Origin: Candidatus Aenigmatarchaeota archaeon
GTDB lineage: Archaea > Aenigmatarchaeota > Aenigmatarchaeia > PWEA01 > JACQIF01
Direction: 5' to 3'
DNA: 64,000 bases
NCBI GenBank assembly: GCA_016432325.1
Contig: CP066684.1
Location: 785,090-849,089, forward strand
Shown here: one piece after another, positions 1 through 64,000 of the stretch
Layout of the letters: every line of letters begins with the position of its first letter
How positions within the stretch are numbered: the first letter of the stretch is position 1
Program-made: the position numbers and the translations under genes
The notes under the pieces: model-generated
Told to the model about the DNA's origin: nothing
The model's database searches: none
What the model saw: the letters and a program-made list of their open reading frames with translations, nothing else

Positions 1-201
1 CAGCGAGGAGCTGAGCAGAAAGGCGCCCAAAGATACAGATTTCCGTACGCTAAAGGCATATCTGCATAAAAGCGGTCACGTGATACTAATCAGGCGACGC
101 GATTTGGACGATTATGCCAGGAAACATCCAAAATAGACAGATGAGAAAATCGTTCCGCGAGCGCACCAAACCTATTTATCCGTGCACCGCAAGCTCTGGT
201 T

Positions 202-651
202 ATGAAACCCAGACCGATAGCCGCAGTTTCCATCACAGAAGCCATGGCTGTGAAGAAAGAAGCCGTGGAGAACTCGCTCAAGACGCTTCTGGAGGCCATA
301 AAACAGGAGAAAGGAATCGTCGTCAAAAGCGCCACCTTCGCCGAGGCCCTGCGCGTGGAGAAGCCCAGAAAGAACATTCCGGAAGCGTACACGCAGGTTA
401 TGGAGCTTGAAATCGAGTTTGAGAACCTCAAGAGGATGCTCAACTACACCATGAAATACGGCCCGTCCGCCCTCGAAATAATGGAGCCGAAGGAGATTAA
501 CGTGAACCTCAACGAGGCGCAGGAGATGGCCAACGAGATAATGGCGTTCATCCACCGCTATGCGGCGGCGGGAATAGGCGGCGTGGTTATCGTGCCAACG
601 AAGAAGATAGAGCAGCCGAAACAGGACGCGCAGAAAACGACTACAGGCTGA
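202..651 (+). CDS. hypothetical protein
   Basis: 149-aa ORF with protein-like composition; first ATG after in-frame stop at 142-144; no family recognised. Confidence 0.4.
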   Translation: MKPRPIAAVSITEAMAVKKEAVENSLKTLLEAIKQEKGIVVKSATFAEALRVEKPRKNIPEAYTQVMELEIEFENLKRMLNYTMKYGPSALEIMEPKEINVNLNEAQEMANEIMAFIHRYAAAGIGGVVIVPTKKIEQPKQDAQKTTTG

Positions 652-716
652 CTGTTTCATCGTGTCGCCGCAAGGGCGACTGGTGAAACAACAGTTTCAC
701 GCGATCGTTTCACTCC

Positions 717-1766
717 GTGGGCGCGCGACAAGCATATATTCATCGTTCCACAATCGTTTCACCGGCAGGTGTGTCCATGAAAGCCGCATACGTTATACCC
801 ATAATGATACTGCTGGTCATAGTCCCCACGCTGGCTGAGGCCAGACTGGAGTACATGGAAAGCAACGCGGTCATAAACTCCACAAAAATCGACTTTTCTG
901 TCAGGATAATATTCCAGGACGTTCCGGCAGGCACGTTCGAGTACCCGCTTTTCTACAAGGTCGACGACTTCCGCAGCGGGGGCAACATAGGCGGCGTTGC
1001 GTGCGAGGCCCAGAGGAAGCCGTGGGGCACGAACATCGCCTGCGATTTCACTAACGCGGAGCGCACGGGCAGGACGCTTGAGCTCCGCTACGAGACGACG
1101 GACCTCGTCGATATCGTGGACAACCAGCGCGTCTTTTCGGACAACATCCGTGCGCCAGACGATACGAAACGGCTTGTCGTGCGCACGTATCTTGCGCAGG
1201 GTTTCGTGCTGGTGGGTCCGGACAGCGGGCCTCTGCCTCCGTATACGCCTCTGGACGGAGTGAGCGGAACCGATGGCAGGGTGATATACGTCGTTTGGAA
1301 CAGGAACGAGACATCAAAGGGCGAGGGCGTTCCGGTAACGGTCGCTTATGAACGCGTTATACCGCAGGCGTCTTCTGACATACCGCTCCTTCTGGTCATC
1401 GGTTTCGCAGGCCTGATAGCCGTGCTCCTGCTTCTCATCCTCCTGAAGAGGAGGGGAACCGAACAGCCCGTTTCACTCACGCTTTTGAAGGAGGACGAGC
1501 GGAAAATCGTCGAATTCCTGAAGTCCCAAGGCGGGATAGCGAAGCAACGCGCCATCGTCGCGCACACAGGCTTCTCAAAGGCCAAGGTATCGAGGCTCGT
1601 GCGTGACCTCGAACTGCGCGGCCTGTTGGCTGTGAAAGGCATGGGCCGCGTCAACGAAGTGAAGCTTTTGGGTCCCAAAGACCAAAAAGAGGAGAAAACG
1701 GCTAAAACGCCTGTAAACGAGGTCAATAAGGCTCAGGAAGGGGAAATAAAGAAGGAAGATGTATAA
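717..1766 (+). CDS. membrane-anchored protein with C-terminal winged-helix (HTH) domain
   Basis: N-terminal hydrophobic segment (IMILLVIVPTLAEA), second TM helix (LLLVIGFAGLIAVLLLLILL), C-terminal wHTH-like stretch (IVEFLKSQGGIAKQRAIVAHTGFSKAKVSRLVRDLELRGLL); true start may be the internal Met near 777. Confidence 0.5.
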   Translation: MGARQAYIHRSTIVSPAGVSMKAAYVIPIMILLVIVPTLAEARLEYMESNAVINSTKIDFSVRIIFQDVPAGTFEYPLFYKVDDFRSGGNIGGVACEAQRKPWGTNIACDFTNAERTGRTLELRYETTDLVDIVDNQRVFSDNIRAPDDTKRLVVRTYLAQGFVLVGPDSGPLPPYTPLDGVSGTDGRVIYVVWNRNETSKGEGVPVTVAYERVIPQASSDIPLLLVIGFAGLIAVLLLLILLKRRGTEQPVSLTLLKEDERKIVEFLKSQGGIAKQRAIVAHTGFSKAKVSRLVRDLELRGLLAVKGMGRVNEVKLLGPKDQKEEKTAKTPVNEVNKAQEGEIKKEDV

Positions 1767-1921
1767 CAGTGTTATATCAGAAGCGCGTCAACGGCTTCCC
1801 TAACCGAAACCAGCCTTTTGCGTGTCTTTGGAACAATTAAACTATCAAAGAGGGGGTAAAAGACGGAAAAAGAACGGTTTATAGCGCTTCGTTAACCCCG
1901 AAGAAACCGTTTCACGTCAGG

Positions 1922-1930
1922 TTTATATAC
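1922..1930 (+). promoter_or_regulatory. TATA box (TTTATATA) of surface-protein gene promoter; long structured 5' UTR follows
   Basis: TTTATATA about 210 nt upstream of ATG 2139; 5' UTR contains perfect hairpin CAGTCCTG-N9-CAGGACTG (2093-2117) and SD-like GAGGTGA (2127-2133). Confidence 0.4.
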
Positions 1931-2138
1931 CACCCGAGGACTAATAGGCAAGCTTGGAAGCGGTCGGTAGGGTTACGTCTACCGAGTGTTTCCAAATAAC
2001 AGACGCGCGTCAAGAAGGTCTGACGAGACCTTACGTAACGACGTCTGGGCGCCGTTTAAACCTGGATAACGGGCAAATGGTGCTAAGACAAACAGTCCTG
2101 TAAAATCTGCAGGACTGAACGAATAGAGGTGAAATACA

Positions 2139-4385
2139 ATGCAACTGAGAAAACTGGCAAGCACTGCCGTCGGAGCCCTATTGGCCGGCGCAACGCTCGC
2201 TGTTCCAGCGCTCGGTGCCTCTTTGGATGACCTCCCATCGCCGTTCGTTTCGGACGGTGAGGCGGACTTCACCATAGTGGTAGGCGCGGACGCGAATGCA
2301 GCCGACATAGTAGGAGCCGTAGACATCGCAGCCAGACTCGGCGGTGAGACCGTAACAACGGAATCCGCTGCGGCTGGAGAAGGCCAGGAAGACGTCGAGC
2401 TCGGAGAGGTTCTCTCCACTGAGTTCGGCACAACCCTGGACGACGACGATGTAGGCGTGCTACAAGACACATCGATAGGTTTCGACAGCGAAAACTGGGA
2501 CGTCCACGACGAGATCCGTCTCGCTTCGACAGGCCCTGCTCTTGAAACGAGCTTGAGCTCGAACGAGGAGGACTACAAGGCAGCCCCGGTGATGGAGATA
2601 ACGGCAAAAGGCGACATCGCCTACTACTACCTGTTCGACGAGGCCATAAACCTCTCGGCAAGAGTAGACAGCGACACTGAGCTCGAGATAGACTTCTTGG
2701 GCAAGCAGCTGACCATATCGTCCATAACCGATGCCGACACAATGAAGGCCCAGGTAGGAGAAGAGATTGACTTGGACGCGGGAGAGTCCGCGACCGTTGA
2801 AGGCAAGGTTGTGACGCTGATACAGACCAGCTCCAGCGACGCCAAGATAGATGTCGACGGCACCACAGGCGTAATAGCCGAAGGCAGCACCAAGACAGTC
2901 AACGGCCTTGAGATAAAGGTGGACACCATCTTCGACGACGAAGGATCCGTGGACGACTCCGCAATCCTGATAGTCGGCGAGGACGCTGAAAAGACATACG
3001 ACAACAACGACGAGTACATAGACTTCTGCAGCACGACAGGAGGAGACGACGACTGCGACGAAGACAACCCTGACTGGGTGTGGGTTCTCAACGGCCTCAC
3101 AACCCTACAGAAGGGTGACGTCACGGCAGGCGGCGGCCCGACGATAGGCATACAGAACGACTTCGTCCAGGATGCGAACACAAAGGAACCGCTTCTGGAA
3201 GGAGAGACTCTCTGGCTGCCTCACGACTTTGCCAAGATAGCCTTCGAGGACTTGGTGGCCGACGACTTCGTTAAGGTGACGATAGAGTTCAACGACGCAA
3301 TCGACGTGTCTGACGCGGACTTCGGAGGCATCAACTTCGGAACAAGCGAAGACGGCTTCCTCATAACGGCCGACGTAGAGGAGTCGCTTGTGCTGGAAGA
3401 CCTTGCATCCGGATGGAACGCAAGCTACATCACCGCTGACGTGTCGACAGAGAAGATAGCCCTCATACTGAACGAATCGGCGATGGCTATACAGGTCTTC
3501 TACTGGGACACGAACAACGACGAAGTGCTGGCCGGAAACCTTTCGATACTGCAGGGAGCAGACGCCCTTGCAGCCGGTCTCGACAGGTTCGGCTTCGTGG
3601 ACTTCAAGGACACGACTGGTTCGACAAGAATGCCGCTGGCATTGAACATCTCGAACGAATCGGCGGACAACCAGTTCTTCCTGGGGTTCATGAACAACGA
3701 CACCGAAGTGGCGGACGAAGCGACAGACGACCTGTTCATACAAATGGGAACAGCTGCCCTGATTGACAGGGGAACAGGAACAGCCGCATTCGATTCGTTG
3801 GGCCCAGTGGTGGACGATTCGGAGACAGGAGAACTGCTGTACGGCAGGAGCTCCAACTCCACGGCACCGAACACCCTGAAGGTAGGCACGCGCGACGAAG
3901 ACCAGCTGACGGCATACGGCGTCAAGGTAGGAGACCCCGACTCCAACGGAGCATCTGACAAGGTGATCCTGTGGGTTCCGGGCGACCGCCAGGAAGGCCG
4001 CATAACCATCGGCTCTAGCGCAACGGTAACCGCGGCAGGCGAGCGCAGCGGACAGATAACAACGTCTGTCTCGAAGCTCGACACCGAAACCACGGCAGAG
4101 TCTGAGGGCAACCTCATACTCGTGGGCGGACCATGCGCCAACTCGCTGGTTGCGCAGCTTGCTGACGCAGACAAGTACGGCTGGACGTGCGACGAATCGG
4201 TAGCCTTGGGCGGAAGCGGATACACCATCGAGATAGTCGAGGATGCATTCGCTGACGGCCAGGTAGCCCTGATCGTTGCAGGCCAGAACGCAGACGACAC
4301 CCGCGATGCGGCATCCCGCGTACAGACCTTCGACACAGACGGTCTGACAGGAATGTCCGTCAGGACAGGCGTCTACGCAGCCTAG
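2139..4385 (+). CDS. secreted acidic cell-surface (S-layer-like) protein
   Basis: 748 aa; N-terminal signal peptide (LASTAVGALLAGATLAVPALGAS); very D/E/T-rich; C-terminal NLILVGGPCANSLVAQLAD motif typical of archaeal S-layer domains; strong promoter and long leader. Confidence 0.55.
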   Translation: MQLRKLASTAVGALLAGATLAVPALGASLDDLPSPFVSDGEADFTIVVGADANAADIVGAVDIAARLGGETVTTESAAAGEGQEDVELGEVLSTEFGTTLDDDDVGVLQDTSIGFDSENWDVHDEIRLASTGPALETSLSSNEEDYKAAPVMEITAKGDIAYYYLFDEAINLSARVDSDTELEIDFLGKQLTISSITDADTMKAQVGEEIDLDAGESATVEGKVVTLIQTSSSDAKIDVDGTTGVIAEGSTKTVNGLEIKVDTIFDDEGSVDDSAILIVGEDAEKTYDNNDEYIDFCSTTGGDDDCDEDNPDWVWVLNGLTTLQKGDVTAGGGPTIGIQNDFVQDANTKEPLLEGETLWLPHDFAKIAFEDLVADDFVKVTIEFNDAIDVSDADFGGINFGTSEDGFLITADVEESLVLEDLASGWNASYITADVSTEKIALILNESAMAIQVFYWDTNNDEVLAGNLSILQGADALAAGLDRFGFVDFKDTTGSTRMPLALNISNESADNQFFLGFMNNDTEVADEATDDLFIQMGTAALIDRGTGTAAFDSLGPVVDDSETGELLYGRSSNSTAPNTLKVGTRDEDQLTAYGVKVGDPDSNGASDKVILWVPGDRQEGRITIGSSATVTAAGERSGQITTSVSKLDTETTAESEGNLILVGGPCANSLVAQLADADKYGWTCDESVALGGSGYTIEIVEDAFADGQVALIVAGQNADDTRDAASRVQTFDTDGLTGMSVRTGVYAA

Positions 4386-4400
4386 AAAAACAACGTCGTT

Positions 4401-4438
4401 GGAGTCCGGGATTTAACCCGGCTCCCTTTCTCTTTTTT
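4401..4438. terminator. stem-loop plus oligo-T terminator shared by convergent genes
   Basis: GGAGTCCGGG-ATTTAA-CCCGGCTCC hairpin followed by CTTTCTCTTTTTT, between the surface-protein gene (+) and the GT-C gene (-). Confidence 0.45.
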
Positions 4439-4445
4439 AACAAAA

Positions 4446-5825
4446 TCAGCGTGAGCCCTGTATCTCATAGACGACAACGGCTTCCGGCTTGCCCCACTGG
4501 CTGAACGAACGGAGTTTCGCGTAGTGTTCGCGCGCGTACGCGGCCGCGTATTCAGGCACGACTGGTTCGAAGTCGTATATCAGCGCGTACCTCGCGGTTA
4601 TCTCAGAAAGGTGGGCGGGATCCTTCGGGAAGACGAGGACCTCCTTGCCCGCGAGCACTTCTATCCACGGGTTGACGGCATAGACCGATTTGTTTATGGC
4701 GCGCTCGCCCCCGGGAGGATATGCGGAAGAGTAGTACTCGGATAGTATTGCCCCCTCCGGAAGCGTCTTCAGATACTCCGCGGCCTCCCTGAGCGCCTTT
4801 CCGCCGTCAAAGTCCCCTGCCACCCTGTCATTCGCGGCAGAGAGGGACAGGGCGCACATGGCGACAACGCCGAGTGCGATGAACTGCCTGTTGTTGGGAG
4901 CGAGCCTCCACCAGCTGGCCGCGACCAGCGCGAAGGCCGGGAAGAACGCGACAAGGAACCGCACCTCCTTGTGCGTCTGCAGGCTGAGCGTCAGCACTGC
5001 AACCGCGCATATGGTGAGGAACAGGCTGGGCCTCCTGCGCGTCACTTCGAGAGTGGCGCCTGCCAGCACGGCCAGCGCAAGAGGCCCGAATGTCTCTGCG
5101 GCTCTCGCCGCGTAAAAGTACCACGGATCGGGCTGCAGGCCCGTGACTATCGTAAGGCTCGTCATGAGCCCTCCGAAAGGATTGCCGTAGTATGCGGTTC
5201 CGAGCAGGAAGAGGGGGATGAGGCCGACCAGAGAGCCGGACACGAACGCAGCCGCGGAACGCGGCCCGGACTTCTTCAGCAACCACAGTGCGTATATCGG
5301 AAACAGTATGCCTCCAGGATAGCGGGCCATGAAGGCGAGGCCCGTCGCCACGCCGGCCAGGAACGGGTGCGCGATTTTCTTGTGCCCGTAAAGGAAGAGC
5401 AGGGAAAGCGCGAAGAAGAAGGTGAAGAGGGGCTCTGTCAGCGTCTTGCTCTGGAAGAAGAGGAACTGGCTGAAGGATGCGAACACGGCCGCCGCCATAA
5501 GGCCTTCTGTCCGGCCGTAGACGCGCCTCCCCGCGAGGTAGACCAGCGGTATGGTTGCGAGCCCGAACAGCAGGACGACCACGCGCGACGGGAAGACTGT
5601 ATCAATGCCCAGAGCAGCCAGCACGAGAGGCAGAAGAGGCTGGCGGAACGACTCCACGGACGTGCCAGAGTACAGGGAATAGTGGCCTTCCATCAGGCCG
5701 TGAGAGAGGCCCAGATAAACGGCTTCGTCCCACCACATGCCCTCGTTGACAAAAAGGAAGGACGTCGAGTACGCGGCAGAAAGAACAACCACGAGAAGGA
5801 AGGCGTGGTCCCAGCCCAGTTTCAT
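4446..5825 (-). CDS. GT-C fold glycosyltransferase (GT39/ArnT/PMT-like, dolichyl-phosphate-sugar dependent)
   Basis: 459 aa polytopic membrane protein; N-terminal region resembles PMT/ArnT family (first loop after TM1 with WWDEAVY). Confidence 0.55.
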   Translation of the reverse strand: MKLGWDHAFLLVVVLSAAYSTSFLFVNEGMWWDEAVYLGLSHGLMEGHYSLYSGTSVESFRQPLLPLVLAALGIDTVFPSRVVVLLFGLATIPLVYLAGRRVYGRTEGLMAAAVFASFSQFLFFQSKTLTEPLFTFFFALSLLFLYGHKKIAHPFLAGVATGLAFMARYPGGILFPIYALWLLKKSGPRSAAAFVSGSLVGLIPLFLLGTAYYGNPFGGLMTSLTIVTGLQPDPWYFYAARAAETFGPLALAVLAGATLEVTRRRPSLFLTICAVAVLTLSLQTHKEVRFLVAFFPAFALVAASWWRLAPNNRQFIALGVVAMCALSLSAANDRVAGDFDGGKALREAAEYLKTLPEGAILSEYYSSAYPPGGERAINKSVYAVNPWIEVLAGKEVLVFPKDPAHLSEITARYALIYDFEPVVPEYAAAYAREHYAKLRSFSQWGKPEAVVVYEIQGSR

Positions 5826-5854
5826 TATTTATATCTCCCCTCCAGATTACACCC

Positions 5855-7117
5855 ATGATAGAGCAAATAATAACCTACTCCGCCCTGTATATATCCCTGT
5901 TCTTCTCTGTCGTCGTCCTGTTCACGCTGCTGTCCAACCGCGGAACGCTCCACTCGTATCCGACGGCGAAATCCCTGCCTTTCGTGAGCATCATCGTGCC
6001 GGCGTGGAACGAGGAGCGCTACATAGCCGCCACAGTGCGTTCGCTGCTCGGTCTCGACTACCCCAGGGACAAACTGGAGATCCTCGTCGTGAACGACGGT
6101 TCCACAGACCGCACGTCTGAGATAGCGAGGACCCTTGGCAGGCGGCACAAGAACCTGCGCGTGATAGACAAGCCCAACGGCGGCAAGGCCTCCGCGCTGA
6201 ATATGGGCGTCTCGCGCGCACGCGGCGCCATCGTCGCATGCATGGACGCCGACTCGGAGGTCCATCGGTCTGCGCTCAGGATGATGGTGGGTCATATGGA
6301 CAATCCGCGCGTCGCGGCAGTCACGTCCTCGATGAAGATAAAGAACAAGAACGCCAGCCTCATGACAAAGATGCAACACACAGAGTACTTGTTCCACATG
6401 CTGCTCAGGAAGGCGCTGTGCTGTCTCGACTGCCTGACAGTTGCCCCCGGACCCTTCTCTCTCTACAGGAAATCCGTCGTGCGCTCCGTGGGAGGCTTCG
6501 ACGACTGCAACCGCGTGGAGGATATGGACATGACGTTCAGGATACACCGCGCCGGCTATAGCGTCGAGAACGTGCTTGACGCGCATGTCTGGACCAACGG
6601 GCCGACGACGTTCACCGGCCTGTTCAACCAGCGCATGAGATGGTTCCGCGGCCTCATAGGAACGACGCTCAAATACAGGGACATGGTATTCAGCAGAAAC
6701 TTCGGCAACTTCGGCATGTTCCTCCTGCCGGCCAGCTCCGCCTTCGCCGTATTCACGTCCCTCCTGTTCATGGTCATCGTTCTCAAGATGAGTTATTCCA
6801 TAGCCGCGTCCCTGTGGAGCATGCATCTCATCGGCTTCGACTTGGCGTACGTCACGGCGGGCCTCAGGATGCCCGAGCTTTCGGTGCTCCTCGTCGACTT
6901 CAGGACGGCCATATACGTTGGCGTTTCCATGCTCGGCGTCTTGATGCTGCTCCTCAGCTACAGCAAGGCGCGCGAGCGCGTCAGGGACGGCGCGGCAGGC
7001 GTGCTCGGCTTCCTCCTCCTCATGCCCCTGCTGCTCTCCTTCTTCTGGACGCTGGCGATGTTCTATGAACTGACAGGCAAGCGCAAGATGTGGCTGCACA
7101 AGGGTGAGGCGAAGTGA
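5855..7117 (+). CDS. family 2 glycosyltransferase (processive, membrane-embedded)
   Basis: IIVPAWNEE...VVNDGSTD...CMDADS motifs (GT-A fold DxD), QRMRW-type motif (FNQRMRWFRG), multiple C-terminal TM helices. Confidence 0.8.
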   Translation: MIEQIITYSALYISLFFSVVVLFTLLSNRGTLHSYPTAKSLPFVSIIVPAWNEERYIAATVRSLLGLDYPRDKLEILVVNDGSTDRTSEIARTLGRRHKNLRVIDKPNGGKASALNMGVSRARGAIVACMDADSEVHRSALRMMVGHMDNPRVAAVTSSMKIKNKNASLMTKMQHTEYLFHMLLRKALCCLDCLTVAPGPFSLYRKSVVRSVGGFDDCNRVEDMDMTFRIHRAGYSVENVLDAHVWTNGPTTFTGLFNQRMRWFRGLIGTTLKYRDMVFSRNFGNFGMFLLPASSAFAVFTSLLFMVIVLKMSYSIAASLWSMHLIGFDLAYVTAGLRMPELSVLLVDFRTAIYVGVSMLGVLMLLLSYSKARERVRDGAAGVLGFLLLMPLLLSFFWTLAMFYELTGKRKMWLHKGEAK

Positions 7118-7788
7118 AACGCATGGACGGCAAGATACTGGCCGCGGCCTTCGCGGTGTCCGCCGTTCTCTTTCTCTCCGGCCTGGGCCTCGGCCTGTTG
7201 GTCAGCGAGGAGAAGGCCGACTATCTGGGCGCGCAGGTTGAGCAGGTCGATTCGGACATAGAGTCGTTGCAGCTCGAGTTCCTGCTTCTCGACACCATAG
7301 GCGAGAACGCCACGTGCCGGCTGGTGAAGGACAGGCTGCGCGAGGTCAACTCGCAGTCCTACGAGCTGGGCAACAAGGTCGGCGCGTATGAGGACAACGA
7401 GGAAGGGATCAACGGCGAGTCTCTGGACCTGTTGAAAAGAGCCTACTACCATTCGCTGATCAAGTACTGGATATTCAACAAGAAGGTGGAGGATGTCTGC
7501 GGGGAGAAGACCGCGAACATCATATACTTCTTCGTCCGCGATTGCTCCGCGTGCCAGGACCAGGGCGTTGTCCTTAGCTACTATAAGGAGGTCTTGGGAG
7601 AGAACCTGCTGGTCTTCCCGATAAGCGCGGACTTCGAGGATCCTTTCGTGCAGACGCTGAACGGCTACTACAACGTCACGAGCTATCCGGCCCTCGTCAT
7701 AAACGGGGAGAAGCACGAAGGATTCCTGTCCAAGAAAGAGCTTGGCGACCGACTGTGCCAGACCGGCCAGTCGCTTCCCATATGCTAG
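7114..7788 (+). CDS. membrane-anchored thioredoxin-like protein with CxxC motif
   Basis: N-terminal TM anchor, CSAC motif (RDCSACQDQ), overlaps upstream GT2 stop by 4 nt. Confidence 0.4.
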   Translation: MKRMDGKILAAAFAVSAVLFLSGLGLGLLVSEEKADYLGAQVEQVDSDIESLQLEFLLLDTIGENATCRLVKDRLREVNSQSYELGNKVGAYEDNEEGINGESLDLLKRAYYHSLIKYWIFNKKVEDVCGEKTANIIYFFVRDCSACQDQGVVLSYYKEVLGENLLVFPISADFEDPFVQTLNGYYNVTSYPALVINGEKHEGFLSKKELGDRLCQTGQSLPIC

Positions 7789-8213
7789 CCCGTCCTGTTC
7801 TGCTGGACGAGCTGTCTCAAATATTCCTGTTGCGCGGCAATCTGCTGCGCGCGCTGGGCCTTTATCTCGTCCGGTATTTCGTTCGTGACGGACGCGGACG
7901 TTATCGCGCCCACGTCCAGAGCCTGCGTCCATGCGATTGTGCGTTCGTTGTCAAAGTCGTACAGCTTCGCTTCCTGCAGGCAGAAGCAGTGGTCCGCGCC
8001 GTTGACGCGCGAGACGAATCCGTATTCGAGCCCCTTCAGGTCCGCCGTGTCTCCAAGAGCGCCGCAGACGGTCATGCACGCGTTCGTACTGCCGCTCGAC
8101 GGGAGCGCGACTGTTCCGCCGCCTGCGACATAACCGGCCGCGAGCAGGACGAGCGCGACGACAATAAGCTTGCCATTCTTTGCGAGCGCGTGCATTACAG
8201 TACCACAATCCAC
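7785..8213 (-). CDS. hypothetical exported protein
   Basis: 142 aa; hydrophobic N-terminal segment (LIVVALVLLAAGYVAG); no family recognised. Confidence 0.4.
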   Translation of the reverse strand: MDCGTVMHALAKNGKLIVVALVLLAAGYVAGGGTVALPSSGSTNACMTVCGALGDTADLKGLEYGFVSRVNGADHCFCLQEAKLYDFDNERTIAWTQALDVGAITSASVTNEIPDEIKAQRAQQIAAQQEYLRQLVQQNRTG

Positions 8214-8238
8214 TAGCCGTCGGCCTTGTATATAAACC

Positions 8239-9189
8239 TCACGCGTCCCTGACGCTGACCACGAACTTGTACGCGGACTCTCCTGTGCTCGGCGGCGTGC
8301 CCGGAGGCGCCTTGACCTTGAACGTAACGATCTTGGTGGCCTTCGGCCCTATCGTGGTCTGGGCCGGATAGAAGTCGCCCGTGTCGTTCGCGAACAGGAA
8401 CGTCCATATGCCGTACTTGCCGAATTTTGTCGTGTCGGTGTAATCGGCCTCGTTCTTAAGATAGAGTTCGACGCCAACCGATTCGTCTCCCTTCCTGTTG
8501 TACAGCTCTATGTCGTACGTTGCGTACTCGTCCGTCGGTGCGAACGTTTCAGGCGCGGACGACGAAACCGTAATGCACGACGCTCCGTCGCATCTCAGCG
8601 AACAGCACAGCTGGTTGGCGTACGTGCCCGGCGACGCCAGATGGGCGTTCGTTGTGCCGCCCGAGCCGCTCTGGAAAGAGACAAGCGCCGACTCAAACGG
8701 TTTGCAGGACGTGCGGATTACGCAGTTAAGCTCGTTGGCCGCGCTGCCTGCCTTGGTCGCGCGACCGCATGCTTGCCAGCCGTAGTTGCCCGTTCCGAAT
8801 GCTTCGGCATGCGCATTTGTGTAGTTGGATAATGACAGGATTCCGGATTCGTCCGCTCCGCATACGGACGCCTGGACGAACGAGGTTGTGTTCAACGTAT
8901 CGCAGACGACCTTGTTGGCGTACGCACCGTCGCCGGAAGGCCGCGCGCCGTGCGCGTTGTCAGTGCCGCCTGCGCCGTTTTGCAGCGTGAATATAAGGGA
9001 CTCGCCTGCGTTCAGGCCGCCTGTTGTGATTCTGCAATTGATGTCAGGCGTCGCTTGGCTGAATGCTTCGTCTGAGAACGTGATGAAGCCGACAAGAAGA
9101 ACGGAAGCGACAAACACCATCTTTAAAGCTGTTGCTTTAGACTTCCCTCGATGAGCCCTCTTCCAAGCTCGTGAAGCCTTTAAATCCAT
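8239..9189 (-). CDS. secreted repeat-containing protein
   Basis: 316 aa; N-terminal TM/signal (MVFVASVLLVGFI); internal repeats (GGTDNAHGARPSG / GGTTNAHLASPGT), many Cys. Confidence 0.5.
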   Translation of the reverse strand: MDLKASRAWKRAHRGKSKATALKMVFVASVLLVGFITFSDEAFSQATPDINCRITTGGLNAGESLIFTLQNGAGGTDNAHGARPSGDGAYANKVVCDTLNTTSFVQASVCGADESGILSLSNYTNAHAEAFGTGNYGWQACGRATKAGSAANELNCVIRTSCKPFESALVSFQSGSGGTTNAHLASPGTYANQLCCSLRCDGASCITVSSSAPETFAPTDEYATYDIELYNRKGDESVGVELYLKNEADYTDTTKFGKYGIWTFLFANDTGDFYPAQTTIGPKATKIVTFKVKAPPGTPPSTGESAYKFVVSVRDA

Positions 9190-9221
9190 GAACCGATTAT
9201 TGCTGGCCAGCCTTATAAACC

Positions 9222-9473
9222 TTGGGTGATTGGATGCGTGTCGTCTGCCTGTTGCTTGCGCTGGTCGTTCTGGTTTCAGGTTGCCTCGCGTCTCTTGACC
9301 CGTATTGCCGTTCCCTTGCGAACGAGCTGAGCGAGGAAGGCCGGGCGTGCAAGTGCGTGGGCATAGACGAGGTCAAGACGGGCGCTGACGTGAAACCGCT
9401 CTGCAGGTGCACGTGCGACGTCGGCGGCAACATCACTACAGTGGACATCGCTCGGACAACTAATCCTTCGTAA
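9222..9473 (+). CDS. small cysteine-rich secreted/lipoprotein-like protein
   Basis: 83 aa; signal-like N-terminus ending in SGC (lipobox-like), 8 Cys. Confidence 0.4.
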   Translation: MGDWMRVVCLLLALVVLVSGCLASLDPYCRSLANELSEEGRACKCVGIDEVKTGADVKPLCRCTCDVGGNITTVDIARTTNPS

Positions 9474-10584
9474 TCTCTCTTATCACTGTCGTTGCGTACG
9501 AACCTTTCTTGAGCTCAAATCGCAGCGTTGCCGAGCCTGACGCGGTGGAGAACGCAATCTTGGGGTATATCATCGCGCTCCTTATCGCGCCTTTCTGCGC
9601 CAGCTCTGGCATCTTCTGCACAAAAAAGTCCTCTTCTGTGACGCTCTCTTCTTCGAGCACCTTTCGTACGCAATGGTCGAACTCCCCCTTGCCGAGGCTC
9701 GTCTTGTATCCCGTCACGTGGGCAGGGAAGTTGGTTATTGTCTCCTTGCCTTCGAGGAAACGGGACAGCGCGAGATTGAAGATGTATGACTGGTACGCGT
9801 CGATGAACAGTTTTGCGAGTCCGAGAGGAAGCGCGCGCAGCGCCTGTATGGACCCGCCGCCTTCCGCGAGTACGGTCAGCAGCATCCGCTCGTATGCCAT
9901 TCCTCTCGGGAAATATTCCAGCGCGCGCTTGTAGTCCTTCTCTCCGGCCAGACGCCTTCTCGCGCTCCTCGCGTCTTCGGTCTCCCCTTCAAAATCCAGA
10001 GCGAGGTAATCGAATACCGCTCCGTCAAAGTCTCCTTTGATAATCTTCCTGCCGACGCGATGCGTGACTGGACGGTTGGCTCCGAACCGTTGCGGGCCGA
10101 AGAAGTTGGGAATTCCTCTCTGTTCTATTTCGTTTATGAGCACGCGCAAACGCTCGTCCGTCTCGCGGAGGCTGATCTTTATGCCACGAATCGTGACGGC
10201 GAATCTGTTACCAGCGAGTTCTCCCAGATGGATAGGCTCGCCGATCGGTCTGTGTTCAAGAACGCGCAACCCGCTCTCCTCTATTTTCTCTATGTTGGCG
10301 CGTCCGGGCACGGAAAACCACTGTTTCGTTATCGCGTAGCGGTCTTTCATTCCTGCGTACGCCACGGCGCGCCGCTTTAGGCCGAGCGCTTTTGCGATTC
10401 TCTGCGTTGTCTCGAAGGTGTCGAGCCCGCGTTTTTCGACAAACAGCGCGGTGAACGCGTCGCCCTCGGTGAACTCGAGAGGCATCTCTTCCACTACAAA
10501 GTCTTCCATCTTCTGCTTTATCTTGCCGCCTATGCCGGGCGCACGCGTCCAGTAGAGCAGTATGCCAAAATCCTTTTCATCCAT
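9460..10584 (-). CDS. truD: tRNA pseudouridine(13) synthase TruD
   Basis: 374 aa; GxKD motif (YAGMKDRYAITKQW), N-terminal GIGGKIKQ...DFVVEE typical of TruD/Pus7 family. Confidence 0.85.
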   Translation of the reverse strand: MDEKDFGILLYWTRAPGIGGKIKQKMEDFVVEEMPLEFTEGDAFTALFVEKRGLDTFETTQRIAKALGLKRRAVAYAGMKDRYAITKQWFSVPGRANIEKIEESGLRVLEHRPIGEPIHLGELAGNRFAVTIRGIKISLRETDERLRVLINEIEQRGIPNFFGPQRFGANRPVTHRVGRKIIKGDFDGAVFDYLALDFEGETEDARSARRRLAGEKDYKRALEYFPRGMAYERMLLTVLAEGGGSIQALRALPLGLAKLFIDAYQSYIFNLALSRFLEGKETITNFPAHVTGYKTSLGKGEFDHCVRKVLEEESVTEEDFFVQKMPELAQKGAIRSAMIYPKIAFSTASGSATLRFELKKGSYATTVIREITKD

Positions 10585-10614
10585 AGCGAAGATGAGAGAA
10601 GAAGGCTTATAATC

Positions 10615-11058
10615 CTAATTAACCAAGCCTTCGACCACCGCGGCGTCATGCTTTGCCGGCGCGCTCTCGGCCCACTTAATCGTCGCACCCTCGCTCCAAC
10701 GATAATCAAACTCGTCCCCTACACGCTGGGTCTTATAGCCTCCCCAGACGTCGAGCTTGTGTTTCTTGATGTCATAAAACGTGGAACCGACAGATTCGTG
10801 TACAACATGGTTCGCGTTTCTATACTGGTTATGGCCGTCTCCAAAGTATTGGCCTCCAGTCAAGAAAACGACCGTGTCCTCGGGCGAGCATCCTTTCTGC
10901 TTCCAGTTTTTCCACCAACCGTTATAAGAAACATCAACGCCGCTTCCGAGAGCCTTCGCGTCTATCTTCCTCACGATGTCGACGGCTTCGCCGAACTCTA
11001 TCCTGTGGTCGACTACCTTGCGTGCGCCTGTAAGAGCCTCTACGACGCCCTGAAACAT
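10615..11058 (-). CDS. hypothetical protein
   Basis: Track ORF 10615..11400 trimmed to internal Met (MFQGVV) because the upstream part overlaps the convergently oriented 11110..11919 gene; no family recognised. Confidence 0.35.
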   Translation of the reverse strand: MFQGVVEALTGARKVVDHRIEFGEAVDIVRKIDAKALGSGVDVSYNGWWKNWKQKGCSPEDTVVFLTGGQYFGDGHNQYRNANHVVHESVGSTFYDIKKHKLDVWGGYKTQRVGDEFDYRWSEGATIKWAESAPAKHDAAVVEGLVN

Positions 11059-11109
11059 GTAGTCCCATAAGGTAGTAACGTATTTAAGCTTATCTGCCGT
11101 TAGTGACGC

Positions 11110-11919
11110 ATGAAGGTATTGATGCTCGCGGACAATCACGGCGTGCAGGAATCCGTGGACGCGCAGATTGACGCGCTGCGCAAGTACAGCCTGTACGAAA
11201 GACCGAATCCGAAGAAAACAATTGTTCTGCACGAAGCGGTGCCTGAAAAGTGGACTGATTCCGTCGACCTCGAGCTCGCCAAGATGGAACGCACGTGGGC
11301 GGAACTCGGCCTGCCGCAGCATTGGGGACCGTCGGAACCGTACAAGGCGCTGTTCGGTTATCTGGGCGAGAATGGATACTCTCTCAACAATCTTGATCAT
11401 GTGGTGGAGGAAAGAGAAGAGTTGGCAGGCGATTTCCTAAGCATTGTTAGAGCCGCGAAGAAGCCTGACGCAGATATGGAAAAAATATCCCGCAGACTTC
11501 AGCATTCGAAGATGGAGATAGGCCCTCACAGGGAATACTGGTTTTGCACGCGGGTCGATGTTGCAGAAGACGAAGGCTACGAGACCGCAGTAGTCATAAC
11601 GCACCCGACTCACATCGATCCGGTTGCGGCTACTCTGACACGGTTCGACAGGCACGTTGTCGATACGAGATACAGAAACCGCGGACAGGAGGCCGCGCTG
11701 GGCAAAAAGGAGCGTTCCATACAGCTCCAGTACGCCAGACGGAGGAAGCTTACCACAACGAGGAGAGAGGCAGTCCCACTGGTTCCTGTCGTAGAGCTGG
11801 CGTGGGATATTGACAAGAAATTCAGGGAAAGCAGGATGAAGGAGATGGCGACCAAACATTCACGCCCCAGTCCGGTACAACGTCTCCCACGCTTCGTCGA
11901 TGCCGGCGACGAAGGTTAG
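11110..11919 (+). CDS. hypothetical protein
   Basis: 269 aa, protein-like composition; no family recognised. Confidence 0.45.
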   Translation: MKVLMLADNHGVQESVDAQIDALRKYSLYERPNPKKTIVLHEAVPEKWTDSVDLELAKMERTWAELGLPQHWGPSEPYKALFGYLGENGYSLNNLDHVVEEREELAGDFLSIVRAAKKPDADMEKISRRLQHSKMEIGPHREYWFCTRVDVAEDEGYETAVVITHPTHIDPVAATLTRFDRHVVDTRYRNRGQEAALGKKERSIQLQYARRRKLTTTRREAVPLVPVVELAWDIDKKFRESRMKEMATKHSRPSPVQRLPRFVDAGDEG

Positions 11920-11937
11920 GCGTGAGACAACTAAATC

Positions 11938-12282
11938 CTATTCCAGAAGCGACAGCCTTCCCGTGACCTCGTCTATCGTGGCTTCCGGAGCCGGGCCTAT
12001 CGCTACGCAAGTCGCCGTTCCCGGCGGCACTTCTGTCATGCCCGCGTCCTTTATCAGAGCCGCCGCGAGTTTCAGATTGCGTGCGCCTTGGTAAACGTCC
12101 ATGAGTTCCGTTTCAGAATTAACCTTCAGAACGACCTTCTTCGAGCCTTCCTTTTCCCAGCCCTTGCGGGCTACGTCACGGGCGTTTTTCCACGCCTGTA
12201 TCGAGGCGTGGGCCACCTGCGCGGCTATCTTGCCGCGGCTCATTCCCAGATCCGCGCGGACGACCATTACTTGTTTGTACAT
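11938..12282 (-). CDS. pth2: peptidyl-tRNA hydrolase, archaeal type (Pth2)
   Basis: MYKQVMVVRADLGMSRGKIAAQVAHAS...KVVLKV...AGMTEVPPGTATCVAIGPAP matches Pth2 family; start trimmed to internal Met. Confidence 0.85.
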   Translation of the reverse strand: MYKQVMVVRADLGMSRGKIAAQVAHASIQAWKNARDVARKGWEKEGSKKVVLKVNSETELMDVYQGARNLKLAAALIKDAGMTEVPPGTATCVAIGPAPEATIDEVTGRLSLLE

Positions 12283-12422
12283 GCAGTCGCTATGGAAGGC
12301 GTGGTTTATATCTTCAACACGGAAGACCCGAAGGCGCACGGTTATGTCAGGCTCGCGCTCGCTAGGCCGAAGCGATACGTCGCCAATGCGGCGAAAGAGA
12401 TTAATAGCTTTGTCTACAGTCT

Positions 12423-12947
12423 GTGACCATGAAACAGGCGACAGAGCGGATACGCCTCTTCAAGACTGTCAGGGACATCCCCTACCGTATAGCCGTTGGC
12501 AGCGAGCAGGACTACTGCTGTTCGACGAAGGCGGCAATGCTTGATAAACTGCTGCAGACCACCGGCCTGAGGAGCAGGCACATCGTATGCTATTTCAGGT
12601 GGGAGGATTTCGACATTCCGAAGGACATCATCGCGCTGCCACACGAAGACCCGGAGACACACGAGTATCTCGAGGTTTGGATACCCGAAAAGACGGCTTG
12701 GGCCAAGGTGGACGCCACGTGGGATTCGCGTATTCGAAACATGAAAATTCCAATAGCCGAGTGGGACGGATTGAGCGACACGAAACTGGCGGTCTCTCCT
12801 CTGAAAACACTCTCACCGGAGAACAGCACGAAATTCATCGACAACGAGACGCAAGACCGCGATGCGTATGAGGCCTACATGGAGAAGAACCGAGAGTTCT
12901 TCGTTGCATTGAACGGCTGGTTGGACTCCATGCGCAGACCGCTCTAA
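12423..12947 (+). CDS. transglutaminase-like cysteine peptidase domain protein
   Basis: Cys in DYCCSTKAAML, then HEYLEVWI...W..VDATW resembling the Cys-His-Asp transglutaminase-like core. Confidence 0.45.
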   Translation: MTMKQATERIRLFKTVRDIPYRIAVGSEQDYCCSTKAAMLDKLLQTTGLRSRHIVCYFRWEDFDIPKDIIALPHEDPETHEYLEVWIPEKTAWAKVDATWDSRIRNMKIPIAEWDGLSDTKLAVSPLKTLSPENSTKFIDNETQDRDAYEAYMEKNREFFVALNGWLDSMRRPL

Positions 12948-13771
12948 ACCTTCAGCGTCCCCAATATCCCAATAGAGAAGACGTCTCGCGTGCCAAGCGC
13001 GAGCCCGAGTATCAGCACGACTATCTTCAGCCACGTCCTGTATTCGGTCTCCTTCACGTCACGGTCGATGTAGTACAGCACGGGCCACACAACCGCGAGT
13101 TTCAGGACGAACATCACGGCTGGGCTGAGGCCCAGCGTTCCTATGAAGAAGTTCGGCAGGACGTGCTCCTCGACGAGACCGCTGTTGAACTGCAGCGCCG
13201 TGAACGTCGCAGAAGCGTCGAACATGTGCGCCCACAGGATGGCCGCGTTTTCCTTTGTCAGGTACTTCGGCAACAGCGACGACAAAACGTACAGCACCAG
13301 CGCCCACCCAAGCGCTATTCCCATGGCGATGGCCATGCCCCAGTAGTTGGCGACGAACGGAGAGAGGTACGCGAGGTCCGCGGCGATGAGCGTGACGCCT
13401 GCTGCTATCATGGTCTTGTGATACGGGACACTCCTCCAGCGCTGGAGAAGCAGGGCCGCATAGAATACGGCCAGCGTGACCGCGAACATTATCACGTAGA
13501 TTCCAGGGGTGCAGAATGCCGACGCGTATGGCCGCGCGGTAGCCAAGAAAACGTCTCCAACGCTCCTTGTCAGGCCGCCGAGGACTATGAACGGCAGAAG
13601 CGCATAAACGAACCTGCGGTCCACCCGGACGCGGAACGCCTTGAGCACGTGCGCGTACGTGAACCATACAGCGGCCACGAGAAGCAGGCCGTAGACTATC
13701 GTTGATGCAAGCGTGTAGTGAGAGCAGTACGAGGCTACGAAACTCTCATAAAAGAAATCCTGAAAGACCAA
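12944..13771 (-). CDS. polytopic membrane protein (DUF63-like)
   Basis: 275 aa, about 7 TM helices; family assignment from memory only. Confidence 0.45.
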   Translation of the reverse strand: MVFQDFFYESFVASYCSHYTLASTIVYGLLLVAAVWFTYAHVLKAFRVRVDRRFVYALLPFIVLGGLTRSVGDVFLATARPYASAFCTPGIYVIMFAVTLAVFYAALLLQRWRSVPYHKTMIAAGVTLIAADLAYLSPFVANYWGMAIAMGIALGWALVLYVLSSLLPKYLTKENAAILWAHMFDASATFTALQFNSGLVEEHVLPNFFIGTLGLSPAVMFVLKLAVVWPVLYYIDRDVKETEYRTWLKIVVLILGLALGTRDVFSIGILGTLKV

Positions 13772-13775
13772 CGGC

Positions 13776-14381
13776 TCACCACTCGCTCAGGGGCACAAAC
13801 CCTTCAGGCGCGCTCTTCTTCTCTTCCGCGTTCCGCACTTCATATTCGGGTTGCCTGCTGCGCCTGAAGCTGATGTCGAACGCCATAAGCGCCGACGCGA
13901 GCAGCATCCAGCCCGCGACGACGAACGCGTCGTAGATGCCCGTGAGGTAGAGAGCCGGCAGGACGAAGCCGTTCACGGTGACAGGCAGGCCGGCCAGCCG
14001 TCTGGTGAGATCGTAACGCGTCAACGATATCGCCGCAGCGATAAGGTAGAGCAGCGGCAAGACGAGCAGGAACGCGTTGAGCGCCAACAGCGTGTCCAGC
14101 ACGAACAAAGAAGGAGCGACTCCGAACGCGACGAGCGCGCCCATGGAGCCGAGGCGGTTTGAGAACTCGTCCCGCTTGTTCTTCCACGCCCATAACTCTT
14201 CGGCTGTATGAACGACCGCCGCGACCAATATCACGTATGCGGCGTTCGCGTCTTTCGATGCCGCCAAGAGAACGGCAAGGAAGCCGATCGACATGACAGC
14301 GGCCGTGGTGGCCTGTATCTGTTTCATAGTGAACCGGTCCAGATTAGATGCGTCTGATATAAAAGCTACACGCCCCTCCAT
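13776..14381 (-). CDS. membrane protein
   Basis: 201 aa, 5-6 TM helices; no confident family. Confidence 0.4.
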   Translation of the reverse strand: MEGRVAFISDASNLDRFTMKQIQATTAAVMSIGFLAVLLAASKDANAAYVILVAAVVHTAEELWAWKNKRDEFSNRLGSMGALVAFGVAPSLFVLDTLLALNAFLLVLPLLYLIAAAISLTRYDLTRRLAGLPVTVNGFVLPALYLTGIYDAFVVAGWMLLASALMAFDISFRRSRQPEYEVRNAEEKKSAPEGFVPLSEW

Positions 14382-14414
14382 AACACTTATAAGCGAATGC
14401 GCGGAAGTCCACGT

Positions 14415-14594
14415 ATGTCCTTATGCAAGAAGTGCGGCGTCCCGGCCAGAGGCTTCAAATGCGACATGTGCGGCGCAGAAACCCCGGTGCACGATGCGAA
14501 TCACTCCTGCGGAGCGAGACATCTGATGCCTAAATGCTCCACGTGCAACAAGGCCGAAGTTCTGTGCGGTTGCGCGACCAAGCGGCGCACGTAG
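14415..14594 (+). CDS. small zinc-ribbon protein (multiple CxxC)
   Basis: about 60 aa: CKKC, CDMC, CSTC, CGC motifs; start trimmed to second Met. Confidence 0.35.
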   Translation: MSLCKKCGVPARGFKCDMCGAETPVHDANHSCGARHLMPKCSTCNKAEVLCGCATKRRT

Positions 14595-15668
14595 TCAGGC
14601 CGTCATAACGTATAGCTCGTCTGCGCTGTACGCACGGTCGAATATCCTCACTTCGTCCACGAGCCCCTGATAGTTGTTGCCGTAGCCGCTGGCTACCTGC
14701 CAGAAGTTGTCCGACGGCGTCAGCACGCGCGGGTCGTTTACAGTGGCGATGAGAACGCCGTCGTAGTAGTATTTGCTTCTGGGGTTTGTCGTGTTGTCGT
14801 AACTGTAGACCAGATGGTGCCACGTTCCGCGCGCGTCAGAGACGTTTGCGCTTGCGCTCGGCCATCCGGCGCCTCCCCAGTAGAACGCCCACGCCAGGCT
14901 CGTCGCCGGCGCTGTCTGGTTGGACCATCCCATGGCGAACTCGAGCCTCGACGCCTGCGACGGGCCTACGACAACCCATCCCCGCGCCTGGGCCGGATGC
15001 GTGTTGGTTGTGATGTTTGACGGATTTGCCCACGCCTCGACGGTGAAGCGGTCGAATGTGCCGAGCTTGATTGTCATGTTGACGCCGTCTACAGGCGCGC
15101 CGTCTGTGTTCGTGAAACGGAGGGCCGAGCCGAACTTGCCGGTCGTCCGATTAGGAGAGCCGATGAGAGCGCCGTCGCGGCCGTTGCCGCTCGAGTCGCG
15201 CACGACAGTTCCGGAACCTTCCTCGAATCTGAGGTCCTGATAGGCGCCGTCTGCCGTGTCGAGTTCGATGTTTACGGAATCCGAGAAAGACGGACCCGCT
15301 ATCCTGAGGACGTGTTCCCCGCGGCCGCCCGCCCATAAACCTTTCACTGTTATTCTGCCTGTCGAACCCTCTGCGATATCTCCGGGCATCGAGTAGTTCA
15401 GAATGGTGCCGTCGATTGACACGGCCAGAGAATCTTTCTTGATGGATTGTACTCCTATGTTTCTCACAATGGCGTCTTGCTTTTCAACGCCATCTATCTT
15501 GAACGACGTGCCGAGCGCGCCGACCAGCTCCTGCGAACTCCTCTGCCCGGCTTCCGTTTGCGTTCCTGAAAGACGGCCGGTGAAGACCGTATACGCTCCG
15601 GCGAGCGAGAGGACTATGAGAACGAGAATTATCGAGGCAATTACAGGCGATATCCCCTTCATCACCAC
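14595..15668 (-). CDS. archaeal type IV pilin-like protein with LamG (concanavalin A-like) domain
   Basis: Class III signal peptide (MVMKG|ISPVIASIILVLIV), C-terminal LamG-like region ending in LVDEVRIFDRAYSADEL. Confidence 0.65.
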   Translation of the reverse strand: MVMKGISPVIASIILVLIVLSLAGAYTVFTGRLSGTQTEAGQRSSQELVGALGTSFKIDGVEKQDAIVRNIGVQSIKKDSLAVSIDGTILNYSMPGDIAEGSTGRITVKGLWAGGRGEHVLRIAGPSFSDSVNIELDTADGAYQDLRFEEGSGTVVRDSSGNGRDGALIGSPNRTTGKFGSALRFTNTDGAPVDGVNMTIKLGTFDRFTVEAWANPSNITTNTHPAQARGWVVVGPSQASRLEFAMGWSNQTAPATSLAWAFYWGGAGWPSASANVSDARGTWHHLVYSYDNTTNPRSKYYYDGVLIATVNDPRVLTPSDNFWQVASGYGNNYQGLVDEVRIFDRAYSADELYVMTA

Positions 15669-16198
15669 GGCACCTTCTTCGCCCCTATCTTGTAGCCGAT
15701 TAGGTTCGCCATCAGGTGTATTAGAGGCGTGAACGCGACTATCAAAACCATCGGCACGAAGCGCAGTTCCACGAACGCGTACGAGAGGGCGAACGCGCCC
15801 ACGACGAAATCAAGCTGGTCCAACAGCGGCACGGGCTCGCCGCGCGGGACGCCCCATCGTCTTTTCATGAATGACCCCACGAGGTCTCCTATCATGGCTC
15901 CCGTCGAAATGAGGAAAACGGAGAGCGGGCCCAGTTGCGGAAGCGCAACGCTTTTCGTCGCCGCGTACGCCGTCAGACCGGGCTGGTAGTATATCTCTAT
16001 GAAGCCGACAGCCGTGCCTATGAAGATTCCGAAGAGCGTGCCCTTCCATGTCTTGCCGCTGCCAAAGACTTGCCGCCCCCCGACCTTCGCTCCCATGTCC
16101 AAAGGCGTGCGCCCGCCTGCGAGAGGCGCGAAGGCGTTGGCGAAGTACGCGGGCAGGATGACCCACAGTCCGATTAGCAGGTCTACGGTTAGGGACAT
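15662..16198 (-). CDS. carS: CDP-archaeol synthase (CarS)-like membrane protein
   Basis: 178 aa, 4-5 TM helices, conserved KRRWGV...PLLDQLD region reminiscent of CarS/CdsA-type cytidylyltransferases. Confidence 0.55.
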   Translation of the reverse strand: MSLTVDLLIGLWVILPAYFANAFAPLAGGRTPLDMGAKVGGRQVFGSGKTWKGTLFGIFIGTAVGFIEIYYQPGLTAYAATKSVALPQLGPLSVFLISTGAMIGDLVGSFMKRRWGVPRGEPVPLLDQLDFVVGAFALSYAFVELRFVPMVLIVAFTPLIHLMANLIGYKIGAKKVPW

Positions 16199-16250
16199 GG
16201 AACAAGACGAACGAATGTGTTATAAATAGATTGTCCGTCAGGAAAGATCG

Positions 16251-16721
16251 ATGACAAAGCCGCGGCTTACGATTAGGAATCAGTGGGACGGTGTAGGGAT
16301 TCTCACCTGCGGAGGAAGGGCCGTCGAGGCGTCCCCTGTGGGATTGCCGGTCGAACAGACCATGGGTGAGATGGGGCGTCACAAGGGCGACGCCTATCTT
16401 GTCATCGGTCTCGGCCCTGTGCAAAACCGGTCCCGCGGGAACACGTACATTGTTCAGTATTTCGACGTTCCCAATGTGGAAGAGCTTCCTGTGACAAAAG
16501 GGGAACATGGAGTGCTAATGGCCAGTCTCAGGGAGCTCTGCGTTCCTTACTGCGGCATGTCCGGGCTTCGTGGACCGCGCACGCAGAGGACCATCGACAG
16601 AATGAGAGCCGGAAGGTCAAGAGACGTTGCCGTGGCAAAGCACAAAGAGTTGCGCCGCCTCATCACAGACGTGCACGGCACATCGCGCGGCCGATGGGAC
16701 TACTTCGGTTATAGGCTGTAG
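16251..16721 (+). CDS. hypothetical protein
   Basis: 156 aa; TATA-like GTTATAAATAG about 25 nt upstream; no family recognised. Confidence 0.4.
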   Translation: MTKPRLTIRNQWDGVGILTCGGRAVEASPVGLPVEQTMGEMGRHKGDAYLVIGLGPVQNRSRGNTYIVQYFDVPNVEELPVTKGEHGVLMASLRELCVPYCGMSGLRGPRTQRTIDRMRAGRSRDVAVAKHKELRRLITDVHGTSRGRWDYFGYRL

Positions 16722-16738
16722 CTTTTTGGGAATTCGTC

Positions 16739-17023
16739 TCACTCTTTTTCCAGATCATTGAGATTTTTCAGGACCTCGTTTCTATCAGACTCGTCTACGA
16801 ACATAGCCACAAGCTCTCTGGCAGATTCGAAATCGCGTTTAATTGTTTCTATGAACGCATCGTACACCGCCTTGTAGCCGCGGCTTCCTGCTATCTGTCT
16901 ATCGAAAATGAAGCCGCACCTGAGCCACAGTTCGTCTATCTTCTCGGGAGGCAACTTCATTATTCTTTTCGTTAATTCGTCTATTTCGTCGTTCGTGAAG
17001 CTGCTGGGTCCCATTTTCCTCAT
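16739..17023 (-). CDS. hypothetical protein
   Basis: Track ORF 16739..17191 trimmed to internal Met (MRKMGPSSF) because its 5' part overlaps an intron-containing tRNA gene. Confidence 0.35.
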   Translation of the reverse strand: MRKMGPSSFTNDEIDELTKRIMKLPPEKIDELWLRCGFIFDRQIAGSRGYKAVYDAFIETIKRDFESARELVAMFVDESDRNEVLKNLNDLEKE

Positions 17024-17054
17024 GCAACCGTCTCTTATATTTCGAATGTTGTTA

Positions 17055-17290
17055 TGGCGCCCCCGGTGGGAATTGCGTTCGGCCTTTCGAAGAGTGGCCG
17101 GAGTGCAGACACGGGTGTCTGCTTTCGAACCCACGACCCCAAGGTGTCTGCCTTTGCAGAAATCTGCAAAAACCGCAACCTTGTGCTCCATATGCTCAAG
17201 TCCGCAAAGGGACTTTTCGTGAACGTTTTTGCGCGTTTAGCCTATGCGCATTGGCGCAAAAAGGTTCTTTCCAAGCTGAGCCACGGGGGC
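17055..17290 (-). tRNA. tRNA-Arg (anticodon GCG) with three introns (D-arm, anticodon loop, T-loop 59/60)
   Basis: Hand-folded: acceptor GCCCCCG/CGGGGGC, U8G9, D-stem GCTC/GAGC, anticodon stem CAAGG/CCTTG, loop TTGCGG..A, T-stem GTGGG/CCCAC with TTCGAA then an approx 51-nt insert, encoded CCA; overlaps spurious track ORF 17054..17557. Confidence 0.6.
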
Positions 17291-17369
17291 TTTGTGCCGT
17301 TTAAATACCTTTCTCGGTCTACTAGACTTCCGCAACAACTATATAAAACGTCAAACGAAGTGGATCCGC

Positions 17370-17546
17370 ATGCAATCAACCGCGCAAGATACAATGTGCA
17401 CAACCTGTGGCAAGAGCGTCTTCGGAGCGTCGCAGAGCGTCCGCTTCCTGTGCCCGCGCTGCGGAGCCGCAGAGATCGTGCGCTGCAAGGACTGCCGCGT
17501 GCTCAAGAACAAGTACGCGTGCGGTTGCGGATTCACAGGACCATGA
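17370..17546 (+). CDS. small zinc-finger protein (4 x CxxC)
   Basis: 58 aa: CTTCG...CPRCG...CKDCR...CGCG; TATA (TATATAAAA) about 25 nt upstream, leaderless. Confidence 0.5.
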   Translation: MQSTAQDTMCTTCGKSVFGASQSVRFLCPRCGAAEIVRCKDCRVLKNKYACGCGFTGP

Positions 17547-17614
17547 GGGACCAGTAAATGCATGAAACTGCGGTTTCATATTTACTGCTCAGAAGCGTAA
17601 AGAGGGACAAGTAA

Positions 17615-18040
17615 ATGCCGGGAATGTTCGCTGCAAGGAAGCTCAAGAATCGAAGGCAACACCTGAGATGGAAGGAGGTAAAGTACAGGACGCGCACCCT
17701 GAAACTCAAGGAGAAGAAAGACCCGTTGGAAGGCGCCCCTCAGGCCCGCGGAATCGTGCTGGAAAAGCGCACGATTGAACAGAAGCAACCTTCTTCAGGA
17801 CTTGCGAAAGCCGTACGCATTCAGCTCATCAAGAACAACAAGCAGATAACCGCGTTCCTGCCGAGAGACGGCGCGGTGAAGCACGTGGACGAGCACGACA
17901 TCGTTCACGTTCAGGGACTGCACGGCTCGCAGGGCGGCGCCAAAGGCTCCCTGTGGGGCGTGAAGTGGGCCGTCTTCAAGGTCAACGACATAGCGCTCGA
18001 ACAACTCAGAACCGGCAAGAAACAGAAGCCGAGCAGGTAG
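17615..18040 (+). CDS. rps12: 30S ribosomal protein S12 (uS12)
   Basis: PLEGAPQARGIVLEK...AVRIQLIKNNKQITAF.P.DGA...DEHD typical of archaeal uS12. Confidence 0.9.
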   Translation: MPGMFAARKLKNRRQHLRWKEVKYRTRTLKLKEKKDPLEGAPQARGIVLEKRTIEQKQPSSGLAKAVRIQLIKNNKQITAFLPRDGAVKHVDEHDIVHVQGLHGSQGGAKGSLWGVKWAVFKVNDIALEQLRTGKKQKPSR

Positions 18041-18048
18041 GCGACACT

Positions 18049-18645
18049 ATGGACATGAAATTCTTCAACAAGTGGCCGGGAAACGTGGAAACGAAGGACC
18101 TCGGGCTCGCGACATACATGAACACTAAGCCAACGCTCGTCCCGAGAAAATCCCACGGTCGCCATGCCCAGCACCAGTTCTACAAGAGCGACGTGTCGAT
18201 AGTCGAACGCCTCATGAACCACATGTTCACTCCGGGCCACCGCGGCAAGCGCCACAAGTACACGTCGGGCCAGTGCTCGGGCAACTCTTTCACCAACTAC
18301 GAGAACGTCAAGAGCGCCTTCGGGATCATAGAGCAGAAGACAGGAAAGAATCCCCTTGAGATTTTGGTGAAGGCGATAGAGAACGCCGCTCTCCGCGAGG
18401 AGGTCTCTTCTTATCAGATCGGCTCCATGATAGCGCGAAAAGCCGTCATCACGTCGCCTCAGAGGCGCATCGACCTTGCGATGAGATTCATGGCGCAGGG
18501 CGCGTACAGTCGCACGCACGGCTCCAAGAAGGCGATTGCGCAGACGCTCGCCGACGAGATAATAGCCGCGTCCAACAACTCGAAAGACTCGTACGCGATA
18601 CAAGAGCGCGACCGCCTCGAACGCGAAGCAGAAGGGGCGCGCTAA
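18049..18645 (+). CDS. rps7: 30S ribosomal protein S7 (uS7)
   Basis: Follows rps12; track ORF 17953..18645 trimmed to ATG at 18049 (MDMKFFNKW); length and composition fit uS7. Confidence 0.85.
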   Translation: MDMKFFNKWPGNVETKDLGLATYMNTKPTLVPRKSHGRHAQHQFYKSDVSIVERLMNHMFTPGHRGKRHKYTSGQCSGNSFTNYENVKSAFGIIEQKTGKNPLEILVKAIENAALREEVSSYQIGSMIARKAVITSPQRRIDLAMRFMAQGAYSRTHGSKKAIAQTLADEIIAASNNSKDSYAIQERDRLEREAEGAR

Positions 18646-18681
18646 ACGCATTTTATAAGCCAGCCCGACGCAACCTTCCTC

Positions 18682-19299
18682 ATGTCTCTCCGCGACTACG
18701 AGAAGATCGAGCAGAAGATAACGAAGGAGGAGTTGCGAGAGCTGCATAAAATTTGGGGACTCACGCACAAGGACTTCACTGAAATCTTTGCGGCCGAAAC
18801 CCTCGCGCTGACGGGCAGTGTTTTGACAGGAGTTGTCTTGGCGATCTTCCTCAACAGACTCGAACTGGTACCGGCCTTCTTCATCGCTCTGCCCGGCTTC
18901 CTAGAGATGCGCGGCGCTGTCGGAGGCTCCCTCTCCGCGCGCCTCAGTTCCGCGATGTTCGTCGGTCATCTCAAACCAACGATCAGAAACAACCACATTC
19001 TCAGAGGCAACGTGTTCGCGACGTTCGTTCTGACAATTGTCGGCGCCCTCTTCCTCGGGCTCGTTGCTTACTTCATCGAACTCGCGCTCTTCGGCATAGC
19101 GTTCCCGCAAATCATAACCATCCTGCTGCTGGCGAGCGTCATCTCGAACCTCATAGAGATTCCGCTCACCGTCGCGACGACATTCGCTCTCTTCAAGCGC
19201 GACGTTGACCCGAACAACGTGATGGGCCCGTACGTCACCACCCAGGCCGACGTAGTAAGCGTGGCGAGCGTGCTGATTGCAATAGTGTTGATATTATGA
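18682..19299 (+). CDS. MgtE-family divalent cation transporter membrane domain protein
   Basis: 5 TM helices, DPNN motif (RDVDPNNVMGPYVTTQADV). Confidence 0.5.
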   Translation: MSLRDYEKIEQKITKEELRELHKIWGLTHKDFTEIFAAETLALTGSVLTGVVLAIFLNRLELVPAFFIALPGFLEMRGAVGGSLSARLSSAMFVGHLKPTIRNNHILRGNVFATFVLTIVGALFLGLVAYFIELALFGIAFPQIITILLLASVISNLIEIPLTVATTFALFKRDVDPNNVMGPYVTTQADVVSVASVLIAIVLIL

Positions 19300-19982
19300 G
19301 AAACCTGTTCAAGAGTCTGGCGAAGAAACCGAGGAGACGCTACCACCCTCTCCAGCATAAGATAAAGGAGAAACACGGGCTCTCTAAACGCACGGTCTTT
19401 TTCATGAAGGAGTACGGTCCGCACTCGCACGTTATGACGAACATACTCCGCGAGAGCGTTCCGATAGTGCTCCTGAGCGCGATCATCAGTTCTCTTGGAG
19501 GCGTTGCATTGGAAGATATGCGCAGCCAGTTTGCGATGGTGCTGCCTCTCATAATGATTGTTCCTGCCCTCAACCACATGGTAGGCAGCTTCGGCACCAT
19601 CGTCGCCTCCAGATTCACGACAGCGCTCTTCCAAGGCAAGATTCGCGAAAGGTGGTGGAAGATACACTTCCTGCACAGGCTCTTCTGGATGATGTTCGCG
19701 ATAGCCGTTGTCTCCGCAGTTTACGTTGCGTCCCTGGCCGCGATAGCCTCTCTGCTGCTCGGCAGCCCGATAGACGTCGCCGTCTACGAGAAACTCATAA
19801 TGACTACAATGGCCTCGGCTGTCTTGCTGACCGGCCTGATATTCAACATTTCCGTCGTCGGCGGCCTCTGGATATACAAACGCGGCGAGGACCCGAATAA
19901 CTTCCTGATTCCCATCACGACCGCGCTCGCGGACTTCGGTTCTCTCATCGTTTTTGCTTATCTCGTGACGGTCTTTTTCTGA
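19296..19982 (+). CDS. MgtE-family divalent cation transporter membrane domain protein (paralog)
   Basis: Overlaps upstream gene by 4 nt; EDPNNFLIPITTALADF motif; tandem paralog. Confidence 0.5.
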   Translation: MRNLFKSLAKKPRRRYHPLQHKIKEKHGLSKRTVFFMKEYGPHSHVMTNILRESVPIVLLSAIISSLGGVALEDMRSQFAMVLPLIMIVPALNHMVGSFGTIVASRFTTALFQGKIRERWWKIHFLHRLFWMMFAIAVVSAVYVASLAAIASLLLGSPIDVAVYEKLIMTTMASAVLLTGLIFNISVVGGLWIYKRGEDPNNFLIPITTALADFGSLIVFAYLVTVFF

Positions 19983-20034
19983 GCGACAAACGTTTAGCAG
20001 AAGGTTTAAATTCGTTGGCATCGCAATACAACAG

Positions 20035-20268
20035 ATGGGCGCGTCACATGCGTTGGACGGGATTCCAGAACGGATAGCAGATTTGCAGTCTGGCCTGAGG
20101 ACCACGAAACCGGACCATCCGCTCCTCGGACTGGTCTACGTACATGAGTCGGGCATCGGCTTTACCAAAGCGTTCCTGAAGCGCTATAGCGGCGACGCGG
20201 TGACGCAAGGCCTGCCGCAGTACGTGGCGGATCTGGAGAGGGCCGTCGACGCCCTGCCAGTATCTTAA
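20035..20268 (+). CDS. hypothetical small protein
   Basis: 77 aa; TATA-like GGTTTAAATTCG about 25 nt upstream. Confidence 0.35.
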   Translation: MGASHALDGIPERIADLQSGLRTTKPDHPLLGLVYVHESGIGFTKAFLKRYSGDAVTQGLPQYVADLERAVDALPVS

Positions 20269-20301
20269 CGAGCATTTAATCCTTTGCGCGCAAAGCGCAG
20301 T

Positions 20302-20532
20302 ATGCCGATAATCGTATCCATCACGCCAGAAGCTCTGGAAACAGGCCACTACACCCATGGAGGCAAGCTCGCCAAGGCGTGTCCTATGCACCCGTACGTG
20401 ATGGCCGGCAGCGAGAGCCTTGCCGTCCCCATAAGCGAAGCGACAGAGCGCAGGGGCCAATCGTACGCCACGAGGTACGTCGGCTCCGTATGCATGACGT
20501 GCGGCACGTGGCTGACGCGTAACGGTCACTGA
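20302..20532 (+). CDS. hypothetical small Cys/His-containing protein
   Basis: about 76 aa (trimmed to second Met); TATA-like GCATTTAATCC upstream; C..H...CxxC pattern. Confidence 0.35.
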   Translation: MPIIVSITPEALETGHYTHGGKLAKACPMHPYVMAGSESLAVPISEATERRGQSYATRYVGSVCMTCGTWLTRNGH

Positions 20533-20584
20533 CGCGAATAAGGCCTTTTTATACCTTTCCACCAACTCTTTCTGTTGATTTATC

Positions 20585-21322
20585 ATGCCGGTTATTGAAG
20601 CTCTTGTCGAAGGCGGGAAGGCCAGCGCAGCGCCTCCGCTCGGACCGGCTCTCGGCCCGGCAGGCGTGCCCATACCCAAAGTCATAGCGGCGATAAACGA
20701 GAAAACGAAGGACTTCGTCGGCATGCAGGTTCCGGTAAAAATCATAGTGCGCGATGACAAGTCCTTCGAAATAACCGTCGGAACGCCTCCTGTTTCTGCG
20801 ATGATTAAGAAGGAAGCGAAGCTCGAGAAACTCTCGGGCAAGCCGAAGACCGAGCGTCTTGCTGATTTGGCCATCGAACAGGTCATCAAGATAGCCAAGA
20901 ACAAGCTGGACGGACTTAATACCCGCCAGGCCCGCGCCGCGGTGAAGCAGGTAGTGGGCACGTGCGTCTCTTCAGGAATTCTCGTGGAAGGCAAGGATCC
21001 GAAAATCGTTCAGAAGGAAATAGACGCCGGCGCGTACGACGACAAGATTCTCAAATGGAAGACCGAGCTGAGCACAGAAGAGCTCAAGAGGCTCGACGAG
21101 GAGAAGAAGAAGCTCGTCGAGGCCGCGGCGAAACTGCACGCGGAACAGCGCGCCTCGGGAGAAGCGATACTCAAGTCTCTGGAAGGCAGGCCGCGCCACG
21201 AAATCGTCGCGAAGATGGAGGAAGCCAAGCTGCCGACGGACCTCATCAACGAGCTCGTGCCAGCGACGAAGAAAGCCGAAAGCGCCGCGCCTGCCGCTCC
21301 GGCCGCGCCGGCGAAGAAGTAA
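20585..21322 (+). CDS. rpl11: 50S ribosomal protein L11 (uL11) with long C-terminal extension
   Basis: N-terminal VEGGKASAAPPLGPALGPAGV...MIKKEAK matches uL11; about 85 extra C-terminal residues, K/E-rich, ending AAPAAPAAPAKK. Confidence 0.85.
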   Translation: MPVIEALVEGGKASAAPPLGPALGPAGVPIPKVIAAINEKTKDFVGMQVPVKIIVRDDKSFEITVGTPPVSAMIKKEAKLEKLSGKPKTERLADLAIEQVIKIAKNKLDGLNTRQARAAVKQVVGTCVSSGILVEGKDPKIVQKEIDAGAYDDKILKWKTELSTEELKRLDEEKKKLVEAAAKLHAEQRASGEAILKSLEGRPRHEIVAKMEEAKLPTDLINELVPATKKAESAAPAAPAAPAKK

Positions 21323-21331
21323 TCTCTTGGC

Positions 21332-22777
21332 CTACGAACTTTCTGGGGTGTTCCACACATCGACTCCTGACTTACCGGTCTCTCTGCTGGCGCGCCCCGC
21401 TTTGGACAGCTTGTCGAGCGTGGCCATCGCCCGCTGGCGGGAAAGTCCGAGTTCGTTGGCATAGAACCAAATAGGTTTTCCGGGATGCTTCTGCAACGCG
21501 ATTTCCATCGAGTCGAGGGCTGTCGGTGCGATGCTGAGTCTCCAACGATAGTCCTTGCTTTGCGGCACGCTCTCCTTCTCCTCAACGGTCGCATTGCCGT
21601 TCTGCATGTATAACGCGGCGGCGCCGAGAATCCTAGACACGCCGGAAGCATGGACGCCGTGCCTTTCCGCGAGCTCCTTCTGTATCGTCTCCACCTCTCG
21701 GATGTCGTTTGCAGAAAAGTTGATGTCAAGCAACGATCTATCAGACATTCCTATGCATATTCCGTTGTATCTGCGCAGAGCCATAGCCGCATGCTTCGCC
21801 GAATCCTCCGACTGCGCGTCCTTCCAGAAGTCCCTGATGACTTGCATCGGTGAGGTCCCGCCGTCGAACTCCGCCTCAAGGAATCTCTTGATGTCTTTTG
21901 GAACCTCTACAGAGAACGAAACCCTCTTCTCCATCAGGCGCTGTTCGTCAACGGTTGGCGTCACGTCAGGTGTTGGCGTTGCGTTGGACAGGGACACGCT
22001 GACTGCAAGTGTCTTCTGCGGATTCGGTGCAGGTTCAACCGCAACAGGCGCCGCTTGCTCCTTGCGTCCACCACCCGGCCTCAAGAAAAGACCCGTATAC
22101 TCTATTTCTCCCGCGTCGTGCATCTCTCTTAGAAGCGGTTCGCCTGCGCTTGCGGTAAGCCCAATGGCACGCAGCGCCGCAGACGCCATGCCGCCAGGAT
22201 GCTTCTCTGCATAGGATTTTATGGACGCCCTCGCGTCCTTGATGTCCTCAGGATTGTCCGGACGAACGGCGGCGAAGTACTTGAGAATCCTTCCCTCCCT
22301 CGTCCTCATCAGTTCGCCTTTGTTGAACAACGTTCTCAGTTCCATGCCGGTTTTTATCGGATTCACGTTGAGCCTAGCGGCATACGAATATGCGTCTTCC
22401 ATCGGATGCCTGCGAACGTCTGCGAGAAGGTTATCCCTGAATTCTATCGAATGCCTCGATCTTTGCTTTACAACCTTTTCCTTGCGCGGTTTGGGATGCC
22501 CGTTGCTATTACCGGAAAGACCGACAAGCTCGACGCCCGGTCGGATGAAATATCCTCGTCCAGAGTCGTCGCCTCCGTCCTTGTATCCGAGGATGCCGTC
22601 CCTTTTCAGGTGGTTCAGAGCGAACGTTGTTCCCCTGAACGGCGTGCCCAAGTCCTTCGATACCTGACCGGCAAAAACCACTCTGCCCTCTTCAAAATAC
22701 TCGAGAATCTTTCGCGAGAGAGAACTGTATCTTGAGATATCAAAGATTCTTTTTGTGCCGTTGCCGTTTTCTGACAC
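21332..22777 (-). CDS. DNA-binding protein with multiple predicted winged-helix domains
   Basis: 481 aa; three wHTH-like segments at N-terminus, middle and C-terminus; central Pro/Thr-rich linker. Confidence 0.4.
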   Translation of the reverse strand: MSENGNGTKRIFDISRYSSLSRKILEYFEEGRVVFAGQVSKDLGTPFRGTTFALNHLKRDGILGYKDGGDDSGRGYFIRPGVELVGLSGNSNGHPKPRKEKVVKQRSRHSIEFRDNLLADVRRHPMEDAYSYAARLNVNPIKTGMELRTLFNKGELMRTREGRILKYFAAVRPDNPEDIKDARASIKSYAEKHPGGMASAALRAIGLTASAGEPLLREMHDAGEIEYTGLFLRPGGGRKEQAAPVAVEPAPNPQKTLAVSVSLSNATPTPDVTPTVDEQRLMEKRVSFSVEVPKDIKRFLEAEFDGGTSPMQVIRDFWKDAQSEDSAKHAAMALRRYNGICIGMSDRSLLDINFSANDIREVETIQKELAERHGVHASGVSRILGAAALYMQNGNATVEEKESVPQSKDYRWRLSIAPTALDSMEIALQKHPGKPIWFYANELGLSRQRAMATLDKLSKAGRASRETGKSGVDVWNTPESS

Positions 22778-22868
22778 CCTAACCCCGTTTTCAATTGAAG
22801 GCAGTTTTATTTATACGTTCAGTCTCGGCGCGTACGCGCACTTCGTCTCTTGTCGTTGCACTCTATAT

Positions 22869-23339
22869 ATGGAACGCACGAAAATATTATTTCCGATGCA
22901 AGGACACCGCGCCGCGCCAGAGCCTCTTGTAGAGACGCTTTCAGGAGTCTATTCAGGCCACGTCGCAGAGGTCGTTACAGCCCTTGCGCCTGCCACAATC
23001 GGCGTCAACGCTCAGGCAATGGAGGCCACGAGACTCTTCCCGGAACAGCAAGTCTTTGTCACGATAGTCCCGCCGCGCGGCGTGCCGCGTTCCCTCATCT
23101 ACAAGGCCCAGTACGCTGTGCAACCGATACTCGTGCCTGAGAAGCTTCTGACAGAGGAGGACAGGAAACTGCTGCAACTCTACGCGCTGTCCTACGGCTA
23201 CGGCGTCCTTCTGCCGAGCGATCCGGTTTTTGGGCGCGTCAAGAACGGCGACGAAGTGATAATCAACACGCATGTCGACGAGGCGGCTTGGGGCGTGGCG
23301 CGCGTGCTGAAGGACCATTTCAAGAACCCGTGGACCTGA
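22869..23339 (+). CDS. hypothetical protein
   Basis: Track ORF trimmed to ATG at 22869 (MERTKILF); convergent with rtcA, 3' ends overlap about 20 nt. Confidence 0.35.
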   Translation: MERTKILFPMQGHRAAPEPLVETLSGVYSGHVAEVVTALAPATIGVNAQAMEATRLFPEQQVFVTIVPPRGVPRSLIYKAQYAVQPILVPEKLLTEEDRKLLQLYALSYGYGVLLPSDPVFGRVKNGDEVIINTHVDEAAWGVARVLKDHFKNPWT

Positions 23340-24363
23340 CCGTAGTTCCGTCCAGCTCGAGCCTCTTTCCAAGGAACGCTTCGATGACCACGATGTTCGT
23401 GCGCACGTGATTCGTGACTTCTTGCAGATGTGCCTGACCGCCGGACAAGGCGAGGAACGGGAGAATCATGTCAGAGGTCTGCCTGTCCGTTATGCATCCC
23501 GAGTCCATCGCTTTCAGAAGCTTTTCCGCGGCGCTCTTGCCCACGTCTTCTGCGCTCACGCTTTTTTCGCCAATCGCGTCCCCGCCGAGGACAGTGTGCT
23601 CGTACTCTGCGTAACAAACGACACCGGAGCCCGGGTTGTCTGATAGTTCGTACGAAACCTCGACTGTCGTGTCACGGCCTAGCGGTTTGAGCGCCTGTGC
23701 GGCTGCCGCGGCCTGCCTCTCCGCGACGCGCGCCCGCTTCAGTTCTGTCGAGGCCACGGAATAGACGTGTACTCCACGAATGAAACCGCGGTCTGTGAAC
23801 GAGACGGGTTTCCCGCGAGACATCGCCAAGAGCGGCGACGCGCCTTCCGGGGGATGCAGGACGAACGTCACGTCCGCGCCTCCCTTCGGATAAAAGCCTT
23901 CGCGTTTGACATCGAACTCTGTCCTGTAGCCGAACCGCTTGACAACAGGCAGGAAGACCCGCGTTATGTAATCCACGGGCGGGGCCCACTTGCCGTACGT
24001 CGCTCCGCCGCGGACGTGCACGTGTAACGGTTCTTTCAAAACGTACGGAACCAGCTGCAGTGTTTGGAATACGAGACCGACAGAACCGGCTGTCCCTATC
24101 TCAACATCCAGCGCGTCGCGCGTTATCTTTTCCGGAGCGAACGTCACTTCTGTGCTTCCAAGTTTTGCGCCAGTAACTTCCGCGTCGCACAGTAGCGCTA
24201 TGGCTTTGAGCGCCTCGAGGTGCTGCGTCTTGAGTCCGCCCACTTCGCGGCCGCCTCTGATGTTCGTCAGCCTGAACGGCGTCTTCGTTACGACCGACAG
24301 TCCTAACGCAGTACGGAGAATCTGCCCGCCGCCGGAAGAGCCGTCGAGTGAGATCATATACAA
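23320..24363 (-). CDS. rtcA: RNA 3'-terminal phosphate cyclase
   Basis: LDGSSGGGQILRTALGLS N-terminal motif and overall length typical of RtcA. Confidence 0.85.
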   Translation of the reverse strand: MYMISLDGSSGGGQILRTALGLSVVTKTPFRLTNIRGGREVGGLKTQHLEALKAIALLCDAEVTGAKLGSTEVTFAPEKITRDALDVEIGTAGSVGLVFQTLQLVPYVLKEPLHVHVRGGATYGKWAPPVDYITRVFLPVVKRFGYRTEFDVKREGFYPKGGADVTFVLHPPEGASPLLAMSRGKPVSFTDRGFIRGVHVYSVASTELKRARVAERQAAAAAQALKPLGRDTTVEVSYELSDNPGSGVVCYAEYEHTVLGGDAIGEKSVSAEDVGKSAAEKLLKAMDSGCITDRQTSDMILPFLALSGGQAHLQEVTNHVRTNIVVIEAFLGKRLELDGTTVRSTGS

Positions 24364-24447
24364 TAATACCCCGAACGATAATAAAGGCCGCCAGGGCGGT
24401 TTGCGCAGCTCTCGGTCTTTTTATTACTATCGTCGCATATATCGTCT

Positions 24448-25257
24448 ATGAACTCGAAACGAGAGAATTTCGAAAGATTGAGAACCCGGAGGGAATTGTG
24501 GGAGCTAAAACGCCGTGAACAGGCCTTTTATGAAGGATTTCCTAGAAGCGGGTCCGCCGCGACATTCGAAAGAGACGCTGTAGACACAGACACTATTAGG
24601 AGGCATCGCAGTAAACTAGCTTTTCCGCAGCTTGTGCATGCGCGCCTCGGCCTAGTTGAAGATTATTACGAACTCCTCGAGCACATGCAGTTTTTACAGT
24701 ACGCGAAGGCCGTCTTCGAGGGGGGCGCGAAAGTAAAGACCCGTGCAAAATATTTCACGAAACTGAACACGATAAACCCATCCACATTCCATCAGAGTCG
24801 GTATCCAGTTAAGGTCCATGAGCGGGGCTGGGGATACTCTGCGAATTCTAGCACAGATCAGGAAACGGTTGAAAAGATAGACCTTGAACTCGTACGTCTG
24901 GAAGCCAGACTGGACAAACACCCAGTCCGCGGCACGGTGCTGGAAAAAATACCCATCGGGACAAAGCCAATGTGGCGCGAGTATATAGCGGGGATGAAAT
25001 CTTCCGGTCGAATCGTACGCTTCCTATATGAATCCGAAGAGAAGAGGCAGGAAAGACTTGAAGAAATAAAGGATGCCGTGACTGCGAGATGGCGTCATGT
25101 AACCCCATCCGATCCTGAATCATATAAACGCTACAAAGGCGCCGTCTTTGGGTTGAAGAAAGAGGCCGCCCTAATAGGCGCGGAAAGGGCCGCAATATAT
25201 TTCGTTTCGGAATTCGAGAGGCAAAGGCGACAGGCCCCGCCTCTGCCCGACGCCTAA
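24448..25257 (+). CDS. hypothetical protein (low-GC gene)
   Basis: 269 aa; nucleotide composition visibly AT-richer than flanks (about 45-50% GC by eye); no family recognised. Confidence 0.45.
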   Translation: MNSKRENFERLRTRRELWELKRREQAFYEGFPRSGSAATFERDAVDTDTIRRHRSKLAFPQLVHARLGLVEDYYELLEHMQFLQYAKAVFEGGAKVKTRAKYFTKLNTINPSTFHQSRYPVKVHERGWGYSANSSTDQETVEKIDLELVRLEARLDKHPVRGTVLEKIPIGTKPMWREYIAGMKSSGRIVRFLYESEEKRQERLEEIKDAVTARWRHVTPSDPESYKRYKGAVFGLKKEAALIGAERAAIYFVSEFERQRRQAPPLPDA

Positions 25258-25299
25258 ACAAATGTCATTCTTATTTCGGCTCGTACAAAAACATATTCC

Positions 25300-25476
25300 A
25301 TGGAAGCTCTCCTGTACAACAGAAGCGGCTCGCCTGCTCCATGCGACTTCTGCGGCACGCCGATATCGGACTTGGGCCTCGGTTTCCACGACCACATAAA
25401 AACAAGCGAAGGCTGCAGCGCGCAGTACGAGGCGTGGCTCGAGCGCATCAAGCAGGACCATCCAGAAGGGGACTAG
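25300..25476 (+). CDS. small ORF (58 aa) with Cys/His motif, not in ORF track
   Basis: ATG 25300 to TAG 25474-25476; MEALLYNRSGSPAPCDFCGTPISDLGLGFHDHIKTSEGCSAQYEAWLERIKQDHPEGD. Confidence 0.3.
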   Translation: MEALLYNRSGSPAPCDFCGTPISDLGLGFHDHIKTSEGCSAQYEAWLERIKQDHPEGD

Positions 25477-25544
25477 ATAAATATTCGCTGCCTTCGACAA
25501 CGCCCAAGAGAGGGTTTAAATTGTTATCGTTGCCAACAAAGGGC

Positions 25545-26159
25545 ATGGCAACATCACTTCAGATGCTCCGAATAGAGCCTAAAATAGTTGGCGGTAAAAC
25601 GGTCATTCCAGCCTTCGAACTCGCCAACCAGATAGAGTTTCCACAGCAAAACGGTCGCTATCTGACAGCCGCAGAGCATCAGGCCCGCGGACTCGCGACG
25701 CTCGGCATGTTTCGCCACGCTTTCGATACTTCTCCATATTTCAAACAGGCCATCCACGCCCAGCGCGGTTGCGGCGAATGGACCTCGACCGCGTGGGAAG
25801 ACGGTCGTTACGTGCACGAAGGAGGCCGTCTCGTACGCGACGGAAACGCTTGGGAATACGAAGGCGGTACGCGCACGAAGGTGCGAATGCCTGAAGACGG
25901 CTGGGGACTCGAATACCATCCCACGCTTGGCGTTCCTACGAAAACAGGCGACAGAGAAGACGCCGTAGCGAAGTTCGGCCAGGACGCTTCATATTTCTTG
26001 GGCGACAAAGAAGGCTTTAGGCCCGTGATTCGGGGTCGCAGCCTCGGCGACCGCGGGCCCTTCGACGTCGGCGCGAGCTGTGGGCCTGGCGCCGGGAACT
26101 CGGTCGTTGGTGGTCGTGCGTGCCGTAGGTCAGGACTAATGAGATTGGCAAAGGAATAG
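25545..26159 (+). CDS. hypothetical Gly/Trp-rich protein
   Basis: Track ORF 25341.. trimmed to ATG 25545; TATA-like GGTTTAAATTG about 25 nt upstream. Confidence 0.4.
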   Translation: MATSLQMLRIEPKIVGGKTVIPAFELANQIEFPQQNGRYLTAAEHQARGLATLGMFRHAFDTSPYFKQAIHAQRGCGEWTSTAWEDGRYVHEGGRLVRDGNAWEYEGGTRTKVRMPEDGWGLEYHPTLGVPTKTGDREDAVAKFGQDASYFLGDKEGFRPVIRGRSLGDRGPFDVGASCGPGAGNSVVGGRACRRSGLMRLAKE

Positions 26160-26217
26160 ACGACATCATTTCAAGATATGGAATAAGAGAATAGACTCCA
26201 CCCCCAGTAAAAAGCAA

Positions 26218-27501
26218 CTAGACGTCAATCGTATCCCCGACGGCAGGCGCGACGGCGTCAAAGCCGTGCTCTTCCTTGAGCGCCGCGGCGAACTTCTTGG
26301 TGTCCTCCCCGTGGATGCAGACGACGCGTTCCGGATTCAACGTTTTGATGTAGTTCACGAGTTCGCTCCTGCCCGCGTGCGCAGAGAAGTCGAGCTTTTC
26401 AAACGGAACCTTGAGCTTGAACTCCTTCTTCTCCGTCTTGTAGACGCCTGTCTCGAGAAGCGCTTTTCCCGCGGAGCCTTCGGCCTGGAAGCCCGTCATT
26501 GCCAGATACGAGTTTCTGTCATCCTTCAGGTGTTCGAGGTAATGAGCGACAGGACCGCCGTTGAGCATGCCGGAAGTCGTGATGATTACGCACGGATGCT
26601 TCTTCTTGAGAATCTTCTCGCGCGCTTGGTTGTTCGTCACTTTCTTTGCTCTGGCGAACACGCGCTGGAGCATCTGCGGGTATCTCAGGAACTCCGAGTA
26701 GCGCAGGGCGATGGCCGTAGCGTCGCGGCACATGCCGTCCACGTATATCGGCACGTCGATGCCGTACTTTTCCAGCACGAGCAAGAGTTCCTGTGCGCGG
26801 CCGACTGCGAACGAAGAGACCAGCGCGACGCCGTCATTGTTCACGGCTTCGCGTATGCGCTTTATCAGGTGCTTCTCTGTCTCGTCGCGGTTCGGATGCT
26901 CTTTCGTTCCGTAGGTGGACTCTATTATCAGCGTCTTCACGTCCTCGCGCACCGGACTCAGGCCGTTCAGGAGCTCTGTCTTTTCGACCTTCATGTCGCC
27001 TGTGTAGACCACGACTCCTTTTCCTGTGTCTATCACGGCCTGCCCCGAGCCCGGGATGTGGCCCGCGTCGTAGAACATCACCTGCGAGTTGCCTATCTCG
27101 AACTGCTGGCCGTAGGCGACGCGAAACGCGTTGGCGTACATCGTGGAGACGTCCTTGGAGAAATACCCGATGCCGTGGCCCTTGATTTTGGCGAGCTTGA
27201 GGCTGTCCTTCAAAAGCAGGTCCATCAGGTCGAGAGTGGTCGCGGACGCATGCACCGGCCCTCGATAGCCGCGGTTGTAGAGAGAAGGCACGAAACCGCC
27301 GTGGTCCAGGTGGGCGTGCGAGACTACGACGCCGTCGAGTTTAACGGACGCCGCCATCGGGAACGCGGGCTGGTCAACGCCCTCCGCGCCTGTGACGACC
27401 TTTATTCCGTAGTCCATCAATATGCGTTCGCTTCCTGTGTCCAGCACGAATCCGGAACGGCCGACCTCTTGGGCGGCGCCGAGGCATTGTAACTTCATCA
27501 T
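26218..27501 (-). CDS. metallo-beta-lactamase fold beta-CASP ribonuclease (aCPSF2/RNase J-like)
   Basis: HAHLDHGG zinc-binding motif, beta-CASP region, C-terminal IHGE; TATA (TATATAAG on minus) about 30 nt upstream of start at 27501. Confidence 0.7.
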   Translation of the reverse strand: MMKLQCLGAAQEVGRSGFVLDTGSERILMDYGIKVVTGAEGVDQPAFPMAASVKLDGVVVSHAHLDHGGFVPSLYNRGYRGPVHASATTLDLMDLLLKDSLKLAKIKGHGIGYFSKDVSTMYANAFRVAYGQQFEIGNSQVMFYDAGHIPGSGQAVIDTGKGVVVYTGDMKVEKTELLNGLSPVREDVKTLIIESTYGTKEHPNRDETEKHLIKRIREAVNNDGVALVSSFAVGRAQELLLVLEKYGIDVPIYVDGMCRDATAIALRYSEFLRYPQMLQRVFARAKKVTNNQAREKILKKKHPCVIITTSGMLNGGPVAHYLEHLKDDRNSYLAMTGFQAEGSAGKALLETGVYKTEKKEFKLKVPFEKLDFSAHAGRSELVNYIKTLNPERVVCIHGEDTKKFAAALKEEHGFDAVAPAVGDTIDV

Positions 27502-27602
27502 CAAAATCCTGTGCGACGTTTCCCACAAGCGCTTATATAGCTTCTTCTTGAAGTCTTCTTCGGTGTCCCTGATGAGCAACGGCCTTTACGAGAAACGTCT
27601 TT

Positions 27603-28274
27603 GGCGTTAGAATAGGAGTTCTCGGAGGCATAGGCCCTGAAGCAACGGCGCTTTTCTACAGGAAGCTCATCCTGCGGCTGCAGAAGAGAGGCACGATACG
27701 GAGCAACGGCGACTACCCCCAGATAATCATCAACAGCATTCCGGCTCCGGAGCTGGTCGGCGAGATATCAGACGAACACCTCAAGCCGTTCGTTCGCGGA
27801 CTCAAAGAGCTCGACTCGTTTGGCGTTGACTTCATAGTGATGGCCTGCAACACGATACACCTCTTTCATGGAAAATTGCAGAAGGAAGTGCGCGCTCCCA
27901 TCCTAGACCTGCGTGTTGCCGTAAATAAGTCCCTCGAAAGACGCGGAGTGAGGAACGCCCTGATTATTGGGACGCCTAATACCGTGAAACGGAAATTATA
28001 CGGGTTTGGCGGGCGCCTTATTGAGCCTGACGCGGAAGAAACAGAACGCCTCGCGCAGGCGATTCTGAACTTCAACAGAGGAGTGGACAAGGAAGCCCAG
28101 GTCGAGATCACAAGGACAATCTGCAGACGCCATTTGGATAACGGCGCAGAAGCGGTCTTGCTGGCCTGCACGGAGTTCGCGGTGATGCTCGACGGCGAAC
28201 CGCAGACAATAAGCACAATAGACGTGTTGGTGGATGCCGTGATGGAAAAGTTCGTGTCTCCCACAAACGCTTAA
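27603..28274 (+). CDS. aspartate/glutamate racemase family protein; N-terminus lacks in-frame start (possible frameshift)
   Basis: In-frame translation from 27603 gives GVRIGVLGGIGPEAT...ACNT...ACTEF (both catalytic Cys motifs); nearest ATG (27572) is in the +1 frame and terminates at 27608-27610. Confidence 0.55.
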   Translation, partial: GVRIGVLGGIGPEATALFYRKLILRLQKRGTIRSNGDYPQIIINSIPAPELVGEISDEHLKPFVRGLKELDSFGVDFIVMACNTIHLFHGKLQKEVRAPILDLRVAVNKSLERRGVRNALIIGTPNTVKRKLYGFGGRLIEPDAEETERLAQAILNFNRGVDKEAQVEITRTICRRHLDNGAEAVLLACTEFAVMLDGEPQTISTIDVLVDAVMEKFVSPTNA

Positions 28275-28326
28275 ATACTTTCTTTGCGAATGGGGCTCAG
28301 GTGGACAAGATGGGTGAGGGCCTTTA

Positions 28327-28551
28327 TTGGTGGGTGCCTTTATCGCTTCTGGCGGTAATGGGCGGAACAGGAACAGTCGAGTAGAACAACCCTGTCTTGC
28401 GACTATTGCTCAAATCGACGACCGCGGGCGCATCTTCCTTCCAGCCATGCTCAGGAAGCGGTTGGGAATAGAAAGAGACGCGGCGTTCATGCTGATACTC
28501 GACCCGGACGGTTTCTTGGTGCTGATGCCAACCACGAGAGAGGGGAAATAG
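28327..28551 (+). CDS. AbrB/SpoVT-family DNA-binding protein (antitoxin-like)
   Basis: IDDRGRIFLPAMLRKRLGIE swapped-hairpin motif. Confidence 0.5.
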   Translation: MVGAFIASGGNGRNRNSRVEQPCLATIAQIDDRGRIFLPAMLRKRLGIERDAAFMLILDPDGFLVLMPTTREGK

Positions 28552-28552
28552 G

Positions 28553-28747
28553 ATGGGTCTTCTTGAATACATTAGGAGAGAGCTTATAGTTGGATGGCGT
28601 GTCTCGGAGCGGATGGGCGACGTTGATATGGTGTTGGCCCGTTACGGTGATTCGTGGGCTCTCGAGAAACTCACCGCGATGATGGAGGAGGAGGCCCTCA
28701 GGTACAGGCGCGAAACACGTGGGAGTTCCGAAAGCCTTAATAAATGA
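28553..28747 (+). CDS. hypothetical small protein
   Basis: 64 aa, starts 1 nt after the AbrB-like gene stop. Confidence 0.3.
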   Translation: MGLLEYIRRELIVGWRVSERMGDVDMVLARYGDSWALEKLTAMMEEEALRYRRETRGSSESLNK

Positions 28748-28760
28748 CTAAGGGAGAACA

Positions 28761-29228
28761 GTGAACATGGGTCTTGAAGTCGAGAAAAGGCTGGAAGAGA
28801 AGGGCATTTCGTACAGGCTCATAGAGCTTGAAGGGAGAGCCGTGTCTGTGAAAGATGTGCTGGCCCTTGCCAAGGAGAAGATAAAACTCGAAGAGGTGTG
28901 CAAGACTATAGTGGCGAAGGACGGCAAAGGCAACAGCTATGCATTCGTCCTCAAGGGCAACCAAAAGATAGACATGGCCAAAGCCGAACGTCTCGTAGGA
29001 GGAGGTCTCAGAATAGCGAGACCCGAGGAAGTGGAGGATGCCGCGGGCGTCGAGCCCGGCGCTGTGTGCCCGCTCCTGCTGGAGATTCCCATACTTGTTG
29101 ACAGGCGGGTCTTGGATACCGAAAGGATAAACTTCGGTTCCGGAGACCATCTGTATGGGGTGGAAATCTCGACGAAGGATTTGGAGAAGGTCATCGAGTT
29201 TCGCGTGGCGGATTTTGCGAAGGTGTGA
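28761..29228 (+). CDS. ybaK: YbaK/ProX-type aminoacyl-tRNA deacylase
   Basis: 155 aa; AFVLKGNQKIDMAKAERLVG...GAVCPL region resembles YbaK/ProX editing domain. Confidence 0.6.
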   Translation: MNMGLEVEKRLEEKGISYRLIELEGRAVSVKDVLALAKEKIKLEEVCKTIVAKDGKGNSYAFVLKGNQKIDMAKAERLVGGGLRIARPEEVEDAAGVEPGAVCPLLLEIPILVDRRVLDTERINFGSGDHLYGVEISTKDLEKVIEFRVADFAKV

Positions 29229-30598
29229 ACATGGACATGGAGAAAAGGATGGAACTGATAAAACAAGTAGGAGAGGAGATATTAACCGAAGAAGAACTAC
29301 GAGAACTTCTTGCCAAGAAACGCGATCCCATCGCCTACGACGGCTTTGAGCCTTCCGGACGCATGCACATTGCGCAGGGAATTTTGCGTGCGATTAATAT
29401 TAACAAGATGACCCGTGCCGGCTGCAAATTCAAGATGCTTGTTGCGGATTGGCACGCCTGGGCTAACAACAAGATGGGGGGCGACCTCGATGCGATTCAG
29501 ATGGTAGGCGAATACATGATAGAGGTCTGGCGAGCCAGCGGTATGGAACTGGACAACGTGGAGTTTGTCTGGGCCTCGGACCTAGCAAAGGACGACGAGT
29601 ACTGGAAAATCGTTATGAACGTTGCCCGCGCGTCGACGCTCAATCGTATTATACGCACCGCACAAATAATGGGACGATCGGAACGTGACACTCTCTCGGC
29701 CGCGCAGATACTCTATCCATGCATGCAGGCCGCGGACATCTTCTACCTGAAAGCCGACATAACACAACTCGGCATGGACCAGAGGAAGGTGAACGTTCTG
29801 GCTCGCGAGCTGGGGCCGTCGCTTGGGTTTTGGAAACCTGTTGTTGTTTCGCACCATATGCTGATGGGACTTGTGGAACCCACTACAAAACCACATATAG
29901 CTACAAGGCATCTGGATCTTCAGGGAACGTTGCCTTTGCCCAACGGAGGACAATTAAGAATAAAATCAGTTCCATCACAAAAAGGACTTTTACCAGTTTT
30001 AAACCATCCTGCCTATGGCGGCCGAGGATTTAGTGCAAAATTCTTTTACACTCCACCAAAATCAGTGACAGCGACAGAGGAAGAATTGTGGCAACGGGAA
30101 TTAACAAACCTTGATGGGATCGGGGTCAAACTTATATCTCTCGATCAAATGACAGGTGAAGCTCAGTTGGAAATAATTTCAGGACCTTCAGCAGAAGAGC
30201 GGGCGATGGCGATGAAGATGTCCAAATCGGTCCCAGACAGCGCGATATTCATGACAGACTCCGTAGACGATATTAGCGAGAAGATATCGAAAGCGTACTG
30301 TCCAGAAAAGCAGACAAACGAGAATCCGATTTTGGAATATTGCAGGCATATTATTTTCGGGTTGAACGAAGAGATGAAAATAAGCAGATCGGCCAAATGG
30401 GGTGGTAATGTAACGTATAGTTCATACGGTGAGCTTGAAAGGGACTATGCCGGCGGGAAGTTGCACCCAATGGATTTGAAAGCCGCCGTGATAAAATATT
30501 TGGTGAAAGCAGTCGAGCCGATACAAAAGCACTTCTCCAAGAACAAGAAAGCCGCCGAACTTCTGAAGTTCGTGGAAGGCGCGAAGGTGACCAGATGA
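29225..30598 (+). CDS. tyrS: tyrosyl-tRNA synthetase (archaeal class I) with large internal insertion
   Basis: GFEPSGRMHIAQG (HIGH-region equivalent), KMSKS, C-terminal KAYCPEK...LHPMDLKAAV; about 110 extra residues between HHMLMGL and KMSKS. Confidence 0.75.
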   Translation: MNMDMEKRMELIKQVGEEILTEEELRELLAKKRDPIAYDGFEPSGRMHIAQGILRAININKMTRAGCKFKMLVADWHAWANNKMGGDLDAIQMVGEYMIEVWRASGMELDNVEFVWASDLAKDDEYWKIVMNVARASTLNRIIRTAQIMGRSERDTLSAAQILYPCMQAADIFYLKADITQLGMDQRKVNVLARELGPSLGFWKPVVVSHHMLMGLVEPTTKPHIATRHLDLQGTLPLPNGGQLRIKSVPSQKGLLPVLNHPAYGGRGFSAKFFYTPPKSVTATEEELWQRELTNLDGIGVKLISLDQMTGEAQLEIISGPSAEERAMAMKMSKSVPDSAIFMTDSVDDISEKISKAYCPEKQTNENPILEYCRHIIFGLNEEMKISRSAKWGGNVTYSSYGELERDYAGGKLHPMDLKAAVIKYLVKAVEPIQKHFSKNKKAAELLKFVEGAKVTR

Positions 30599-30644
30599 AA
30601 ACGCGCGGCGTTTTCAAAGTTACCTCCAACGGGGTCGGTAACCG

Positions 30645-31913
30645 ATGATCGACATAGAACTCCTGAGAAAAGATGCGGACGCAGTGCGCGCGAATCTCGC
30701 GCGCCGCCACAAGCCCGAGCTGCTCGAACTGCTGGACTCGGTCATCGAGATGGACGAAAAATGGAGAAAGGCGCAAGGCGAACTGGACGCTCTGCGCGCC
30801 AAGCGCAACGAGCTCACCGAACAGATACGCAAGAAGAAAGACGCGAAGCTGATAGCGCAAGCGCGCGACGCCAGCGCGCATGTGAAGGCCCTCGAAGACG
30901 AAGTGGCGTTCCTCAAGCCGAAGCTTGATTTCGAGCTCTCAAAGATTCCTGTGATGCTGCACAAAGACGTGCCGGACGGAAAAGACGCGAACGACAATCC
31001 CGTCGTCCGTACGTGGGGCAAGCAGACAAAACCGAAATTCGCGCTCGCGTCTCATGGGGAACTTATCGAGGCTCTGGGAATCGGGGACTTCGACAGGGCG
31101 TCGGAGATCGCCGGACGCGGATTCAACTACATCATGGGCGACCTGGCTCTTCTTGACAGGGCGCTGCAGGCGTATGGAATTGAATTTCTGATAAAGAACG
31201 GCTTCAGGTTCGTCGAGCCGCCGCTGATGATAAGGAAGCGCCCGATGGAAGGCACAACGGACTTCCAGGCGTTCATAGACGTCCTCTACAAGATAGAAGG
31301 GGAAGACCTGTACCTCATTCCTTCGTCCGAGAACTCGCTCGTCCCGTTCTATATGGACCAAGTCATCGATGAAGACGAACTGCCGCTAAAGATAGTCGGC
31401 GTCAGCCCGTGCTTCCGCAAGGAGATCGGTTCGCACAGCGTCGACACCAAGGGTCTCTACCGCATGCACCAGTTCAACAAGGTCGAGGAAGTCGTAATCT
31501 GCAAACCCGAAGACTCGTGGAAGTGGTTCGAGAAATTGCAGGCGATAAGCGAGGATATTTTGCAGTCGCTCAAGATACCTTACCGCGTCGTCGACATCTG
31601 CACAGGCGATATCGGCTCGAAACAGTCGCGCCAGTACGACATAGAAGCGTGGTTCCCGCGGCAGGGCAAGTACGGCGAGATCACATCCTGTTCGAACTGC
31701 GTCGACTATCAGGCGCGCGGCCTGAACATGAAGTACGGCAAGCGCGGCGGCTCGCGCGCGTTCGTGCACACTCTGAACAACACGTGCGTCGCCACTTCGC
31801 GCATAATGGTCGCGATTCTCGAGAACTTCCAGAACGAGGACGGCACAGTCGACGTTCCGAAGGTGCTGTGGCCGTACATGATGGGACGGAAGACGATTGG
31901 GAAGGCGAAGTGA
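30645..31913 (+). CDS. serS: seryl-tRNA synthetase
   Basis: N-terminal coiled-coil, class II core with conserved SPCFRKE and NCVDYQAR regions. Confidence 0.85.
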   Translation: MIDIELLRKDADAVRANLARRHKPELLELLDSVIEMDEKWRKAQGELDALRAKRNELTEQIRKKKDAKLIAQARDASAHVKALEDEVAFLKPKLDFELSKIPVMLHKDVPDGKDANDNPVVRTWGKQTKPKFALASHGELIEALGIGDFDRASEIAGRGFNYIMGDLALLDRALQAYGIEFLIKNGFRFVEPPLMIRKRPMEGTTDFQAFIDVLYKIEGEDLYLIPSSENSLVPFYMDQVIDEDELPLKIVGVSPCFRKEIGSHSVDTKGLYRMHQFNKVEEVVICKPEDSWKWFEKLQAISEDILQSLKIPYRVVDICTGDIGSKQSRQYDIEAWFPRQGKYGEITSCSNCVDYQARGLNMKYGKRGGSRAFVHTLNNTCVATSRIMVAILENFQNEDGTVDVPKVLWPYMMGRKTIGKAK

Positions 31914-31918
31914 CGCGT

Positions 31919-32437
31919 ATGGAAGACCTTCACGCACGATGGCCGCATCGGTGGCTGACGCCGAAGGCTGTCGTGAAATCCTCTAGAATACACGGTTTGG
32001 GAATTTTCTGCGGGGGGGACATCGCCAAAGGAGAGACCGTTCTTGTTGCCGGCGGTGTAATAGTCCCGTGCTCTGAAATATCCGAGTATCGCAAGATAAT
32101 GGGCATCGATGTGGGCGCCCAGATAGACGACGACTTCTTTATATGCCCAACGAACAGGGAAGAACTTGAAGATAGGGGAGTTGTCAATCACTCGTGCAAT
32201 CCAAATATCGGCATGGTAAATTCAATATCGCTGGGAGCCTTACGAAAAATAAGAGCCGATGAAGAACTCGTAATGGACTACGCCTTCCACGAAACGTCGT
32301 TTGAGCCCTTCAAATGCAACTGCGGCTCCGCGAACTGCCGCGGCACGATAAGACCGACGGACTGGCGGCTGCCCGAACTGCAGAAGAAGTACGGCAAGTA
32401 CTTCTCGCCGTACCTGCAAAGGAAGTTCATGAAATAG
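31919..32437 (+). CDS. SET-domain protein (putative lysine methyltransferase)
   Basis: NHSCNPN motif and post-SET CNCGSANCRG; track ORF trimmed to ATG 31919. Confidence 0.7.
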   Translation: MEDLHARWPHRWLTPKAVVKSSRIHGLGIFCGGDIAKGETVLVAGGVIVPCSEISEYRKIMGIDVGAQIDDDFFICPTNREELEDRGVVNHSCNPNIGMVNSISLGALRKIRADEELVMDYAFHETSFEPFKCNCGSANCRGTIRPTDWRLPELQKKYGKYFSPYLQRKFMK

Positions 32438-33085
32438 TCATTTAACAAACTTGACTTTCGCTTCTCCGTCTTTCAACTCTACCACGCTCAAAGCCGTCGC
32501 CGTGTTAAGAATCGTCGTCTTGCCGACCTTGTAGATTCCTTTCGCCTCGTGTATGTGTCCGCACACTATAAGCAGGGGCTGGAAGTCGTCTACTATCTTT
32601 CTCAGGCCTTCGTCTCCTGCGTCCTCGTCAAAGCCCCACGCGGTAGCGAAGTCGGCCTTGGTCTTGTATGGGGGTATGTGGTTCACTATGATGGTTCGTT
32701 CAGGCTTGCAGCCCTTCAGGACGCTCTTCAGCACGTCAGAACGCAGATGGCGGAACGCGTAGACCAGAGGAAGAGAAAGATCCATCAGACCCACAATCGT
32801 GTAACCGTTCAGCTCGACTTTTTCCATCCCAAGCAGGTGGAAGGCCGGGCTGGCGAGCGCGACTATCTTGAGAAACTCCGGGTCATCGAAGTTCCCTGCA
32901 ACGACGTACGCCGGGACTCCGAGATTCGCTATGCCCTCCGCGACATCCTCGGCGCTGCCGTCTTCCCACGGATGGGGAATCATGTCGCCTGCGTACAGAA
33001 AGGCAGCGGGCTTCTCCTTCTTCACAACCTTCTCAAGACTCTTCGGCAGCGTGCCGTGGAAATCCGAGCCACATAAGAGTTTCAT
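32438..33085 (-). CDS. metallophosphoesterase (calcineurin-like)
   Basis: GDxHG-like N-terminus (CGSDFHGT), GD...GNFD, C-terminal GHIHE motifs. Confidence 0.7.
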   Translation of the reverse strand: MKLLCGSDFHGTLPKSLEKVVKKEKPAAFLYAGDMIPHPWEDGSAEDVAEGIANLGVPAYVVAGNFDDPEFLKIVALASPAFHLLGMEKVELNGYTIVGLMDLSLPLVYAFRHLRSDVLKSVLKGCKPERTIIVNHIPPYKTKADFATAWGFDEDAGDEGLRKIVDDFQPLLIVCGHIHEAKGIYKVGKTTILNTATALSVVELKDGEAKVKFVK

Positions 33086-33190
33086 CGAGCCTCACCATAC
33101 GCCTCGATGAGACTTTCAAACCGCAGTTTGATATGCTTCATACGTTGCCTACGTTCGCAGGTATAAAAAAGGTTGTTTCGTACGTAGCGT

Positions 33191-35233
33191 ATGGCGACGC
33201 TTGTCATCGCGGAAAAGCCCAAGGCCGCAGAGAAGATTGCCGCCGCGCTGGGAACGCCTAAAGCGTCAAAGAAGGGCAAGGCCGTTTTTTACGAAGTGCA
33301 GCACGACGGAGACACTATTTACGTCGTCCCGTCTGTCGGTCATATCTTTTCTTTAAAACAGAAAGGCAAAGGATGGACTTACCCAATCTTCGATATCGAG
33401 TGGCTGCCTTCGTTCGAGGTTTCGAAGAGCTCCAAGTTCACCAAAGCGTATTACGACAATCTGGCGAAGATTGCAAAGAAATGCAGCGATTTCGTCATCG
33501 CAACGGACTTCGATACGGAAGGTTCGGTCATCGGTTACAACATTCTTCGCTTCATCTGCGAAACGGACGACGCGAGGCGTATGAAGTTTTCGACGCTCAC
33601 GACGGACGAGCTCCGCGAGGCGTATGAAAGCGCGGGTCCCCTCGACACGCCGCAGATAGAAGCCGGCCTTGCGCGGCACGTGCTCGATTGGCTATGGGGC
33701 ATCAACGCGTCCCGCGCGCTTACAAAAGCCATAAACTCCGGCGGCAAGGGCTTCACTTTGATGAGTACGGGACGCGTTCAGGGTCCGTCGCTGAAACTGC
33801 TCGCAGATCGCGAACGCGAAATCCGCGCGTTCAAGTCCGAACCCTACTGGGACATCGAGGCTGACGTCGACGGTCCGTTGACCGTGTTCTGCGAAGAAGA
33901 ACACATCCCCGAAAAGGAAAGGACAATTGAGATAAAGGACGCTTGTGGAAAAACGGCCACCGTAGAATCGCTGGACAAAAAGGAGTACAAGCAAGCGCCT
34001 CCGACGCCTTTCGATCTGACGTCGCTGCAGATGGACGCCTACGCCGCTTTCGGATTTTCGCCTTCTGCGACGCTGTCGCTCGCGCAGTCGTTGTATACGG
34101 AAGGATTGATTTCGTATCCGCGCACGTCTTCGCAGAAACTGCCGGCGAAGCTCGGTCTTGAGCGTATCTTGAAAGCGCTGGCCGAGCAGAAAGCCTATGC
34201 GGCGCACGTATGCTCGCTTCCAACTCCTCTGCAGCCGAACGAAGGCCCGAAGAGCGACGCGGCTCACCCGGCGATACACCCCACTGGAGAAAAGCCCGCG
34301 GCGTTGACGGCAGACCAGAAAAAGCTCTACGACATGGTCGTTCATCGTTTCATCGCGACGTTCGCGAAGCCCGCGACGCGCGAAACCGTCAGGCTCGTGC
34401 TGGACATAAACGGCATCGCGTTCTCCGCGTCCGGAAACAGAACCGTGGATCCTCAATGGCGCGAGATTTACAAATTCTCGAAGCACAAGGAAGTCATTCT
34501 TCCCGCACTGACGAAGGGACAGGAGCTGAACGTTCTGGACGTTCGCGTTCTCGACAAGGAGACGCAGCCGCCGAAACGCTATACAGAAGCGTCGCTTGTC
34601 CACGAACTCGAGAAAAGGTCTTTGGGCACGAAAGCGACGAGGTCTGAGATCATCCGCACGCTCTACGAACGTTCATACGTCAAGGACAGGTCCATCGTTG
34701 TCACGGAACTCGGTCTCGGGGTCATAGGCACGTTGGAAAAGTATGTGCCTGAAATCCTCTCCGAGGAGATGACCCGTTCGTTCGAGCAGGAGATGGAATC
34801 TATAATGGAGAACAGGTCCACGAAAGAAAAGGTCATCGAAGGCGCGAAGAAGGAACTGACGACGCTTCTGGTGAAGTTCAAGGACCACGAGAAGGACATA
34901 GGCGCGGAGCTTGGTCCGCTGCTCGCCGAGACGCGCAAGCGTGCGTACACTGTAGGCCCGTGCCAGAAGTGCGGCGGCGAGCTGAAGATTGTGACAGCCA
35001 AGGCATCCAGGAAGCGCTTCGTCGGTTGTACAGGATATCCGAAGTGCGAATCTGGCTACCCGTTACCCCAGTACGGCCTGATAAAGACAGGCGGCGTGAA
35101 GTGCAAGACGTGCGGTCTGCCGACGGTCTTGATAATAAGGAAGGGCAAGAGGCCGTGGAACATGTGCATAGACCCGAAGTGTACGTCTAAGACGGAGTGG
35201 GGCAAGTCCAAGGATGCCGCGCAAACACCTTGA
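33191..35233 (+). CDS. topA: DNA topoisomerase, type IA
   Basis: TOPRIM N-terminus (LVIAEKP), active-site SYPRTSS, C-terminal CxxC zinc ribbons. Confidence 0.85.
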   Translation: MATLVIAEKPKAAEKIAAALGTPKASKKGKAVFYEVQHDGDTIYVVPSVGHIFSLKQKGKGWTYPIFDIEWLPSFEVSKSSKFTKAYYDNLAKIAKKCSDFVIATDFDTEGSVIGYNILRFICETDDARRMKFSTLTTDELREAYESAGPLDTPQIEAGLARHVLDWLWGINASRALTKAINSGGKGFTLMSTGRVQGPSLKLLADREREIRAFKSEPYWDIEADVDGPLTVFCEEEHIPEKERTIEIKDACGKTATVESLDKKEYKQAPPTPFDLTSLQMDAYAAFGFSPSATLSLAQSLYTEGLISYPRTSSQKLPAKLGLERILKALAEQKAYAAHVCSLPTPLQPNEGPKSDAAHPAIHPTGEKPAALTADQKKLYDMVVHRFIATFAKPATRETVRLVLDINGIAFSASGNRTVDPQWREIYKFSKHKEVILPALTKGQELNVLDVRVLDKETQPPKRYTEASLVHELEKRSLGTKATRSEIIRTLYERSYVKDRSIVVTELGLGVIGTLEKYVPEILSEEMTRSFEQEMESIMENRSTKEKVIEGAKKELTTLLVKFKDHEKDIGAELGPLLAETRKRAYTVGPCQKCGGELKIVTAKASRKRFVGCTGYPKCESGYPLPQYGLIKTGGVKCKTCGLPTVLIIRKGKRPWNMCIDPKCTSKTEWGKSKDAAQTP

Positions 35234-35271
35234 CATACCCGTTATTAATAGATTCGTCCTCTATCCGAAGT

Positions 35272-36135
35272 ATGCTATTGGACTTTGTCGTTGATGGCCA
35301 TGGCAAAACCAAGATCTTTGTCGAACGGCTTGAAACGCTTTTTGGTGCGACGTTTGTGGCGGCGTCACCGAACCACCCGCTGAGCCATGGAAAGCCTCTG
35401 GGAAGTTTTACCGGAGCATACGCGGCCAATCCCGTCAACAACGAGAAAATTCCTGTTTGGGTTGCGGCGTATGTCAGAGACGGAGCCGTCGCGGCCGTTC
35501 CCGCTCACAGCCAAGCGGACTATGTGTTTGCAAAGGAACACGGACTACCCATCAGAACAGTAATCGAACCGCTAACAGGCGAGCCTCAGCAAAATCCCGA
35601 ACTCCGACGCAGTATAGTCGCGCTTGTTGCAAATCCGCAGACAAACCAAATCCTCTCCATTAACTGGGGGCCGCAGGCCGGAGGCAATCTTCTCATAGGA
35701 GGCGGCCGCGAAGAAAATGAAGATCCCGTTGAGTGCGCTAAACGGGAGATAGCCGAAGAGACAGGGTATAGAGACGTGACGTTGGTCGCACAGTCCGAGC
35801 GCATCCACCACCGCTACTTTGCGCACTCGAAGAACAAGGCTCGCCAGATAGAAGCGATCGGCCTTTTCTTCAATCTGCAGAGCAACGAAAGGATAAATCC
35901 AAAACTAGAGGCAGACGAAGTTGGCAGGTTTAAAGTCGAATGGCTTTCCGAACCCGATGCGGCGGAACGGATCAGAGACGAACTCCATCGTTACGTGTTC
36001 GCCAAATTCATCAGGGACGAAGTTCACAGCGGCGAAGGCATCCTCATTAACTCCGGCAATTATAGCGGTATGAATTCGAGACAAGCCTGCGAACAGATGA
36101 CGAAGGACTTCGTAACCCAGATCGAACAGCGTTGA
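35272..36135 (+). CDS. chimeric protein: LeuRS-like linker segments flanking a Nudix hydrolase domain
   Basis: ETLFGATFVAASPNHPL and IPVWVAAYVRDGAVAAVPAHSQADYVFAKEHGLPI resemble bacterial-type LeuRS motifs; central Nudix box GGGREENEDPVECAKREIAEETGY; C-terminal ILINSGNYSGMNS resembles LeuRS segment after CP1. Confidence 0.5.
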   Translation: MLLDFVVDGHGKTKIFVERLETLFGATFVAASPNHPLSHGKPLGSFTGAYAANPVNNEKIPVWVAAYVRDGAVAAVPAHSQADYVFAKEHGLPIRTVIEPLTGEPQQNPELRRSIVALVANPQTNQILSINWGPQAGGNLLIGGGREENEDPVECAKREIAEETGYRDVTLVAQSERIHHRYFAHSKNKARQIEAIGLFFNLQSNERINPKLEADEVGRFKVEWLSEPDAAERIRDELHRYVFAKFIRDEVHSGEGILINSGNYSGMNSRQACEQMTKDFVTQIEQR

Positions 36136-36173
36136 GTAAAACGTTATTTATTCTGGACGCGCGCACGTAAAAC

Positions 36174-37826
36174 ATGCGCAAGGGAGTCTCGGCGTTGATA
36201 GTGTCCATATTCCTGGTTATCGTGACCGTTGCGCTCACATACGCGTTCCTCGCATGGTCGCAGAGCACGCAGCAGGAGATTCAGGAACGGGTCGGCGAAG
36301 GAGGCGAGCGCCAGACCGGTTCGTTAAGCGCAGGCCTCGCCGTCGTCGCAGTCGCAGACAACCAAATCTCGATAAAGAATACCGGCAGGAACGTCGTCGA
36401 GACGTCAAAGATAGACATTCTTATTGACGGCAAGAGGGCGGCGAGCGTCCCGGACCGCGCGAGCATAGGGCCGGGTCAGGTGGCTGTCGTGAACGTAACG
36501 AACTTCGTGCCCGGCGTGCGCAAGGTGCGCGTCTCCGGACCGCTTGGCACGTCTGACGAAACGCAGGAGCCGCTCCTGTATCCGGGCACTGTCGCCTTCT
36601 ACGACTTTTTGCCAGAAGACGAAGCGAGAGTCAAAGACAGCGCCGCAGGACACAACGACGGCGCGCTTAACGGGACGACTGAGCTTGCACTGCATTTCGA
36701 TGAGAGCCGCGGAGACCTCGCACAGGACGCGAGCGTGAACGCTAACGACGGGATTCTGAAGAACGGAGCAACGTGGACGTCGGGCGTGAGCCGCAGCGGC
36801 GTGAAGTTAGACGGTTCCAACGACTTTGTGGAGGTTTCACACTCCACATCACTCAACGCAGTCAACGCATGGACGCTCGAAGCGTGGGTCAACGCCGACG
36901 CTTTTGCAAGCGAGTCTTACATAATATCCAAGCAAGCCGCTGGGAGCGTACAGACACCTTACGGCATGGCAATCAAAGGCAGCGGCGGAACCCTGACGGC
37001 ATGGTACTACGATTCGGCATGGCGGGAAGTGCCCTATAGCTTTGCTTTCCAGCCCGGCGTTTGGTATCATGTCGCGGCGACCTTCGACGGCACGTCGATC
37101 CGCGTATACCTGAACGGAGAACAAAAAGCTACAGGAGCGTCAGGCGGTTCGCCTCCGAGCACAACAGCCCCTGTTTCCCTTGGGTGGTCTGGCGGATATG
37201 CCGATGCGGCGCATGCTTGGAAAGGCACAATAGACGAAGTGGCAATCCACACACGTGCGCTCTCGCCTCAAGATGTCAAAAAACGTTTCGACGCCAAGCG
37301 CGTTCTCTTCTCCGATTACGTTGACGGACCATTGAACTCGGCGCTGAATCTCGACGGGCGTTCGCATGTGCGCGTCCCGGATTCGCAGGCGCTTGACATA
37401 TTCTCCACCATAACCATGGAAGCGTGGGTGAGCCCCAAACAGTCGTCGGGCCAGCAAACCGTGCTCTGGAAGGAAGGCGCGTACGCTCTGTGGATCGACT
37501 CGGCGAACAGGATAACGGCCCGCGTCTGGCCTCAGGGAAGCAGCGCCGCGCAGATAACATCTGACGTAGCGTTAGGCGCGAACTCCTGGAGCCACGTTGT
37601 CGCGACAGCCGACGGAGAGACTCTCGAGATATACGTCAACGGCGCGCTCGTCAAGTCAGGCACCTACGCTGGGCAGATACAGCCCACGGAAACCCCGCTG
37701 TTCGTGGGAGCAGCGGACGCATCTCTGACGAATCCCTTTAACGGCGCCATCGAATACGCGGCCATCTACAAGACCGCGCTCTCCGCAGACCAAATAAACG
37801 AGATATACGACGCCGGAAAGGCCTAA
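36174..37826 (+). CDS. archaeal type IV pilin-like protein with two LamG-like domains
   Basis: Class III signal peptide (MRKG|VSALIVSIFLVIV); two concanavalin-A/LamG-like modules each ending in a motif like IDEVAIHTRALSPQDV / AIEYAAIYKTALSADQI. Confidence 0.65.
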   Translation: MRKGVSALIVSIFLVIVTVALTYAFLAWSQSTQQEIQERVGEGGERQTGSLSAGLAVVAVADNQISIKNTGRNVVETSKIDILIDGKRAASVPDRASIGPGQVAVVNVTNFVPGVRKVRVSGPLGTSDETQEPLLYPGTVAFYDFLPEDEARVKDSAAGHNDGALNGTTELALHFDESRGDLAQDASVNANDGILKNGATWTSGVSRSGVKLDGSNDFVEVSHSTSLNAVNAWTLEAWVNADAFASESYIISKQAAGSVQTPYGMAIKGSGGTLTAWYYDSAWREVPYSFAFQPGVWYHVAATFDGTSIRVYLNGEQKATGASGGSPPSTTAPVSLGWSGGYADAAHAWKGTIDEVAIHTRALSPQDVKKRFDAKRVLFSDYVDGPLNSALNLDGRSHVRVPDSQALDIFSTITMEAWVSPKQSSGQQTVLWKEGAYALWIDSANRITARVWPQGSSAAQITSDVALGANSWSHVVATADGETLEIYVNGALVKSGTYAGQIQPTETPLFVGAADASLTNPFNGAIEYAAIYKTALSADQINEIYDAGKA

Positions 37827-37917
37827 GGGACGATTGCGAGGCTCTTCAGGAGGAAGTAGAATATGACAAGTCCTAGAATAATCATCATCACTGTTAGCTG
37901 GTCGATTTTGAATTCCA

Positions 37918-38226
37918 TTATCCCACCCTCTCTTCGAGGTCCTTAAGACGGGGTTCTATGACGAATTTCAGATAACCCACAATATAAAAGGATAGCGCAG
38001 CTGTCAAGACGAGATATTTCTGCGGTTCGGTTAAGAAGCCAGTATAGAGTATCTGGTATATTATCCACAGGGTTGGCAGTACGAGACTTGCATACCTCAG
38101 AAACCTCTCCCATCCATTTCTTGGCATGGATAGCATGATTAGGCTTCTAATACTTAAAACAGGCACTACCACTGTGTACGAGAAGCCGCGCTTCTCGACA
38201 TGCCGGGAAGCGCCGTTCCCGTGCAC
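37918..38226 (-). CDS. small membrane protein
   Basis: 102 aa with 2-3 TM helices; start uncertain. Confidence 0.35.
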   Translation of the reverse strand: MHGNGASRHVEKRGFSYTVVVPVLSIRSLIMLSMPRNGWERFLRYASLVLPTLWIIYQILYTGFLTEPQKYLVLTAALSFYIVGYLKFVIEPRLKDLEERVG

Positions 38227-38240
38227 AGGGGTAATGACGT

Positions 38241-38891
38241 ATGAAGCAGCTTTTTGACGGAGTCTACGAAAAGAATGGCACGCTTCTCACGCTCAACGCG
38301 CGGCCGGGCCAGCGCGCCTATACGGAGAAACTCGTGAACGTCGGGAACAAGGAGTACAGAGAGTGGATTCCTTCCAAGTCGAAGCTCGGCGCGGCGATAA
38401 AAAACGGCCTGAAGACGTTTCCTTTCACGCGCGCTAGCGCCGTACTCTATCTCGGCTCTTCCACAGGCACGACGCCGTCCCACATCTCCGATATCGTCAC
38501 GGACGGGACTGTTTTCTGCGTTGAATTCGCGGAGCGCGTCATGCGCGAATTCCTGCATTTGGCCGAGCAGCGCAAGAACCTGGTCCCGATTCTGGCCGAC
38601 GCCCGCAAGCCTCAGGACTATGCGTGGGTCGGTTCCGTGGACGTCGTCTACGAGGACGTGGCGCAGCCGGACCTTGTGGAGATAGGAATCAGAAACGCCG
38701 AACGTTTCCTGAAGGACGGCGGTTGCCTGATGGTAGCGATAAAGTCGCAGAGCATCGACGTCACCGAAAAGCCGGGCGTTACGTACAAGGCGTGCGAACG
38801 CAAGCTGAGGGACGCAGGCTACAAGGTCGTTGAGACGATTATTCTGGAGCCGTACGAGAAGGACCATGCGATGATTGTGGCGAGGAAATGA
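38241..38891 (+). CDS. flpA: fibrillarin-like rRNA/tRNA 2'-O-methyltransferase
   Basis: 216 aa; YREW...VLYLGSSTGTT.SHISDIV...DVAQPD...FLKDGG...DVTE...EPYEKDHAMIV typical of archaeal fibrillarin. Confidence 0.85.
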   Translation: MKQLFDGVYEKNGTLLTLNARPGQRAYTEKLVNVGNKEYREWIPSKSKLGAAIKNGLKTFPFTRASAVLYLGSSTGTTPSHISDIVTDGTVFCVEFAERVMREFLHLAEQRKNLVPILADARKPQDYAWVGSVDVVYEDVAQPDLVEIGIRNAERFLKDGGCLMVAIKSQSIDVTEKPGVTYKACERKLRDAGYKVVETIILEPYEKDHAMIVARK

Positions 38892-38892
38892 T

Positions 38893-38998
38893 TGGTAGCG
38901 GGGGCACGATTTGAACGTGCGACCTCAGGGTTATGAGCCTTTAGCCAGCGTGCAAGAAGCACGTTGTCTGCGAGCACTCCAGGCTGCTCCACCCCGCT
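38893..38998 (-). tRNA. initiator tRNA-Met (CAU) with an intron in the anticodon stem
   Basis: Hand-folded: AGCGGGG/CCCCGCT acceptor with A1:U72, anticodon loop CUCAUAA, GG/CC anticodon-stem pairs, T-arm GCACG-UUCAAAU-CGUGC, encoded CCA; approx 28-nt insert between positions 29 and 30; TATA about 28 nt upstream. Confidence 0.65.
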
Positions 38999-39021
38999 AT
39001 GAAGTAGACTGAGAAAATAGT

Positions 39022-39624
39022 CTATTTAACCGTGTCGAACGCCCGCATCTCTGAAATCTCCAGAGCCAGCTCCGTTGTCGGCGCGGCGTCGGCTTTCGCG
39101 GGGCGGAACTTTCTTACGGCCAGTCTGAGCGCTTCGTCAGGACCAGTGTAGCCGCCGAAGCGCAACTGCATCTCCATAATCGGTTTGGCGGCCGGTGTGA
39201 ACGGTATGCCGACGCTTTTCAGCGTGTGGTATATCTCATCGAGGGTTTTAGGTTCGATTTCTGTAGCGTTGTAAGATGGCCTGAAGCCTGTCGCGCCTCT
39301 CTTATTGTAGACGTCCCACTGGTGGAACTTGTACTCGTATGCCTTGTCGTGCAGCTCTCCGGGCATGCCCTCGTGCTTCTCGGCCCGCGGGTCTTTCTCC
39401 ACGCATTCGATGGGCCCGTCTTCCGCGATGGATAATCTCTTCGCGCATTTGTAGACTTTGCTCTGCGATGCATCGAAGGCGCGGAGCCTGCGGCTGTTGG
39501 CTATGAAGGGAAGGCTCGGTCTCAGCTTCAGGCCATGGAACTCGTCTATCGTATCAAGAAGCGGGGTATCCAGAGGGTCAGCGATGTCTATCGGCTTGCG
39601 CGGACTGGTTGCCATGCGTTGCAC
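39022..39624 (-). CDS. hypothetical protein
   Basis: 200 aa; no family recognised. Confidence 0.4.
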   Translation of the reverse strand: MQRMATSPRKPIDIADPLDTPLLDTIDEFHGLKLRPSLPFIANSRRLRAFDASQSKVYKCAKRLSIAEDGPIECVEKDPRAEKHEGMPGELHDKAYEYKFHQWDVYNKRGATGFRPSYNATEIEPKTLDEIYHTLKSVGIPFTPAAKPIMEMQLRFGGYTGPDEALRLAVRKFRPAKADAAPTTELALEISEMRAFDTVK

Positions 39625-39718
39625 CAGAACGGTTTAATACCCAAACGGATAAATAGCCTTCATGTTCGCCCGTTCGCGTCATGGCTCCCGGAACGGGGAT
39701 AATGGAACCCGCGGTTCC

Positions 39719-40837
39719 ATGTTTGCCAGTTACCAGTCGTGCTTTTCGTGCAAGGCCCGCTATCGCGCGAACGAGCGCGTCTTCCGCTGCGAGCGCTGCA
39801 AAGGCTCGCTCTTGCTCGTGTACGACAGGCTGCCGCAGAGGAAGGCCGTGCGTTCGAAGGCCTTCGCGCTGACGCGTCCTCACCATTGGAAATACTGGAT
39901 GTTCTATCCTGTTAGGCGCGAGCGCGCCATTACGATGGAAGAGGGAGGCACGCCTTTGTTGCAGAGCAAGACGCACAACCTGTGGTTCAAATATGAGGGT
40001 GAAAACCCGACCGGTTCTTTCAAGGACAGGGGCTCTACAGTCGAGATAACGCATGCGAAGGAGTTGGGCGTCTCGCGCGTCCTGTGCGCTTCGACAGGCA
40101 ACATGGGCGCGTCCGTTGCCGCGTACGCTTCACGCGCACACATGCAGGCCGAGATATGGCTACCGAAAGGCACGCCTCCTGTAAAGACGCGACAAATAAA
40201 GGCGTACGGCGGACGCGTGGTGCGCTACGGGCGCACGTACAACGAAACACTTGAGAAGACGTTCGAGCTTGCGAAGCGCGCATATCTTGCAGGCGATTAC
40301 GCTTACAGACTCGAAGGACAGAAGTCTGTTGCGTTCGAGATTGCGGACCAGCTGAAATGGCGGGTGCCCGATTACGTGGTCGTCCCTGTCGGCATGGGCA
40401 CTCTTGCCTTCGCCACGTACAAGGCGTTTGCGGAACTCGAAGCGCTCGGCTTGACGAGCAGGATGCCGCGGCTCGTTGCCGTGCAGGCTGCCGGCTGCGC
40501 ACCTGTCGTTCAGGCGTTCGAAAAGAATTCGCACATGATAATACAAGTCAATAATCCGAGAACAATCGCGTCTGCAATCAACTGCGGCTATCCGAACTAT
40601 GGTCATGAGGTTCTGCGCGCGCTGCGCAAGACGAAGGGCTTAGCCGTGGCCGTTACTGACAAAGAAATCATTGCGGCGCAGCGCGCGCTTGGCAAGGAGG
40701 GAATTTTCGCCGAGCCCGGAGGCGCGGCTTCGTACGCCGGATTTTTGAAGGCGGGCTTGAAAGGCTCTGTGGTCTGCGTAGTAACGGGTTCTGGACTGAA
40801 GGATCCGTTTGCTGGCGCGAAGAGGCGATCAAAATGA
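39719..40837 (+). CDS. thrC: threonine synthase
   Basis: PLP-binding NPTGSFKDRG motif; N-terminal Cys cluster (CFSC...CERC); start trimmed to MFASYQ. Confidence 0.7.
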   Translation: MFASYQSCFSCKARYRANERVFRCERCKGSLLLVYDRLPQRKAVRSKAFALTRPHHWKYWMFYPVRRERAITMEEGGTPLLQSKTHNLWFKYEGENPTGSFKDRGSTVEITHAKELGVSRVLCASTGNMGASVAAYASRAHMQAEIWLPKGTPPVKTRQIKAYGGRVVRYGRTYNETLEKTFELAKRAYLAGDYAYRLEGQKSVAFEIADQLKWRVPDYVVVPVGMGTLAFATYKAFAELEALGLTSRMPRLVAVQAAGCAPVVQAFEKNSHMIIQVNNPRTIASAINCGYPNYGHEVLRALRKTKGLAVAVTDKEIIAAQRALGKEGIFAEPGGAASYAGFLKAGLKGSVVCVVTGSGLKDPFAGAKRRSK

Positions 40838-41280
40838 GCCAGGAACACTCCGCAGGCGCGATAATCTTCAGAAACGAGAACGGTCGGCGCGTCTATCTTC
40901 TTCTCCACTACATTTCAGGCCACTGGGACTATGTGAAAGGCCACATAGAGAAGGGCGAATCCCTGGAAGAGACTGTCAAACGCGAAACGATGGAGGAGAC
41001 GGGACTGAAAGACCTGCGGTTCGTGCACGGTTTCCAGCACAAGATACAGTACTTCTTCCGCCGTGGCCGGACCACTGTAACGAAGGACGTTGTTTTCCTG
41101 TTGGCCGAGACGCAAACCGCACGCGTAGTCGTTTCAGAGGAGCACAAGGGCTACGACTGGCAGCCTTACGCACAGGCGCTGGAGAAAACCACTTTTGAAA
41201 CTGCGAAATCCGTCCTGAGAAAGGCCGAGGAGTTCTTAAACGTGTACGGGAACCAGAAAGTTCCAGACAATATTCGTTAA
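40834..41280 (+). CDS. Nudix hydrolase
   Basis: Nudix box GHIEKGESLEETVKRETMEETGL; overlaps thrC stop by 4 nt. Confidence 0.75.
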   Translation: MSQEHSAGAIIFRNENGRRVYLLLHYISGHWDYVKGHIEKGESLEETVKRETMEETGLKDLRFVHGFQHKIQYFFRRGRTTVTKDVVFLLAETQTARVVVSEEHKGYDWQPYAQALEKTTFETAKSVLRKAEEFLNVYGNQKVPDNIR

Positions 41281-41412
41281 ACCCACGTTTTAAGTTTACG
41301 GTTGCCGCGGTAAATCGTTCCACGTCAGAGAAACGTTTCCACAGGAAATATACCCATAAATTAATCGGCGATTGACGTATATAGGGTTTTAAATGGTCGT
41401 CCCCCAGTTTAG

Positions 41413-41460
41413 GCTGTTCGAATGCCGAAACATTTGAACTTTTCGAACACGGTTCGAAAA
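41413..41460 (+). promoter_or_regulatory. cluster of TTCGAA palindromic motifs upstream of small membrane protein gene
   Basis: GCTGTTCGAA, TTTTCGAACA, GGTTCGAAAA within 50 nt; the same motifs recur at 44991-45031. Confidence 0.3.
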
Positions 41461-41482
41461 TACCCACTAGGGTGAAAAAACA

Positions 41483-41785
41483 ATGGCCATATTCGAGATA
41501 GGTGCATCGGCCGCGTCCACTGGTTTGAACCTTGGACTCGTGTTGCTGATCGTGCCGGTATTGGCCGAATGGGCGAAAGTCAGGAAGGGCTCTGAGAAGG
41601 CCTATGCCTGGATAGCCGCAGGAGGAGTATCGTTCATACTCGCTTCGGCTTTCGGGGCTTCGGGAACTCTGAGCACATATGCGGCCAGCGCAGCGTCGTC
41701 TGGCTGGCTCCTGTTTGACGCCGTCGGCTTCATATTGGTGCTGGTTGGCGCTCTGATGGCGTTATACAACTCCGTGAGCGGCTGA
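41483..41785 (+). CDS. small membrane protein
   Basis: 100 aa, 3 TM helices; SD-like GGTGA 8 nt upstream; oligo-T tract downstream. Confidence 0.45.
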   Translation: MAIFEIGASAASTGLNLGLVLLIVPVLAEWAKVRKGSEKAYAWIAAGGVSFILASAFGASGTLSTYAASAASSGWLLFDAVGFILVLVGALMALYNSVSG

Positions 41786-41894
41786 AACTTTTGAACATGC
41801 CGCGACACAAAACGCCGCGTTTTTCTTTGCTTCTCCATTTTTAACTGCCAATAGACGTACGTCTGCGCGACTTTATGGAAAGCTTTGAGAAAAA

Positions 41895-42062
41895 CTACTT
41901 CACGGACACCTTCATCAACGTGCGGTTTATCTTGCCGCACTTCTTGCAGAATATCTCCGTGCTGTAGGAGCCGTCGCCCGAAGGGCCGAGCTTCATGCCA
42001 GGAATGAGCACTTCGAGCTTCGTTTCGCCCGAACCGCATCTCTTGCAAACGAGGTTCTCCAT
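41895..42062 (-). CDS. small zinc-ribbon protein (55 aa), not in ORF track
   Basis: MENLVCKRCGSGETKLEVLIPGMKLGPSGDGSYSTEIFCKKCGKINRTLMKVSVK; CxxC-x26-CxxC; diverges from hemK-like gene around a shared TATATAAA. Confidence 0.4.
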   Translation of the reverse strand: MENLVCKRCGSGETKLEVLIPGMKLGPSGDGSYSTEIFCKKCGKINRTLMKVSVK

Positions 42063-42137
42063 CTCTAGTATCACAATAACACCCTGTCTCTTCTAAGGAA
42101 AGAGAGGTATATAAAGCTTTTCAGACCCATTAGAACC

Positions 42138-42701
42138 ATGCAAAAGGCGTATTTCAAAGGCTTTGGGCTGGAGATATTTGACACGGTTTACGCGCCACGG
42201 GAAGATACGGAACTGCTTCTTGACATTCTTGACGTCAAGCGTGGCGAGCGCGTGCTGGAGATAGGAATCGGTTCTGGCGTCGTTTCCATCGCGGCGGCCA
42301 AACGAGGCGCAGATGTGACGGGCGCGGACATAAATCCGGAAGCCGTCAGGTGCGCCGAGAGGAACGCAGAGACGAACAACGTCCGCGCCACGTTTTTGCA
42401 GAGCGACCTTTTCGCGAACGTCAGCGGAACATACGATGCAGTGCTGTTCAACGCTCCTTATTTGCCTGTTGCAGAAGACCCAATCTGGTCCGCGGGCGAG
42501 AATCTGGAGGTTTTGGAGAGGTTCGCGCAGGGATTGGGCAAACATCTGAGACCGGAAGGACGTGCGTTGGTCGTAATATCATCCTTGACAGGCATTGAGA
42601 AGGTCAAGAAGATGTTTGAGAAGAACGGATTCGCAGTTTCAATGGCAGGCGAAAGGAAGGTTCCAGGAGAGACGCTGTACGGCTTAAGAATAGAAACCTA
42701 A
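42138..42701 (+). CDS. HemK/Mtq2-family protein (release factor glutamine) methyltransferase
   Basis: SAM-binding LEIGIGSG and NAPY (NPPY-type) motif; TATATAAA 25-30 nt upstream, leaderless. Confidence 0.7.
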   Translation: MQKAYFKGFGLEIFDTVYAPREDTELLLDILDVKRGERVLEIGIGSGVVSIAAAKRGADVTGADINPEAVRCAERNAETNNVRATFLQSDLFANVSGTYDAVLFNAPYLPVAEDPIWSAGENLEVLERFAQGLGKHLRPEGRALVVISSLTGIEKVKKMFEKNGFAVSMAGERKVPGETLYGLRIET

Positions 42702-43492
42702 TTCTCTCCAGGCAGACGTTTGGTCATTTCCAGAGTGTTTACTATACCGTCCAGCTCCTTTTCCACGTTATCCGTCAGCTGGTTGAGGCGCGATATTGAA
42801 ACCTCATCGTATACGCCTACGTATCCCATCATCTGCTCGTCGAGTATCTTATCGAGCAGCTCGCTGAGATCGTTGTACAGGTCCATCTTTTCCGCTGTTT
42901 TGGCGTCTCTGGAGCTCTTCTCCACGACGCGCTTCATGTCAACTATCTCAAATTGCACGTGGAGAACTATGGCCGAGAACCCGGATTCCAATCGCGACAT
43001 CCTATCCAGTTCGTTGACCGTTTGCGCGGTCTCCCAGTCGGCTATCATTTGGTCCAGCTTGCCTAACTCCCGATCGTAATTATTCACAAACGCGCCCAGC
43101 CCCGGCACTTCTTCCCGCAGGGGATGCAGCAGAAGACGTTCCTTATAGTTGGCCAGCATATCTCTGCGAGTCTTTCTCAACCCGACGGAGAAATGCTTCA
43201 TCCCGTTTGCGAACGCGTGGAGTATCTTGGACAGCGGGTCCAGCCGTTCAAAACGCATCCTTTCCGCCTCGTCGGCAAGCGCGTTCTCCCGCAACAGATC
43301 TCTTATCTCAGTGATAACGACCCTGTAGAGCTTGTTGAGTTCATCCGAATGCTTGGCATACATGTCAAGATTGTGGGACTCGACGTCTTTGGACAGTTCG
43401 TAAAGCAGGACTCTGAGCTCGTCGTTCTTCTTGTGCATCTTCTGCAGGATAGACGCGGCTCGCTCATCCATTGTCTTATGCAGGATTCCCAT
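42698..43492 (-). CDS. hypothetical helical protein
   Basis: 264 aa, charged/helical composition; no family recognised. Confidence 0.4.
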   Translation of the reverse strand: MGILHKTMDERAASILQKMHKKNDELRVLLYELSKDVESHNLDMYAKHSDELNKLYRVVITEIRDLLRENALADEAERMRFERLDPLSKILHAFANGMKHFSVGLRKTRRDMLANYKERLLLHPLREEVPGLGAFVNNYDRELGKLDQMIADWETAQTVNELDRMSRLESGFSAIVLHVQFEIVDMKRVVEKSSRDAKTAEKMDLYNDLSELLDKILDEQMMGYVGVYDEVSISRLNQLTDNVEKELDGIVNTLEMTKRLPGEN

Positions 43493-43574
43493 GCGCCTAA
43501 TTCACAAGCGAAAGATATAAACCAGAGCCTCCGCTGTTCAAACAAAACAAAAGAAGAAAAAGAAAAACCCGCGC

Positions 43575-44219
43575 TCAGCGCCTTCTGCGACCCTTGTACT
43601 CGTCTTCGTAGCTCTTCGCGAGGTCTGCTACGACGTCCTTGAGTCCGAGGCCGAGCGCTATCGCCACGCCGAGACCGACCGCCGCTACCAAAATCAGCAG
43701 TATCTCGTCGACGATGAGCAATGGGATTCCTATCACCCGCAGAGCCACAGACAGGCCGAGGTACATCACCAGGAAGAAGATGATCTTTCCTGTAAGCTTG
43801 GAATAGACCGTCCTCGAGCTGATGAGCTCCTCCTTGAAGTAGATTCCCACGGCATAAGCGACGAGCATGACGATGCCCGCTGCTATCATGTCCGGCAGGA
43901 AGCCTACGACTGTGCCCACGAACGCCGCCAGGGCTGCTATGCCCAGCACGTCCGCGGACGCCTGTATGAACACCAGATAGACTACCCAGCGGACTATCAT
44001 GTCCAGGAAGTGCGAAACGCTCACCTTGATGTGCGCTTCCTTCCTGAGTTCCTTGTCCACGCCTGCGCGCGTCAGGAGCTCGTAGGTCACCCTACCCAGG
44101 GCTCTGCCGATGATGTAACCCAGTGCCAGCAACACGACTGCTCCGGCCAGATTCGGGATGAATATCGCGAAACTGGTCCAAAGGTCGGTGGCAATGCCTA
44201 CTAAAACATCGACTGCCAT
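43575..44219 (-). CDS. membrane protein with repeated conserved TM-helix motif (MscS-associated TM_helix-like)
   Basis: 214 aa; repeated LAGAVVLLALGYIIGRALGRV-type helices, C-terminal basic tail. Confidence 0.4.
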   Translation of the reverse strand: MAVDVLVGIATDLWTSFAIFIPNLAGAVVLLALGYIIGRALGRVTYELLTRAGVDKELRKEAHIKVSVSHFLDMIVRWVVYLVFIQASADVLGIAALAAFVGTVVGFLPDMIAAGIVMLVAYAVGIYFKEELISSRTVYSKLTGKIIFFLVMYLGLSVALRVIGIPLLIVDEILLILVAAVGLGVAIALGLGLKDVVADLAKSYEDEYKGRRRR

Positions 44220-44338
44220 AGGCTACGTGCGCAGGAGGGGTTATTAAAGCTTTCTGCGCGAGGCGCGGAAAGTTAAGAACGGATGTTTTTGAGCTTTCTG
44301 ACTGACGTGCGTTGTGGCCAGAGGTTCAAAGTCATTGT

Positions 44339-44524
44339 TGGTGGGCCCGCTGTGATTTTCTCATACGCCGGAAGGCGTACTTTCCCTAAAGGCTTTTGGA
44401 CGGAAATGTCCAAAAGGCTTTGAACACAGGTTTCCAACATGTTAGCTCGTTCTTCATCTTCGCTTCAGAAGCTTAGAGACGAGTCCCCAAGCTGGAGTCC
44501 TAAACCAAGCTAGACTACGGGCCC
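44339..44524 (-). tRNA. tRNA-Pro (GGG or UGG anticodon) with two introns (anticodon loop and T-loop 59/60)
   Basis: Hand-folded: acceptor GGGCCCG/CGGGCCC, D-stem GUCU/GGAC, anticodon arm CCAGC-UUGGGG..-GUUGG split by an approx 44-nt insert, T-stem CUGUG/CACAG with UUCAAA plus an approx 62-nt insert containing a 10-bp hairpin, encoded CCA. Confidence 0.65.
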
Positions 44525-44549
44525 AGTGGGAATAACGCCACAGACCAAC

Positions 44550-44559
44550 CATTTATACT
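44550..44559. promoter_or_regulatory. single TATA element (ATTTATAC) centred between divergent tRNA-Pro and tRNA-Ala genes
   Basis: TTTATA at 44552-44557 lies about 28-30 nt from the 5' ends of both divergent tRNA genes (44524 minus, 44583 plus). Confidence 0.4.
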
Positions 44560-44582
44560 TGTTTACCAGAACGTGCCTTCGA

Positions 44583-44831
44583 GGGCAGGTAGTCGTAGCA
44601 CGCTTTTGCGAAAAGCGTGGGCAAAACGACGCCACCTATGGGCAGGTAGTCTAGACAGCACACTTTAAAAAAAGTGTGGGCAAAACACAAATTGCCAGCT
44701 GGGAAAACGGAATGACGTCACGTTCGCAACGTGAAGGTCGCGGGTTCAAACCGGGCTTTCTTCCAAAGAAAGCACGGGTGCAAAGAAGGTAAGCCTTCCG
44801 GCACTCAACGGAAATCCCGCCCTGTCCACCA
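44583..44831 (+). tRNA. tRNA-Ala (CGC) candidate with T-loop intron and a large insert in the D-arm region
   Basis: Hand-folded: acceptor GGGCAGG/CCUGUCC with G3:U70, anticodon arm UCACG-UUCGCAA-CGUGA, T-stem GCGGG/CCCGC with UUCAAA plus 64-nt insert, encoded CCA; 5' module GGGCAGGUAGUC occurs twice (44583 and 44640); D-arm not resolved. Confidence 0.5.
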
Positions 44832-44863
44832 TTTTTATACTTTACACTCTGTACGTTCCTTGC

Positions 44864-44973
44864 GGACCCGTAGCTCAGGTGGTTAGAGCGCTGCTCTGAT
44901 AGTTGGACATCGATACGTTGATGTCCTTTTGGTCAGGCAGAGGCCCGGAGTTCAAATCTCCGCGGGTCCACCA
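44864..44973 (+). tRNA. tRNA-Ile (GAU) with canonical 33-nt intron after position 37
   Basis: Hand-folded: acceptor GGACCCG/CGGGUCC, D-arm GCUC-AGGUGGUUA-GAGC, anticodon stem CUGCU/GGCAG, loop CUGAUA|intron|A, T-arm CGGAG-UUCAAAU-CUCCG, encoded CCA; TATA (TTTTTATA) about 25 nt upstream. Confidence 0.75.
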
Positions 44974-44990
44974 CAAATTTCAAGGCAAGG

Positions 44991-45055
44991 ATTTTCGAAC
45001 AAAGTTCGAAAACTTCGAACCGCTGTTCGAAGACAGTTGAAACGCGAAGCGTTTC
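44991..45055 (+). promoter_or_regulatory. TTCGAA motif cluster plus GAAACGC-GAA-GCGTTTC hairpin upstream of small membrane protein gene
   Basis: TTTTCGAACA, GTTCGAAAA, CTTCGAAC, GCTGTTCGAA (44991-45031) then palindrome GAAACGCGAAGCGTTTC (45039-45055); TATA-like CTTTTATA follows. Confidence 0.3.
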
Positions 45056-45103
45056 TTGGGGTCCACCAAAACCTTTTATACAGGGAACGTCGATAAACTC
45101 ACC

Positions 45104-45439
45104 ATGGCACTGCCCGCTATCGTCTGGCTCCTCGTTACGGCAGTAAACCTCATAGTTGAAGTGCTGGCCGCCGTCATTGCGTTCAATATGAGCCGCAAGG
45201 TCAAAGGCGACCTTCTGCGTAAGATGTTTATAACCTTCGGAATTATCATACTTCTCAACACGGCGGCTGACTTCAGCACATACCTTGTCTTTCAGGTGCC
45301 GTCAATCCAAGCAGCCGCCGCCGCGGCGAGCTCACCCCACAGCGATTTTGTCGTTGTCTTCAGGCTACTGAGCAACCTCGCACTCGTCTATATGATGACG
45401 CGTTTCGAGGAGTTCAAGAAGCAGTTCACATTCGGTTGA
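45104..45439 (+). CDS. small membrane protein
   Basis: Track ORF (TTG start at 45056) trimmed to ATG 45104 (MALPAIVWLLV); 3 TM helices. Confidence 0.4.
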   Translation: MALPAIVWLLVTAVNLIVEVLAAVIAFNMSRKVKGDLLRKMFITFGIIILLNTAADFSTYLVFQVPSIQAAAAAASSPHSDFVVVFRLLSNLALVYMMTRFEEFKKQFTFG

Positions 45440-45471
45440 GCTTTATATCTCTTATTCTCAAACTGGACTTG

Positions 45472-45697
45472 CGCCTGGGTGGCTCAGTGGTAGCGCCTTT
45501 TTGCTGCGGCAAAAACCCGCGGGAATGCACGGAACAACGTTCCGGCACATCGGGAGCGCACTCCCGAATGAAATCCGCGCCGCGCGCCTAAAGAGCACCA
45601 GACTCATAATCTGGGGGTCGTGAGTTCGAAGCCTTACTGCCCGAGAGGGCGGTAAGTGAAACGCGCAGCGTTTCAGGAGTTACTCACCCCAGGCACC
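45472..45697 (+). tRNA. elongator tRNA-Met (CAU) with two introns (D-arm approx 100 nt, T-loop 59/60 approx 51 nt)
   Basis: Hand-folded: acceptor GCCUGGG/CCCAGGC, D-stem GCUC...GAGC separated by a highly structured insert, anticodon arm CCAGA-CUCAUAA-UCUGG, T-stem GUGAG/CUCAC with UUCGAA plus insert, encoded CCA; TATA (TTTATATC) about 27 nt upstream. Confidence 0.65.
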
Positions 45698-45733
45698 ATA
45701 ATTCGATACAAGAACGTTGTATATTGTCGAGAA

Positions 45734-46027
45734 CTACGCCTCTACCGCTCCTGAATCGAGAGCGGCATAGGGAACGTTGACGCGTAGCGCAAGCGTGTAG
45801 AACGCAGCGCTGTTCTCGCCGCGCTCTTCCCTGAATACGGCGCTCTGCCTTTCAAGGCCCTGGAGACACGATCTCACGTCTTTCGTTTCCCATCCCGGGA
45901 ATGCATCGTATATGGTTCTTTCCTCGACTTCGCCGTCTCTTGCGATTATGTTCAGAATCCAGCTCTCGATGACGGTCTTGCGTTTCTCTGTTGCGCCGTC
46001 GCGCGCGAACCGCGAGAACGTGTTCAT
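45734..46027 (-). CDS. hypothetical protein
   Basis: Track ORF 45734..46198 trimmed to internal Met (MNTFSRF) because the 5' part overlaps a better-supported small Cys-rich ORF. Confidence 0.35.
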   Translation of the reverse strand: MNTFSRFARDGATEKRKTVIESWILNIIARDGEVEERTIYDAFPGWETKDVRSCLQGLERQSAVFREERGENSAAFYTLALRVNVPYAALDSGAVEA

Positions 46028-46077
46028 CGCGTCCAGTTGGACAAGATAGGATTTATACGCGAGAGATAAACAGTCGT

Positions 46078-46209
46078 TTACTTCTTCGGCTTCGCCTTGC
46101 ACGCCCTGCAGCCGTCGCGGCCTATGCAGGAGAGGCATACCTGCGACTTGCAGGCAACGCACTCGTGCATCTCTCCGACGCGCTGGCAGGCTTCGCATGC
46201 GCCTCTCAT
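46078..46209 (-). CDS. small 4xCxxC zinc-ribbon protein (43 aa), not in ORF track
   Basis: MRGACEACQRVGEMHECVACKSQVCLSCIGRDGCRACKAKPKK; TATA (TTTATATC on minus) about 25 nt upstream. Confidence 0.45.
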   Translation of the reverse strand: MRGACEACQRVGEMHECVACKSQVCLSCIGRDGCRACKAKPKK

Positions 46210-46240
46210 AGAAATCACATTCGTAAATGCAGGATATAAA

Positions 46241-46420
46241 TCAGAACGTTTCCTCTTCTGACTCGTCTGGCGATGCTTCTGCCATCGTGGCGCGGCCGTG
46301 GCATATCTGGCAGCCGTAGTCCTGCAGGCACTCGGCGCACACGCGCGCGGCGCAGACCGGGCATTCGCGCAGCGTGCGCACTACCTCTCCGCAATGCTGG
46401 CATACTCCTGCCATGTACAT
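46241..46420 (-). CDS. small 4xCxxC zinc-ribbon protein (paralog)
   Basis: MYMAGVCQHCGEVVRTLRECPVCAARVCAECLQDYGCQICHG...; same Cys spacing as 46078..46209; start may instead be upstream Met at 46489. Confidence 0.45.
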   Translation of the reverse strand: MYMAGVCQHCGEVVRTLRECPVCAARVCAECLQDYGCQICHGRATMAEASPDESEEETF

Positions 46421-46569
46421 ATCACCTGCCGGACAAGACGCATGAAACCCGGGGGCTTCACGGATGCCTCGACACTCGCGTAGAAACAAAAATTCATGTA
46501 TTTAACCTTTCTTAGGCCGACAGTCGACGAATTTTTAGCTTAAATAAAGTTGCGCAGAAGACGACTCGT

Positions 46570-46645
46570 GCCGCCATAGCTCAGCTAGTAGAGCACCTGA
46601 CTTGTAATCAGGGGGTCGAGGGGGCAGAGCCCTCTGGCGGCTCCA
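46570..46645 (+). tRNA. tRNA-Thr (UGU), intronless, with non-canonical D-loop and T-loop
   Basis: Hand-folded: perfect cloverleaf with acceptor GCCGCCA/UGGCGGC, anticodon loop CUUGUAA, encoded CCA, TATA about 27 nt upstream; D-loop AGCUAGUA lacks GG, T-loop GGCAGAG replaces the usual UUCRAAU. Confidence 0.55.
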
Positions 46646-47461
46646 CTATCTCGCCAAGCCCTTGAACTTCCTGACGATGTAAGACGTCACGAAGAATGCC
46701 AGGAATATGGCGGCCAGCTGGACGCCTCCTGCGATGGCGCCGAAAGGCCTTCCTGCCCTCGGATAGAGCATCTCCTGCAGTCCGCTCATCAGCACGAAGT
46801 CGAGCAGCAGGACGCTGGACAGATAGAGCCGGTTGATAATCTCCTTGTCTTGCGGAGGCAGTCTCTGCCTGAACGTGTCGTAGTCCCTCTTTGACAGCCA
46901 GAAGAGGCCCGCGACGACGAGCATGTTGACCGCGATAATAGAAGCGCCGTATGCTGGAAGACCGGCGAAGAAGACGCTAACGGTGTAAGACGCGCCGACG
47001 ACAAACGAAACAATAAGGGCAAGCCAAGGCCCGGGCTGGTTCAACCGCACGCTTCTCTCCAGCACTGCTTCGAGGCGCGTCGTCGTGTCTTCCAGAATCC
47101 GGACGGCGCCTCCGAGGACGTGCAAAAAGACGAAGAGGAAAGACGCCTGCAGCGCTACAAGACCCAGCAGCATCGAGTCCGCGACGAGAGGCGGAGACAG
47201 GAGGTCGGCGACGACGCGCGCCAGCATAAAGACGAGCACGTAGTGCACGAGAGCCGACAGCAGGCGAGCGACGGTTCGGCCTTTCGAGGCGCTGATTTTC
47301 CTGAAGTGCGCGACGTGCGTCAGCGTGGTGAACGAAAACAGCATCGCGGCTGTCATGGCGATGGACGCGTAGAAATCCGTTACGCTGGAGAGTGCGAGCG
47401 TGCCGGCGACGACGGCCACGGCCAGTATGAAGACGTCTTTTCTCGTAGACTCCATGGTCAT
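46646..47461 (-). CDS. polytopic membrane protein
   Basis: 271 aa, about 7 TM helices; starts immediately after tRNA-Thr on the opposite strand. Confidence 0.45.
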   Translation of the reverse strand: MTMESTRKDVFILAVAVVAGTLALSSVTDFYASIAMTAAMLFSFTTLTHVAHFRKISASKGRTVARLLSALVHYVLVFMLARVVADLLSPPLVADSMLLGLVALQASFLFVFLHVLGGAVRILEDTTTRLEAVLERSVRLNQPGPWLALIVSFVVGASYTVSVFFAGLPAYGASIIAVNMLVVAGLFWLSKRDYDTFRQRLPPQDKEIINRLYLSSVLLLDFVLMSGLQEMLYPRAGRPFGAIAGGVQLAAIFLAFFVTSYIVRKFKGLAR

Positions 47462-47528
47462 GTTTTAAGGAGACCCGGATTTAAATCCAATTTCCGCCGA
47501 TCGCAGACCGGCGGACGTTTAAAACATC

Positions 47529-47879
47529 TCAGCCAATTCGCGGCGGGATGATGCGTTCCGTCTTGTTCTCCGTGTCAACTTCCACTATTGACTCAAAGAG
47601 CTCGACGAGCGTTTTCATGGAGACCACGACGAAAACCATCGCCAGAGTGAAGAACACGGGCATTATGTTCCACAGCTCGTTCGTCACGTCGAGACCCGTT
47701 ATTCCAAAATACGCCACGATTAAGTGAGAAGGCGGTCCGAACATCGCGGCGAGGAAGAGATAGGTCAGGCTCTGCTTCAGCCGCCCCGACGACCTGCGGA
47801 GAGCGTCGTATAGGAATACCGTGCCTATGAATGCGAGAACGACGCCCACGACTGTCAGATGCCATACGGTCAGCGCCAT
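47529..47879 (-). CDS. small membrane protein
   Basis: 116 aa, 3 TM helices. Confidence 0.4.
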   Translation of the reverse strand: MALTVWHLTVVGVVLAFIGTVFLYDALRRSSGRLKQSLTYLFLAAMFGPPSHLIVAYFGITGLDVTNELWNIMPVFFTLAMVFVVVSMKTLVELFESIVEVDTENKTERIIPPRIG

Positions 47880-47881
47880 GG

Positions 47882-48172
47882 TTATCCCTTCCCGCCCAGG
47901 CGCGATATTGTGTACATGCTATATGCCCACGTGGCGCCGGGTATCGCGTGGACGGCTATGAACACCGCCCATAAGGGGTCGCTGGTCTGGATGCCGGCGA
48001 AGCCGAGATACGCGGCGATGAGATTGTAAAGCATGTATGACGCATCCGTGTAGAGAAAGAAGACGAGTCCCGTTCTAAGCCTGCCGGTGGTCGCTCCTAT
48101 CGCCCGTCGCAGGAGAACCAGGCCATAGAGACCGATGAAGAACCCGACGACACTCAGCCACCAGAGAACCAT
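47882..48172 (-). CDS. small membrane protein (paralog of 47529..47879)
   Basis: 96 aa; shared LRR..G..GRL...L.F..........L..AY.G..G motif with neighbour. Confidence 0.4.
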   Translation of the reverse strand: MVLWWLSVVGFFIGLYGLVLLRRAIGATTGRLRTGLVFFLYTDASYMLYNLIAAYLGFAGIQTSDPLWAVFIAVHAIPGATWAYSMYTISRLGGKG

Positions 48173-48202
48173 GCGTATGGTTGGCGAAACCGACTTATAA
48201 AA

Positions 48203-48907
48203 TCATTCCAACACGTACTCCATTCGCTGGACGTCTTTCCCCTTGTTGGCAAGGCCGACTATGCGCACGCGGCCCAATTCTTGGAGGTTAGAGACGTGCG
48301 TGCCTCCGCACGGGCAGAGATCATAATCCTTTATCCTGATGAGGCGCAGTTGTTGGACGTTCTTCGGGATGCGTTCTATGTCGGTGCGCTGCGCGTTCGT
48401 GGCGTTCAGCGCGTCCTCCCGCGACATGTACTCTATGGAGACGGGCCTCTTTTCAGATATTAGCGCGTTCGCTCGCTGTTCGATGCTCCGCAGGTCATCG
48501 TCCGAGAAGTGCGCCGGTGCGAAATCTATGCGCGAGCGCTCCGGATGTATCTGGTTCCCCACCGTGGACGCCTTGAAGAGTTCCAGCACGACGGCCGAGA
48601 CGAGATGCTGAGAAGTGTGCATCCTCATGTTCGCGTGGCGGCGCGTCCAGTCGACGACGCAGTGCACGGAAACGCCTGCGGGAACGTTCTTGTCGACGAA
48701 GTGTTTGACTTGCCCTTTGTCTTTACGCGCATCCGTTACGTTCGCGGCGCCGCCATCGAATGTCATGGTCCCTGTGTCGTGTTCCTGCCCGCCGCCCGTG
48801 GGGTAGAACACTGTGCGGTCCAGAACGACCCAGTTCGGTCCGCTCTCAATTACGCGCGCGTCGCACTCGCGCAGATAGCAGTCGTTGAGATAGAGAAGGT
48901 CGGTCAT
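48203..48907 (-). CDS. alaX: alanyl-tRNA editing protein AlaX
   Basis: HTSQH and CPCGGTH zinc-binding motifs of the AlaRS editing domain; track ORF trimmed to MTDLLYL. Confidence 0.75.
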   Translation of the reverse strand: MTDLLYLNDCYLRECDARVIESGPNWVVLDRTVFYPTGGGQEHDTGTMTFDGGAANVTDARKDKGQVKHFVDKNVPAGVSVHCVVDWTRRHANMRMHTSQHLVSAVVLELFKASTVGNQIHPERSRIDFAPAHFSDDDLRSIEQRANALISEKRPVSIEYMSREDALNATNAQRTDIERIPKNVQQLRLIRIKDYDLCPCGGTHVSNLQELGRVRIVGLANKGKDVQRMEYVLE

Positions 48908-48911
48908 CGGA

Positions 48912-49163
48912 TCACCTGTATATGTTTTTCCTGTGCCCAAGAGAAAGGATAAAGACGACCTTCTCTTTATTGTCAAGCTTTGCCAATACGCGGTAGTCGC
49001 CGACGCGCAGTTTATAATCCACCCTGCCTGTAAGCCGTTCCAGATAGTGCGCCGGGCGGGAGGCGGCCCTTTCCAGACTGTCCAGGATGCGTTTGGCCGT
49101 GGCGTTGTCCAGTTTCCGCAGTTCGGAGACCGCCTCGTCGGAGAACACAAGCCTGAAGGTCAC
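48912..49163 (-). CDS. relE: RelE/ParE-family type II toxin
   Basis: 83 aa; C-terminal YRVLAKLDNKEKVVFILSLGHRKNIY typical of RelE/ParE. Confidence 0.7.
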   Translation of the reverse strand: MTFRLVFSDEAVSELRKLDNATAKRILDSLERAASRPAHYLERLTGRVDYKLRVGDYRVLAKLDNKEKVVFILSLGHRKNIYR

Positions 49164-49402
49164 CGTATCCCCAGCTCTTCTCTAATCTCCCGCAGCGTGC
49201 GGGTCCTTCCCCTCTTCACGTCTGCCAGGGCTCTTAGAAGAGAGGCTTTGAACTCGTCGGTATACTCTCCCTCATCGTCTCCCGAAGGAACGAGTTCCAG
49301 AAGAGCGTTCAGCAGCTCGTCATACGTTTCGCCCTCAGTTTCCTTGAGCCGCGCGAGCCTCCCCCTCGTCTCCCTGCTTATCTGTATTGTGGTGTAGGAC
49401 AT
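49160..49402 (-). CDS. type II antitoxin
   Basis: 80 aa; stop overlaps toxin GTG start (GTGA); acidic C-terminal half. Confidence 0.55.
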   Translation of the reverse strand: MSYTTIQISRETRGRLARLKETEGETYDELLNALLELVPSGDDEGEYTDEFKASLLRALADVKRGRTRTLREIREELGIR

Positions 49403-49488
49403 ATTATGGATATATTATACAACAACTATATAAAGGTTGCATTCGGAAGAACGCCCCCTTTAAATAACTTTCCACGCAAACGCTACCT

Positions 49489-49740
49489 ATGATGGCCGCG
49501 CAGGAGTATCGAAAGTTGTCGTTCGGAGCAGACGACTTGACCAAGCCGCCGAAGAAAGGGCTGTACGTCCCTCAGTTCAAGGTCGACGTTCCCCAAGGAT
49601 ATAGGTTTTACACCGGCGAGCCGCTCGTTTCACGGGTCGACCGCTGGGCCACTCTTGACATGAACGCCATGTTGGCCGAGGAGTACGGCGGCGTCTGGCG
49701 CCAGCCGAATATGGACGAGTGGGCCGCGTGGTCCGGGTAA
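49489..49740 (+). CDS. hypothetical protein
   Basis: 83 aa; no family recognised. Confidence 0.35.
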   Translation: MMAAQEYRKLSFGADDLTKPPKKGLYVPQFKVDVPQGYRFYTGEPLVSRVDRWATLDMNAMLAEEYGGVWRQPNMDEWAAWSG

Positions 49741-49750
49741 ATCGTATTAC

Positions 49751-50059
49751 GTGTGGTCTCACCTTAACCCGATGATAATAAAGAACGTTGGCGTCCTTCT
49801 GATGCCTGAAGCAAAGGACAGAAAACTGACGGGCGGGCAGATTAGATTTTGCGAGACAAGCGGGAACCTTCGTGAGGTTCTGTCGGCAGCCGATGTTAAA
49901 ACAAGCATTCCCTTCGCAGATTGTGGAATTGTATACGAAGATAATATTGCCCCCGTCAGGTCCCGCTGGGACGCTGGTGCGGGGCGCTTCGGCGCGGTTG
50001 CTGGCAGGCCCTCGAGCCGGATTGACGGGGGCGCCGCCACTTTCATGAGAGAAAAATAA
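49751..50059 (+). CDS. hypothetical protein
   Basis: 102 aa; no family recognised. Confidence 0.35.
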   Translation: MWSHLNPMIIKNVGVLLMPEAKDRKLTGGQIRFCETSGNLREVLSAADVKTSIPFADCGIVYEDNIAPVRSRWDAGAGRFGAVAGRPSSRIDGGAATFMREK

Positions 50060-50065
50060 AAGTCG

Positions 50066-52222
50066 CTAAGACGGTCCCAAGGACTTCTGTCCGTCTTCCA
50101 ACCCCTCCTTCGCATGCAGCTGCTTGTGAACGTCCGCGGCAAGCTTTTCACCGAGCAACGGTTTCAACTTTTCCAGAGGCGCGTCGCGTATTTTTGTCAG
50201 CGATGTCAGCCCGGCATTGTGCAGCGTCCTCGCACGCACGCGTCCTATCCCTTTTAGAGCGACGAGCGCAACGAGTTCTTCCTTGATGCCGTACTTTACG
50301 CGCACGCGGGCCTTGCGCAGTTCGCGCATCTTTTCCTTAAGTCCTGTCAGCAGAGCCATCTCTTCCGCGGCGTACAGCAACCAGTCCGCGGTTTCGAGGC
50401 GCGCACGCAGCTCGCCTGGCGTTGTGCCATACTCTTCAAGAAGCCAGTCTTCGCCCGCTTCGGACGCCCATGCGTCCAGAACAATCGCGCACTTCATTGC
50501 GTTGACGAAGTCGTCATACTCGCTGTCCCACGGTTCCGGCGCGCTCACCCCGCGCGATTCGGCTTCGGCCAATAGCGCCGCAACCTCGCCGTCCTTCGCG
50601 CGTCCCGGAGCCATCTCCCGCGTGTTGGCTATCATGAGAAGGCTGTCAAACACACTCGTGCACTTTTCCAATGTAGTCATCATCGAGAACGCGGTCTCGG
50701 GGTCGATGTAGAGCTGCGACACGCGCGTTCCAATCCGCGTGGCTTCGAGCCCTCCGTCACGTGTTATGAATCCCTGCTCTTCGAGTCTCGACAAGACGCG
50801 TTCGACTGTCGCACGTATCTTCTCCAATTCCTTATACTGGTGCGCGAAAAACGTTCCCTGCAAGAATTTCCACAGCCCCTCCTCTGAAGCGACGTGGGAC
50901 GCGATGAGCGCGAGCGCATGCATCCTCAGTATCGGCTCGACCCCGAGCTTCGAGAGTATCTCTTCTGGCTTTCCTTGTATGTACCTCTTGACAAGGTCGT
51001 GCGCTTCCAACTCCGAGCGCGCGAGAAGAACGGCTTCGCCTTCATTGTCGTACTTCGGACGCCCTGCCCGGCCGGCCATCTGGTGGTATTCGAGAACGGG
51101 AATGAAGACAGAACCGTACATGGGATGGAAGCGCTTGACGTCGCGTATGACGACGCGATATGCCGGGAGATTCAGGCCTGCCGCAAGTGTCGGCGTGGCC
51201 GCGATGACCTTGATTGCGTTCTCCTTGAAGGCGCGCTCGACAAGCGAACGCTGCGGCCCCGCGAGACCGGCGTGATGGAAGGCCGTGCCTTTGCGGATGC
51301 AGCGAGCGAGGCGCTCGCACTGTTTTGTCGGGCGCGAAGTGACGTTGAGAATGTCTTCTGCAAGCTTGGCGAGTTTCGCGCGTTCGTCGGCCTTCAACTT
51401 CGTTCCTATCGATTCTCCGCACTTCTCTGCGACGGATTCGGCGTTGCGCCTCGAGGACGCGAAGACGAGCGCCTGCTTGCCTTCGGCGACCGTGCGGTCG
51501 CAGATTTCCAATTCCACATTCTCTTCGTTCGCGAGTTTGAAGTCACGGTCGCTTTCGGGGAAGCGTACGGCTTCGCCGTCGTAAACGCCTTTGTAGAGGG
51601 CGACAGGCCTGTAGTCAGACGTTACGAGCTCTGCGTTGAGCCACGATGCCAGTTCTTTTGCGTTTGCTATTGTCGCGGACAGACCGATTATCTGCGGTTT
51701 GTATTCGCGCAGGCGCGTCAGCACGACTTCCAGCGTGGGTCCGCGCGTTTCATCATTCAACAGGTGCACTTCGTCTGCAACGACAAGACCGACGTTGAGT
51801 ATCCATGCAGGACTGTGGCGCAGAAGCGAGTCCAGCTTCTCGGAAGTGGCGACAATAAGGTCGTACGAGCCGAGCCAGTCGTCTGCGGTGTCATAGTCGC
51901 CCGCCGAGACGGCGACGCGCACGCCGAGCTTTTCATACTTCCTGAAGTCCTCGAGCTTTTCAGAAGCGAGCGCGCGGAGCGGAACGATGTAAAGGACTTT
52001 TCGCTTCTTTTCCAATATCATCTTGAGGAACGCGAGTTCCGCGATGAGCGTCTTGCCCGAAGCCGTCGGAGACGCTACAACAAGGTTCTTGCCCTGCAGA
52101 AGGCCTGCTTCTATCGCAAGTTTCTGCGGAGGATTGAGACTCGTGACGCCTCCCAGTACGAGCGTGCTGCGGGCTTCCTTGGGCAGTTCGAGAGAGTCGA
52201 CGTGCATGGTTTGCGTACGCAC
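50066..52222 (-). CDS. hel308: Hel308/Ski2-like ATP-dependent DNA helicase
   Basis: Walker A (ASPTASGKT), DEVH box, C-terminal helix-hairpin-helix-like domain; 718 aa. Confidence 0.85.
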   Translation of the reverse strand: MRTQTMHVDSLELPKEARSTLVLGGVTSLNPPQKLAIEAGLLQGKNLVVASPTASGKTLIAELAFLKMILEKKRKVLYIVPLRALASEKLEDFRKYEKLGVRVAVSAGDYDTADDWLGSYDLIVATSEKLDSLLRHSPAWILNVGLVVADEVHLLNDETRGPTLEVVLTRLREYKPQIIGLSATIANAKELASWLNAELVTSDYRPVALYKGVYDGEAVRFPESDRDFKLANEENVELEICDRTVAEGKQALVFASSRRNAESVAEKCGESIGTKLKADERAKLAKLAEDILNVTSRPTKQCERLARCIRKGTAFHHAGLAGPQRSLVERAFKENAIKVIAATPTLAAGLNLPAYRVVIRDVKRFHPMYGSVFIPVLEYHQMAGRAGRPKYDNEGEAVLLARSELEAHDLVKRYIQGKPEEILSKLGVEPILRMHALALIASHVASEEGLWKFLQGTFFAHQYKELEKIRATVERVLSRLEEQGFITRDGGLEATRIGTRVSQLYIDPETAFSMMTTLEKCTSVFDSLLMIANTREMAPGRAKDGEVAALLAEAESRGVSAPEPWDSEYDDFVNAMKCAIVLDAWASEAGEDWLLEEYGTTPGELRARLETADWLLYAAEEMALLTGLKEKMRELRKARVRVKYGIKEELVALVALKGIGRVRARTLHNAGLTSLTKIRDAPLEKLKPLLGEKLAADVHKQLHAKEGLEDGQKSLGPS

Positions 52223-52245
52223 AGAAGGTATTAAATCGTTACGGT

Positions 52246-52839
52246 TCAGAGGGGCCGCCAGTCGCCGTCGTCCGGGTGAAGCTTATCCCGCGCTTTTGCC
52301 ACGATGTCCTCGAATTCTTTATCTATTCTCCTGCAGGCTTCGTCCGTGGCCGCGTCGAACCATTTGCTAGTGTCCAAGAAAAGGTCCACTGCAGGCAGAT
52401 AGGCGTCGAAATTTTCTGGCAACGGCTCTATAGTTGCTCCTATAAAGATTCGTGTCATTCCAGAGTCGGGATTCTGGAGAGGGGATATTGTGACGTATGC
52501 ACCCGCTTTCGTGAGTTCCTTGTCGCGTGTTATACTCCCGTTCACGCGGGAGCCCAGATGCTTGGTTATCATTGCCAATTCCCTGCCAGTGAGCATCGAG
52601 GGCGGGGCTATCATGTTTGTTGCTCTGAATCTGTTAGAGACATACGGCTCTCCGGCCCCCGATCCACTGATGTCGAAGACTTGCGTGTTGATGGCGTGCC
52701 CTTCTCTGGCTGTTGCGTAGTCGCCCAGCGCGCCGATAAGAACGTCCCGGTACCCCGTATCGGATACGATTGGCCGGAGTTCTTTGAGCTTCGTCTTGGT
52801 CTTGGCCGAATCAAACACGACATGCGAAGCAGCTGCCAT
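52246..52839 (-). CDS. hypothetical protein
   Basis: 197 aa; own TATA-like elements in upstream gap; no family recognised. Confidence 0.4.
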   Translation of the reverse strand: MAAASHVVFDSAKTKTKLKELRPIVSDTGYRDVLIGALGDYATAREGHAINTQVFDISGSGAGEPYVSNRFRATNMIAPPSMLTGRELAMITKHLGSRVNGSITRDKELTKAGAYVTISPLQNPDSGMTRIFIGATIEPLPENFDAYLPAVDLFLDTSKWFDAATDEACRRIDKEFEDIVAKARDKLHPDDGDWRPL

Positions 52840-52936
52840 ACAATAACACCCAGCCGATTAAGGATGGAAAACTATTTAAACCGCTTGCGGCGTTTTAAAG
52901 TTACCGCGCCGAGCGCAGTAACTATTTAAGGCGCAT

Positions 52937-53545
52937 TTAGAGTTCCTTCACCGTAAACCTCCACACGTCTTCTATGCATTCGCGCAGCGTCTCGAGGTTC
53001 GCGTGGCGTGCAGGAATCAAGCGCGCCTGAATCCTGCTCTTGTGGCGTTCAAGCGCTCCGCACTCTTTCGCGAACGCCTTCACGGTTTCGCGCGGGCCGC
53101 CGAAGAATATGTGCTCTATGAGAGACTGGCCGAGCAGGACCTCGAAAGAGAAGCAGACGCCGTCCAGAAATTCGCTGCGCTGTTGCGAACGTACGCGCGC
53201 GTAACGCGAAGAAGACGAGCCGCCCTTCTTCGTGCGTCCGCGTATGAAATGGTGGCCGGTCTTGTACAGGACGAGCGAAGTGCCTTCGAAGAGGCCTATG
53301 GCATACTCGCCCATATGGACGAGTACAACCGCAATCTTTGGCCGCGACGCCAGATGTTCAGCGAGCATCGTGTTGCGCGGCGTTATCAGCTCGGGGCGCG
53401 GAGGAAAAGGAGGCTCGGCGAGGTAGCGCTTGTCGCCGGCGCTTACTGTGTATGCGACGCCGTCGAAAGAAACCTCGTGCGGGCCGAGCGCGCGCAAGAA
53501 CGACCCGAACTCACTGCGCTTCATCCGTTTTTTCATCAGAACCAA
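52937..53545 (-). CDS. eRF1-domain-2-like protein, possibly VLRF1/Vms1-type peptidyl-tRNA hydrolase
   Basis: 202 aa; RGRTKKGGSSSSRYARVRSQQ loop resembles the Gln-containing catalytic loop of VLRF1/eRF1-like domains; tentative. Confidence 0.35.
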   Translation of the reverse strand: MVLMKKRMKRSEFGSFLRALGPHEVSFDGVAYTVSAGDKRYLAEPPFPPRPELITPRNTMLAEHLASRPKIAVVLVHMGEYAIGLFEGTSLVLYKTGHHFIRGRTKKGGSSSSRYARVRSQQRSEFLDGVCFSFEVLLGQSLIEHIFFGGPRETVKAFAKECGALERHKSRIQARLIPARHANLETLRECIEDVWRFTVKEL

Positions 53546-54116
53546 AACCTTCTGTTCGCGGCACGTCTGGATGAGGCGCCGTTTGTGTAGCCGTGTTGGC
53601 CTGCGTTGCTTCCTCAGCCTCCTGCTTTTTGAACATTTCGATTAAGTCCTTGCGAGAGCTTATGCCGAAATATGACATGAAGTGGTCCGTGAGCTCGATG
53701 CGCTTTGAGCGCCTGTACTTCTCCGTTTTTATCAAACCGCGCTCTTCCAGGTCTTTGACGTAATCGTATCCGCGGTTGCCGATGGTCTTTACGATGTCGC
53801 TCTGCGTTATGGGTTGCTTGTATACGATAAGGGAAAGCGCTTTCAAAAGACCCCGAGACAAGTCCGCGTAGGGCGTCAGGTGCGCGACGCGCTGCGCGTG
53901 CGGTTTCTTGACGCGCATCTCGTAACGTTCGCCCACTTCCACAATCTCCATTCCTTTGTGCTCGGCCTTGTATTCCAGGATAAGCTCTTCTATGCACGTT
54001 TCGACCTCCTGTTCGGGAAGCTCGACTATCTTGGCTATCTCCTCGACGCTCAAAGGCCCGCTCGCCTGAAAAAGTGCGGCTTCCAAGAGAGCGCGTTTGT
54101 TGGTGTCCATTCTCAC
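53511..54116 (-). CDS. scpB: segregation and condensation protein B
   Basis: N-terminal LEAALFQASGPLSVEEIAKIV winged-helix typical of ScpB; directly downstream of scpA. Confidence 0.75.
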   Translation of the reverse strand: MRMDTNKRALLEAALFQASGPLSVEEIAKIVELPEQEVETCIEELILEYKAEHKGMEIVEVGERYEMRVKKPHAQRVAHLTPYADLSRGLLKALSLIVYKQPITQSDIVKTIGNRGYDYVKDLEERGLIKTEKYRRSKRIELTDHFMSYFGISSRKDLIEMFKKQEAEEATQANTATQTAPHPDVPRTEGFGSDEKTDEAQ

Positions 54117-54919
54117 TCCTCTTTCTTCGAATGCCGATCATTCGAAGTTTTCGAATCCTGCGATTCGATAGTCTCTGCTTTGCTGAAGTCTTCGTCCTCC
54201 TGTTCTTCGACGCGTGCTTCCTTGCCTTCGGAGACACGGACATATATCTCCTTGAAAGGCTCCTCCTGCTCGAGCGTGACGCGGCCGTCGTTGCTCATGT
54301 GCAGCACGCCGAGGAGCGATTGAACGATTTCGCGGCGCTCCCATTTCGTGACGAGCGACGAGAAGGGCATCGTGCCTGACTTGAGCTGTTCGACCGTCTC
54401 GGAGATGCGCGCGTAAAGCTCGTTTATCTTTTTGGTGACGTCGAAACCCTCGTCCGCTACGACCTCTTCCACGCGCTCGCGCGCCCGCTCGACCTTCACT
54501 TCCCTGCGCTCCTGCGTGCTGAAGGCCTTTTCCAGCGCGCTCACCAGCTCGTCCAGCGTGACGCGTCTTGTCGGAACGCGCTTGGCCGGAACCTGCAGTT
54601 CTGGCACCTTCGTTATGTCTATCGGCGGGCCCTGCGCTGCCGCGGCAGCGTTCCTCTGTTCCTCCTCCCACATGAGCACCTCGGCTTTCATGTGCAGAAG
54701 CACGGCAGCGATCATTATCAGGCGCGCGGGGACCTTGAACTCCAAAACGCCTGCTTTCGTTACGTAAACGCGAAACGCGTCGGCGAGCTTGACGACGTCC
54801 ACGTCCCACGGGTCCATTCCTTCTTCTCTTATAACGTATTCCAGAACCTCCTCCCAGGACGCTTCCTTGGACGCCAGGTCCACTATGCCGGCCTCGTCTA
54901 TCGTTGAATCCACCTGCAC
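54113..54919 (-). CDS. scpA: segregation and condensation protein A (kleisin)
   Basis: 268 aa; overlaps scpB by 4 nt; same strand as smc. Confidence 0.65.
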   Translation of the reverse strand: MQVDSTIDEAGIVDLASKEASWEEVLEYVIREEGMDPWDVDVVKLADAFRVYVTKAGVLEFKVPARLIMIAAVLLHMKAEVLMWEEEQRNAAAAAQGPPIDITKVPELQVPAKRVPTRRVTLDELVSALEKAFSTQERREVKVERARERVEEVVADEGFDVTKKINELYARISETVEQLKSGTMPFSSLVTKWERREIVQSLLGVLHMSNDGRVTLEQEEPFKEIYVRVSEGKEARVEEQEDEDFSKAETIESQDSKTSNDRHSKKEE

Positions 54920-54963
54920 AGCTTGGGGACCGAAATTATATATCCGCGAGACTCATTGCACCC

Positions 54964-55413
54964 ATGGGCAAAGGCCTGAGCGAACTCGTATCCGCAGTTC
55001 TGATACTGGCCTTTGCCATAGCCATAGCCGTCATCGTTTCCACGTTTTCCACCGGTTTCGCCAGGGAGAGCATAGGAAAAACCCACATCGAAGGCGAGCG
55101 GACGGCAGACTGCAACGGCGCCGGTCTGGACATACTGGCCGACAGCATTGCTTCCAGCGGCACGACGCTCTTCGTTACGGTTAAAAACACCGGCCTGCCG
55201 GACCTGACAAACGTTGACTTCGTCTACCGCAATACGACAGACTCGGCCTACCTGACAGTGGACATCAATGAAACGGTAGCTTCGGGCCAGATAAAGACGC
55301 TCCAGATAAAAGGCATAAGCAGCCCCATAAACCGCATAATAATGACGACCGGCTGTCCAGGGATAACGGACACGGTGGAAAACGTTTCCGGAACATTCGA
55401 GCCCGTGACCTGA
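54964..55413 (+). CDS. archaeal type IV pilin-like protein
   Basis: Class III signal peptide (MGKG|LSELVSAVLILAFAIAIAVIV); TATA (AATTATATAT) about 25 nt upstream. Confidence 0.6.
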   Translation: MGKGLSELVSAVLILAFAIAIAVIVSTFSTGFARESIGKTHIEGERTADCNGAGLDILADSIASSGTTLFVTVKNTGLPDLTNVDFVYRNTTDSAYLTVDINETVASGQIKTLQIKGISSPINRIIMTTGCPGITDTVENVSGTFEPVT

Positions 55414-55448
55414 AAAATACTTATATAGGCTGTCAGATATCTCTTTGC

Positions 55449-55937
55449 ATGCACGGTAAAGGCATCAGCCCTCTCATAGCGACCATCCTGCTCGTGGCGC
55501 TGGTGGTGGCCATAGCGGCCCTCTCGTCCCAGTTCGTCATAAACTTCCAGCAGGAGAGACAATCGGAGATAGAAAGCAAAGGGTCGCAGAGGTGCACCTT
55601 CACGGCCTTCGTCATAGATCCGGACAGCGTCTCCTACACGCCGGGCACCACGACGCTTTTGGTGACTGTGAGAAACACGGGCTCCGAGGACATCATAATC
55701 AAGGACATCGTGTACTCCAATACCACTTCCAGAATCCGCGAGGTGGCCGTAGCCACGAAGAGGAGGGACTACGGCACGATAAACGCCACGTACCCGCTCA
55801 AGCCGGGCCAAGTGGAGACCATACAGAACACGACCGTCGGTTCGAGACCCGAGGAGATAACGGTCACGACAGACTGTCCGGCGGCGACAGACACCGTGCT
55901 GAACGACACGACCACAAACAAGTTCAAGAGGATTTAG
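55449..55937 (+). CDS. archaeal type IV pilin-like protein (paralog)
   Basis: Class III signal peptide (MHGKG|ISPLIATILLVALVVAIA); shares C-terminal TTGCPGITDTV/TTDCPAATDTV motif with neighbour. Confidence 0.6.
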   Translation: MHGKGISPLIATILLVALVVAIAALSSQFVINFQQERQSEIESKGSQRCTFTAFVIDPDSVSYTPGTTTLLVTVRNTGSEDIIIKDIVYSNTTSRIREVAVATKRRDYGTINATYPLKPGQVETIQNTTVGSRPEEITVTTDCPAATDTVLNDTTTNKFKRI

Positions 55938-55971
55938 TCCAGTTCGCAGGCAGTTTACGGATACGTGCCGT

Positions 55972-58425
55972 TCAGTTGGTTGGCAGTTCTATCGCAACAG
56001 CCTTCGAAACGCCGTCTTCCATTGATATGCCGTACACGCGATCTGCGAGGCGTATCGTAAGGTCGTTGTGCGTTATGAGTATGAACTGGGCGGCGTTCGA
56101 ATACTTCTTTATCAGCTCCGCGACCTTCTTGCTGTTCCTCTTGTCCAGAGCCGCGTCTATCTCGTCCAGCACGTAGAACGGAGCGGGCTTGTACATCTGC
56201 ACGGCGAACAGGAACGCCAGCGCGGTCATCGTCTTCTCGCCGCCTGACATCGCGTCCAGGTGCAGCTCGCGCTTGCCCTCGGGCCGCGCCTTTATGAGAA
56301 GGCCGGAGCGTATGTCGGTGGCGGCCTCCAGTTCTATCGCGGCCTCGCCTCCGTTGAGGTCTGCGAATATCTGGCTGAAGTGCGTTGCAATCGCGCCGAA
56401 GGTCTCCATGAAGGCCTGCACGCGCTTGGCTTCCACGGACGCGGCCATCTCCAGAACGGCCGCCTTCTCGTTCTCTATGATGCCAACCTTCTTGCTGAGG
56501 TCCTCGTAGACCTGCTTGTGAAGCTCGTAGTCTTCTATGGCCTTGAGGTTGACCGCTCCGATTCGGTTGAGGCGTTCGAGGACGCGCTTCTTGTTGTTCT
56601 CCAGAACCTCTATTGTCCCTTCCGTATAGAAGTCGTTCTTCTCGAAGAATTCTACGAACGCCTCTTTCTCCACGTTGAGGTTGCCTATCTCCACCTCGTA
56701 TTTCGCGCGTTCGACGCTCATCCTGCCCATCTCGTTTTGCACGGCGAGCATCCTGTTGAAAGCCTCGTCGCGCTTCGCGCGCAGCGCGTCGATGCCGTCC
56801 AGGGTCTCCTTGAGCTTCTTCTCGAACTCGTTCTGCGTTAGTGTCGTGCGCTCCCTTTCGGCGAGTTCCTTGAGCTGTTTTTGAAGACGCGCGACGTCGG
56901 CTTCGAGGGTTTCCACCTGAGCCGCGAGCTCCTGCTTCTGTTTGGCGTAGCGGTTGCTCTCGTCGTCCCGCTTCCGCAGGAAGCCGCCTGTCATGGCGCC
57001 GCTCTTCTGCACGAGCTCTCCCTCAAGAGTAACCATGCGCGCGGCGCCGATGTGCCTGCGCGCCGTCTGAAGAGTGTCGACGACGACCGTCTCGCCAAAG
57101 ACGTGGCGGAACGCGGTTTCATACTTTGAGTCGTACTCGACAAGATTCAACGCGAAGTCTATTACTCCTTCATTGCCTATCAACGCCTTCGCATCCTTGC
57201 CGCGTTCGCGCACGTCGAGCTTGTTGAGAGGCAGGAACGTCGCGCGGCCTACTCGCGCGCCCTTCAGATGCTCTATGCATTCCTGTGCCGTCGCGTCGGT
57301 GTCGACGATGACGTCGTGCAGAGCGTTTCCTGCGGCGATTTCAACGGCGGTCCTGTACTGCTGGTCCGTCTTCATGAGTCCGGATACTGTCCCGTGCACG
57401 CCTTTCTTGCCCAGCGCGAGCACGGCCTTGGCGACGAAGTTGTCAGACACGACCGCCAACTCGTCGAGGCGCGCGATTTCGCGCTTCGCGTATTCGATTC
57501 TGTCCAGCTTTCGTTCCATTTCCCCTCGCAGGGACGCCAGTTTTTCTATGGCTTCCCTGTTGCCGGCGCGCATGGCCAGAGCGGTCGCCGTCCTCTCCTC
57601 CTTCTGCAGCTCGCCGACCTCTTTGTCGATTACGCCGATTTCCGCTTGTACGGTATCAACCTTTTCCTTCTCATTGCCTATGCGTTCGTTCACGTTCGTC
57701 AGGCGTTCACTGAAGAAGTCCAGCCGTCGTTTGGTCATCGAGGCGCGAATCTTGCGCAGGTCGTTTTCCAGAGTCCGGTACTCGCGCGCCAGCTCATCCT
57801 CCTTCTTCAGGTTCTCCAGAATCTTCCTCTTCTCGTTCAGGATGATGTGGGCCTCCTTGAGCTTCCCGTCGACCTTCGCTATTTCCTGCTCGGCTTTGAG
57901 TTTCTTGTCGTCGAACTCGGCTATGCCGGAAATCTCGTCTATTATCTGCCTGCGTTCGAGGGGGTTCATTTCGATTAGGTTCGTGATGTCTCCCTGCAGG
58001 ATGATGTTGTGGCCGTCTGCGTAGATTCCTGCGTTGGCCAACACGTCGACGACGCGCCTGCGGTTCACTGTCTCGTCGTTTATCCTGTATACGGACACGC
58101 CTGACGCGTTCACCTTTCTGGTGACCTTTATCTCCGGTGGTTCGCCGGGAATCGTTCCGTCCGTGTTGTCGACGTAGAGCGAGACGGCGGCATACTTGGA
58201 ACCCTCGCGCTTGCGGCCGCCCTTGAAGACGAGGTCTTCCAGCTTGCCCGCGCGTATGGTTTTCGCGGAGCGGATTCCAAGAACGAACACCACGGCGTCA
58301 AGAACGTTAGATTTGCCAGAGCCGTTAGGACCGCAGATTGCGTTGAAGCCGGAAGGGAATGGCAGGACAGTGCGGTTCGCAAACGACTTGAAGCCCTGCA
58401 TTACGATGCGGTCTATGCGTACCAC
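55972..58425 (-). CDS. smc: SMC (structural maintenance of chromosomes) protein, compact 817-aa form
   Basis: N-terminal Walker A (GPNGSGKSN), central hinge, C-terminal signature LSGGEKT and Walker B (FYVLDEIDAALD); GTG start. Confidence 0.85.
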   Translation of the reverse strand: MVRIDRIVMQGFKSFANRTVLPFPSGFNAICGPNGSGKSNVLDAVVFVLGIRSAKTIRAGKLEDLVFKGGRKREGSKYAAVSLYVDNTDGTIPGEPPEIKVTRKVNASGVSVYRINDETVNRRRVVDVLANAGIYADGHNIILQGDITNLIEMNPLERRQIIDEISGIAEFDDKKLKAEQEIAKVDGKLKEAHIILNEKRKILENLKKEDELAREYRTLENDLRKIRASMTKRRLDFFSERLTNVNERIGNEKEKVDTVQAEIGVIDKEVGELQKEERTATALAMRAGNREAIEKLASLRGEMERKLDRIEYAKREIARLDELAVVSDNFVAKAVLALGKKGVHGTVSGLMKTDQQYRTAVEIAAGNALHDVIVDTDATAQECIEHLKGARVGRATFLPLNKLDVRERGKDAKALIGNEGVIDFALNLVEYDSKYETAFRHVFGETVVVDTLQTARRHIGAARMVTLEGELVQKSGAMTGGFLRKRDDESNRYAKQKQELAAQVETLEADVARLQKQLKELAERERTTLTQNEFEKKLKETLDGIDALRAKRDEAFNRMLAVQNEMGRMSVERAKYEVEIGNLNVEKEAFVEFFEKNDFYTEGTIEVLENNKKRVLERLNRIGAVNLKAIEDYELHKQVYEDLSKKVGIIENEKAAVLEMAASVEAKRVQAFMETFGAIATHFSQIFADLNGGEAAIELEAATDIRSGLLIKARPEGKRELHLDAMSGGEKTMTALAFLFAVQMYKPAPFYVLDEIDAALDKRNSKKVAELIKKYSNAAQFILITHNDLTIRLADRVYGISMEDGVSKAVAIELPTN

Positions 58426-58549
58426 TTACAGGTCACCTCTTAGCGCACTGAGCCGTAAGTATGAAACAGCAGTTTCATGCATGAATGGAGTCCCCGATAG
58501 AATACGCGCCCTAACCTATAAAATCGCGTGGAACGGCGTTCCAGAACGC

Positions 58550-59242
58550 TCAAACCAGCACGACGTTGTTCCGAGTGTCCTTGCCTTCCCCGAATGCCAT
58601 ATTGTATCTTGCGCGGTCCAGATTGGTGACCATCACCCTCGATATATTGGGATCCGCTGTTACTGCCACGAGTGCCCTCTTGTCGAGCCCTTGATCGGCG
58701 TGATTCTTGTATGGCGTGAAACGCTCTATGGTGAGTGTCGTTTCCCTTATCGACGGTCGCATTGTTGCAGGAGTGCCGGCTTCGCTCTGGACAAGATACT
58801 GTATTCTGTCGTCTGTGAAATCCGCGTAGAAAAGTATTCTTGTACGGCCCGGGAAACTGTCCTCACAGCCGTTGGAGTTCACGCCTTTCATTGTGATAGA
58901 CGCCATCTTTGGGACCCGTGCTTCCCTTTGCATGCCACGAAGTTCGACCAACAAGTCGTCACCTGTCAGCGCGACCGTGTACAGATCGGGCTTCCCTTTC
59001 AGCGACCTGTCGAACACTTCTGTGAAGCCTGCCACGTTTGGAAGCCTGAGATGCGAGAGCTGCGCGTCTGCCGCCTTCATCATATCTGCGAATCCGCTCT
59101 TGTCGACGAACCTCTCTTCAGTCCCGATGTATTTTATCATCGACTCCGCTTGCGCACCAAGCTTTATATGCCTTACGGGGCGGCGCGAGGTAAGCTTAAA
59201 CATCGGTTTAAGCCTTTCGTTTCGCAAGCCGATGCCGAACAC
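58550..59242 (-). CDS. hypothetical protein
   Basis: 230 aa; no family recognised. Confidence 0.4.
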   Translation of the reverse strand: MFGIGLRNERLKPMFKLTSRRPVRHIKLGAQAESMIKYIGTEERFVDKSGFADMMKAADAQLSHLRLPNVAGFTEVFDRSLKGKPDLYTVALTGDDLLVELRGMQREARVPKMASITMKGVNSNGCEDSFPGRTRILFYADFTDDRIQYLVQSEAGTPATMRPSIRETTLTIERFTPYKNHADQGLDKRALVAVTADPNISRVMVTNLDRARYNMAFGEGKDTRNNVVLV

Positions 59243-59273
59243 CCTTTATCTATTTGTTCCGCGAGTTCGTTCT

Positions 59274-60092
59274 ATGCCAGCAAACTTCGGATATGCATAC
59301 GGCAAGGCCGAGGCCCTCTACAAAGCGGCCAAGACGCGCGAAGAGAAGATAGCGGCTCTGGAAGAGATGATAACAGCTTGCCCGAAGCACAAGGGAACAG
59401 AGAACCTGCTCGCCACGCTGAAATCGAAGCTCGCCAAGATGAGGGAGCAGAAGGAGACGAAGACGGCGAGGAAGAGCGTCACCGTAAAAAAAGAGGGCGA
59501 GGCGCAGATATGCATGCTCGGCCTGCCGAACTCGGGCAAGAGCACGCTGCTCGCGCGCCTCACGGGCGCGAAGCCCCGCGTCGCGGACTTCGAATACACG
59601 ACCACGCGACCCGAGGTCGGCATGCTGGAACACAATGACGTGATGCTGCAGCTCGTCGAGATTCCTTCCACATGGACGCCCGAGCTCCTGTCGATAGCCA
59701 GAAACTGCGACGCACTCGTGCTGCTCGTTGACGAACGAAAGGACAGGCGCATGCAAGAAAAGGAACTTCAGGACCTCGCAGAAAAACTGAAGGCCAAGAA
59801 TTCCATCGTTGTTAAAAACAACGACGATCCGGAAGAGATAAAACGAAGAATATGGATGGCGCTCGACCGCATACACGTCTATACCAAGACTCCCGGAAAG
59901 CCGAGGGACGTGCCTGCGATAACGTTTTCAAAGGGCGTAACAGTGCGCGACGTCGCCCAACGCGTCCACAAGGAGTTCGTCTCGCGCTTCAGGTTCGCGA
60001 GAATCTACGGCCCGTCTGCGCGTTTCGCGGGACAGACCGTGGGCATGGACCACGTTCTGAAGGACGGAGACGTCGTGGAGATTCACGCGTAA
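59274..60092 (+). CDS. DRG/Obg-like GTP-binding protein with C-terminal TGS domain (short form)
   Basis: N-terminal LLATLKSKLAKMREQ (DRG-like), P-loop GLPNSGKST, C-terminal TGS-like GVTVRDVAQRVHKEF...GDVVEI; track ORF trimmed to ATG 59274. Confidence 0.6.
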   Translation: MPANFGYAYGKAEALYKAAKTREEKIAALEEMITACPKHKGTENLLATLKSKLAKMREQKETKTARKSVTVKKEGEAQICMLGLPNSGKSTLLARLTGAKPRVADFEYTTTRPEVGMLEHNDVMLQLVEIPSTWTPELLSIARNCDALVLLVDERKDRRMQEKELQDLAEKLKAKNSIVVKNNDDPEEIKRRIWMALDRIHVYTKTPGKPRDVPAITFSKGVTVRDVAQRVHKEFVSRFRFARIYGPSARFAGQTVGMDHVLKDGDVVEIHA

Positions 60093-60122
60093 GATAAATA
60101 CTTTCGCCTCGCAAATAACCGC

Positions 60123-60455
60123 ATGCCCGAGCTACAAACGGTAGACAAGGCGAAAGTGCGTGCGTTCGTTTCTGACACCCTCTACGGGCTCGCTGCTCTC
60201 GAGATTGACCAGACCGAAGAGATGAGGAGAAACCTGAGAGAGAACGGGAGACGCGCCATAGAGGAGATGAAAAACGGAGATATACAAGACGTTCTGCCTT
60301 CCGATGCCATGCTCGACGGCATCAATGCCCACTACGGAAGGCTGGATAAACTATACGACGTTCTCGATGGAGGGGAAGAACCAGACCCCCGAGAAGTCAA
60401 GGAAATCCGTGAAGGAATTCACAGCTTCATCCGCAGACTCCACAAGTACACCTGA
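60123..60455 (+). CDS. hypothetical protein
   Basis: 110 aa; no family recognised. Confidence 0.35.
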   Translation: MPELQTVDKAKVRAFVSDTLYGLAALEIDQTEEMRRNLRENGRRAIEEMKNGDIQDVLPSDAMLDGINAHYGRLDKLYDVLDGGEEPDPREVKEIREGIHSFIRRLHKYT

Positions 60456-60485
60456 TTTATATCGTCTGTCGACCAAAAGTGTGAT

Positions 60486-60776
60486 ATGAGCTTCCACGAA
60501 GCGCTGATTCCGAACGCGACCACGCCACTGGCCAGCATACCGACTCTCGTCACGTTCGCTGTTTTCCTGGTGATAATCTACTTCGTCTACAAGGGGGTAA
60601 AGCTCGGCATTCACCTGCTCATCATGGCCGCTCTGGGCGGGCTGTTTCCCGTTGTCGCGAACCAGTATCTGGGGTTCAACCTGCCTGTCACGATTCAGAC
60701 GATAGGATTCTACGCGGCTGTGACTGCGTTTGTCTATCTGGTCGCCCACTTCGGAAGGAAGCTGGTCGGGAAGTAA
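60486..60776 (+). CDS. small membrane protein
   Basis: 96 aa, 3 TM helices. Confidence 0.4.
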   Translation: MSFHEALIPNATTPLASIPTLVTFAVFLVIIYFVYKGVKLGIHLLIMAALGGLFPVVANQYLGFNLPVTIQTIGFYAAVTAFVYLVAHFGRKLVGK

Positions 60777-60817
60777 TCAGGAAACCTTCTGTTTCAACTG
60801 TCCGCTCTTAGCGGCCC

Positions 60818-61474
60818 TCAAGAAACAACCGTCGCATAGTCCTTTCCTGAAACAAGAACGCGACGAACCTTTCCGTTTATCTCCAAAGCCTCGCCGAGTG
60901 TTACGTTTCCCAGAAAGTAGTCTATGTCCAAAGGTTCGTCCGTGAGCGTCAGCGAGACCTTGCCCTGCAGTTGAACGTTGCCAGTGAGGGGCGACGTCTT
61001 GAACTTCTTTGCTTCTGTGCCGTAAGCGCCAAAGGATGTGAGGGGCAGCCCGGACGCCTTCACCTTGACGGATGTGCGTCCTGTGTCAAGCGCGACTCCG
61101 TTGACGCGCACGCGGTTTGCGGAGCCGTCCAGCGTGATTTTCATCTCGTCCACCCGCAGCGTGCCGGCATAGTTTTCTACCGTAACGTCCGCCCCGTTTT
61201 CAGCGTCGACGCGCACGCCGTTGACCGTTATGTCTCCGGCATCGTACGCGAGCGTCAGGGAAGAGACAGGCGACCCGCTCAGGTCGAGGGGAGCGCGCGC
61301 GAACGAGCCAACTACAGTGACGTTACGGGCGATCTGCCCGTCTGAGAATACGTCCCGTGTTGTGTCTGCGAATCCCCCTATGTCAGAAGGCGAGGCGCCG
61401 AGCTGGTTCATTATGCCGAAGGCGAGAAGGGCCAGGCCGACGAGGACTGCAGCGAAGATGTGCCAACGGGCCAT
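60818..61474 (-). CDS. membrane-anchored beta-strand-rich protein (DUF4097/adhesin-like)
   Basis: N-terminal TM (IFAAVLVGLALLAF), repetitive V/T/G-rich beta-strand pattern; track ORF trimmed to MARWHIF. Confidence 0.35.
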   Translation of the reverse strand: MARWHIFAAVLVGLALLAFGIMNQLGASPSDIGGFADTTRDVFSDGQIARNVTVVGSFARAPLDLSGSPVSSLTLAYDAGDITVNGVRVDAENGADVTVENYAGTLRVDEMKITLDGSANRVRVNGVALDTGRTSVKVKASGLPLTSFGAYGTEAKKFKTSPLTGNVQLQGKVSLTLTDEPLDIDYFLGNVTLGEALEINGKVRRVLVSGKDYATVVS

Positions 61475-61516
61475 ACGACCACAAAGACTAAATACCCCGG
61501 CTCGATATTTAAGCAT

Positions 61517-62173
61517 ATGATCGATGTCGTCCTGATTCAGCCCGAACAGCCCGGGAACATAGGCGCTGTGGCGCGGGCCATGAAAAATTTCGGTTTTCAG
61601 GCGCTCGTTCTGGTGGACCCATGCGAGCTGACGGACGAAACGCGCGCCCAAGCGAAGCACGCATACGACGTCATAAAGAACGCGCGCATCCTGAGGAAAT
61701 TCGAGCCGAAGAAGTACGATTACGTCATAGGAACCACGGGGATAATGGGCGAAGGCCGGCCGTGCGTCACGCCTGAAGAGCTGAAGGCGCTCGTCCCGGG
61801 AGGCAAAGTAGCGCTTGTATTCGGCAACGAGGGAAGAGGCCTTTCGCGGCACGATATGGAGGCGTGCGACGTGCTGGTGCACATACCGACGTCAGATGCG
61901 TACGCAGTGATGAACCTCTCGCACGCCGCGGCGATAGTGCTATACGAGCTCTCGGGGGCCCATGGTAAAGAGGTATCGGGACGGAAAGAGAGGCGCGAAC
62001 TGGAGAAGGCCTTTATAAACATCCTTGATAATTTAGGGTATCGGAAAAAGGAGGACGCGGCCCGTGCGTTCGGACGTCTTGTGAACAGGGCTCCGCCGCG
62101 ACAGGACGAGGCTTCGACGCTGGTCGGGGTTTTGAAGCGCATAGAGAAAACGCTCAACGGTGAACGGTTATGA
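61517..62173 (+). CDS. SpoU/TrmH-family (SPOUT) RNA 2'-O-methyltransferase
   Basis: IDVVLIQPEQPGNIGAVARAMKNFG...LVFGNEGRGLS...HIP motifs; track ORF trimmed to ATG 61517. Confidence 0.7.
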   Translation: MIDVVLIQPEQPGNIGAVARAMKNFGFQALVLVDPCELTDETRAQAKHAYDVIKNARILRKFEPKKYDYVIGTTGIMGEGRPCVTPEELKALVPGGKVALVFGNEGRGLSRHDMEACDVLVHIPTSDAYAVMNLSHAAAIVLYELSGAHGKEVSGRKERRELEKAFINILDNLGYRKKEDAARAFGRLVNRAPPRQDEASTLVGVLKRIEKTLNGERL

Positions 62174-63366
62174 TGTACGCACAGATACCGACAGGAGACA
62201 CCCTGTTGCAGGTATTCTGGTTCGTCTTTTTCATCGGAATGTTCTTCTTCTACCCGCGGCTGCTGCTCTCCCAGACCATCTGGAAGATGGAGAAGGACCT
62301 CGCGGACCTCGAGAAGATGACCTCCGAATCGGTGAGGGCGCTGGCCAGAAAGATGAAGAAAGATTCGGACTCCAAGACGGTCGCGGAGATAACGGCCTTC
62401 CTCGACTTCTTCGCCCAGCCGCCTGTCGACATTGACCCGCGGGGAATAATGGCGAAGCTCGGAAAAACTATCAAGGAGCAGTTCGATTCGTTCACGGTCT
62501 TCGTCGAAGAGCATGCGGACGCCAAGGGCGTCGTCGAAAGGCGCAACCTCGAGGCGGCGCTGATAAACACGACAGGAGGCCACCAGATAGCGAAGGTCGT
62601 CCGCCACTATCTCGAAATCGTCAAGAAGTACAAGAATCTCCAGATCGCCATCATCATCCAGATGCAGATGCCCATGATACGGGACATCGCGGAGGCCGTC
62701 TCCAAATCCGTCAAGAGCCTTCTCGAGGGCGAGCCTGTCGGGGACGGAATCGGTCCGCTGGTCGTGGCGGAGATGATAGGGCCGTCGCACTACAAACACT
62801 TCAAGAACACGCAGATGGTCTACGCCGTCAAGAAAATGGACGGCAGGCGCGTCGTCTTCGTAAAGGCGGACGGTCCCGGAGCCGCCATAGGATACCCCGG
62901 AGAAGCGCTCGTGCCCCTGATAAAGAGATACAGGCCGTCGAGGCTGTTGACAGTGGACGCGGCCCAGAAGATGGAAGGTGAAACCACAGGCGCGGTCGCC
63001 GAAGGCGTTGGTGTCGTGATGGGCCCGATAGGAATCGTCCAGCGATTCGAAATCGAAGAGATCGCGACACGCATGAACATCCCGATAGACGCTCTCATAA
63101 TCAAGATGAAGGCCGAGGAGAGCATGTACACGATGAGCAAAGAGGTTTACGAATCCGTTCCAACCGTCACCGCTCTCGCCAAGAGAAAACTGCAGCGACT
63201 GCCTCGCGGACGCACGCTCATGGTTCTTGGCGTCGGGAACACGGTGGGCGTGGGCAACAACAAGAAGGAGCTGCGCGAAACCGAGACGCTTCTCAAGAAA
63301 GGCTTCAAGAAGCTTGCCAAGGAGGAAGCCGAACGCAAGAAAGAGAAGCGATTCTGGGAAAAGTAG
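62170..63366 (+). CDS. membrane-anchored conserved archaeal protein (DUF1512-like)
   Basis: 398 aa; N-terminal TM (VFWFVFFIGMFFFYP); overlaps upstream gene by 4 nt; family assignment from memory. Confidence 0.4.
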   Translation: MMYAQIPTGDTLLQVFWFVFFIGMFFFYPRLLLSQTIWKMEKDLADLEKMTSESVRALARKMKKDSDSKTVAEITAFLDFFAQPPVDIDPRGIMAKLGKTIKEQFDSFTVFVEEHADAKGVVERRNLEAALINTTGGHQIAKVVRHYLEIVKKYKNLQIAIIIQMQMPMIRDIAEAVSKSVKSLLEGEPVGDGIGPLVVAEMIGPSHYKHFKNTQMVYAVKKMDGRRVVFVKADGPGAAIGYPGEALVPLIKRYRPSRLLTVDAAQKMEGETTGAVAEGVGVVMGPIGIVQRFEIEEIATRMNIPIDALIIKMKAEESMYTMSKEVYESVPTVTALAKRKLQRLPRGRTLMVLGVGNTVGVGNNKKELRETETLLKKGFKKLAKEEAERKKEKRFWEK

Positions 63367-63408
63367 CCCGACGATAAGCATAATAAACGAACTTCTGCAA
63401 CGAATGCC

Positions 63409-63999
63409 ATGCGCATCACCTACGGCCTGATTATAGCCAACGTGCTGGCGTTCGTCGCGCTGGGGACGTTCGATCCTGTCCAGCAGCGCGCGCTTCTGGA
63501 AACCTTCGCGTTCTCCGGCCAGAACTTTCTGGGCGGCAGGCCGTGGACCGTATTGACTTCCATGTTCCTCCACGGCTCGCTCGTCCATATAGCGCTCAAC
63601 ATGCTCGCCCTGTTCTTCTTCGGCCACGCGCTTGAGCGCGAGGTTCGCTCGTCGGAGTACGCTCTAATCTACTTCGGCGGCGGCATTGCAGGGAACCTTC
63701 TTTCCCTTCTCGTGTTCCCCGCAGACCAGCTGTCCATCGGCGCGTCCGGCGCCATCTTCGCGCTTATAGGAGCCGCGATGCTGGTCAAGCCGTTCGATTT
63801 CGTGGCGTTCCCGTGGGTCGTCCCTGTGCCGATAATCTTCATCGGCGTAGTGATGATAGTGTCTAACGTACTTCTGTTCATCGCGCCTCCTGCAGGCAGC
63901 GACGTCTCGTTCGCGGCGCACGTCGGAGGCCTCTTCGCCGGTCTGGCCTATGGATTGCACAAGCGCGGATTCGTAAAAGGAGCGTTGCTCTTAGCGGCA
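63409..63999 (+). CDS. rhomboid-family intramembrane serine protease (3' partial, runs off window)
   Basis: Absent from ORF track because no stop within window; translation gives multi-TM protein with GASGAIFAL (catalytic Ser) and FAAHVGGLFAGL (catalytic His); TATA-like CATAATAAAC about 25 nt upstream. Confidence 0.65.
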   Translation, partial: MRITYGLIIANVLAFVALGTFDPVQQRALLETFAFSGQNFLGGRPWTVLTSMFLHGSLVHIALNMLALFFFGHALEREVRSSEYALIYFGGGIAGNLLSLLVFPADQLSIGASGAIFALIGAAMLVKPFDFVAFPWVVPVPIIFIGVVMIVSNVLLFIAPPAGSDVSFAAHVGGLFAGLAYGLHKRGFVKGALLLAA

Positions 64000-64000
64000 G

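Follow-up and report, generated by a model that had tools for sequence, protein, structure and literature searches.

The analysis of a 64-kb stretch of DNA (the window) from the MAG of a DPANN archaeon, Candidatus Aenigmatarchaeota, reveals a pair of tandem paralogues, ZnA and ZnB, which are probably expressed micro-protein genes encoding predicted two-zinc cross-brace interaction modules of a family here named BBX, relocated and duplicated in this lineage. Judged from sequence, BBX is an undescribed family of stand-alone, one-domain, eight-cysteine proteins with predicted zinc binding. While cysteine-rich micro-proteins as a class are well established in archaea, a search of the literature on B-box or binuclear treble-clef proteins in DPANN/archaea returned no description of the BBX family itself.

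Two adjacent minus-strand ORFs of 43 and about 59 aa had been proposed by the first-pass annotation, and both are present (Table 1), the greater length being the reading of ZnA from its first in-frame ATG (start at 46420; 46241-46420). The second ATG at 46414, giving 57 aa, is the more likely start since a GGTGAT Shine-Dalgarno-like motif precedes it, every ZnA homologue opens with MAGVCQ, and the 57-aa form is the GenBank annotation (HYS81_05230, 100% identical to ZnA). Both proteins carry a C8 core, followed in ZnA (core at residues 5-38) by an acidic C-terminal tail and in ZnB (MRGACEACQRVGEMHECVACKSQVCLSCIGRDGCRACKAKPKK) by a short basic tail, with net charges of -6 and +5, respectively. 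The cysteine spacing described earlier as common to the pair is shared in the four CxxC motifs and in the x4 and x5 spacers, but the first spacer is x9 and x8 rather than x9 and x10 (ZnA, CxxC-x9-CxxC-x4-CxxC-x5-CxxC; ZnB, CxxC-x8-CxxC-x4-CxxC-x5-CxxC). The suggested tandem paralogy is genuine: the proteins share 34% identity across 41 aa (BLASTP, E=2e-6), and one profile recovers both alike.

Table 1. Features of the ZnA/ZnB locus and further small cysteine-rich ORFs, in window positions.
Feature	Position	Strand	Basis and remarks
ZnA CDS	46241..46414	minus	ORF translation and GenBank match; 57 aa + stop, MAGVCQHC...EEETF
ZnB CDS	46078..46209	minus	ORF translation; 43 aa + stop, MRGACEAC...KAKPKK
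TATA-like box for ZnB	46233..46240	minus	Sequence (TTTATATC); starts right after the ZnA stop codon, ends ~23-25 nt before the ZnB ATG
Shine-Dalgarno-like motif GGTGAT	46421..46426	minus	Sequence; 6 nt upstream of the ZnA ATG (46414)
Candidate ZnA promoter element	46498..46507	minus	GGTTAAATAC; identical decamer upstream of the ZnA homologue in L001
97-aa gene directly downstream of ZnB	45734..46027	minus	Called in L008 and L010; own TATAAAT; codon usage backs the frame
tRNA gene, anticodon UGU by eye	46570..46642	+	Rfam RF00005, 56.2 bits; missed by ARAGORN
59-aa Cys/His-rich ORF, unrelated to BBX	14415..14594	+	Alternative ATG at 14397 gives 65 aa; own frame best of six, weakly
HVO_2753/COG2888-family four-CxxC Zn-ribbon protein	17370..17546	+	PF07754 4.5e-14, 52.4 bits (cutoff 33.2); NF011481 66.5 bits (cutoff 61)
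55-aa ORF with two CxxC, unrelated to BBX	41895..42062	minus	Strong codon-usage support, LLR 0.56 per codon

ZnA and ZnB can be taken as real, conserved genes because two further lineages keep both of them at a dN/dS of 0.11-0.19, the changes lie mostly at third codon positions, codon usage is supportive, and the TATA and Shine-Dalgarno signals are conserved. Reading frames and cysteine spacing are kept in relatives, as would be expected of the translated ORFs that had been proposed. ZnA homologues in two related lineages show 86% and 68% amino-acid identity, ZnB is 77-79% identical to uncalled ORFs in relatives L001-L005, and substitutions fall mainly at third positions. For ZnA, dN/dS was 0.19 against L002, and 19 of the 24 codons changed against L001 were synonymous; for ZnB, dN/dS was 0.11-0.12. 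By codon usage, the own frame of ZnA is the best of six (GC3 0.74) and that of ZnB also ranks top (GC3 0.84). A 154-aa ORF (45734-46198) overlaps ZnB in another frame, as the first-pass annotation had noted, and its 5' part, which scores negative in codon usage, looks spurious, the real gene downstream of ZnB being that of the 97-aa protein. Neither GenBank nor ENA lists ZnB in the gene calls examined for the clade, and it is called as a gene in Logan assemblies only. This absence, together with several overlapping ORFs on both strands that are about as long or longer, would fit a view of ZnA and/or ZnB as untranslated chance open frames in GC-rich DNA; that view is already effectively refuted, and we give it almost no credence, as selection of this strength is seen across three lineages at a nucleotide identity of only 71-81%, all eight cysteines and the start signals are retained, codon usage disfavours the overlapping frames, and ~60 homologues occur in other genomes.

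The claim that ZnB has its own TATA box was borne out by TTTATATC at 46240-46233, with an equivalent element (TTTATATTC or TTATATTC) at a matching distance before the ZnB ATG in L001 and L002-L005. The short distance of the box from the ATG implies a leaderless or very short-leader mRNA. A GTGAT motif stands 3-5 nt ahead of the ATG in many BBX family members, and the decamer shared with L001 is a putative ZnA promoter. Upstream, the locus is bounded by a tRNA gene divergent from ZnA, an arrangement also found in L001. Downstream, a homologue of the 97-aa protein likewise follows ZnB in L001 (37% identity, E=4e-11). This protein gave no match in Pfam, PDB or PHROG, and a winged-helix nature, suggested by the look of its sequence pattern, would be a guess; it was also considered as a relative of the MarR-like partner of BBX in other genomes and rejected (hhalign probability 0.7%; nothing significant by hmmsearch). 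In relatives, an MBL-fold gene stands between ZnA and ZnB, and no homologue of it was found in the window. Searches for a viral or mobile origin of the locus gave no PHROG match and no phage tblastn match, and a pattern scan of IMG/VR returned only low-complexity Cys-rich chance matches and one protein of 193 aa that ends in a look-alike domain.

BBX members were defined as stand-alone proteins of 41-64 aa with the pattern M-x(1-5)-C-x2-C-x7-9-C-x2-C-x3-V-C-x2-C-x4-G-C-x2-C, and ZnA and ZnB agree with it in both pattern and length. When ZnA, ZnB and their alignment were used as queries in word-indexed searches, only homologues from the same clade were returned, and distant members were found solely by an exhaustive HMMER scan and a degenerate DNA pattern. 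The HMMER profile, which combined ZnA and ZnB with two homologues of ZnA, yielded 12 matches in 1.84 billion representative proteins, with other BBX members retrieved at E-values of 5e-8 to 6e-4; the 11 whole-domain matches were stand-alone proteins of 43-62 aa. Scanning GTDB with the DNA pattern gave 120 loci, ~60 of them with true BBX members (~60 species-level relatives), and its bacterial matches were discarded as out-of-frame or repetitive Cys-rich ORFs, with one exception. All relatives are stand-alone and 41-64 aa long, and the named source genomes all belong to Aenigmatarchaeota, Nanohaloarchaeota or "Nanoarchaeota." Sequence conservation is modest (~44% median identity), ~19% of residues are cysteine, and members outside halophiles are small and basic (pI ~9); a consensus-type example is MKIGICQCCGGVATQTCKFCGALVCIKCTTSNGCKVCEGRKKI. 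Across 72 BBX sequences, the invariant columns are C7, C20, C23, V27, G36, C37 and C40 (ZnA 59-aa numbering). No Pfam or NCBIfam model covers ZnA or ZnB, no NCBIfam model matches BBX, and no Pfam model is dedicated to it; one member carries the annotation "orotate phosphoribosyltransferase." The BBX definition corrects annotation for at least 60 DPANN species, and ZnB and its orthologues exemplify, in the GenBank and ENA calls examined, how very small proteins are systematically missed by annotation.

The "zinc ribbon" label attached to ZnA and ZnB by the first-pass annotation is probably wrong, and the predicted BBX fold looks like the eukaryotic B-box/RING type instead. Each BBX protein would essentially be one small domain whose eight cysteines form four CxxC knuckles and hold two Zn2+ in an interleaved (cross-brace) arrangement, with pairs 1 and 3 at one site and pairs 2 and 4 at the other; B-box type 1, AN1 and HIT fingers are predicted to be the closest known types. 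One interleaved two-zinc domain rather than serial ribbons is suggested by the x4 spacer, the Pfam matches and the substitutions confined to pairs 1 and 3. Cross-brace fingers typically show a short x4 spacer like the one that joins pairs 2 and 3. None of the 72 sequences departs from the cysteines of pairs 2 and 4; the only natural ligand changes are C→D, in pair 1, and C→H or C→G, in pair 3. Pfam matches among the 72 members were to zf-B_box (39, E≤1), ANCHR-like BBOX (29), Prok-RING_2 (26), zf-AN1 (13) and zf-HIT (11), although the zf-B_box cutoff of 24.1 bits is passed by one member only (L039, 27.0 bits), with others reaching 19.6-21.1 bits. ZnA and ZnB gave no zf-B_box match even at E≤10 and fall below every Pfam cutoff, their best matches being Zn_ribbon_6 (15.8 bits) and Prok-RING_2 (15.0 bits). 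Among PDB sequences, TRIM25 B-box 1 is the one that BBX matches best. These observations were complemented by an AlphaFold2 model from a 15-sequence alignment (pLDDT 87.7, core >90; a run with a 4-sequence alignment reached pLDDT 63 and was not used), whose structural matches are two-zinc cross-brace domains (AN1, FYVE, RING, ZZ and C1), with zinc ribbons few and low-ranking. AlphaFold can misbuild zinc sites: one tetrahedral site that it predicted in HVO_2753 proved to hold no metal by NMR (PMC11241148).

A double zinc ribbon or rubredoxin-like protein, with sequential sites 1+2 and 3+4 as in the HVO_2753-type four-CxxC micro-proteins, is in our view an unlikely description of ZnA and ZnB. 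Like HVO_2753, they pack four CxxC knuckles into fewer than 60 aa; the best single Pfam match of ZnA is the "double zinc ribbon" Zn_ribbon_6 (E=0.015), one BBX member weakly matches PRK14890 (E=0.011), and BBX adjoins a COG2888 gene in many genomes, which may reflect an ancient duplication. However, spacers of 4 residues between pairs 2 and 3 and 5 between pairs 3 and 4 leave no room for a second hairpin, the Zn_ribbon_6 score lies below its cutoff of 25 bits, and PF07754 matches neither ZnA nor ZnB, whereas a genuine HVO_2753 homologue in the window scores 52 bits with it. Variation in pairs 1 and 3 would, moreover, damage both sequential sites but only one cross-brace site.

The cross-brace prediction places BBX near several known fingers without merging it with any of them. 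The first six ligands in ZnA, ZnB and all 72 BBX sequences exactly follow the C-x2-C-x7-12-C-x2-C-x4-C-x2-C spacing of B-box type 1 (PF00643; TRIM25, MID1 B-box 1), and the predicted fold class, a binuclear cross-brace, is alike, with PF22586 being the ANCHR-like model among the matches. The last BBX pair, by contrast, is G-C-x2-C after x5, with an invariant Gly and an all-Cys (C8) ligand set, where the eight-ligand B-box pattern, C-x2-C-x7-12-C-x2-C-x4-C-x2-[CH]-x3-6-H-x2-8-H, closes with H...H; the HMM alignments end at about position 30 of the 42 in the profile, and ZnA and ZnB do not match the model. In eukaryotes, B-boxes are parts of large proteins of the TRIM or CONSTANS type, whereas BBX proteins are archaeal, stand alone at ~43 aa and lack a ubiquitin-system context. 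AN1 fingers, with a C6H2 ligand set, follow C-x2-C-x9-12-C-x1-2-C-x4-C-x2-H-x5-H-x-C. Their x4 and x5 spacers are those of BBX (PF01428; Cuz1/ZFAND1, PDB 5ij4), and in the BBX variants P0009, P0011 and P0012 the sixth ligand is a His, just as in AN1, but the last BBX pair is CxxC rather than HxC, the zf-AN1 matches are weak (best 17.6 bits against a gathering score of 27.9, which leaves BBX outside the family), and the proteasome and Cdc48 with which AN1 proteins act in eukaryotes have no counterpart in the context of BBX. Prok-RING families are usually domains of larger proteins tied to ubiquitin-like conjugation systems, in contrast to BBX, which stands alone without E1, E2 or JAB neighbours; Prok-RING_2 (PF14445), a prokaryotic cross-brace eight-ligand finger, nevertheless gives near-whole-domain matches to BBX, ZnA included (E=0.029), all sub-threshold at 15-17 bits (cutoff 22.4).

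HVO_2753/COG2888/PRK14890 (PF07754, NF011481, NF041909; PDB 6ydh) resembles BBX in being archaeal, stand-alone and small (~60 aa) with four CxxC, and its gene lies in the same conserved neighbourhood in most DPANN relatives. Its spacing differs (CxxC-x13-CxxC-x6/7-CxxC-x8-CxxC), ZnA and ZnB match neither PF07754 nor NF011481 and lack the C-terminal motif, and the PRK14890 match is confined to 1 of the 72 members; BBX and HVO_2753/COG2888 can thus be assigned to different families. HVO_2753 itself has two sequential ribbon-like pockets with zinc in only one (PMC11241148). BBX also belongs to the same general class of tiny archaeal CxxC proteins as the C(P)XCG zinc-finger micro-proteins of Haloferax volcanii (e.g., HVO_0758), which are shorter than 70 aa, contain CxxC knuckles, are often unannotated and have mostly unknown partners (PMC11241148, PMC10716476). 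Those proteins mostly have two motifs, one zinc and a ribbon-like pocket, whereas BBX, for which no sequence relation to them could be detected, has four motifs spaced in the manner of a cross-brace.

Outside the lineage of the window, BBX is normally single-copy and resides in a conserved neighbourhood, whole or partial in most of 60 GTDB loci, in which FEN1 precedes MarR-like → BBX, followed by the opposing ← (p76) ← aEF-1β ← COG2888. The MarR-like gene lies directly upstream of BBX on the same strand in 21-22 loci, only a few nt from its start codon, while aEF-1β is convergent with BBX in ~42 loci and COG2888 stands beside aEF-1β in 37. The aEF-1β association, being convergent rather than co-transcribed, may reflect only inherited synteny. 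No transporter, detoxification, E1, E2 or JAB genes were found in the conserved neighbourhood. This neighbourhood is absent around ZnA and ZnB: the 64-kb window holds no homologue of aEF-1β, FEN1, p76 or the MarR-like gene, and its COG2888 gene precedes rpS12, at a distance of 29 kb from the pair. Because the conserved neighbours are missing, inference from context transfers only weakly to the pair. In this lineage, the BBX gene probably left the conserved neighbourhood and duplicated, with ZnB keeping the ancestral basic tail on a diverged core and ZnA keeping a consensus-like core while gaining a long acidic tail.

With respect to function, we infer that BBX may serve gene expression as an interaction module stabilised by zinc. 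It has no catalytic residues, as is true of other stand-alone binuclear fingers, and would most likely be a rigid module that docks on a partner, either protein or nucleic acid, during transcription or translation. Elsewhere, the gene putatively shares a transcript with the MarR/MJ0223-like winged-helix regulator ahead of it and faces the COG2888-aEF-1β operon in convergent orientation. The basic form could bind nucleic acid or an acidic surface, and acidic-tailed ZnA could have been sub- or neo-functionalised, perhaps as a competitor or modulator of ZnB. Retention of a 43-aa gene across two phyla in a fixed block, despite the heavily reduced genomes of DPANN, suggests that BBX likely does something basic. 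A bolder formulation, for which we would hold out only slender hope, makes BBX a hitherto overlooked, near-universal gene-expression component of Aenigmatarchaeota/Nanohaloarchaeota (an obligatory partner of the MJ0223-like regulator, or ribosome- or aEF-1-associated) and a minimal archaeal finger of the B-box/AN1/RING-like kind, a largely eukaryotic class that would thereby gain an archaeal root, with ZnA and ZnB split into effector and modulator.

Two further roles seem improbable to us, each about as much as the other. MarR-family regulators often respond to oxidants or metals. The operon of BBX with a MarR-family regulator in ~21 genomes, its high cysteine content and the binding of non-zinc metals by some Haloferax C(P)XCG micro-proteins (PMC11241148) would accord with a metal or redox handler, be it a metallothionein-like chaperone or buffer for zinc or heavy metals, an Fe rubredoxin-like carrier or a thiol switch of the MarR-like regulator; a structural zinc domain, however, accounts better than a flexible cluster of thiolates for the ligand geometry, for the invariance of Gly and Val and for the confident compact predicted fold, transporter and detoxification genes are missing from the neighbourhood, and one weak match aside, no desulforedoxin/rubredoxin family signal was seen. 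BBX might otherwise be a lineage-specific small ribosomal or translation-factor-associated protein like COG2888, making ZnA and ZnB duplicated ribosome-associated proteins. The gene adjoins COG2888 → aEF-1β in 36-42 of ~60 species from two phyla, the non-halophile members, being small and basic, resemble many archaeal r-proteins that contain zinc, and COG2888 homologues, recognised as ribosome-bound only by cryo-EM, are chains in archaeal 30S structures. Yet the convergent orientation precludes one transcript, conservation is modest, ZnA is strongly acidic, and in the archaeal ribosomes of the PDB, which include no DPANN ribosome, the profile matched only COG2888-type chains at non-significant E-values of 0.6 and 2.2. 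If the interleaved two-zinc fold that we favour is true, few known free-standing fingers of the B-box/RING-like type would be as small as BBX, which would also bear on the origin of this mostly eukaryotic class. Basic ZnB and acidic-tailed ZnA also form a tractable pair for the study of mini-domain diversification.

The pair had further been presented as part of a wider set of tiny Cys-rich ORFs, and the three other ORFs named (14415-14594, 17370-17546 and 41895-42062) do exist, each with a TATA-like element upstream and the first two on the plus strand, which the first-pass annotation left unsaid, but they belong to unrelated families with differing spacing. ORF 17370-17546 matches PDB chains 9fny_A1, 6skf_Az, 6sw9_C and 6ydh_A (E of 2e-12 to 4e-8) and ends in CGCGFTGP, fitting the HVO_2753 C-terminal motif C-x-x-C-G-[FW]-x-G-P; by these matches it is identified as the known ribosome-bound HVO_2753/COG2888 protein and not as a paralogue of ZnA and ZnB. 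ORFs 14415-14594 and 41895-42062 gave no Pfam/NCBIfam family match above cutoff, and weak tblastn matches of the former near BBX (L107, L048 and L090) were rejected as homologues, being methionyl-tRNA synthetase zinc knuckles. Overall, the window holds exactly 5 ORFs that start with ATG, span 30-90 aa and carry two or more CxxC, against 0.7 ± 0.9 (maximum 3) expected from 100 first-order Markov resamplings of the window, and 2 ORFs with at least four CxxC, against 0 in all 100 resamplings.

Exactly five ORFs in the window start with ATG, span 30-90 aa and contain two or more CxxC motifs, and they are the ones that the first-pass annotation had picked out; first-order Markov resamplings yield 0.7 ± 0.9 such ORFs. 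Two of the five carry four CxxC motifs, compared with none in 100 resamplings. These two, ZnA and ZnB, lie head-to-tail with a 31-nt spacer that opens with TTTATATC (46240-46233) immediately 3' of the ZnA stop codon, and share 34% identity over 41 aligned residues (E = 2e-6), which upholds their description as tandem paralogues. The cysteine pattern reported for them also holds except for its first spacer, which is x9/x8 rather than x9/x10 (ZnA, CxxC-x9-CxxC-x4-CxxC-x5-CxxC; ZnB, CxxC-x8-CxxC-x4-CxxC-x5-CxxC).

Features of the window discussed in the text
Feature	Position	Strand	Description
HVO_2753/COG2888/PRK14890 member	17370-17546	plus	clear Pfam/NCBIfam match
Cys-rich ORF	14415-14594	plus	different Cys spacing; weak codon-usage support
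Cys-rich ORF	41895-42062	minus	different Cys spacing; codon usage favours frame
tRNA-Ile(GAU)	44864-44970	plus	33-nt intron; Rfam 57 bits; ARAGORN with intron search
ZnB	46078-46209	minus	43 aa, MRGACEACQRVGEMHECVACKSQVCLSCIGRDGCRACKAKPKK
ZnA	46241-46420 (from first ATG)	minus	59 aa, MYMAGVCQHCGEVVRTLRECPVCAARVCAECLQDYGCQICHGRATMAEASPDESEEETF
tRNA	46570-46642	plus	divergent from ZnA; Rfam 56 bits; anticodon UGU by eye

Conservation of the reading frames and cysteine spacing in relatives, proposed earlier as a check, was found for both ORFs. ZnA matches at 100% the GenBank entry HYS81_05230, annotated as a "hypothetical protein" and encoded on an 875-kb contig of a Candidatus Aenigmatarchaeota MAG. 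Homologues of ZnA (86% and 68% identity) are present in another Aenigmatarchaeota MAG and on metagenome contigs from ENA, and an uncalled ORF on the ZnA-homologue contigs is 77-79% identical to ZnB across all 43 residues (tblastn). Nucleotide identity with the homologues is just 71-81%; third codon positions account for 22 of 28 differences between ZnA and its counterpart at locus L001 and for 15-18 of 24-32 in ZnB, dN/dS is 0.11-0.19 wherever computable, and both genes are under purifying selection. A codon-usage log-likelihood, trained on long genes of the window and compared over six frames, ranked the proposed frame first for both ZnA and ZnB, and for the 97-aa gene downstream as well, and was negative for the overlapping ORFs in alternative frames, namely the 5' part of a 154-aa ORF (45734-46198) and a 62-aa ORF (46215-46403). 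A TATA element lies 5' of ZnB at a distance kept in relatives, and ZnA probably starts at its second ATG (46414), because GGTGAT lies 6 nt upstream, MAGVCQ opens every homologue and the GenBank product has 57 aa. Of the gene calls examined, those of GenBank and ENA lack ZnB, and solely those of the Logan assemblies include it. Conservation, dN/dS, codon usage and start signals together show that both ORFs are real protein-coding genes, and the rival reading as non-coding DNA is very improbable.

Neither protein matched Pfam or NCBIfam above threshold, the top sub-threshold matches being Zn_ribbon_6 (15.8 bits) and Prok-RING_2 (15.0 bits). A HMMER profile built on ZnB, ZnA and two homologues of the latter, run against 1.84 billion representative proteins, gave just 12 matches at E ≤ 1e-3, with named sources in Aenigmatarchaeota or Nanohaloarchaea; 11 are whole-domain matches, all stand-alone proteins of 43-62 aa, and the twelfth, P0015 (279 aa), is not a member, since merely repeated 14-residue stretches match. 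One 46-aa member, P0007 (GenBank MFP4045718.1; L086, 5071-5211), carries the name "orotate phosphoribosyltransferase," evidently an annotation error. A degenerate DNA pattern (the last three cysteine pairs plus conserved Val and Gly), applied to a single genome of each GTDB species, matched at least 120 loci, with true members in about 60 of the matches listed; wherever the source genome of a member is named, it belongs to Aenigmatarchaeota or Nanohaloarchaeota (Nanohalobium, Nanoanaerosalina and Asbonarchaeaceae among them) or bears the label "Nanoarchaeota" or unclassified archaeon. Bacterial sequences make up nearly all of the other listed matches, along with two Methanosarcinales contigs, and these are chance hits to Cys-rich ORFs that are repetitive or out of frame. 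This family of stand-alone, eight-cysteine proteins, here called BBX, is thus represented in the window by two real paralogous genes and is a micro-protein family restricted to DPANN among the matches listed, although its range may be wider because further loci may match beyond those listed and the pattern demanded cysteines at pairs 2-4. Seven columns never change among 72 aligned sequences: the first Cys, pairs 2 and 4 in full, the Val preceding pair 3 and the Gly preceding pair 4; for the other three Cys, conservation is 90% or higher. BBX is new as a family: Pfam and NCBIfam have no model for it, and the literature on B-box or binuclear treble-clef proteins in DPANN or archaea yielded no description.

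Two BBX-like segments occur in larger proteins. The full cysteine pattern (CAGCGRPAQAQCAACHSLVCGACVMAQGCRLC) stands at the N-terminus of a 201-aa protein of a Polyangia bacterium MAG (L089, DATFWX010000180.1, 830-1435, plus strand), followed by a hydrophobic, possibly membrane-spanning stretch; this segment may have arisen by convergence or belong to a fused, non-archaeal relative. The sole family-like one of 29 IMG/VR pattern matches is a C-terminal domain (CVSCMAKQELFTCGGCGCAVCKACLYTEGCKICAFSGRRQ; minus strand, ~4154-4216) of a 193-aa predicted viral protein on a 97.9-kb viral contig (L139, IMGVR_UViG_3300028610_000244).

The first-pass label "zinc ribbon" is probably wrong, as four lines of evidence favour a cross-brace, in which cysteine pairs 1 and 3 would form one zinc site and pairs 2 and 4 the other. 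In member-by-member Pfam scans, 39 of the 72 sequences matched zf-B_box (best 27.0 bits against a cutoff of 24.1), and further matches were to ANCHR-like B-box (29), Prok-RING_2 (26), zf-AN1 (13), zf-HIT (11) and RING types (9); the best PDB match of the family profile is TRIM25 B-box 1. An AlphaFold2 model of the ZnA core from 15 family sequences reached pLDDT 87.7 (90-95 over the first 40 residues), and Foldseek ranked a CARP2 FYVE-type domain (TM 0.65), PML RING (TM 0.62), ZZ and AN1 highest, none individually significant, as is expected for 40 residues. Pairs 2 and 3 are also just four residues apart, the spacing that marks out RING, B-box, AN1 and PHD fingers. The model calls for caution, as AlphaFold has been shown to place a zinc site wrongly in HVO_2753, an archaeal protein that likewise has four CxxC motifs (PMC11241148).

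The rival design is a sequential double ribbon, in which pairs 1+2 and 3+4 would each form a site. Ligand substitutions are confined to pair 1 (C→D at ligand 2 of P0009) and pair 3 (C-x2-H in P0009, with His as ligand 6; G-x2-H in P0011 and P0012, with ligand 5 lost and His as ligand 6), and pairs 2 and 4 never vary among family members. This is expected if 1+3 is one dispensable site and 2+4 the other, whereas in the sequential design such changes would harm both sites; moreover, Foldseek matches are nearly all two-zinc interleaved domains, with zinc-ribbon proteins few and far down both lists. Since the Pfam and PDB matches, the model and the ligand variation point the same way, ZnA and ZnB are predicted to be binuclear treble clefs of the RING-like class, with B-box 1 and AN1 as the nearest types. 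They were not placed in the B-box or AN1 Pfam families themselves, as the last ligand pair is GCxxC, unlike the His-His of B-boxes. The fold class and Cys-rich zinc micro-proteins are already known, and the predicted novelty is a free-standing 43-residue archaeal protein that is B-box-like rather than ribbon-like. P0009 also scores near the cutoff of the uncharacterised archaeal family DUF2180 (21.0 against 22.2 bits), which hints at a link with BBX.

A conserved neighbourhood of BBX in two DPANN phyla is likewise new: a divergent FEN1 gene is followed by a MarR-like gene and BBX on one strand, converging on p76, aEF-1β and COG2888 on the other. Of the ~60 listed loci, 42 have aEF-1β (PF00736) on the opposite strand, with a 4-nt overlap of gene ends in seven, and a COG2888/HVO_2753-type gene adjoins aEF-1β in 37. 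In 21-22 listed loci, a 156-164-aa winged-helix protein (MarR_2-like; nearest solved relative 1ku9/MJ0223) lies directly upstream on the same strand, a few nt from the BBX ATG, which implies co-transcription; GTGAT stands just 5' of the ATG in many members. The ~76-aa p76 (L063, 560-790, minus strand, and ~20 other loci), conserved and without a Pfam match, separates BBX from aEF-1β, whose strand it shares, in about 20 loci of the Aenigmatarchaeota type.

Within the neighbourhood block examined, BBX is single-copy outside the window clade, the only one with two copies among the matches listed, and no aEF-1β, FEN1, p76 or MarR-like gene was found in the 64-kb window. The divergent ZnA-tRNA arrangement is common to L001, where a counterpart of the 97-aa gene also follows ZnB (37% identity, E = 4e-11). 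In the related loci L001-L005, ZnA and ZnB are ~0.7-1 kb apart with opposite-strand genes between them, namely an MBL-fold hydrolase in all five, of which no homologue was found in the window, and additionally an 81-aa gene in the ENA contigs L002-L005. Members from non-halophiles have a basic character (median net charge +5, pI ~9, K/R-rich tails), which ZnB shares (+5, tail KAKPKK). Among Aenigmatarchaeota-type members the ZnA clade stands apart (net -6 to -8) through an acidic tail of 16-21 residues, and the sole other member that acidic, a Nanohalobium protein (L122, net -6), has a long acidic tail too. In the core, by contrast, ZnA is nearer to the family consensus (median identity 44%) than ZnB is (35%, or 17% outside Cys). 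This lineage-specific duplication into basic and acidic-tailed copies is also new.

Each protein is predicted to be a single two-zinc cross-brace domain, possibly acting as a rigid, zinc-stabilised docking module without catalytic residues. Its partner may be a protein or nucleic acid, in transcription if the co-transcribed MarR-like regulator is indicative, or in translation if the conserved COG2888-aEF-1β neighbourhood is. The canonical basic form would be represented by ZnB, with ZnA as a derived, acidic-tailed one that may modulate or compete with ZnB. We regard the overall picture of real paralogues, a DPANN-restricted family, a two-zinc cross-brace and a docking module as fairly probable, and any specific partner as doubtful; competing roles are a metal or redox handler and a ribosome-associated protein.

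The "wider set" of tiny Cys-rich ORFs exists as five ORFs, but the other three are unrelated to ZnA and ZnB. The COG2888 protein matches archaeal ribosome-structure chains and the HVO_2753 NMR structure, and the remaining two have no family match above cutoff in Pfam or NCBIfam and no detectable relation to ZnA/ZnB. Given unrelated families and differing spacing, the five form a set only in the loose sense that archaea encode many Cys-rich micro-proteins, as documented in Haloferax (PMC11241148). The COG2888 gene of the window lies directly upstream of rpS12 (17615-18040), as opposed to its aEF-1β partner in 37 related DPANN loci.

ARAGORN at default settings found no tRNA anywhere in the window, against two by Rfam; the tRNA beside ZnA, with an unusual T-loop (GGCAGAG versus canonical TTCRANY), was missed even with intron search. 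Upstream of ZnA/ZnB (~48203-49700, minus strand), gene calls on the identical Logan contigs L008 and L009 show a ParE-toxin gene and a DUF7557 gene, which may form a toxin-antitoxin pair, ahead of a truncated AlaX-like protein with an editing domain (tRNA_SAD).

Follow-up and report, generated by a model that had tools for sequence, protein, structure and literature searches.

In cytoplasmic tRNAs, textbooks treat G18, T54, Psi55 and A58 as invariant, and the best-conserved modifications of tRNA are made at these nucleotides. Natural tRNAs that depart from parts of this set are on record. Staphylococcal non-proteinogenic tRNA-Gly, which serves cell-wall synthesis, carries U18U19 or C18U19 and is without U55 and C56 (PMC4574755). 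tRNA-Pyl and animal mitochondrial tRNAs function without G18/G19 and T-Psi-C (PMC7609411). Eukaryotic initiator tRNA and tRNA-Ala(AGC) are working tRNAs in which A54-A58 is found together with canonical G18 and U55, such unusual 54-58 pairs being reported absent from bacterial and archaeal tRNAs (PMC7566577). Outside tRNA, T-loops follow a YGNRA consensus whose position-2 G is hydrogen-bonded, at its sugar edge, to the base that intercalates between T-loop positions 4 and 5, nearly always an adenosine; tRNAs differ in having U at position 2, and a GGAAG loop of the rRNA type also supports function (bioRxiv 10.1101/2022.12.26.521914). A18, G54, G55 and G58 are not mentioned in T-loop and elbow reviews (PMC7912444, PMC4810234). 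No description of a natural A18/G55 or GGCRG tRNA was found in the full-text literature searched, and the only full-text match for a tRNA D-loop with A18/G19/C56 was a paper on synthetic tRNA.

Here we describe a tRNA-Thr(UGU) gene in a 64,000-nt stretch of DNA from a DPANN archaeon, Candidatus Aenigmatarchaeota archaeon (MAG; GCA_016432325.1, contig CP066684.1, positions 785,090 to 849,089; hereafter the window). Compared with a canonical elongator tRNA or archaeal tRNA-Thr (RF00005), the tRNA has the same 7/4/5/5-bp stems and 5-nt variable loop and shares U8, A14, G15-C48, A21, U33, G19-C56, G53-C61, Thr identity and CCA, but has A, G, G and G in place of G18, U54, U55 and A58, respectively, and G for Y60. 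Staphylococcal tRNA-Gly is likewise a natural cytoplasmic tRNA with non-canonical D- and T-loops but it loses G19-C56 (PMC4574755), whereas the class to which tRNA-Thr belongs keeps this pair and carries a compensating A18/G55 combination; no link to a cell-wall enzyme was seen here. Unlike tRNA-Pyl and mitochondrial tRNAs, with their short D-loops, altered stems or missing arms, tRNA-Thr has fully standard dimensions. It shares a purine-purine replacement at 54-58 with the A54-A58 tRNAs, although the bases are G-G and not A-A. The generic T-loop of riboswitches, RNase P RNA and rRNA is similar in its position-2 G and, given the fold predicted for tRNA-Thr, would be similar in its intercalating adenosine, in a G...G 1-5 pair of the GGAAG kind and in a position 3 engaged in a long-range Watson-Crick pair (bioRxiv 10.1101/2022.12.26.521914). 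The difference is that the motif here lies in a tRNA T-arm, where UUCRA/G18 is otherwise almost invariant.

Results

The tRNA-Thr gene, its parts and the box upstream of it are located in the window as follows.

46540..46548, plus strand: TATA-like box TTAAATAAA, centre ~26 nt 5' of tRNA position 1
46570..46645, plus strand: tRNA-Thr(UGU) gene, 76 nt, intronless, discriminator U73 (Rfam RF00005; sequence reading)
46583..46590, plus strand: D-loop AGCUAGUA, A14 G15 C16 U17 A18 G19 U20 A21 (sequence reading)
46603..46605, plus strand: anticodon UGU (threonine; for codons ACA/ACG), the loop CUUGUAA containing U33 and A37
46618..46634, plus strand: T-arm, stem GAGGG/CCCUC and loop GGCAGAG (sequence reading)
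46643-46645, plus strand: encoded CCA (sequence reading)

The complete tRNA is GCCGCCA UA GCUC AGCUAGUA GAGC A CCUGA CUUGUAA UCAGG GGGUC GAGGG GGCAGAG CCCUC UGGCGGC U CCA, to which standard tRNA numbering from 1 to 76 applies with zero gaps. The stems, of 7/4/5/5 bp, are Watson-Crick at all 21 pairs, the anticodon loop is 7 nt long and contains U33, and U8, A14, G15/C48, A21, G46, U33 and A37 are all canonical. G1-C72, C2-G71, G35, U36 and U73 are present, a set which we take to be that of archaeal Thr identity (ThrRS substrates). An initial sequence-only reading had described an intronless tRNA-Thr with a perfect cloverleaf, an encoded CCA and a TATA box ~27 nt upstream, a description borne out here, with the box centred ~26 nt upstream. 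The spacing of TTAAATAAA matches the geometry of a TTTTTATA box at the neighbouring tRNA-Ile, and TTAAATAAA is a putative promoter of tRNA-Thr. The covariance-model score, which that reading had proposed as a check, is far from low: Rfam RF00005 returns 56.2 bits (E 1.9e-9) over the full model (1-71), against a gathering score of 29 bits and a yardstick of 57.0 bits for the intron-bearing canonical tRNA-Ile(GAU) situated 1.6 kb upstream (44864-44973). ARAGORN calls no tRNA in the window, tRNA-Thr included; reverting G54 to U and G58 to A in silico, while leaving A18 and G55 untouched, makes it call this gene. In 60 window ORFs, ACA accounts for 23% of Thr codons (11.8 per 1000), a frequency at which an ACA decoder is needed.

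The elbow is where the tRNA departs from the canonical form. The near-universal G18 is replaced by A (46587), and the T-loop at 46623-46629 reads G54 G55 C56 A57 G58 A59 G60, with G in place of U54, U55 and A58 and a purine in place of the usual Y60. A18 and G55 thereby stand where the canonical G18-U/Psi55 contact would be made, and G54 and G58 where the U(T)54-A58 reverse-Hoogsteen pair would form. G19 (46588), C56 (46625) and a purine at 57 are unchanged, such that the nucleotides of the G19-C56 pair are present. A tRNA without U54, U55 and A58 cannot carry m5U/m1Psi54, Psi55 or m1A58. The letters of both loops as initially read (GGCAGAG and AGCUAGUA) were correct on re-reading. The claim built on them, that the elbow nucleotides are lost on both sides, needs qualification: both loops are indeed changed and G18, U54, U55 and A58 are replaced, but G19, C56 and R57 are present and the change is a replacement with G19-C56 kept, not a loss. 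Both other tRNAs of the cluster, tRNA-Ile and tRNA(CAU), have canonical elbows, and the alteration is thus specific to tRNA-Thr and not genome-wide. Folding the tRNA sequence in isolation by minimum free energy favours a slipped T hairpin of 7 bp, which was set aside because the Saccharibacteria version described below does not conserve it and does not permit the slip.

The second of these neighbours is split by two introns, one of 100 nt within the D-arm and another of 51 nt that follows T-loop position 60.

45473-45698, plus strand: tRNA(CAU), two introns (exons 45473-45492, 45593-45631 and 45683-45698)

Splicing in silico yields a perfect 75-nt cloverleaf with a GG / UUCGAAG canonical elbow and an encoded CCA. 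Neither ARAGORN nor Rfam, at its gathering score, detects the gene, which may specify either Met or Ile2. Four TTCGAA motifs lie just 3' of tRNA-Ile (window 44990-45055), and an 18-nt near-palindrome, TGAAACGCG[A/C]AGCGTTTC, occurs twice, the second copy within tRNA(CAU) intron 2 (45657-45674).

An identical tRNA-Thr is found in four Logan assemblies (SRR12113430, SRR12113385, SRR12113383 and SRR12113384), a recurrence in separate assemblies which rules out assembly error as the source of the unusual sequence. The Logan contigs encoding the adjacent 271-aa protein are 99.97-100% identical to the window and represent one strain, the longest (L001) extending into an archaeal Hel308 helicase gene. 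Three of the four contigs covering the region begin exactly at window position 45496, inside tRNA(CAU) intron 1, a shared start that may reflect a repeat or a coverage break. The sole database relative of the 271-aa ORF is itself (HYS81_05240, 100% identical), and it provided no synteny route to other genomes. With regard to mobile elements, no second copy of either tRNA half, as expected of an att-site or partial duplication, occurs within the window, and PHROGs and Pfam searches of 10 neighbouring ORFs revealed nothing viral. An AlaX-type trans-editing protein (tRNA_SAD domain) is encoded 1.6 kb from tRNA-Thr on the minus strand (48203-48940), followed by a ParE toxin / DUF7557 pair, AlaX and the pair together occupying window 48203-49740, and by an adjoining Hel308 gene (50066-52222).

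Orthologues of the gene were reached through relatives of the window AlaX protein (66% and 64% identity), which led to two Logan contigs, L177 and L178. Local order is kept in both, AlaX being followed by a protein of ~292 aa of unknown function, and in L177 Hel308 and a NUDIX gene precede AlaX. A HicAB pair lies downstream of AlaX in the same neighbourhood of L177. Splitting by three introns hid the genes from Rfam and from ARAGORN, the latter also run with its intron option, and neither detected a tRNA on these contigs. With the window tRNA as query, short-word BLAST recovered tRNA-Thr pieces, in order, on both.

L177 9989-10298, minus strand: orthologous tRNA-Thr(UGU), three introns (short-word BLAST, sequence reading)
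L178 3435-3670, minus strand: orthologous tRNA-Thr(UGU), three introns (short-word BLAST, sequence reading)

The introns interrupt the D-arm, position 37/38 and the T-loop, with splice sites placed by homology and complementarity alone, and the 37/38 insertions of the two genes are homologous to each other. Spliced, the L178 tRNA reads GCCACCA UA GCUC AGCUAGUA GAGC G CCUGC CUUGUAA GCAGG AGGUC GAGGG GGCAGAG CCCUC UGGUGGC U CCA. Its elbow, A18 with GGCAGAG, is that of the window tRNA, and stem differences between the two are compensatory, G-C to A-U at 4-69 and A-U to C-G at 31-39. Spliced L177 has an intermediate elbow, consisting of a UGCAAAU T-loop, with G55 but U54 and A58, and a D-loop containing AGG; further compensatory pairs are found at 7-66 and 27-43. 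TTAAATAAA is located ~30 nt upstream, in the equivalent place, in the window, L177 and L178 genes. These comparisons identify tRNA-Thr as an archaeal gene that is inherited vertically and whose structure is under selection. With its orthologues split by introns, the intron-free state of the window copy most likely reflects intron loss. The tRNA-Ile and tRNA(CAU) genes of L177 are also in at least three pieces (at ~16397-16703 and ~15596-15785). No tRNA-Thr pieces were found at the more distant AlaX loci L179-L187.

The same elbow recurs outside this lineage. A scan for A18-bearing Thr tRNAs (pattern TAGCTCAGNNAGTAGAGCNNNNNNCTNGTAA) across the 185,579 species representatives of GTDB returned 110 loci, ~90 of them in Saccharibacteria species representatives. 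Saccharibacteria tRNA-Thr(UGU) has the D-loop AGYUAGUA and the T-arm GUCGG-GGCAGAG-CCGAC, an identical loop on a different stem, and occurs with an encoded CCA and three compensatory acceptor-stem variants; the cultivated Nanosyncoccus nanoralicus (L043) is among the bacteria with the module. Three Phycisphaerales loci combine A18 with GGCGGAA or GGCGGUA. Most other A18 Thr tRNAs have U54 G55 C56 loops, as in Thr(CGU) of Saccharibacteria and Yanofskybacteria, Thr(UGU) of a Woesearchaeota MAG and several Bacillota, Deltaproteobacteria and Bacteroidota, and only three of the scanned A18 Thr loci combine A18 with UUC. ARAGORN calls just 3 of the ~95 GGCRG-type tRNAs in this set (L005-L114, mostly Saccharibacteria tRNA-Thr(UGU)), and annotations based on it would report the ACA decoder absent from these genomes. 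A tblastn search of the loci for an EF-Tu gene beside the Saccharibacteria tRNA-Thr, the thrU-tufB-like context, gave no match and is uninformative. A tRNA-Thr(CGU)-like gene with A18 (AGCGAGUA) in a Caldarchaeales MAG (L036 ~655-685, minus strand) has no normal 5-bp T-stem in its 3' part (CGGGCGAGAUGCGGAACUGCCCCCGGGGCU), which may indicate an insertion or an aberrant T-arm.

A reverse scan was made on the T-loop (...GGGCRGANC), with position 18 free, any anticodon allowed and the Saccharibacteria gene left out. It yielded 43 metagenome loci, and a similar scan in which the Saccharibacteria exclusion was dropped gave 19 IMG/VR viral contigs. Although selected on the T-loop only, 39/43 metagenome and 19/19 viral loci have A before G19; the four exceptions have 9-nt D-loops ending AGGUA, with an AG still inside. 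Most metagenome matches sit in dense arrays of 10-24 tRNA genes, several of these contigs also appearing in IMG/VR as viral genomes 47-231 kb in length, and a few are in ordinary cellular contexts (tRNA-His in L118, tRNA-Thr in L125). The pooled class comprises 57 distinct sequences with 13 anticodons. An apparent Thr specificity of the module was discarded as an ascertainment artefact, the genome scan having demanded a Thr anticodon and the anticodon-free scan having returned these 13. Stem cells of the pooled class are paired in 1190/1197 cases (99.4%), and every position of the acceptor and anticodon stems shows 4-6 pair types, as would be expected of constrained, working-looking tRNAs. All scans fixed the D-arm as GCUC...GUAGAGC and the spread of the class is thus underestimated. 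Among cultured phages the best BLAST matches (PhiPA3, Hena1, RunningBrook) are canonical tRNAs. In Erwinia phage Hena1 (L189 139-196) an annotated tRNA-sup(tca) directly follows a canonical tRNA-Thr.

Positions 18 and 55 vary together. In the 434 ARAGORN-called tRNAs of all fetched loci, U55 loops were paired with GG D-loops in 324, and 61 loops had G55 (UGCRA or GGCRG), all but one of them with A18-G19; the UGCRA loops of the metagenome loci were picked by no pattern. The module G52 G53 GGCRGAR C61 C62 is conserved across the 57 distinct tRNAs, but the patterns themselves required G19, C56, G54, G55, G58 and, in part, A59, and the invariance of these positions therefore cannot be counted as independent support, that of G54/G58 having been set by two search patterns. 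Two features that no pattern imposed also mark the class: G52-C62 is present in 57/57 members compared with 72% of canonical tRNAs at the same loci, and position 60 is a purine in 54/57 compared with a pyrimidine in 223/227 canonical tRNAs. A59 is found in 55/57. A simple isosteric swap explains neither the purine at position 60 nor the fixed G52-C62.

The phage-like arrays (L115-L157, e.g. L121, L127, L146 and L156) hold further classes of elbow covariation: A19/U56 (AGCUGAUA with UUUGAAU), C19/G56 (..GCCA with UUGGAAU) and A54...U58 (AUCGUAC). Many U54 G55 C56 loops with A18 occur in the same arrays. The A19/U56 and C19/G56 Watson-Crick swaps imply that the elbow there evolves by compensating changes.

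Discussion

The window tRNA-Thr gene is real and probably functional. Our favoured explanation, which we hold with considerable though not full confidence, is that it specifies a vertically inherited, expressed elongator tRNA-Thr(UGU), presumed to be aminoacylated, with an alternative set of mutually compensating elbow nucleotides. It would be the only tRNA-Thr(UGU) of the genome. A co-evolved non-canonical elbow was one of the two interpretations offered by the sequence-only reading, and it is this one that gains support, from the L178 orthologue, from recurrence of the elbow on other stems and from the co-occurrence of A18 and G55. The other, a specialised or pseudo tRNA, fared poorly: nothing was found in support of a specialised tRNA, and the orthologues, their compensatory stem changes and the conserved TATA box oppose a pseudo tRNA.

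Structurally, the unchanged G19-C56 and purine 57 would preserve the partner-stacking face of the elbow. Inside it, the G18/Psi55 contact would be replaced by A18/G55, the arrangement of nearly all non-tRNA T-loops, and the U54-A58 reverse-Hoogsteen pair by G54-G58, as in the rRNA T-loop GGAAG. On this three-dimensional scheme the loop would keep the T-loop fold, with A18 stacked between A57 and G58, G54-G58 closing the motif and G19-C56 forming the outer face. Non-tRNA T-loops use a position-2 G with an adenosine, which makes A18/G55 a candidate for the generic T-loop solution; judged by sequence alone, G55 with A18 fits that description. By analogy, GGAAG provides a natural precedent for G54...G58. 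With these substitutes the tRNA should still fold into an L and decode ACA/ACG.

The class-specific positions raise a different structural possibility. The tRNA could be functional with a loop that is not a T-loop. A G54-R60 mismatch would then close a pentaloop of the GNRNA type made up of G55-C56-R57-G58-A59, and the corner would be held differently or more loosely than usual. Loops of the boxB type are the basis for reading GCRGA as GNRNA, a reading that the sequence alone permits, and a plain 54-58 / 18-55 swap leaves R60 (54/57), A59 (55/57) and G52-C62 (57/57) unexplained. A pentaloop would, however, let position 56 vary freely, whereas the strict A18-G55 coupling and the retained G19 and C56, the latter even where C56 was not imposed, are what a T-loop/D-loop interaction predicts. 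A GGAAG T-loop is, moreover, documented. We regard the pentaloop as improbable, although it is the rival that survives best.

Function outside or beside translation, as an amino-acid donor in a non-ribosomal reaction, a regulator or a variant evading a tRNA-directed nuclease, with a canonical tRNA-Thr(UGU) elsewhere in the genome decoding, is less probable again. In its favour, phage tRNAs are known to evade host tRNA nucleases, and the module turns up often in phage tRNA arrays; the window gene also has, at a distance of 1.6-3 kb, an AlaX-type trans-editing gene and a ParE/antitoxin pair. Staphylococcal non-proteinogenic tRNA-Gly, without G18, G19, U55 and C56, sets a precedent (PMC4574755), but G19-C56 is lost in the staphylococcal tRNAs and kept in this class, and neither a Fem-type transferase nor a viral gene was found among the 10 neighbours by Pfam and PHROGs. 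In genomes of this size (~875 kb, of which the window covers 64 kb), a single gene for each anticodon is the norm. The unusual Saccharibacteria gene is often <8 kb from tRNA-Tyr(GUA), tRNA-Thr(GGU) or tRNA-Trp(CCA), a proximity which suggests an ordinary chromosomal tRNA gene.

Recent acquisition from a CPR bacterium or a virus would explain both the intronless state and the Saccharibacteria-like loop, since introns are present in both neighbouring tRNA genes but not in tRNA-Thr, the Saccharibacteria gene is matched exactly in the T-loop and almost exactly in the D-loop, and overall identity is ~80%. Yet syntenic archaeal relatives hold the gene in place with three archaeal-style introns, including homologous intron sequences, the archaeal TATA box is conserved and many stem pairs are unlike those of the bacterial versions, all of which leave transfer very unlikely. 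A decaying or non-functional tRNA-like pseudogene, which the four altered near-universal nucleotides and the missing ARAGORN call might suggest, can be dismissed almost entirely in view of the perfect stems, the high covariance-model score, the conserved promoter box, the L178 orthologue with the same elbow and compensatory stem changes, and the occurrence of the same module in hundreds of independent genes.

Returning to the favoured explanation, an elongator with a compensated elbow, the available sequences suggest stepwise compensatory evolution, from the canonical elbow through A18/G55, as in L177 and Woesearchaeota, to A18/G54 G55/G58, as in L178 and the window. The enrichment in phage, CPR and DPANN fits fast-evolving lineages of small population size and equally fits escape from elbow-directed enzymes. 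A broader proposal, which we advance only tentatively and consider possible but not the likelier outcome, is that A18 with G54 G55 C56 R57 G58 A59 R60 and G52-C62 marks out a separate and recurrent structural class, its members being fully functional tRNAs in Archaea, Bacteria and phages, translating without the 'universal' G18, T54, Psi55 and (m1)A58. Such a class would have arisen repeatedly via a G55/A18 intermediate and would persist by altering recognition of the elbow by modification enzymes, RNase P, the ribosome or tRNA-directed nucleases. If true, this would account for the abundance of the class in phage tRNA arrays and among the episymbiotic CPR and DPANN lineages.

An apparently essential tRNA thus appears to do without all four of the textbook nucleotides, and the covariation rule recurs across domains and phages, providing a natural test of what the elbow actually requires. 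ARAGORN-based annotation misses such tRNAs, which raises the number of apparently 'missing tRNA-Thr' cases within completeness estimates for CPR and DPANN genomes. The cultivated Saccharibacteria with the module are tractable for structural work and tRNA-seq. If the altered elbow shifts recognition by nucleases or processing enzymes, it would also bear on phage-host conflicts over tRNA.

What the first reader, a model, noticed from the sequence alone, without database searches (positions are those of the whole stretch)
52246..53545. Possible VLRF1/eRF1-like peptidyl-tRNA hydrolase and an unknown protein between scpB and hel308
All five genes from scpA to hel308 are on the minus strand. The 202-aa protein overlaps the scpB 3' end and carries a Gly/Ser/Gln-rich loop resembling the catalytic loop of Vms1-type release-factor-like domains. 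The neighbouring 197-aa protein is unassigned. If confirmed, this places a ribosome-quality-control hydrolase beside a DNA helicase and condensin genes.
Basis: inference. Interest (0 to 1): 0.45.

Follow-up and report, generated by a model that had tools for sequence, protein, structure and literature searches.

The report
Gln-less Vms1-like release factor in DPANN archaeon
The 202-aa gene really does encode a small release-factor-like (Vms1/acVLRF-1 type) ribosome-rescue protein in an Aenigmatarchaeota genome, but its presumed catalytic glutamine and two conserved histidines are replaced, its link to condensin and helicase genes looks like plain gene-order conservation, and the neighbouring 197-aa protein stays an orphan of unknown function.

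Summary
Both minus-strand ORFs are real genes. The 202-aa ORF (probable start ATG 53536, 199 aa) matches Pfam acVLRF1 (70.5 bits, E 2e-19). Its confident model (pLDDT 88.9) matches aRF1/eRF1 M domains and yeast Vms1, so the family call holds.

It is not a typical member. It belongs to a five-sequence Aenigmatarchaeota clade, about 35% identical to Chloroflexota acVLRF-1. The N-terminal extension is about 47 residues shorter. The Gln of the family motif GGxSQ is Ser or Ala (window: GGSSS; two relatives carry GGQ). Two histidines invariant in the bacterial proteins are Arg and Thr. The di-glycine, Ser111 and the basic helix are kept, and dN is far below saturated dS. "Hydrolase" is therefore unproven.

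In all five loci the start codon lies 26–44 nt inside scpB, with hel308 downstream. Overall gene order is conserved among these genomes, hel308 has its own TATA-like element, and four sampled bacterial homologues have no such neighbours. A functional link is unsupported.

The 197-aa gene fills a variable slot. It has two remote relatives, no family match and a weak secretion-chaperone/YbjN-like predicted fold. Verdict: a new variant of a known kind, of modest interest.

The parts
52937..53536 (-). Gene for a stand-alone acVLRF-1-like (Vms1-like release factor) protein. It is 199 aa from ATG 53536; the mechanical ORF runs to TTG 53545 (202 aa), and NCBI aa from ATG 53524.
   Evidence: Pfam acVLRF1 70.5 bits, E 2e-19; eRF1_2 35.6 bits. 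AF2 model pLDDT 88.9. Foldseek hits to aRF1, eRF1, Vms1 and Pelota. Coding log-odds +0.22. dN 0.33-0.45 against saturated dS.
53195..53263 (-). Codons for residues 95-117 (202-aa numbering), the equivalent of the release-factor catalytic loop: K95-T-G-H-H99-F-I-R102-G-R-T105-K-K-G108-G109-S-S111-S112-S-R114-Y-A-R117. The GG codons are at 53219-53224. Ser112 (53210-53212) sits where the family has its Gln.
   Evidence: Ungapped alignment to acVLRF-1 and aRF1 loops. Column counts. The GGxSQ motif is described in PMC6514570.
53511..53536 (-). Overlap between the scpB 3' end and the start of the VLRF1-like gene, read in different frames.
   Evidence: Read from the sequence. The same arrangement occurs in L001, L002, L003 and L009, with overlaps of 26, 32, 41 and 44 nt.
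53511..54116 (-). scpB
   Evidence: Pfam SMC_ScpB 125.9 bits; TIGR00281 92.4 bits against a cutoff of 89.2.
54113..54919 (-). scpA; its end overlaps the scpB start by 4 nt.
   Evidence: Pfam SMC_ScpA 53.5 bits.
52899..52923 (-). An 11-bp hairpin followed by UUUAAAA, starting 14 nt after the stop codon of the VLRF1-like gene. It may mark the end of the scpA-scpB-VLRF1 transcript.
   Evidence: Inverted repeat I1. The stem appears in both the MFE and centroid folds; the whole-region z-score is only -1.57.
52870..52884 (-). TATA-like element (GCGGTTTAAATAGTT on the minus strand), 34-41 nt upstream of the ATG of the 197-aa gene. A second copy lies at 52920-52934.
   Evidence: Direct repeat D1, 15 nt, 87% identical, 50 nt apart. 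A similar ATTAATAGTT sits before hel308 in L002. The promoter role is inferred from the archaeal TATA consensus and was not tested.
52246..52839 (-). Gene for a 197-aa orphan protein of unknown function. It lies in a slot between the VLRF1-like gene and hel308 whose content varies between related genomes.
50066..52207 (-). hel308. The likely start is ATG 52207, with ATTTAATA at 52229-52236 about 25 nt upstream.
   Evidence: NCBIfam Hel308-type helicase 798 bits; Pfam DEAD plus Helicase_dom4_arc. Sequence read. The L002 orthologue starts at the equivalent Met.

Best explanation
Window 52937-53536 (minus strand) encodes a small stand-alone member of the archaeo-eukaryotic release-factor superfamily. 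It consists of a short N-terminal beta/alpha extension plus the RNase-H-like 'M' domain that carries the loop inserted into the peptidyl-transferase centre.

It belongs to a narrow Aenigmatarchaeota-specific offshoot of the acVLRF-1 family. That family is the Vms1-like factors so far described in Actinobacteria and Chloroflexi. The offshoot may have been acquired from bacteria.

Inferred mechanism. The protein has no stop-codon-reading N domain and no C-terminal GTPase-binding domain. It therefore cannot act in normal termination. It most likely docks in the empty A site of a stalled ribosome, or of a split large subunit that still holds peptidyl-tRNA. It would push its di-glycine loop into the peptidyl-transferase centre and promote release of the nascent chain.

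In this clade the canonical Gln and two loop histidines have been replaced by clade-specific, conserved residues. Release, if it occurs, must work without the Gln (backbone or Ser-positioned water), or the protein acts by binding only.

The gene is expressed as the last cistron of scpA-scpB-VLRF1, with its start inside scpB. This linkage is best read as inherited gene order in compact genomes, not as a functional tie to condensin or Hel308.

The 197-aa gene is a separate, lineage-specific insertion with its own promoter-like element. It has an uncertain chaperone/YbjN-like predicted fold and is not part of the module.
For: Shown:
- Family and fold. Pfam acVLRF1 70.5 bits against a cutoff of 27.1. 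A profile of the family hits aRF1 3agk at 1.9e-19. The AF2 model has pLDDT 88.9 and pTM 0.82. Foldseek hits include aRF1 4af1 at 4e-7, eRF1, Vms1-60S 6r84_R at 7.6e-6, Pelota and Balon.
- Architecture. The protein is about 200 aa with no N or C release-factor domains. It is the only aeRF1-like ORF in the window.
- Conserved ribosome-facing features. G108, G109, S111, R114, R117, Q122 and F126 are invariant across 65 sequences.
- Loop length. There are no indels in the loop relative to the family.
- Purifying selection. Five intact orthologues have dN 0.33-0.45 with dS at or above 1.6. The clade-specific replacements H99, R102 and T105 are themselves invariant.
- Nearest relatives are Chloroflexota proteins. 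In a crude NJ tree the clade is monophyletic in 200 of 200 bootstraps and nested among bacterial sequences in 181 of 200.
- Operon layout. The scpA/scpB and scpB/VLRF1 overlaps, the hairpin after the stop, and separate TATA-like elements before the 197-aa gene and hel308.
- The Gln is not universal even in bacterial acVLRF-1: 52 Q, 5 A and 4 E among 61 sequences.

From the literature: prokaryotic VLRF-1 proteins are stand-alone and predicted to be single-component release factors (PMC6514570).

From my own knowledge, not checked here: in bacterial RF1/RF2 the GGQ glycines are far more critical for catalysis than the Gln, whose substitution mainly relaxes nucleophile selectivity (Shaw and Green 2007).
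Against: - The family-defining Gln of GGxSQ is absent. Vms1 release activity depends on its Gln (Q295; review PMC7026593).
- Release-factor homologues lacking this Gln (Dom34, most baeRF-1 families) are generally regarded as catalytically inactive (PMC6514570).
- Two His invariant in bacterial acVLRF-1 are also replaced. One of them is shared with aRF1 and eRF1.
- The NCBIfam acVLRF1 score is below its cutoff.
- No prokaryotic VLRF-1 appears to have been studied experimentally in the literature searched.
- Ribosome binding, substrate and activity are all inferred.
- The rest of the genome was not examined for aRF1, Pelota, ABCE1, RqcH/NEMF or Pth2.
Confidence: 0.5

Rival explanations
1. Non-catalytic pseudo-release factor. 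The protein still binds the ribosomal A site but has lost chemistry. It would act as a Dom34/Pelota-like or Balon-like occupancy factor, for example in subunit splitting, hibernation, or shielding of peptidyl-tRNA-50S complexes.
For: The motif Gln is lost in 5 of 5 clade members at the family position. Both loop His are replaced in 5 of 5, and K107 is variable. The literature treats Gln-less homologues as inactive. Balon and Pelota are among the structural matches.
Against: The di-glycine, the invariant Ser111 and the exact loop length are retained, whereas inactive families typically show unconstrained loops. Two clade members carry a canonical GGQ, which suggests the loop still serves chemistry. 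The protein lacks the C-terminal domain through which Pelota and Balon are delivered by a GTPase (architecture).
Confidence: 0.3
2. The protein works with SMC-ScpAB and/or Hel308. This is the first reader's suggested significance: a release-factor-like protein functionally tied to chromosome condensation or DNA repair, with synthesis coupled to ScpB through the overlapping start.
For: The start codon lies 26-44 nt inside scpB in all five loci. hel308 is downstream in every locus long enough to show it.
Against: All five genomes are close relatives. ScpA, ScpB, Hel308 and AlaX are 63-77% identical and keep the same order (the order is shown for L001), so the linkage could be inherited synteny. 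The bacterial homologues sampled have unrelated neighbours: rhomboid, ETF, thioredoxin-like and ABC permease genes. hel308 has its own TATA-like element, and variable ORFs intervene. Nothing in the fold suggests DNA or kleisin binding.
Confidence: 0.05
3. The gene is a decaying remnant of a horizontally acquired bacterial acVLRF-1 and no longer has a function.
For: The N-terminal extension is truncated by about 47 residues. Catalytic-type residues are lost. It is the fastest-evolving gene in the block (52-60% against 63-77% identity). The clade is very rare, with five sequences in the databases searched.
Against: Five intact full-length ORFs. dN is far below saturated dS. 79 columns are invariant among four sequences, including clade-specific ones. 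Codon usage looks native. The fold prediction is confident.
Confidence: 0.05

Closest known systems
acVLRF-1 family (Pfam PF18859; NCBIfam NF041024 'acVLRF1 family peptidyl-tRNA hydrolase'), the Actinobacteria/Chloroflexi Vms1-like release factors of Burroughs and Aravind 2019 (PMC6514570)
   Same: It is the best profile match (70.5 bits). The architecture is the same: a short N-terminal extension plus the aeRF1 M domain, with no stop-codon or Pelota-type domains. The di-glycine, Ser111, Arg114, Arg117, Gln122 and Phe126 are invariant and the loop length is the same.
   Different: The host is a DPANN archaeon. Identity is only 28-39%. The score is below the NCBIfam cutoff. The N-terminal extension is about 47 residues shorter. 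GGxSQ has become GGSSS. H102 is Arg, H105 is Thr, G99 is His and K107 is variable. The gene overlaps scpB, which is not seen in the bacterial loci sampled.
Yeast Vms1 / human ANKZF1 (eVLRF-1), which release the nascent chain from 60S-peptidyl-tRNA in ribosome-associated quality control
   Same: The superfamily and clade are the same. Structural matches are 6r84_R at E 7.6e-6 and 5whg at 7.4e-5, aligned over about 190-206 columns. A presumed action on large subunits without stop-codon recognition is also shared.
   Different: No sequence-level hit to Vms1 in the PDB at E up to 1. Pfam bVLRF1 scores only 18.9 bits, below its cutoff. It has none of the accessory domains listed for eukaryotic Vms1 (Rei1-type zinc finger, ankyrin repeats, VIM). 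It lacks the Gln on which Vms1 activity depends. Whether it hydrolyses the ester bond or cuts off the CCA end is unknown.
Classical aRF1/eRF1 middle (GGQ) domain
   Same: These are the best solved-structure matches by sequence profile (3agk 1.9e-19) and by fold (4af1 4e-7). The basic helix after the loop aligns. Two clade relatives even carry GGQ-S-[SA], like eRF1 and aRF1.
   Different: The N (NIKS) and C domains are absent. TIGR03676 scores 39 bits against a cutoff of 234.7. The window protein has GGS, not GGQ, and lacks the His at -3 from the GG.
Gln-less aeRF1 homologues: Pelota/Dom34 and the bacterial hibernation factor Balon (baeRF-1 clade)
   Same: The catalytic Gln is absent. Both are structural matches. 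Pfam baeRF_family10 also scores 35.7 bits.
   Different: Those are three-domain proteins delivered by a translational GTPase. This protein has only the M domain plus a short extension, and it keeps the di-glycine.
For the 197-aa protein: type III secretion chaperone / YbjN-like alpha-beta fold (SicP, CesT, AmyR, DUF2170)

Membership tests
acVLRF-1 (PF18859 / NF041024) | Profile match above the curated threshold | tested here: inconclusive
   The Pfam threshold is met (70.5 bits against 27.1; E 2e-19; profile positions 2-129 of 130). The NCBIfam threshold is not met (79.5 bits against 125).
acVLRF-1 (PF18859 / NF041024) | aeRF1 RNase-H-like M domain with an extended loop between the third core strand and the following helix | tested here: met
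   The AF2 model (pLDDT 88.9) has strands 70-98, a loop at 99-109 and a helix at 110-138. Foldseek matches aRF1/eRF1 M domains and Vms1.
acVLRF-1 (PF18859 / NF041024) | Loss of the stop-codon-binding and Pelota-type domains, with a short distinctive N-terminal extension | tested here: met
   The protein is 199-202 aa. Residues 1-60 form a small beta/alpha unit. It aligns to the bacterial N-terminal extension but lacks about 47 residues of it. The family architecture is taken from PMC6514570.
acVLRF-1 (PF18859 / NF041024) | GGxSQ catalytic-loop motif with a conserved Gln | tested here: not met
   The window has G108-G109-S-S111-S112. The clade has S, S, A, A, S at position 112, and two members have Gln at position 110 instead. 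The motif definition comes from PMC6514570. In 61 bacterial members position 112 is Q in 52, A in 5 and E in 4.
acVLRF-1 (PF18859 / NF041024) | Peptidyl-tRNA release activity on the ribosome | not testable with these tools
   This needs biochemistry. No experimental study of any prokaryotic VLRF-1 was found.
eVLRF-1 / bVLRF-1 (Vms1, ANKZF1; PF18826) | GxuQ loop motif, the shared e/b-type N-terminal extension and, in eukaryotes, accessory domains (Rei1 zinc finger, ankyrin repeats, VIM) | tested here: not met
   bVLRF1 scores 18.9 bits against a cutoff of 27. No Vms1 chain appears among PDB sequence hits at E up to 1. There is no Gln in the loop. The protein is too short for accessory domains.
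Classical aRF1/eRF1 (TIGR03676) | Three-domain architecture with a stop-codon-recognition N domain, a GGQ M domain and a C domain that binds aEF1-alpha/eRF3 | tested here: not met
   TIGR03676 scores 39.2 bits against 234.7 and matches the M domain only (residues 60-192). The loop is GGS, not GGQ.
aVLRF-1 (archaeal VLRF-1 of Burroughs and Aravind) | Long N-terminal coiled coil plus a retained stop-codon-binding domain, with a GGxSQ motif | tested here: not met
   There is no coiled coil or N domain in a 200-aa protein. The motif is not met. No aVLRF-1 sequences or profile were available for a direct comparison.
Type III secretion chaperone / YbjN-like fold (197-aa protein) | Compact alpha-beta-beta-beta-alpha-beta-beta-alpha fold, detectable by structure comparison | tested here: inconclusive

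The most novel reading that the evidence does not exclude
The Aenigmatarchaeota clade is a repurposed release-factor-like protein. Its remodelled loop (no Gln, no His, a new invariant His99/Arg102/Thr105) would carry out a different reaction or a purely regulatory ribosome-binding role. Its obligatory start inside scpB would couple its synthesis to condensin production, giving a genuine link between chromosome segregation and ribosome rescue or silencing in a reduced DPANN cell.
Probability: 0.07. Interest if true: 0.65.

Novelty: new variant of a known kind. Interest (0 to 1): 0.35.

Why it matters
Vms1-like release factors in prokaryotes are known only from comparative genomics, and none has been characterised in the literature searched.

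This locus extends the acVLRF-1 lineage into DPANN archaea. It also offers a natural series of loop variants within one small clade: GGSSS, GGSSA and GGQSS/GGQSA, all without the two loop histidines.

If these proteins still release nascent chains, they would show which loop residues are dispensable. That would bear on the unresolved question of whether this clade acts as an ester hydrolase or as a tRNA CCA-end nuclease. If they do not, they would be a further case of a release factor turned into a binding-only ribosome factor.

The condensin/helicase neighbourhood that made the finding look striking is most simply conserved gene order. It should not be read as functional evidence.

Tried and rejected
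- Scans of GTDB species genomes and JGI metagenome contigs for more clade members with alignment A4 found nothing. A scan with ScpB (A5) found one more Aenigmatarchaeota locus, L009, among GTDB genomes and nothing in metagenome contigs.
- Viral-contig scans for both proteins found nothing.
- The 197-aa protein had no hit in Pfam, NCBIfam, PHROGs or PADLOC. It had no significant match in the viral structure library. The afdb50 library was unavailable.
- Three further HMMER hits to the 197-aa protein (P0125-P0127) are long repeat proteins of the Big/RTX/ExoX-C type, matched in several short stretches. I rejected them as compositional artefacts.
- The contexts of the two real relatives (L004, L058) are short contigs with uninformative neighbours.
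- The antisense ORFs 52276-52929 and 53003-53590 were rejected as genes: negative coding scores and no family hits.
- The slot ORFs of L001 and L009 are unrelated to the 197-aa protein and have no family hits.
- No clear Shine-Dalgarno motif was seen before the VLRF1 start in the five loci, so the mode of translational coupling is left open.
- The first tree script timed out. The faster NJ version is crude: p-distance based, with an aRF1 outgroup typed in. It is only suggestive of a bacterial origin.
- Shaw and Green 2007 and Kuroha et al. 2018 are not held in the paper library, so statements resting on them are marked as my own knowledge or taken from the review PMC7026593.
Full report
**What is in the sequence**

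One search lists two minus-strand ORFs at the stated coordinates: 52937-53545 (202 aa, TTG start) and 52246-52839 (197 aa, ATG start). They sit between scpB (53511-54116) and hel308 (50066-52222). scpA (54113-54919) lies upstream, and a short SMC (55972-58425) lies beyond two plus-strand pilin-like ORFs.

Exact-sequence hits show that the window comes from a Candidatus Aenigmatarchaeota MAG, on a contig of 874,869 nt. NCBI annotates both proteins there as hypothetical.

Both ORFs have coding-type codon usage, at +0.22 and +0.17 log-odds per codon. The long antisense ORFs score -0.03 and -0.22 and have no family hits.

The 202-aa ORF overlaps the scpB 3' end. The most likely start is ATG 53536, giving MKKRMKRSEF, 199 aa and a 26-nt overlap. 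The same CTG-ATG-AAA-AAA context recurs in a related genome.

**Family assignment of the 202-aa protein**

- Pfam places it in acVLRF1 (PF18859; 70.5 bits against a cutoff of 27.1; E 2e-19; nearly full profile coverage). Weaker hits are baeRF_family10, eRF1_2 and bVLRF1.
- NCBIfam gives the same best family, but below its curated cutoff (79.5 against 125). aRF1 follows at 39 bits.
- A profile of the protein and its first homologues hits solved aRF1 structures (3agk at 1.9e-19) but no Vms1 chain by sequence.
- An AlphaFold2 model built from a 65-sequence alignment is confident (pLDDT 88.9, pTM 0.82). It shows a small N-terminal beta/alpha unit followed by the RNase-H-like M domain, with a loop at residues 99-109 leading into a long helix.
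- Foldseek against the PDB returns aRF1, eRF1, yeast Vms1 on the 60S subunit (6r84_R, 7.6e-6), the Vms1 core (5whg), Pelota/Dom34 and the bacterial hibernation factor Balon.

The family-level interpretation is correct.

**How it departs from the family**

Burroughs and Aravind (PMC6514570) define acVLRF-1 as an Actinobacteria/Chloroflexi family. It has lost the stop-codon domain, has a short N-terminal extension, and carries a GGxSQ loop motif.

A profile search finds 1,618 relatives. The few listed hits that carry an organism name are Chloroflexota proteins, the listed hits are mostly about 250 aa, and they are 31-39% identical to the window protein.

The window protein belongs to a tight clade of only five known sequences:
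- the window itself;
- P0002 (locus L002);
- P0003 (locus L001);
- P0004 (locus L003);
- an ORF on the Aenigmatarchaeota contig L009.

These are 52-60% identical to each other, about 200 aa long, and lack about 47 residues of the bacterial N-terminal extension.

At the family's Gln position the clade has S, S, A, A, S. The loops read:
- window: GGSSSS
- L009: GGSSSA
- P0004: GGSSAG
- P0002: GGQSSA
- P0003: GGQSAG

The last two re-create a canonical GGQ two residues earlier.

Column counts show further changes. Two His residues are H in 61 of 61 and 60 of 61 bacterial sequences, at positions 102 and 105. Position 105 corresponds to the His at -3 from the GG in aRF1. In every clade member these are Arg and Thr. 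Gly99 has become an invariant His, and Lys107 is variable.

Other positions stay invariant across all 65 aligned sequences: G108, G109, S111, R114, R117, Q122 and F126. The loop has no indels.

This is not decay:
- All five orthologues are intact.
- dN is 0.33-0.45 while dS is saturated, at 1.6 or more.
- The clade-specific residues are themselves conserved.

The Gln is also not universal in the bacterial proteins. Position 112 is A in 5 and E in 4 of 61.

**Mechanism**

What is shown: the fold, the architecture and the pattern of constraint.

What is inferred: with no N or C release-factor domains, the protein cannot read stop codons or be delivered by a GTPase. Like other stand-alone VLRF-1 proteins, it probably enters the A site of stalled ribosomes, or of split large subunits that still carry peptidyl-tRNA.

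Several retained features argue that the loop still reaches the peptidyl-transferase centre:
- the di-glycine;
- the tiny residues around it;
- the fixed loop length;
- the arginine-rich helix.

Whether it then releases the chain is open. Vms1 activity depends on its Gln, and ANKZF1 cuts off the CCA end, leaving a cyclic phosphate (review PMC7026593). Gln-less homologues are usually taken as inactive.

On the other hand, from my own knowledge and not verified here, substituting the Gln of bacterial RF1/RF2 is much less damaging than substituting the glycines.

My weighting is:
- about 0.5 for a Gln-independent release factor;
- about 0.3 for a binding-only pseudo-factor;
- about 0.05 for a real link to condensin or Hel308;
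- about 0.05 for a decaying relic.

**The gene neighbourhood**

In all five loci the start codon lies inside the scpB tail, with overlaps of 26, 26, 32, 41 and 44 nt. scpA-scpB precedes it wherever the contig reaches that far. hel308 follows in every locus long enough to show it: the window, L001, L002 and L009.

This looks striking, but three results weaken it.

1. The genomes are close relatives and keep the same gene order more broadly. ScpA is 66-77% identical, ScpB 63-75%, Hel308 63-76% and AlaX 66%. In L001 the order scpA-scpB-VLRF1-hel308-NUDIX-alaX parallels the window.
2. The Chloroflexota homologues sampled have unrelated neighbours.
3. The transcription units appear separate. An 11-bp hairpin followed by UUU lies just after the VLRF1 stop. 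A TATA-like TTTAAATA precedes the 197-aa gene, and ATTTAATA lies about 25 nt before the hel308 ATG. L002 has a similar element before its hel308.

The promoter and terminator roles are inferred from consensus only.

**The 197-aa protein**

It is found only as itself in the word-indexed search. The exhaustive HMMER search of 1.84 billion representatives adds two convincing remote relatives of similar length: P0123 at 4e-8 and P0124 at 5e-6. They share motifs such as IGATIEP-P-N...YL..VDL. Three other hits are repeat proteins and spurious.

There are no Pfam, NCBIfam, PHROGs or PADLOC hits. Nothing was found in viral contigs or viral structures. The relatives' contigs are short and uninformative.

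The position it occupies is variable. It is empty in L002, holds two small ORFs in L001, and holds an unrelated 189-aa ORF in L009. The gene is therefore a lineage-specific insertion and not a partner of the VLRF1-like gene.

**Origin**

A crude neighbour-joining tree with an aRF1 outgroup recovers the archaeal clade in 200 of 200 bootstraps. It places the clade among the bacterial representatives, rather than outside them, in 181 of 200. This is compatible with acquisition from bacteria, but it needs a proper phylogeny that includes the archaeal aVLRF-1 family, which I could not sample.

**Verdict**

The 'hydrolase' label and the implied functional link to DNA genes are not established.

The feature is a new, narrowly distributed archaeal variant of a known family with a remodelled catalytic loop. 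It is of modest interest (0.35), mainly as a natural test of which loop residues matter in Vms1-like factors.

Noticed in passing
window 55972-58425 (-): The SMC protein is only 817 aa, whereas the profile it matches is about 1,165 positions long. It just passes the TIGR02169 cutoff (735.5 against 729.4) and has head and hinge domains, so its coiled-coil arms must be much shorter than usual.
   Followed up: partly
window 54904-55413 (+) and 55449-55937 (+): Two archaeal type IV pilin/flagellin-like ORFs sit on the opposite strand between smc and scpA. A similar pilin-like ORF lies next to scpA in L009.
   Followed up: partly
window 42138-42701 (+): A HemK2/MTQ2-family methyltransferase, passing NCBIfam cutoffs (179 bits against 162; TIGR00537 145 against 87). 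From my own knowledge, this family methylates the Gln of the release-factor GGQ motif. The Gln-less VLRF1-like protein about 10 kb away could not be such a substrate, but its GGQ-bearing relatives might be.
   Followed up: partly
window 48912-49402 (-): A ParE/RelE-type toxin (83 aa) with an upstream DUF7557 protein (80 aa), probably a toxin-antitoxin pair, lies between hel308 and alaXM. L001 carries HicAB and BrnT genes in the same general neighbourhood.
   Followed up: no
window 35197-36135 (+): A 312-aa ORF combines a fragment of the leucyl-tRNA synthetase editing domain (residues 69-131) with a NUDIX hydrolase domain (137-267). This is an unusual combination and could also be a mis-called start.
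   Followed up: no
window 52870-52884 and 52920-52934: A 15-nt direct repeat of a TATA-like element (AACTATTTAA..CGC on the plus strand), 50 nt apart, lies in the 97-nt spacer after the VLRF1-like gene. The promoter-proximal copy resembles the element before hel308 in L002. This suggests that insertion of the 197-aa gene duplicated the hel308 promoter region.
   Followed up: partly
bacterial acVLRF-1 homologues P0054, P0056, P0071, P0072, P0083, P0092, P0113 and others: Among the top 118 or so Chloroflexota-type acVLRF-1 proteins, roughly one in seven lacks the motif Gln (GGxSE or GGSSA). The 'catalytic' Gln is therefore not strictly conserved even in the core family.
   Followed up: partly
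L009 2616-3185 (+); L001 3851-4147 (-) and 4225-4458 (+): The slot between the VLRF1-like gene and hel308 holds different, mutually unrelated orphan ORFs in each related genome, and none in L002. It is a small hot spot of gene turnover.
   Followed up: partly
window 61720-63627 (-) and 21332-22777 (-): Two large ORFs (635 aa and 481 aa) have no NCBIfam match and essentially no Pfam match. The 481-aa ORF has only a sub-threshold DUF5817_CT hit.
   Followed up: no
window 23320-24363 (-) and 26218-27579 (-): An RNA 3'-terminal phosphate cyclase (RtcA) and a beta-CASP/RMMBL ribonuclease are encoded in the window. No tRNA gene was detected anywhere in the 64 kb.
   Followed up: no
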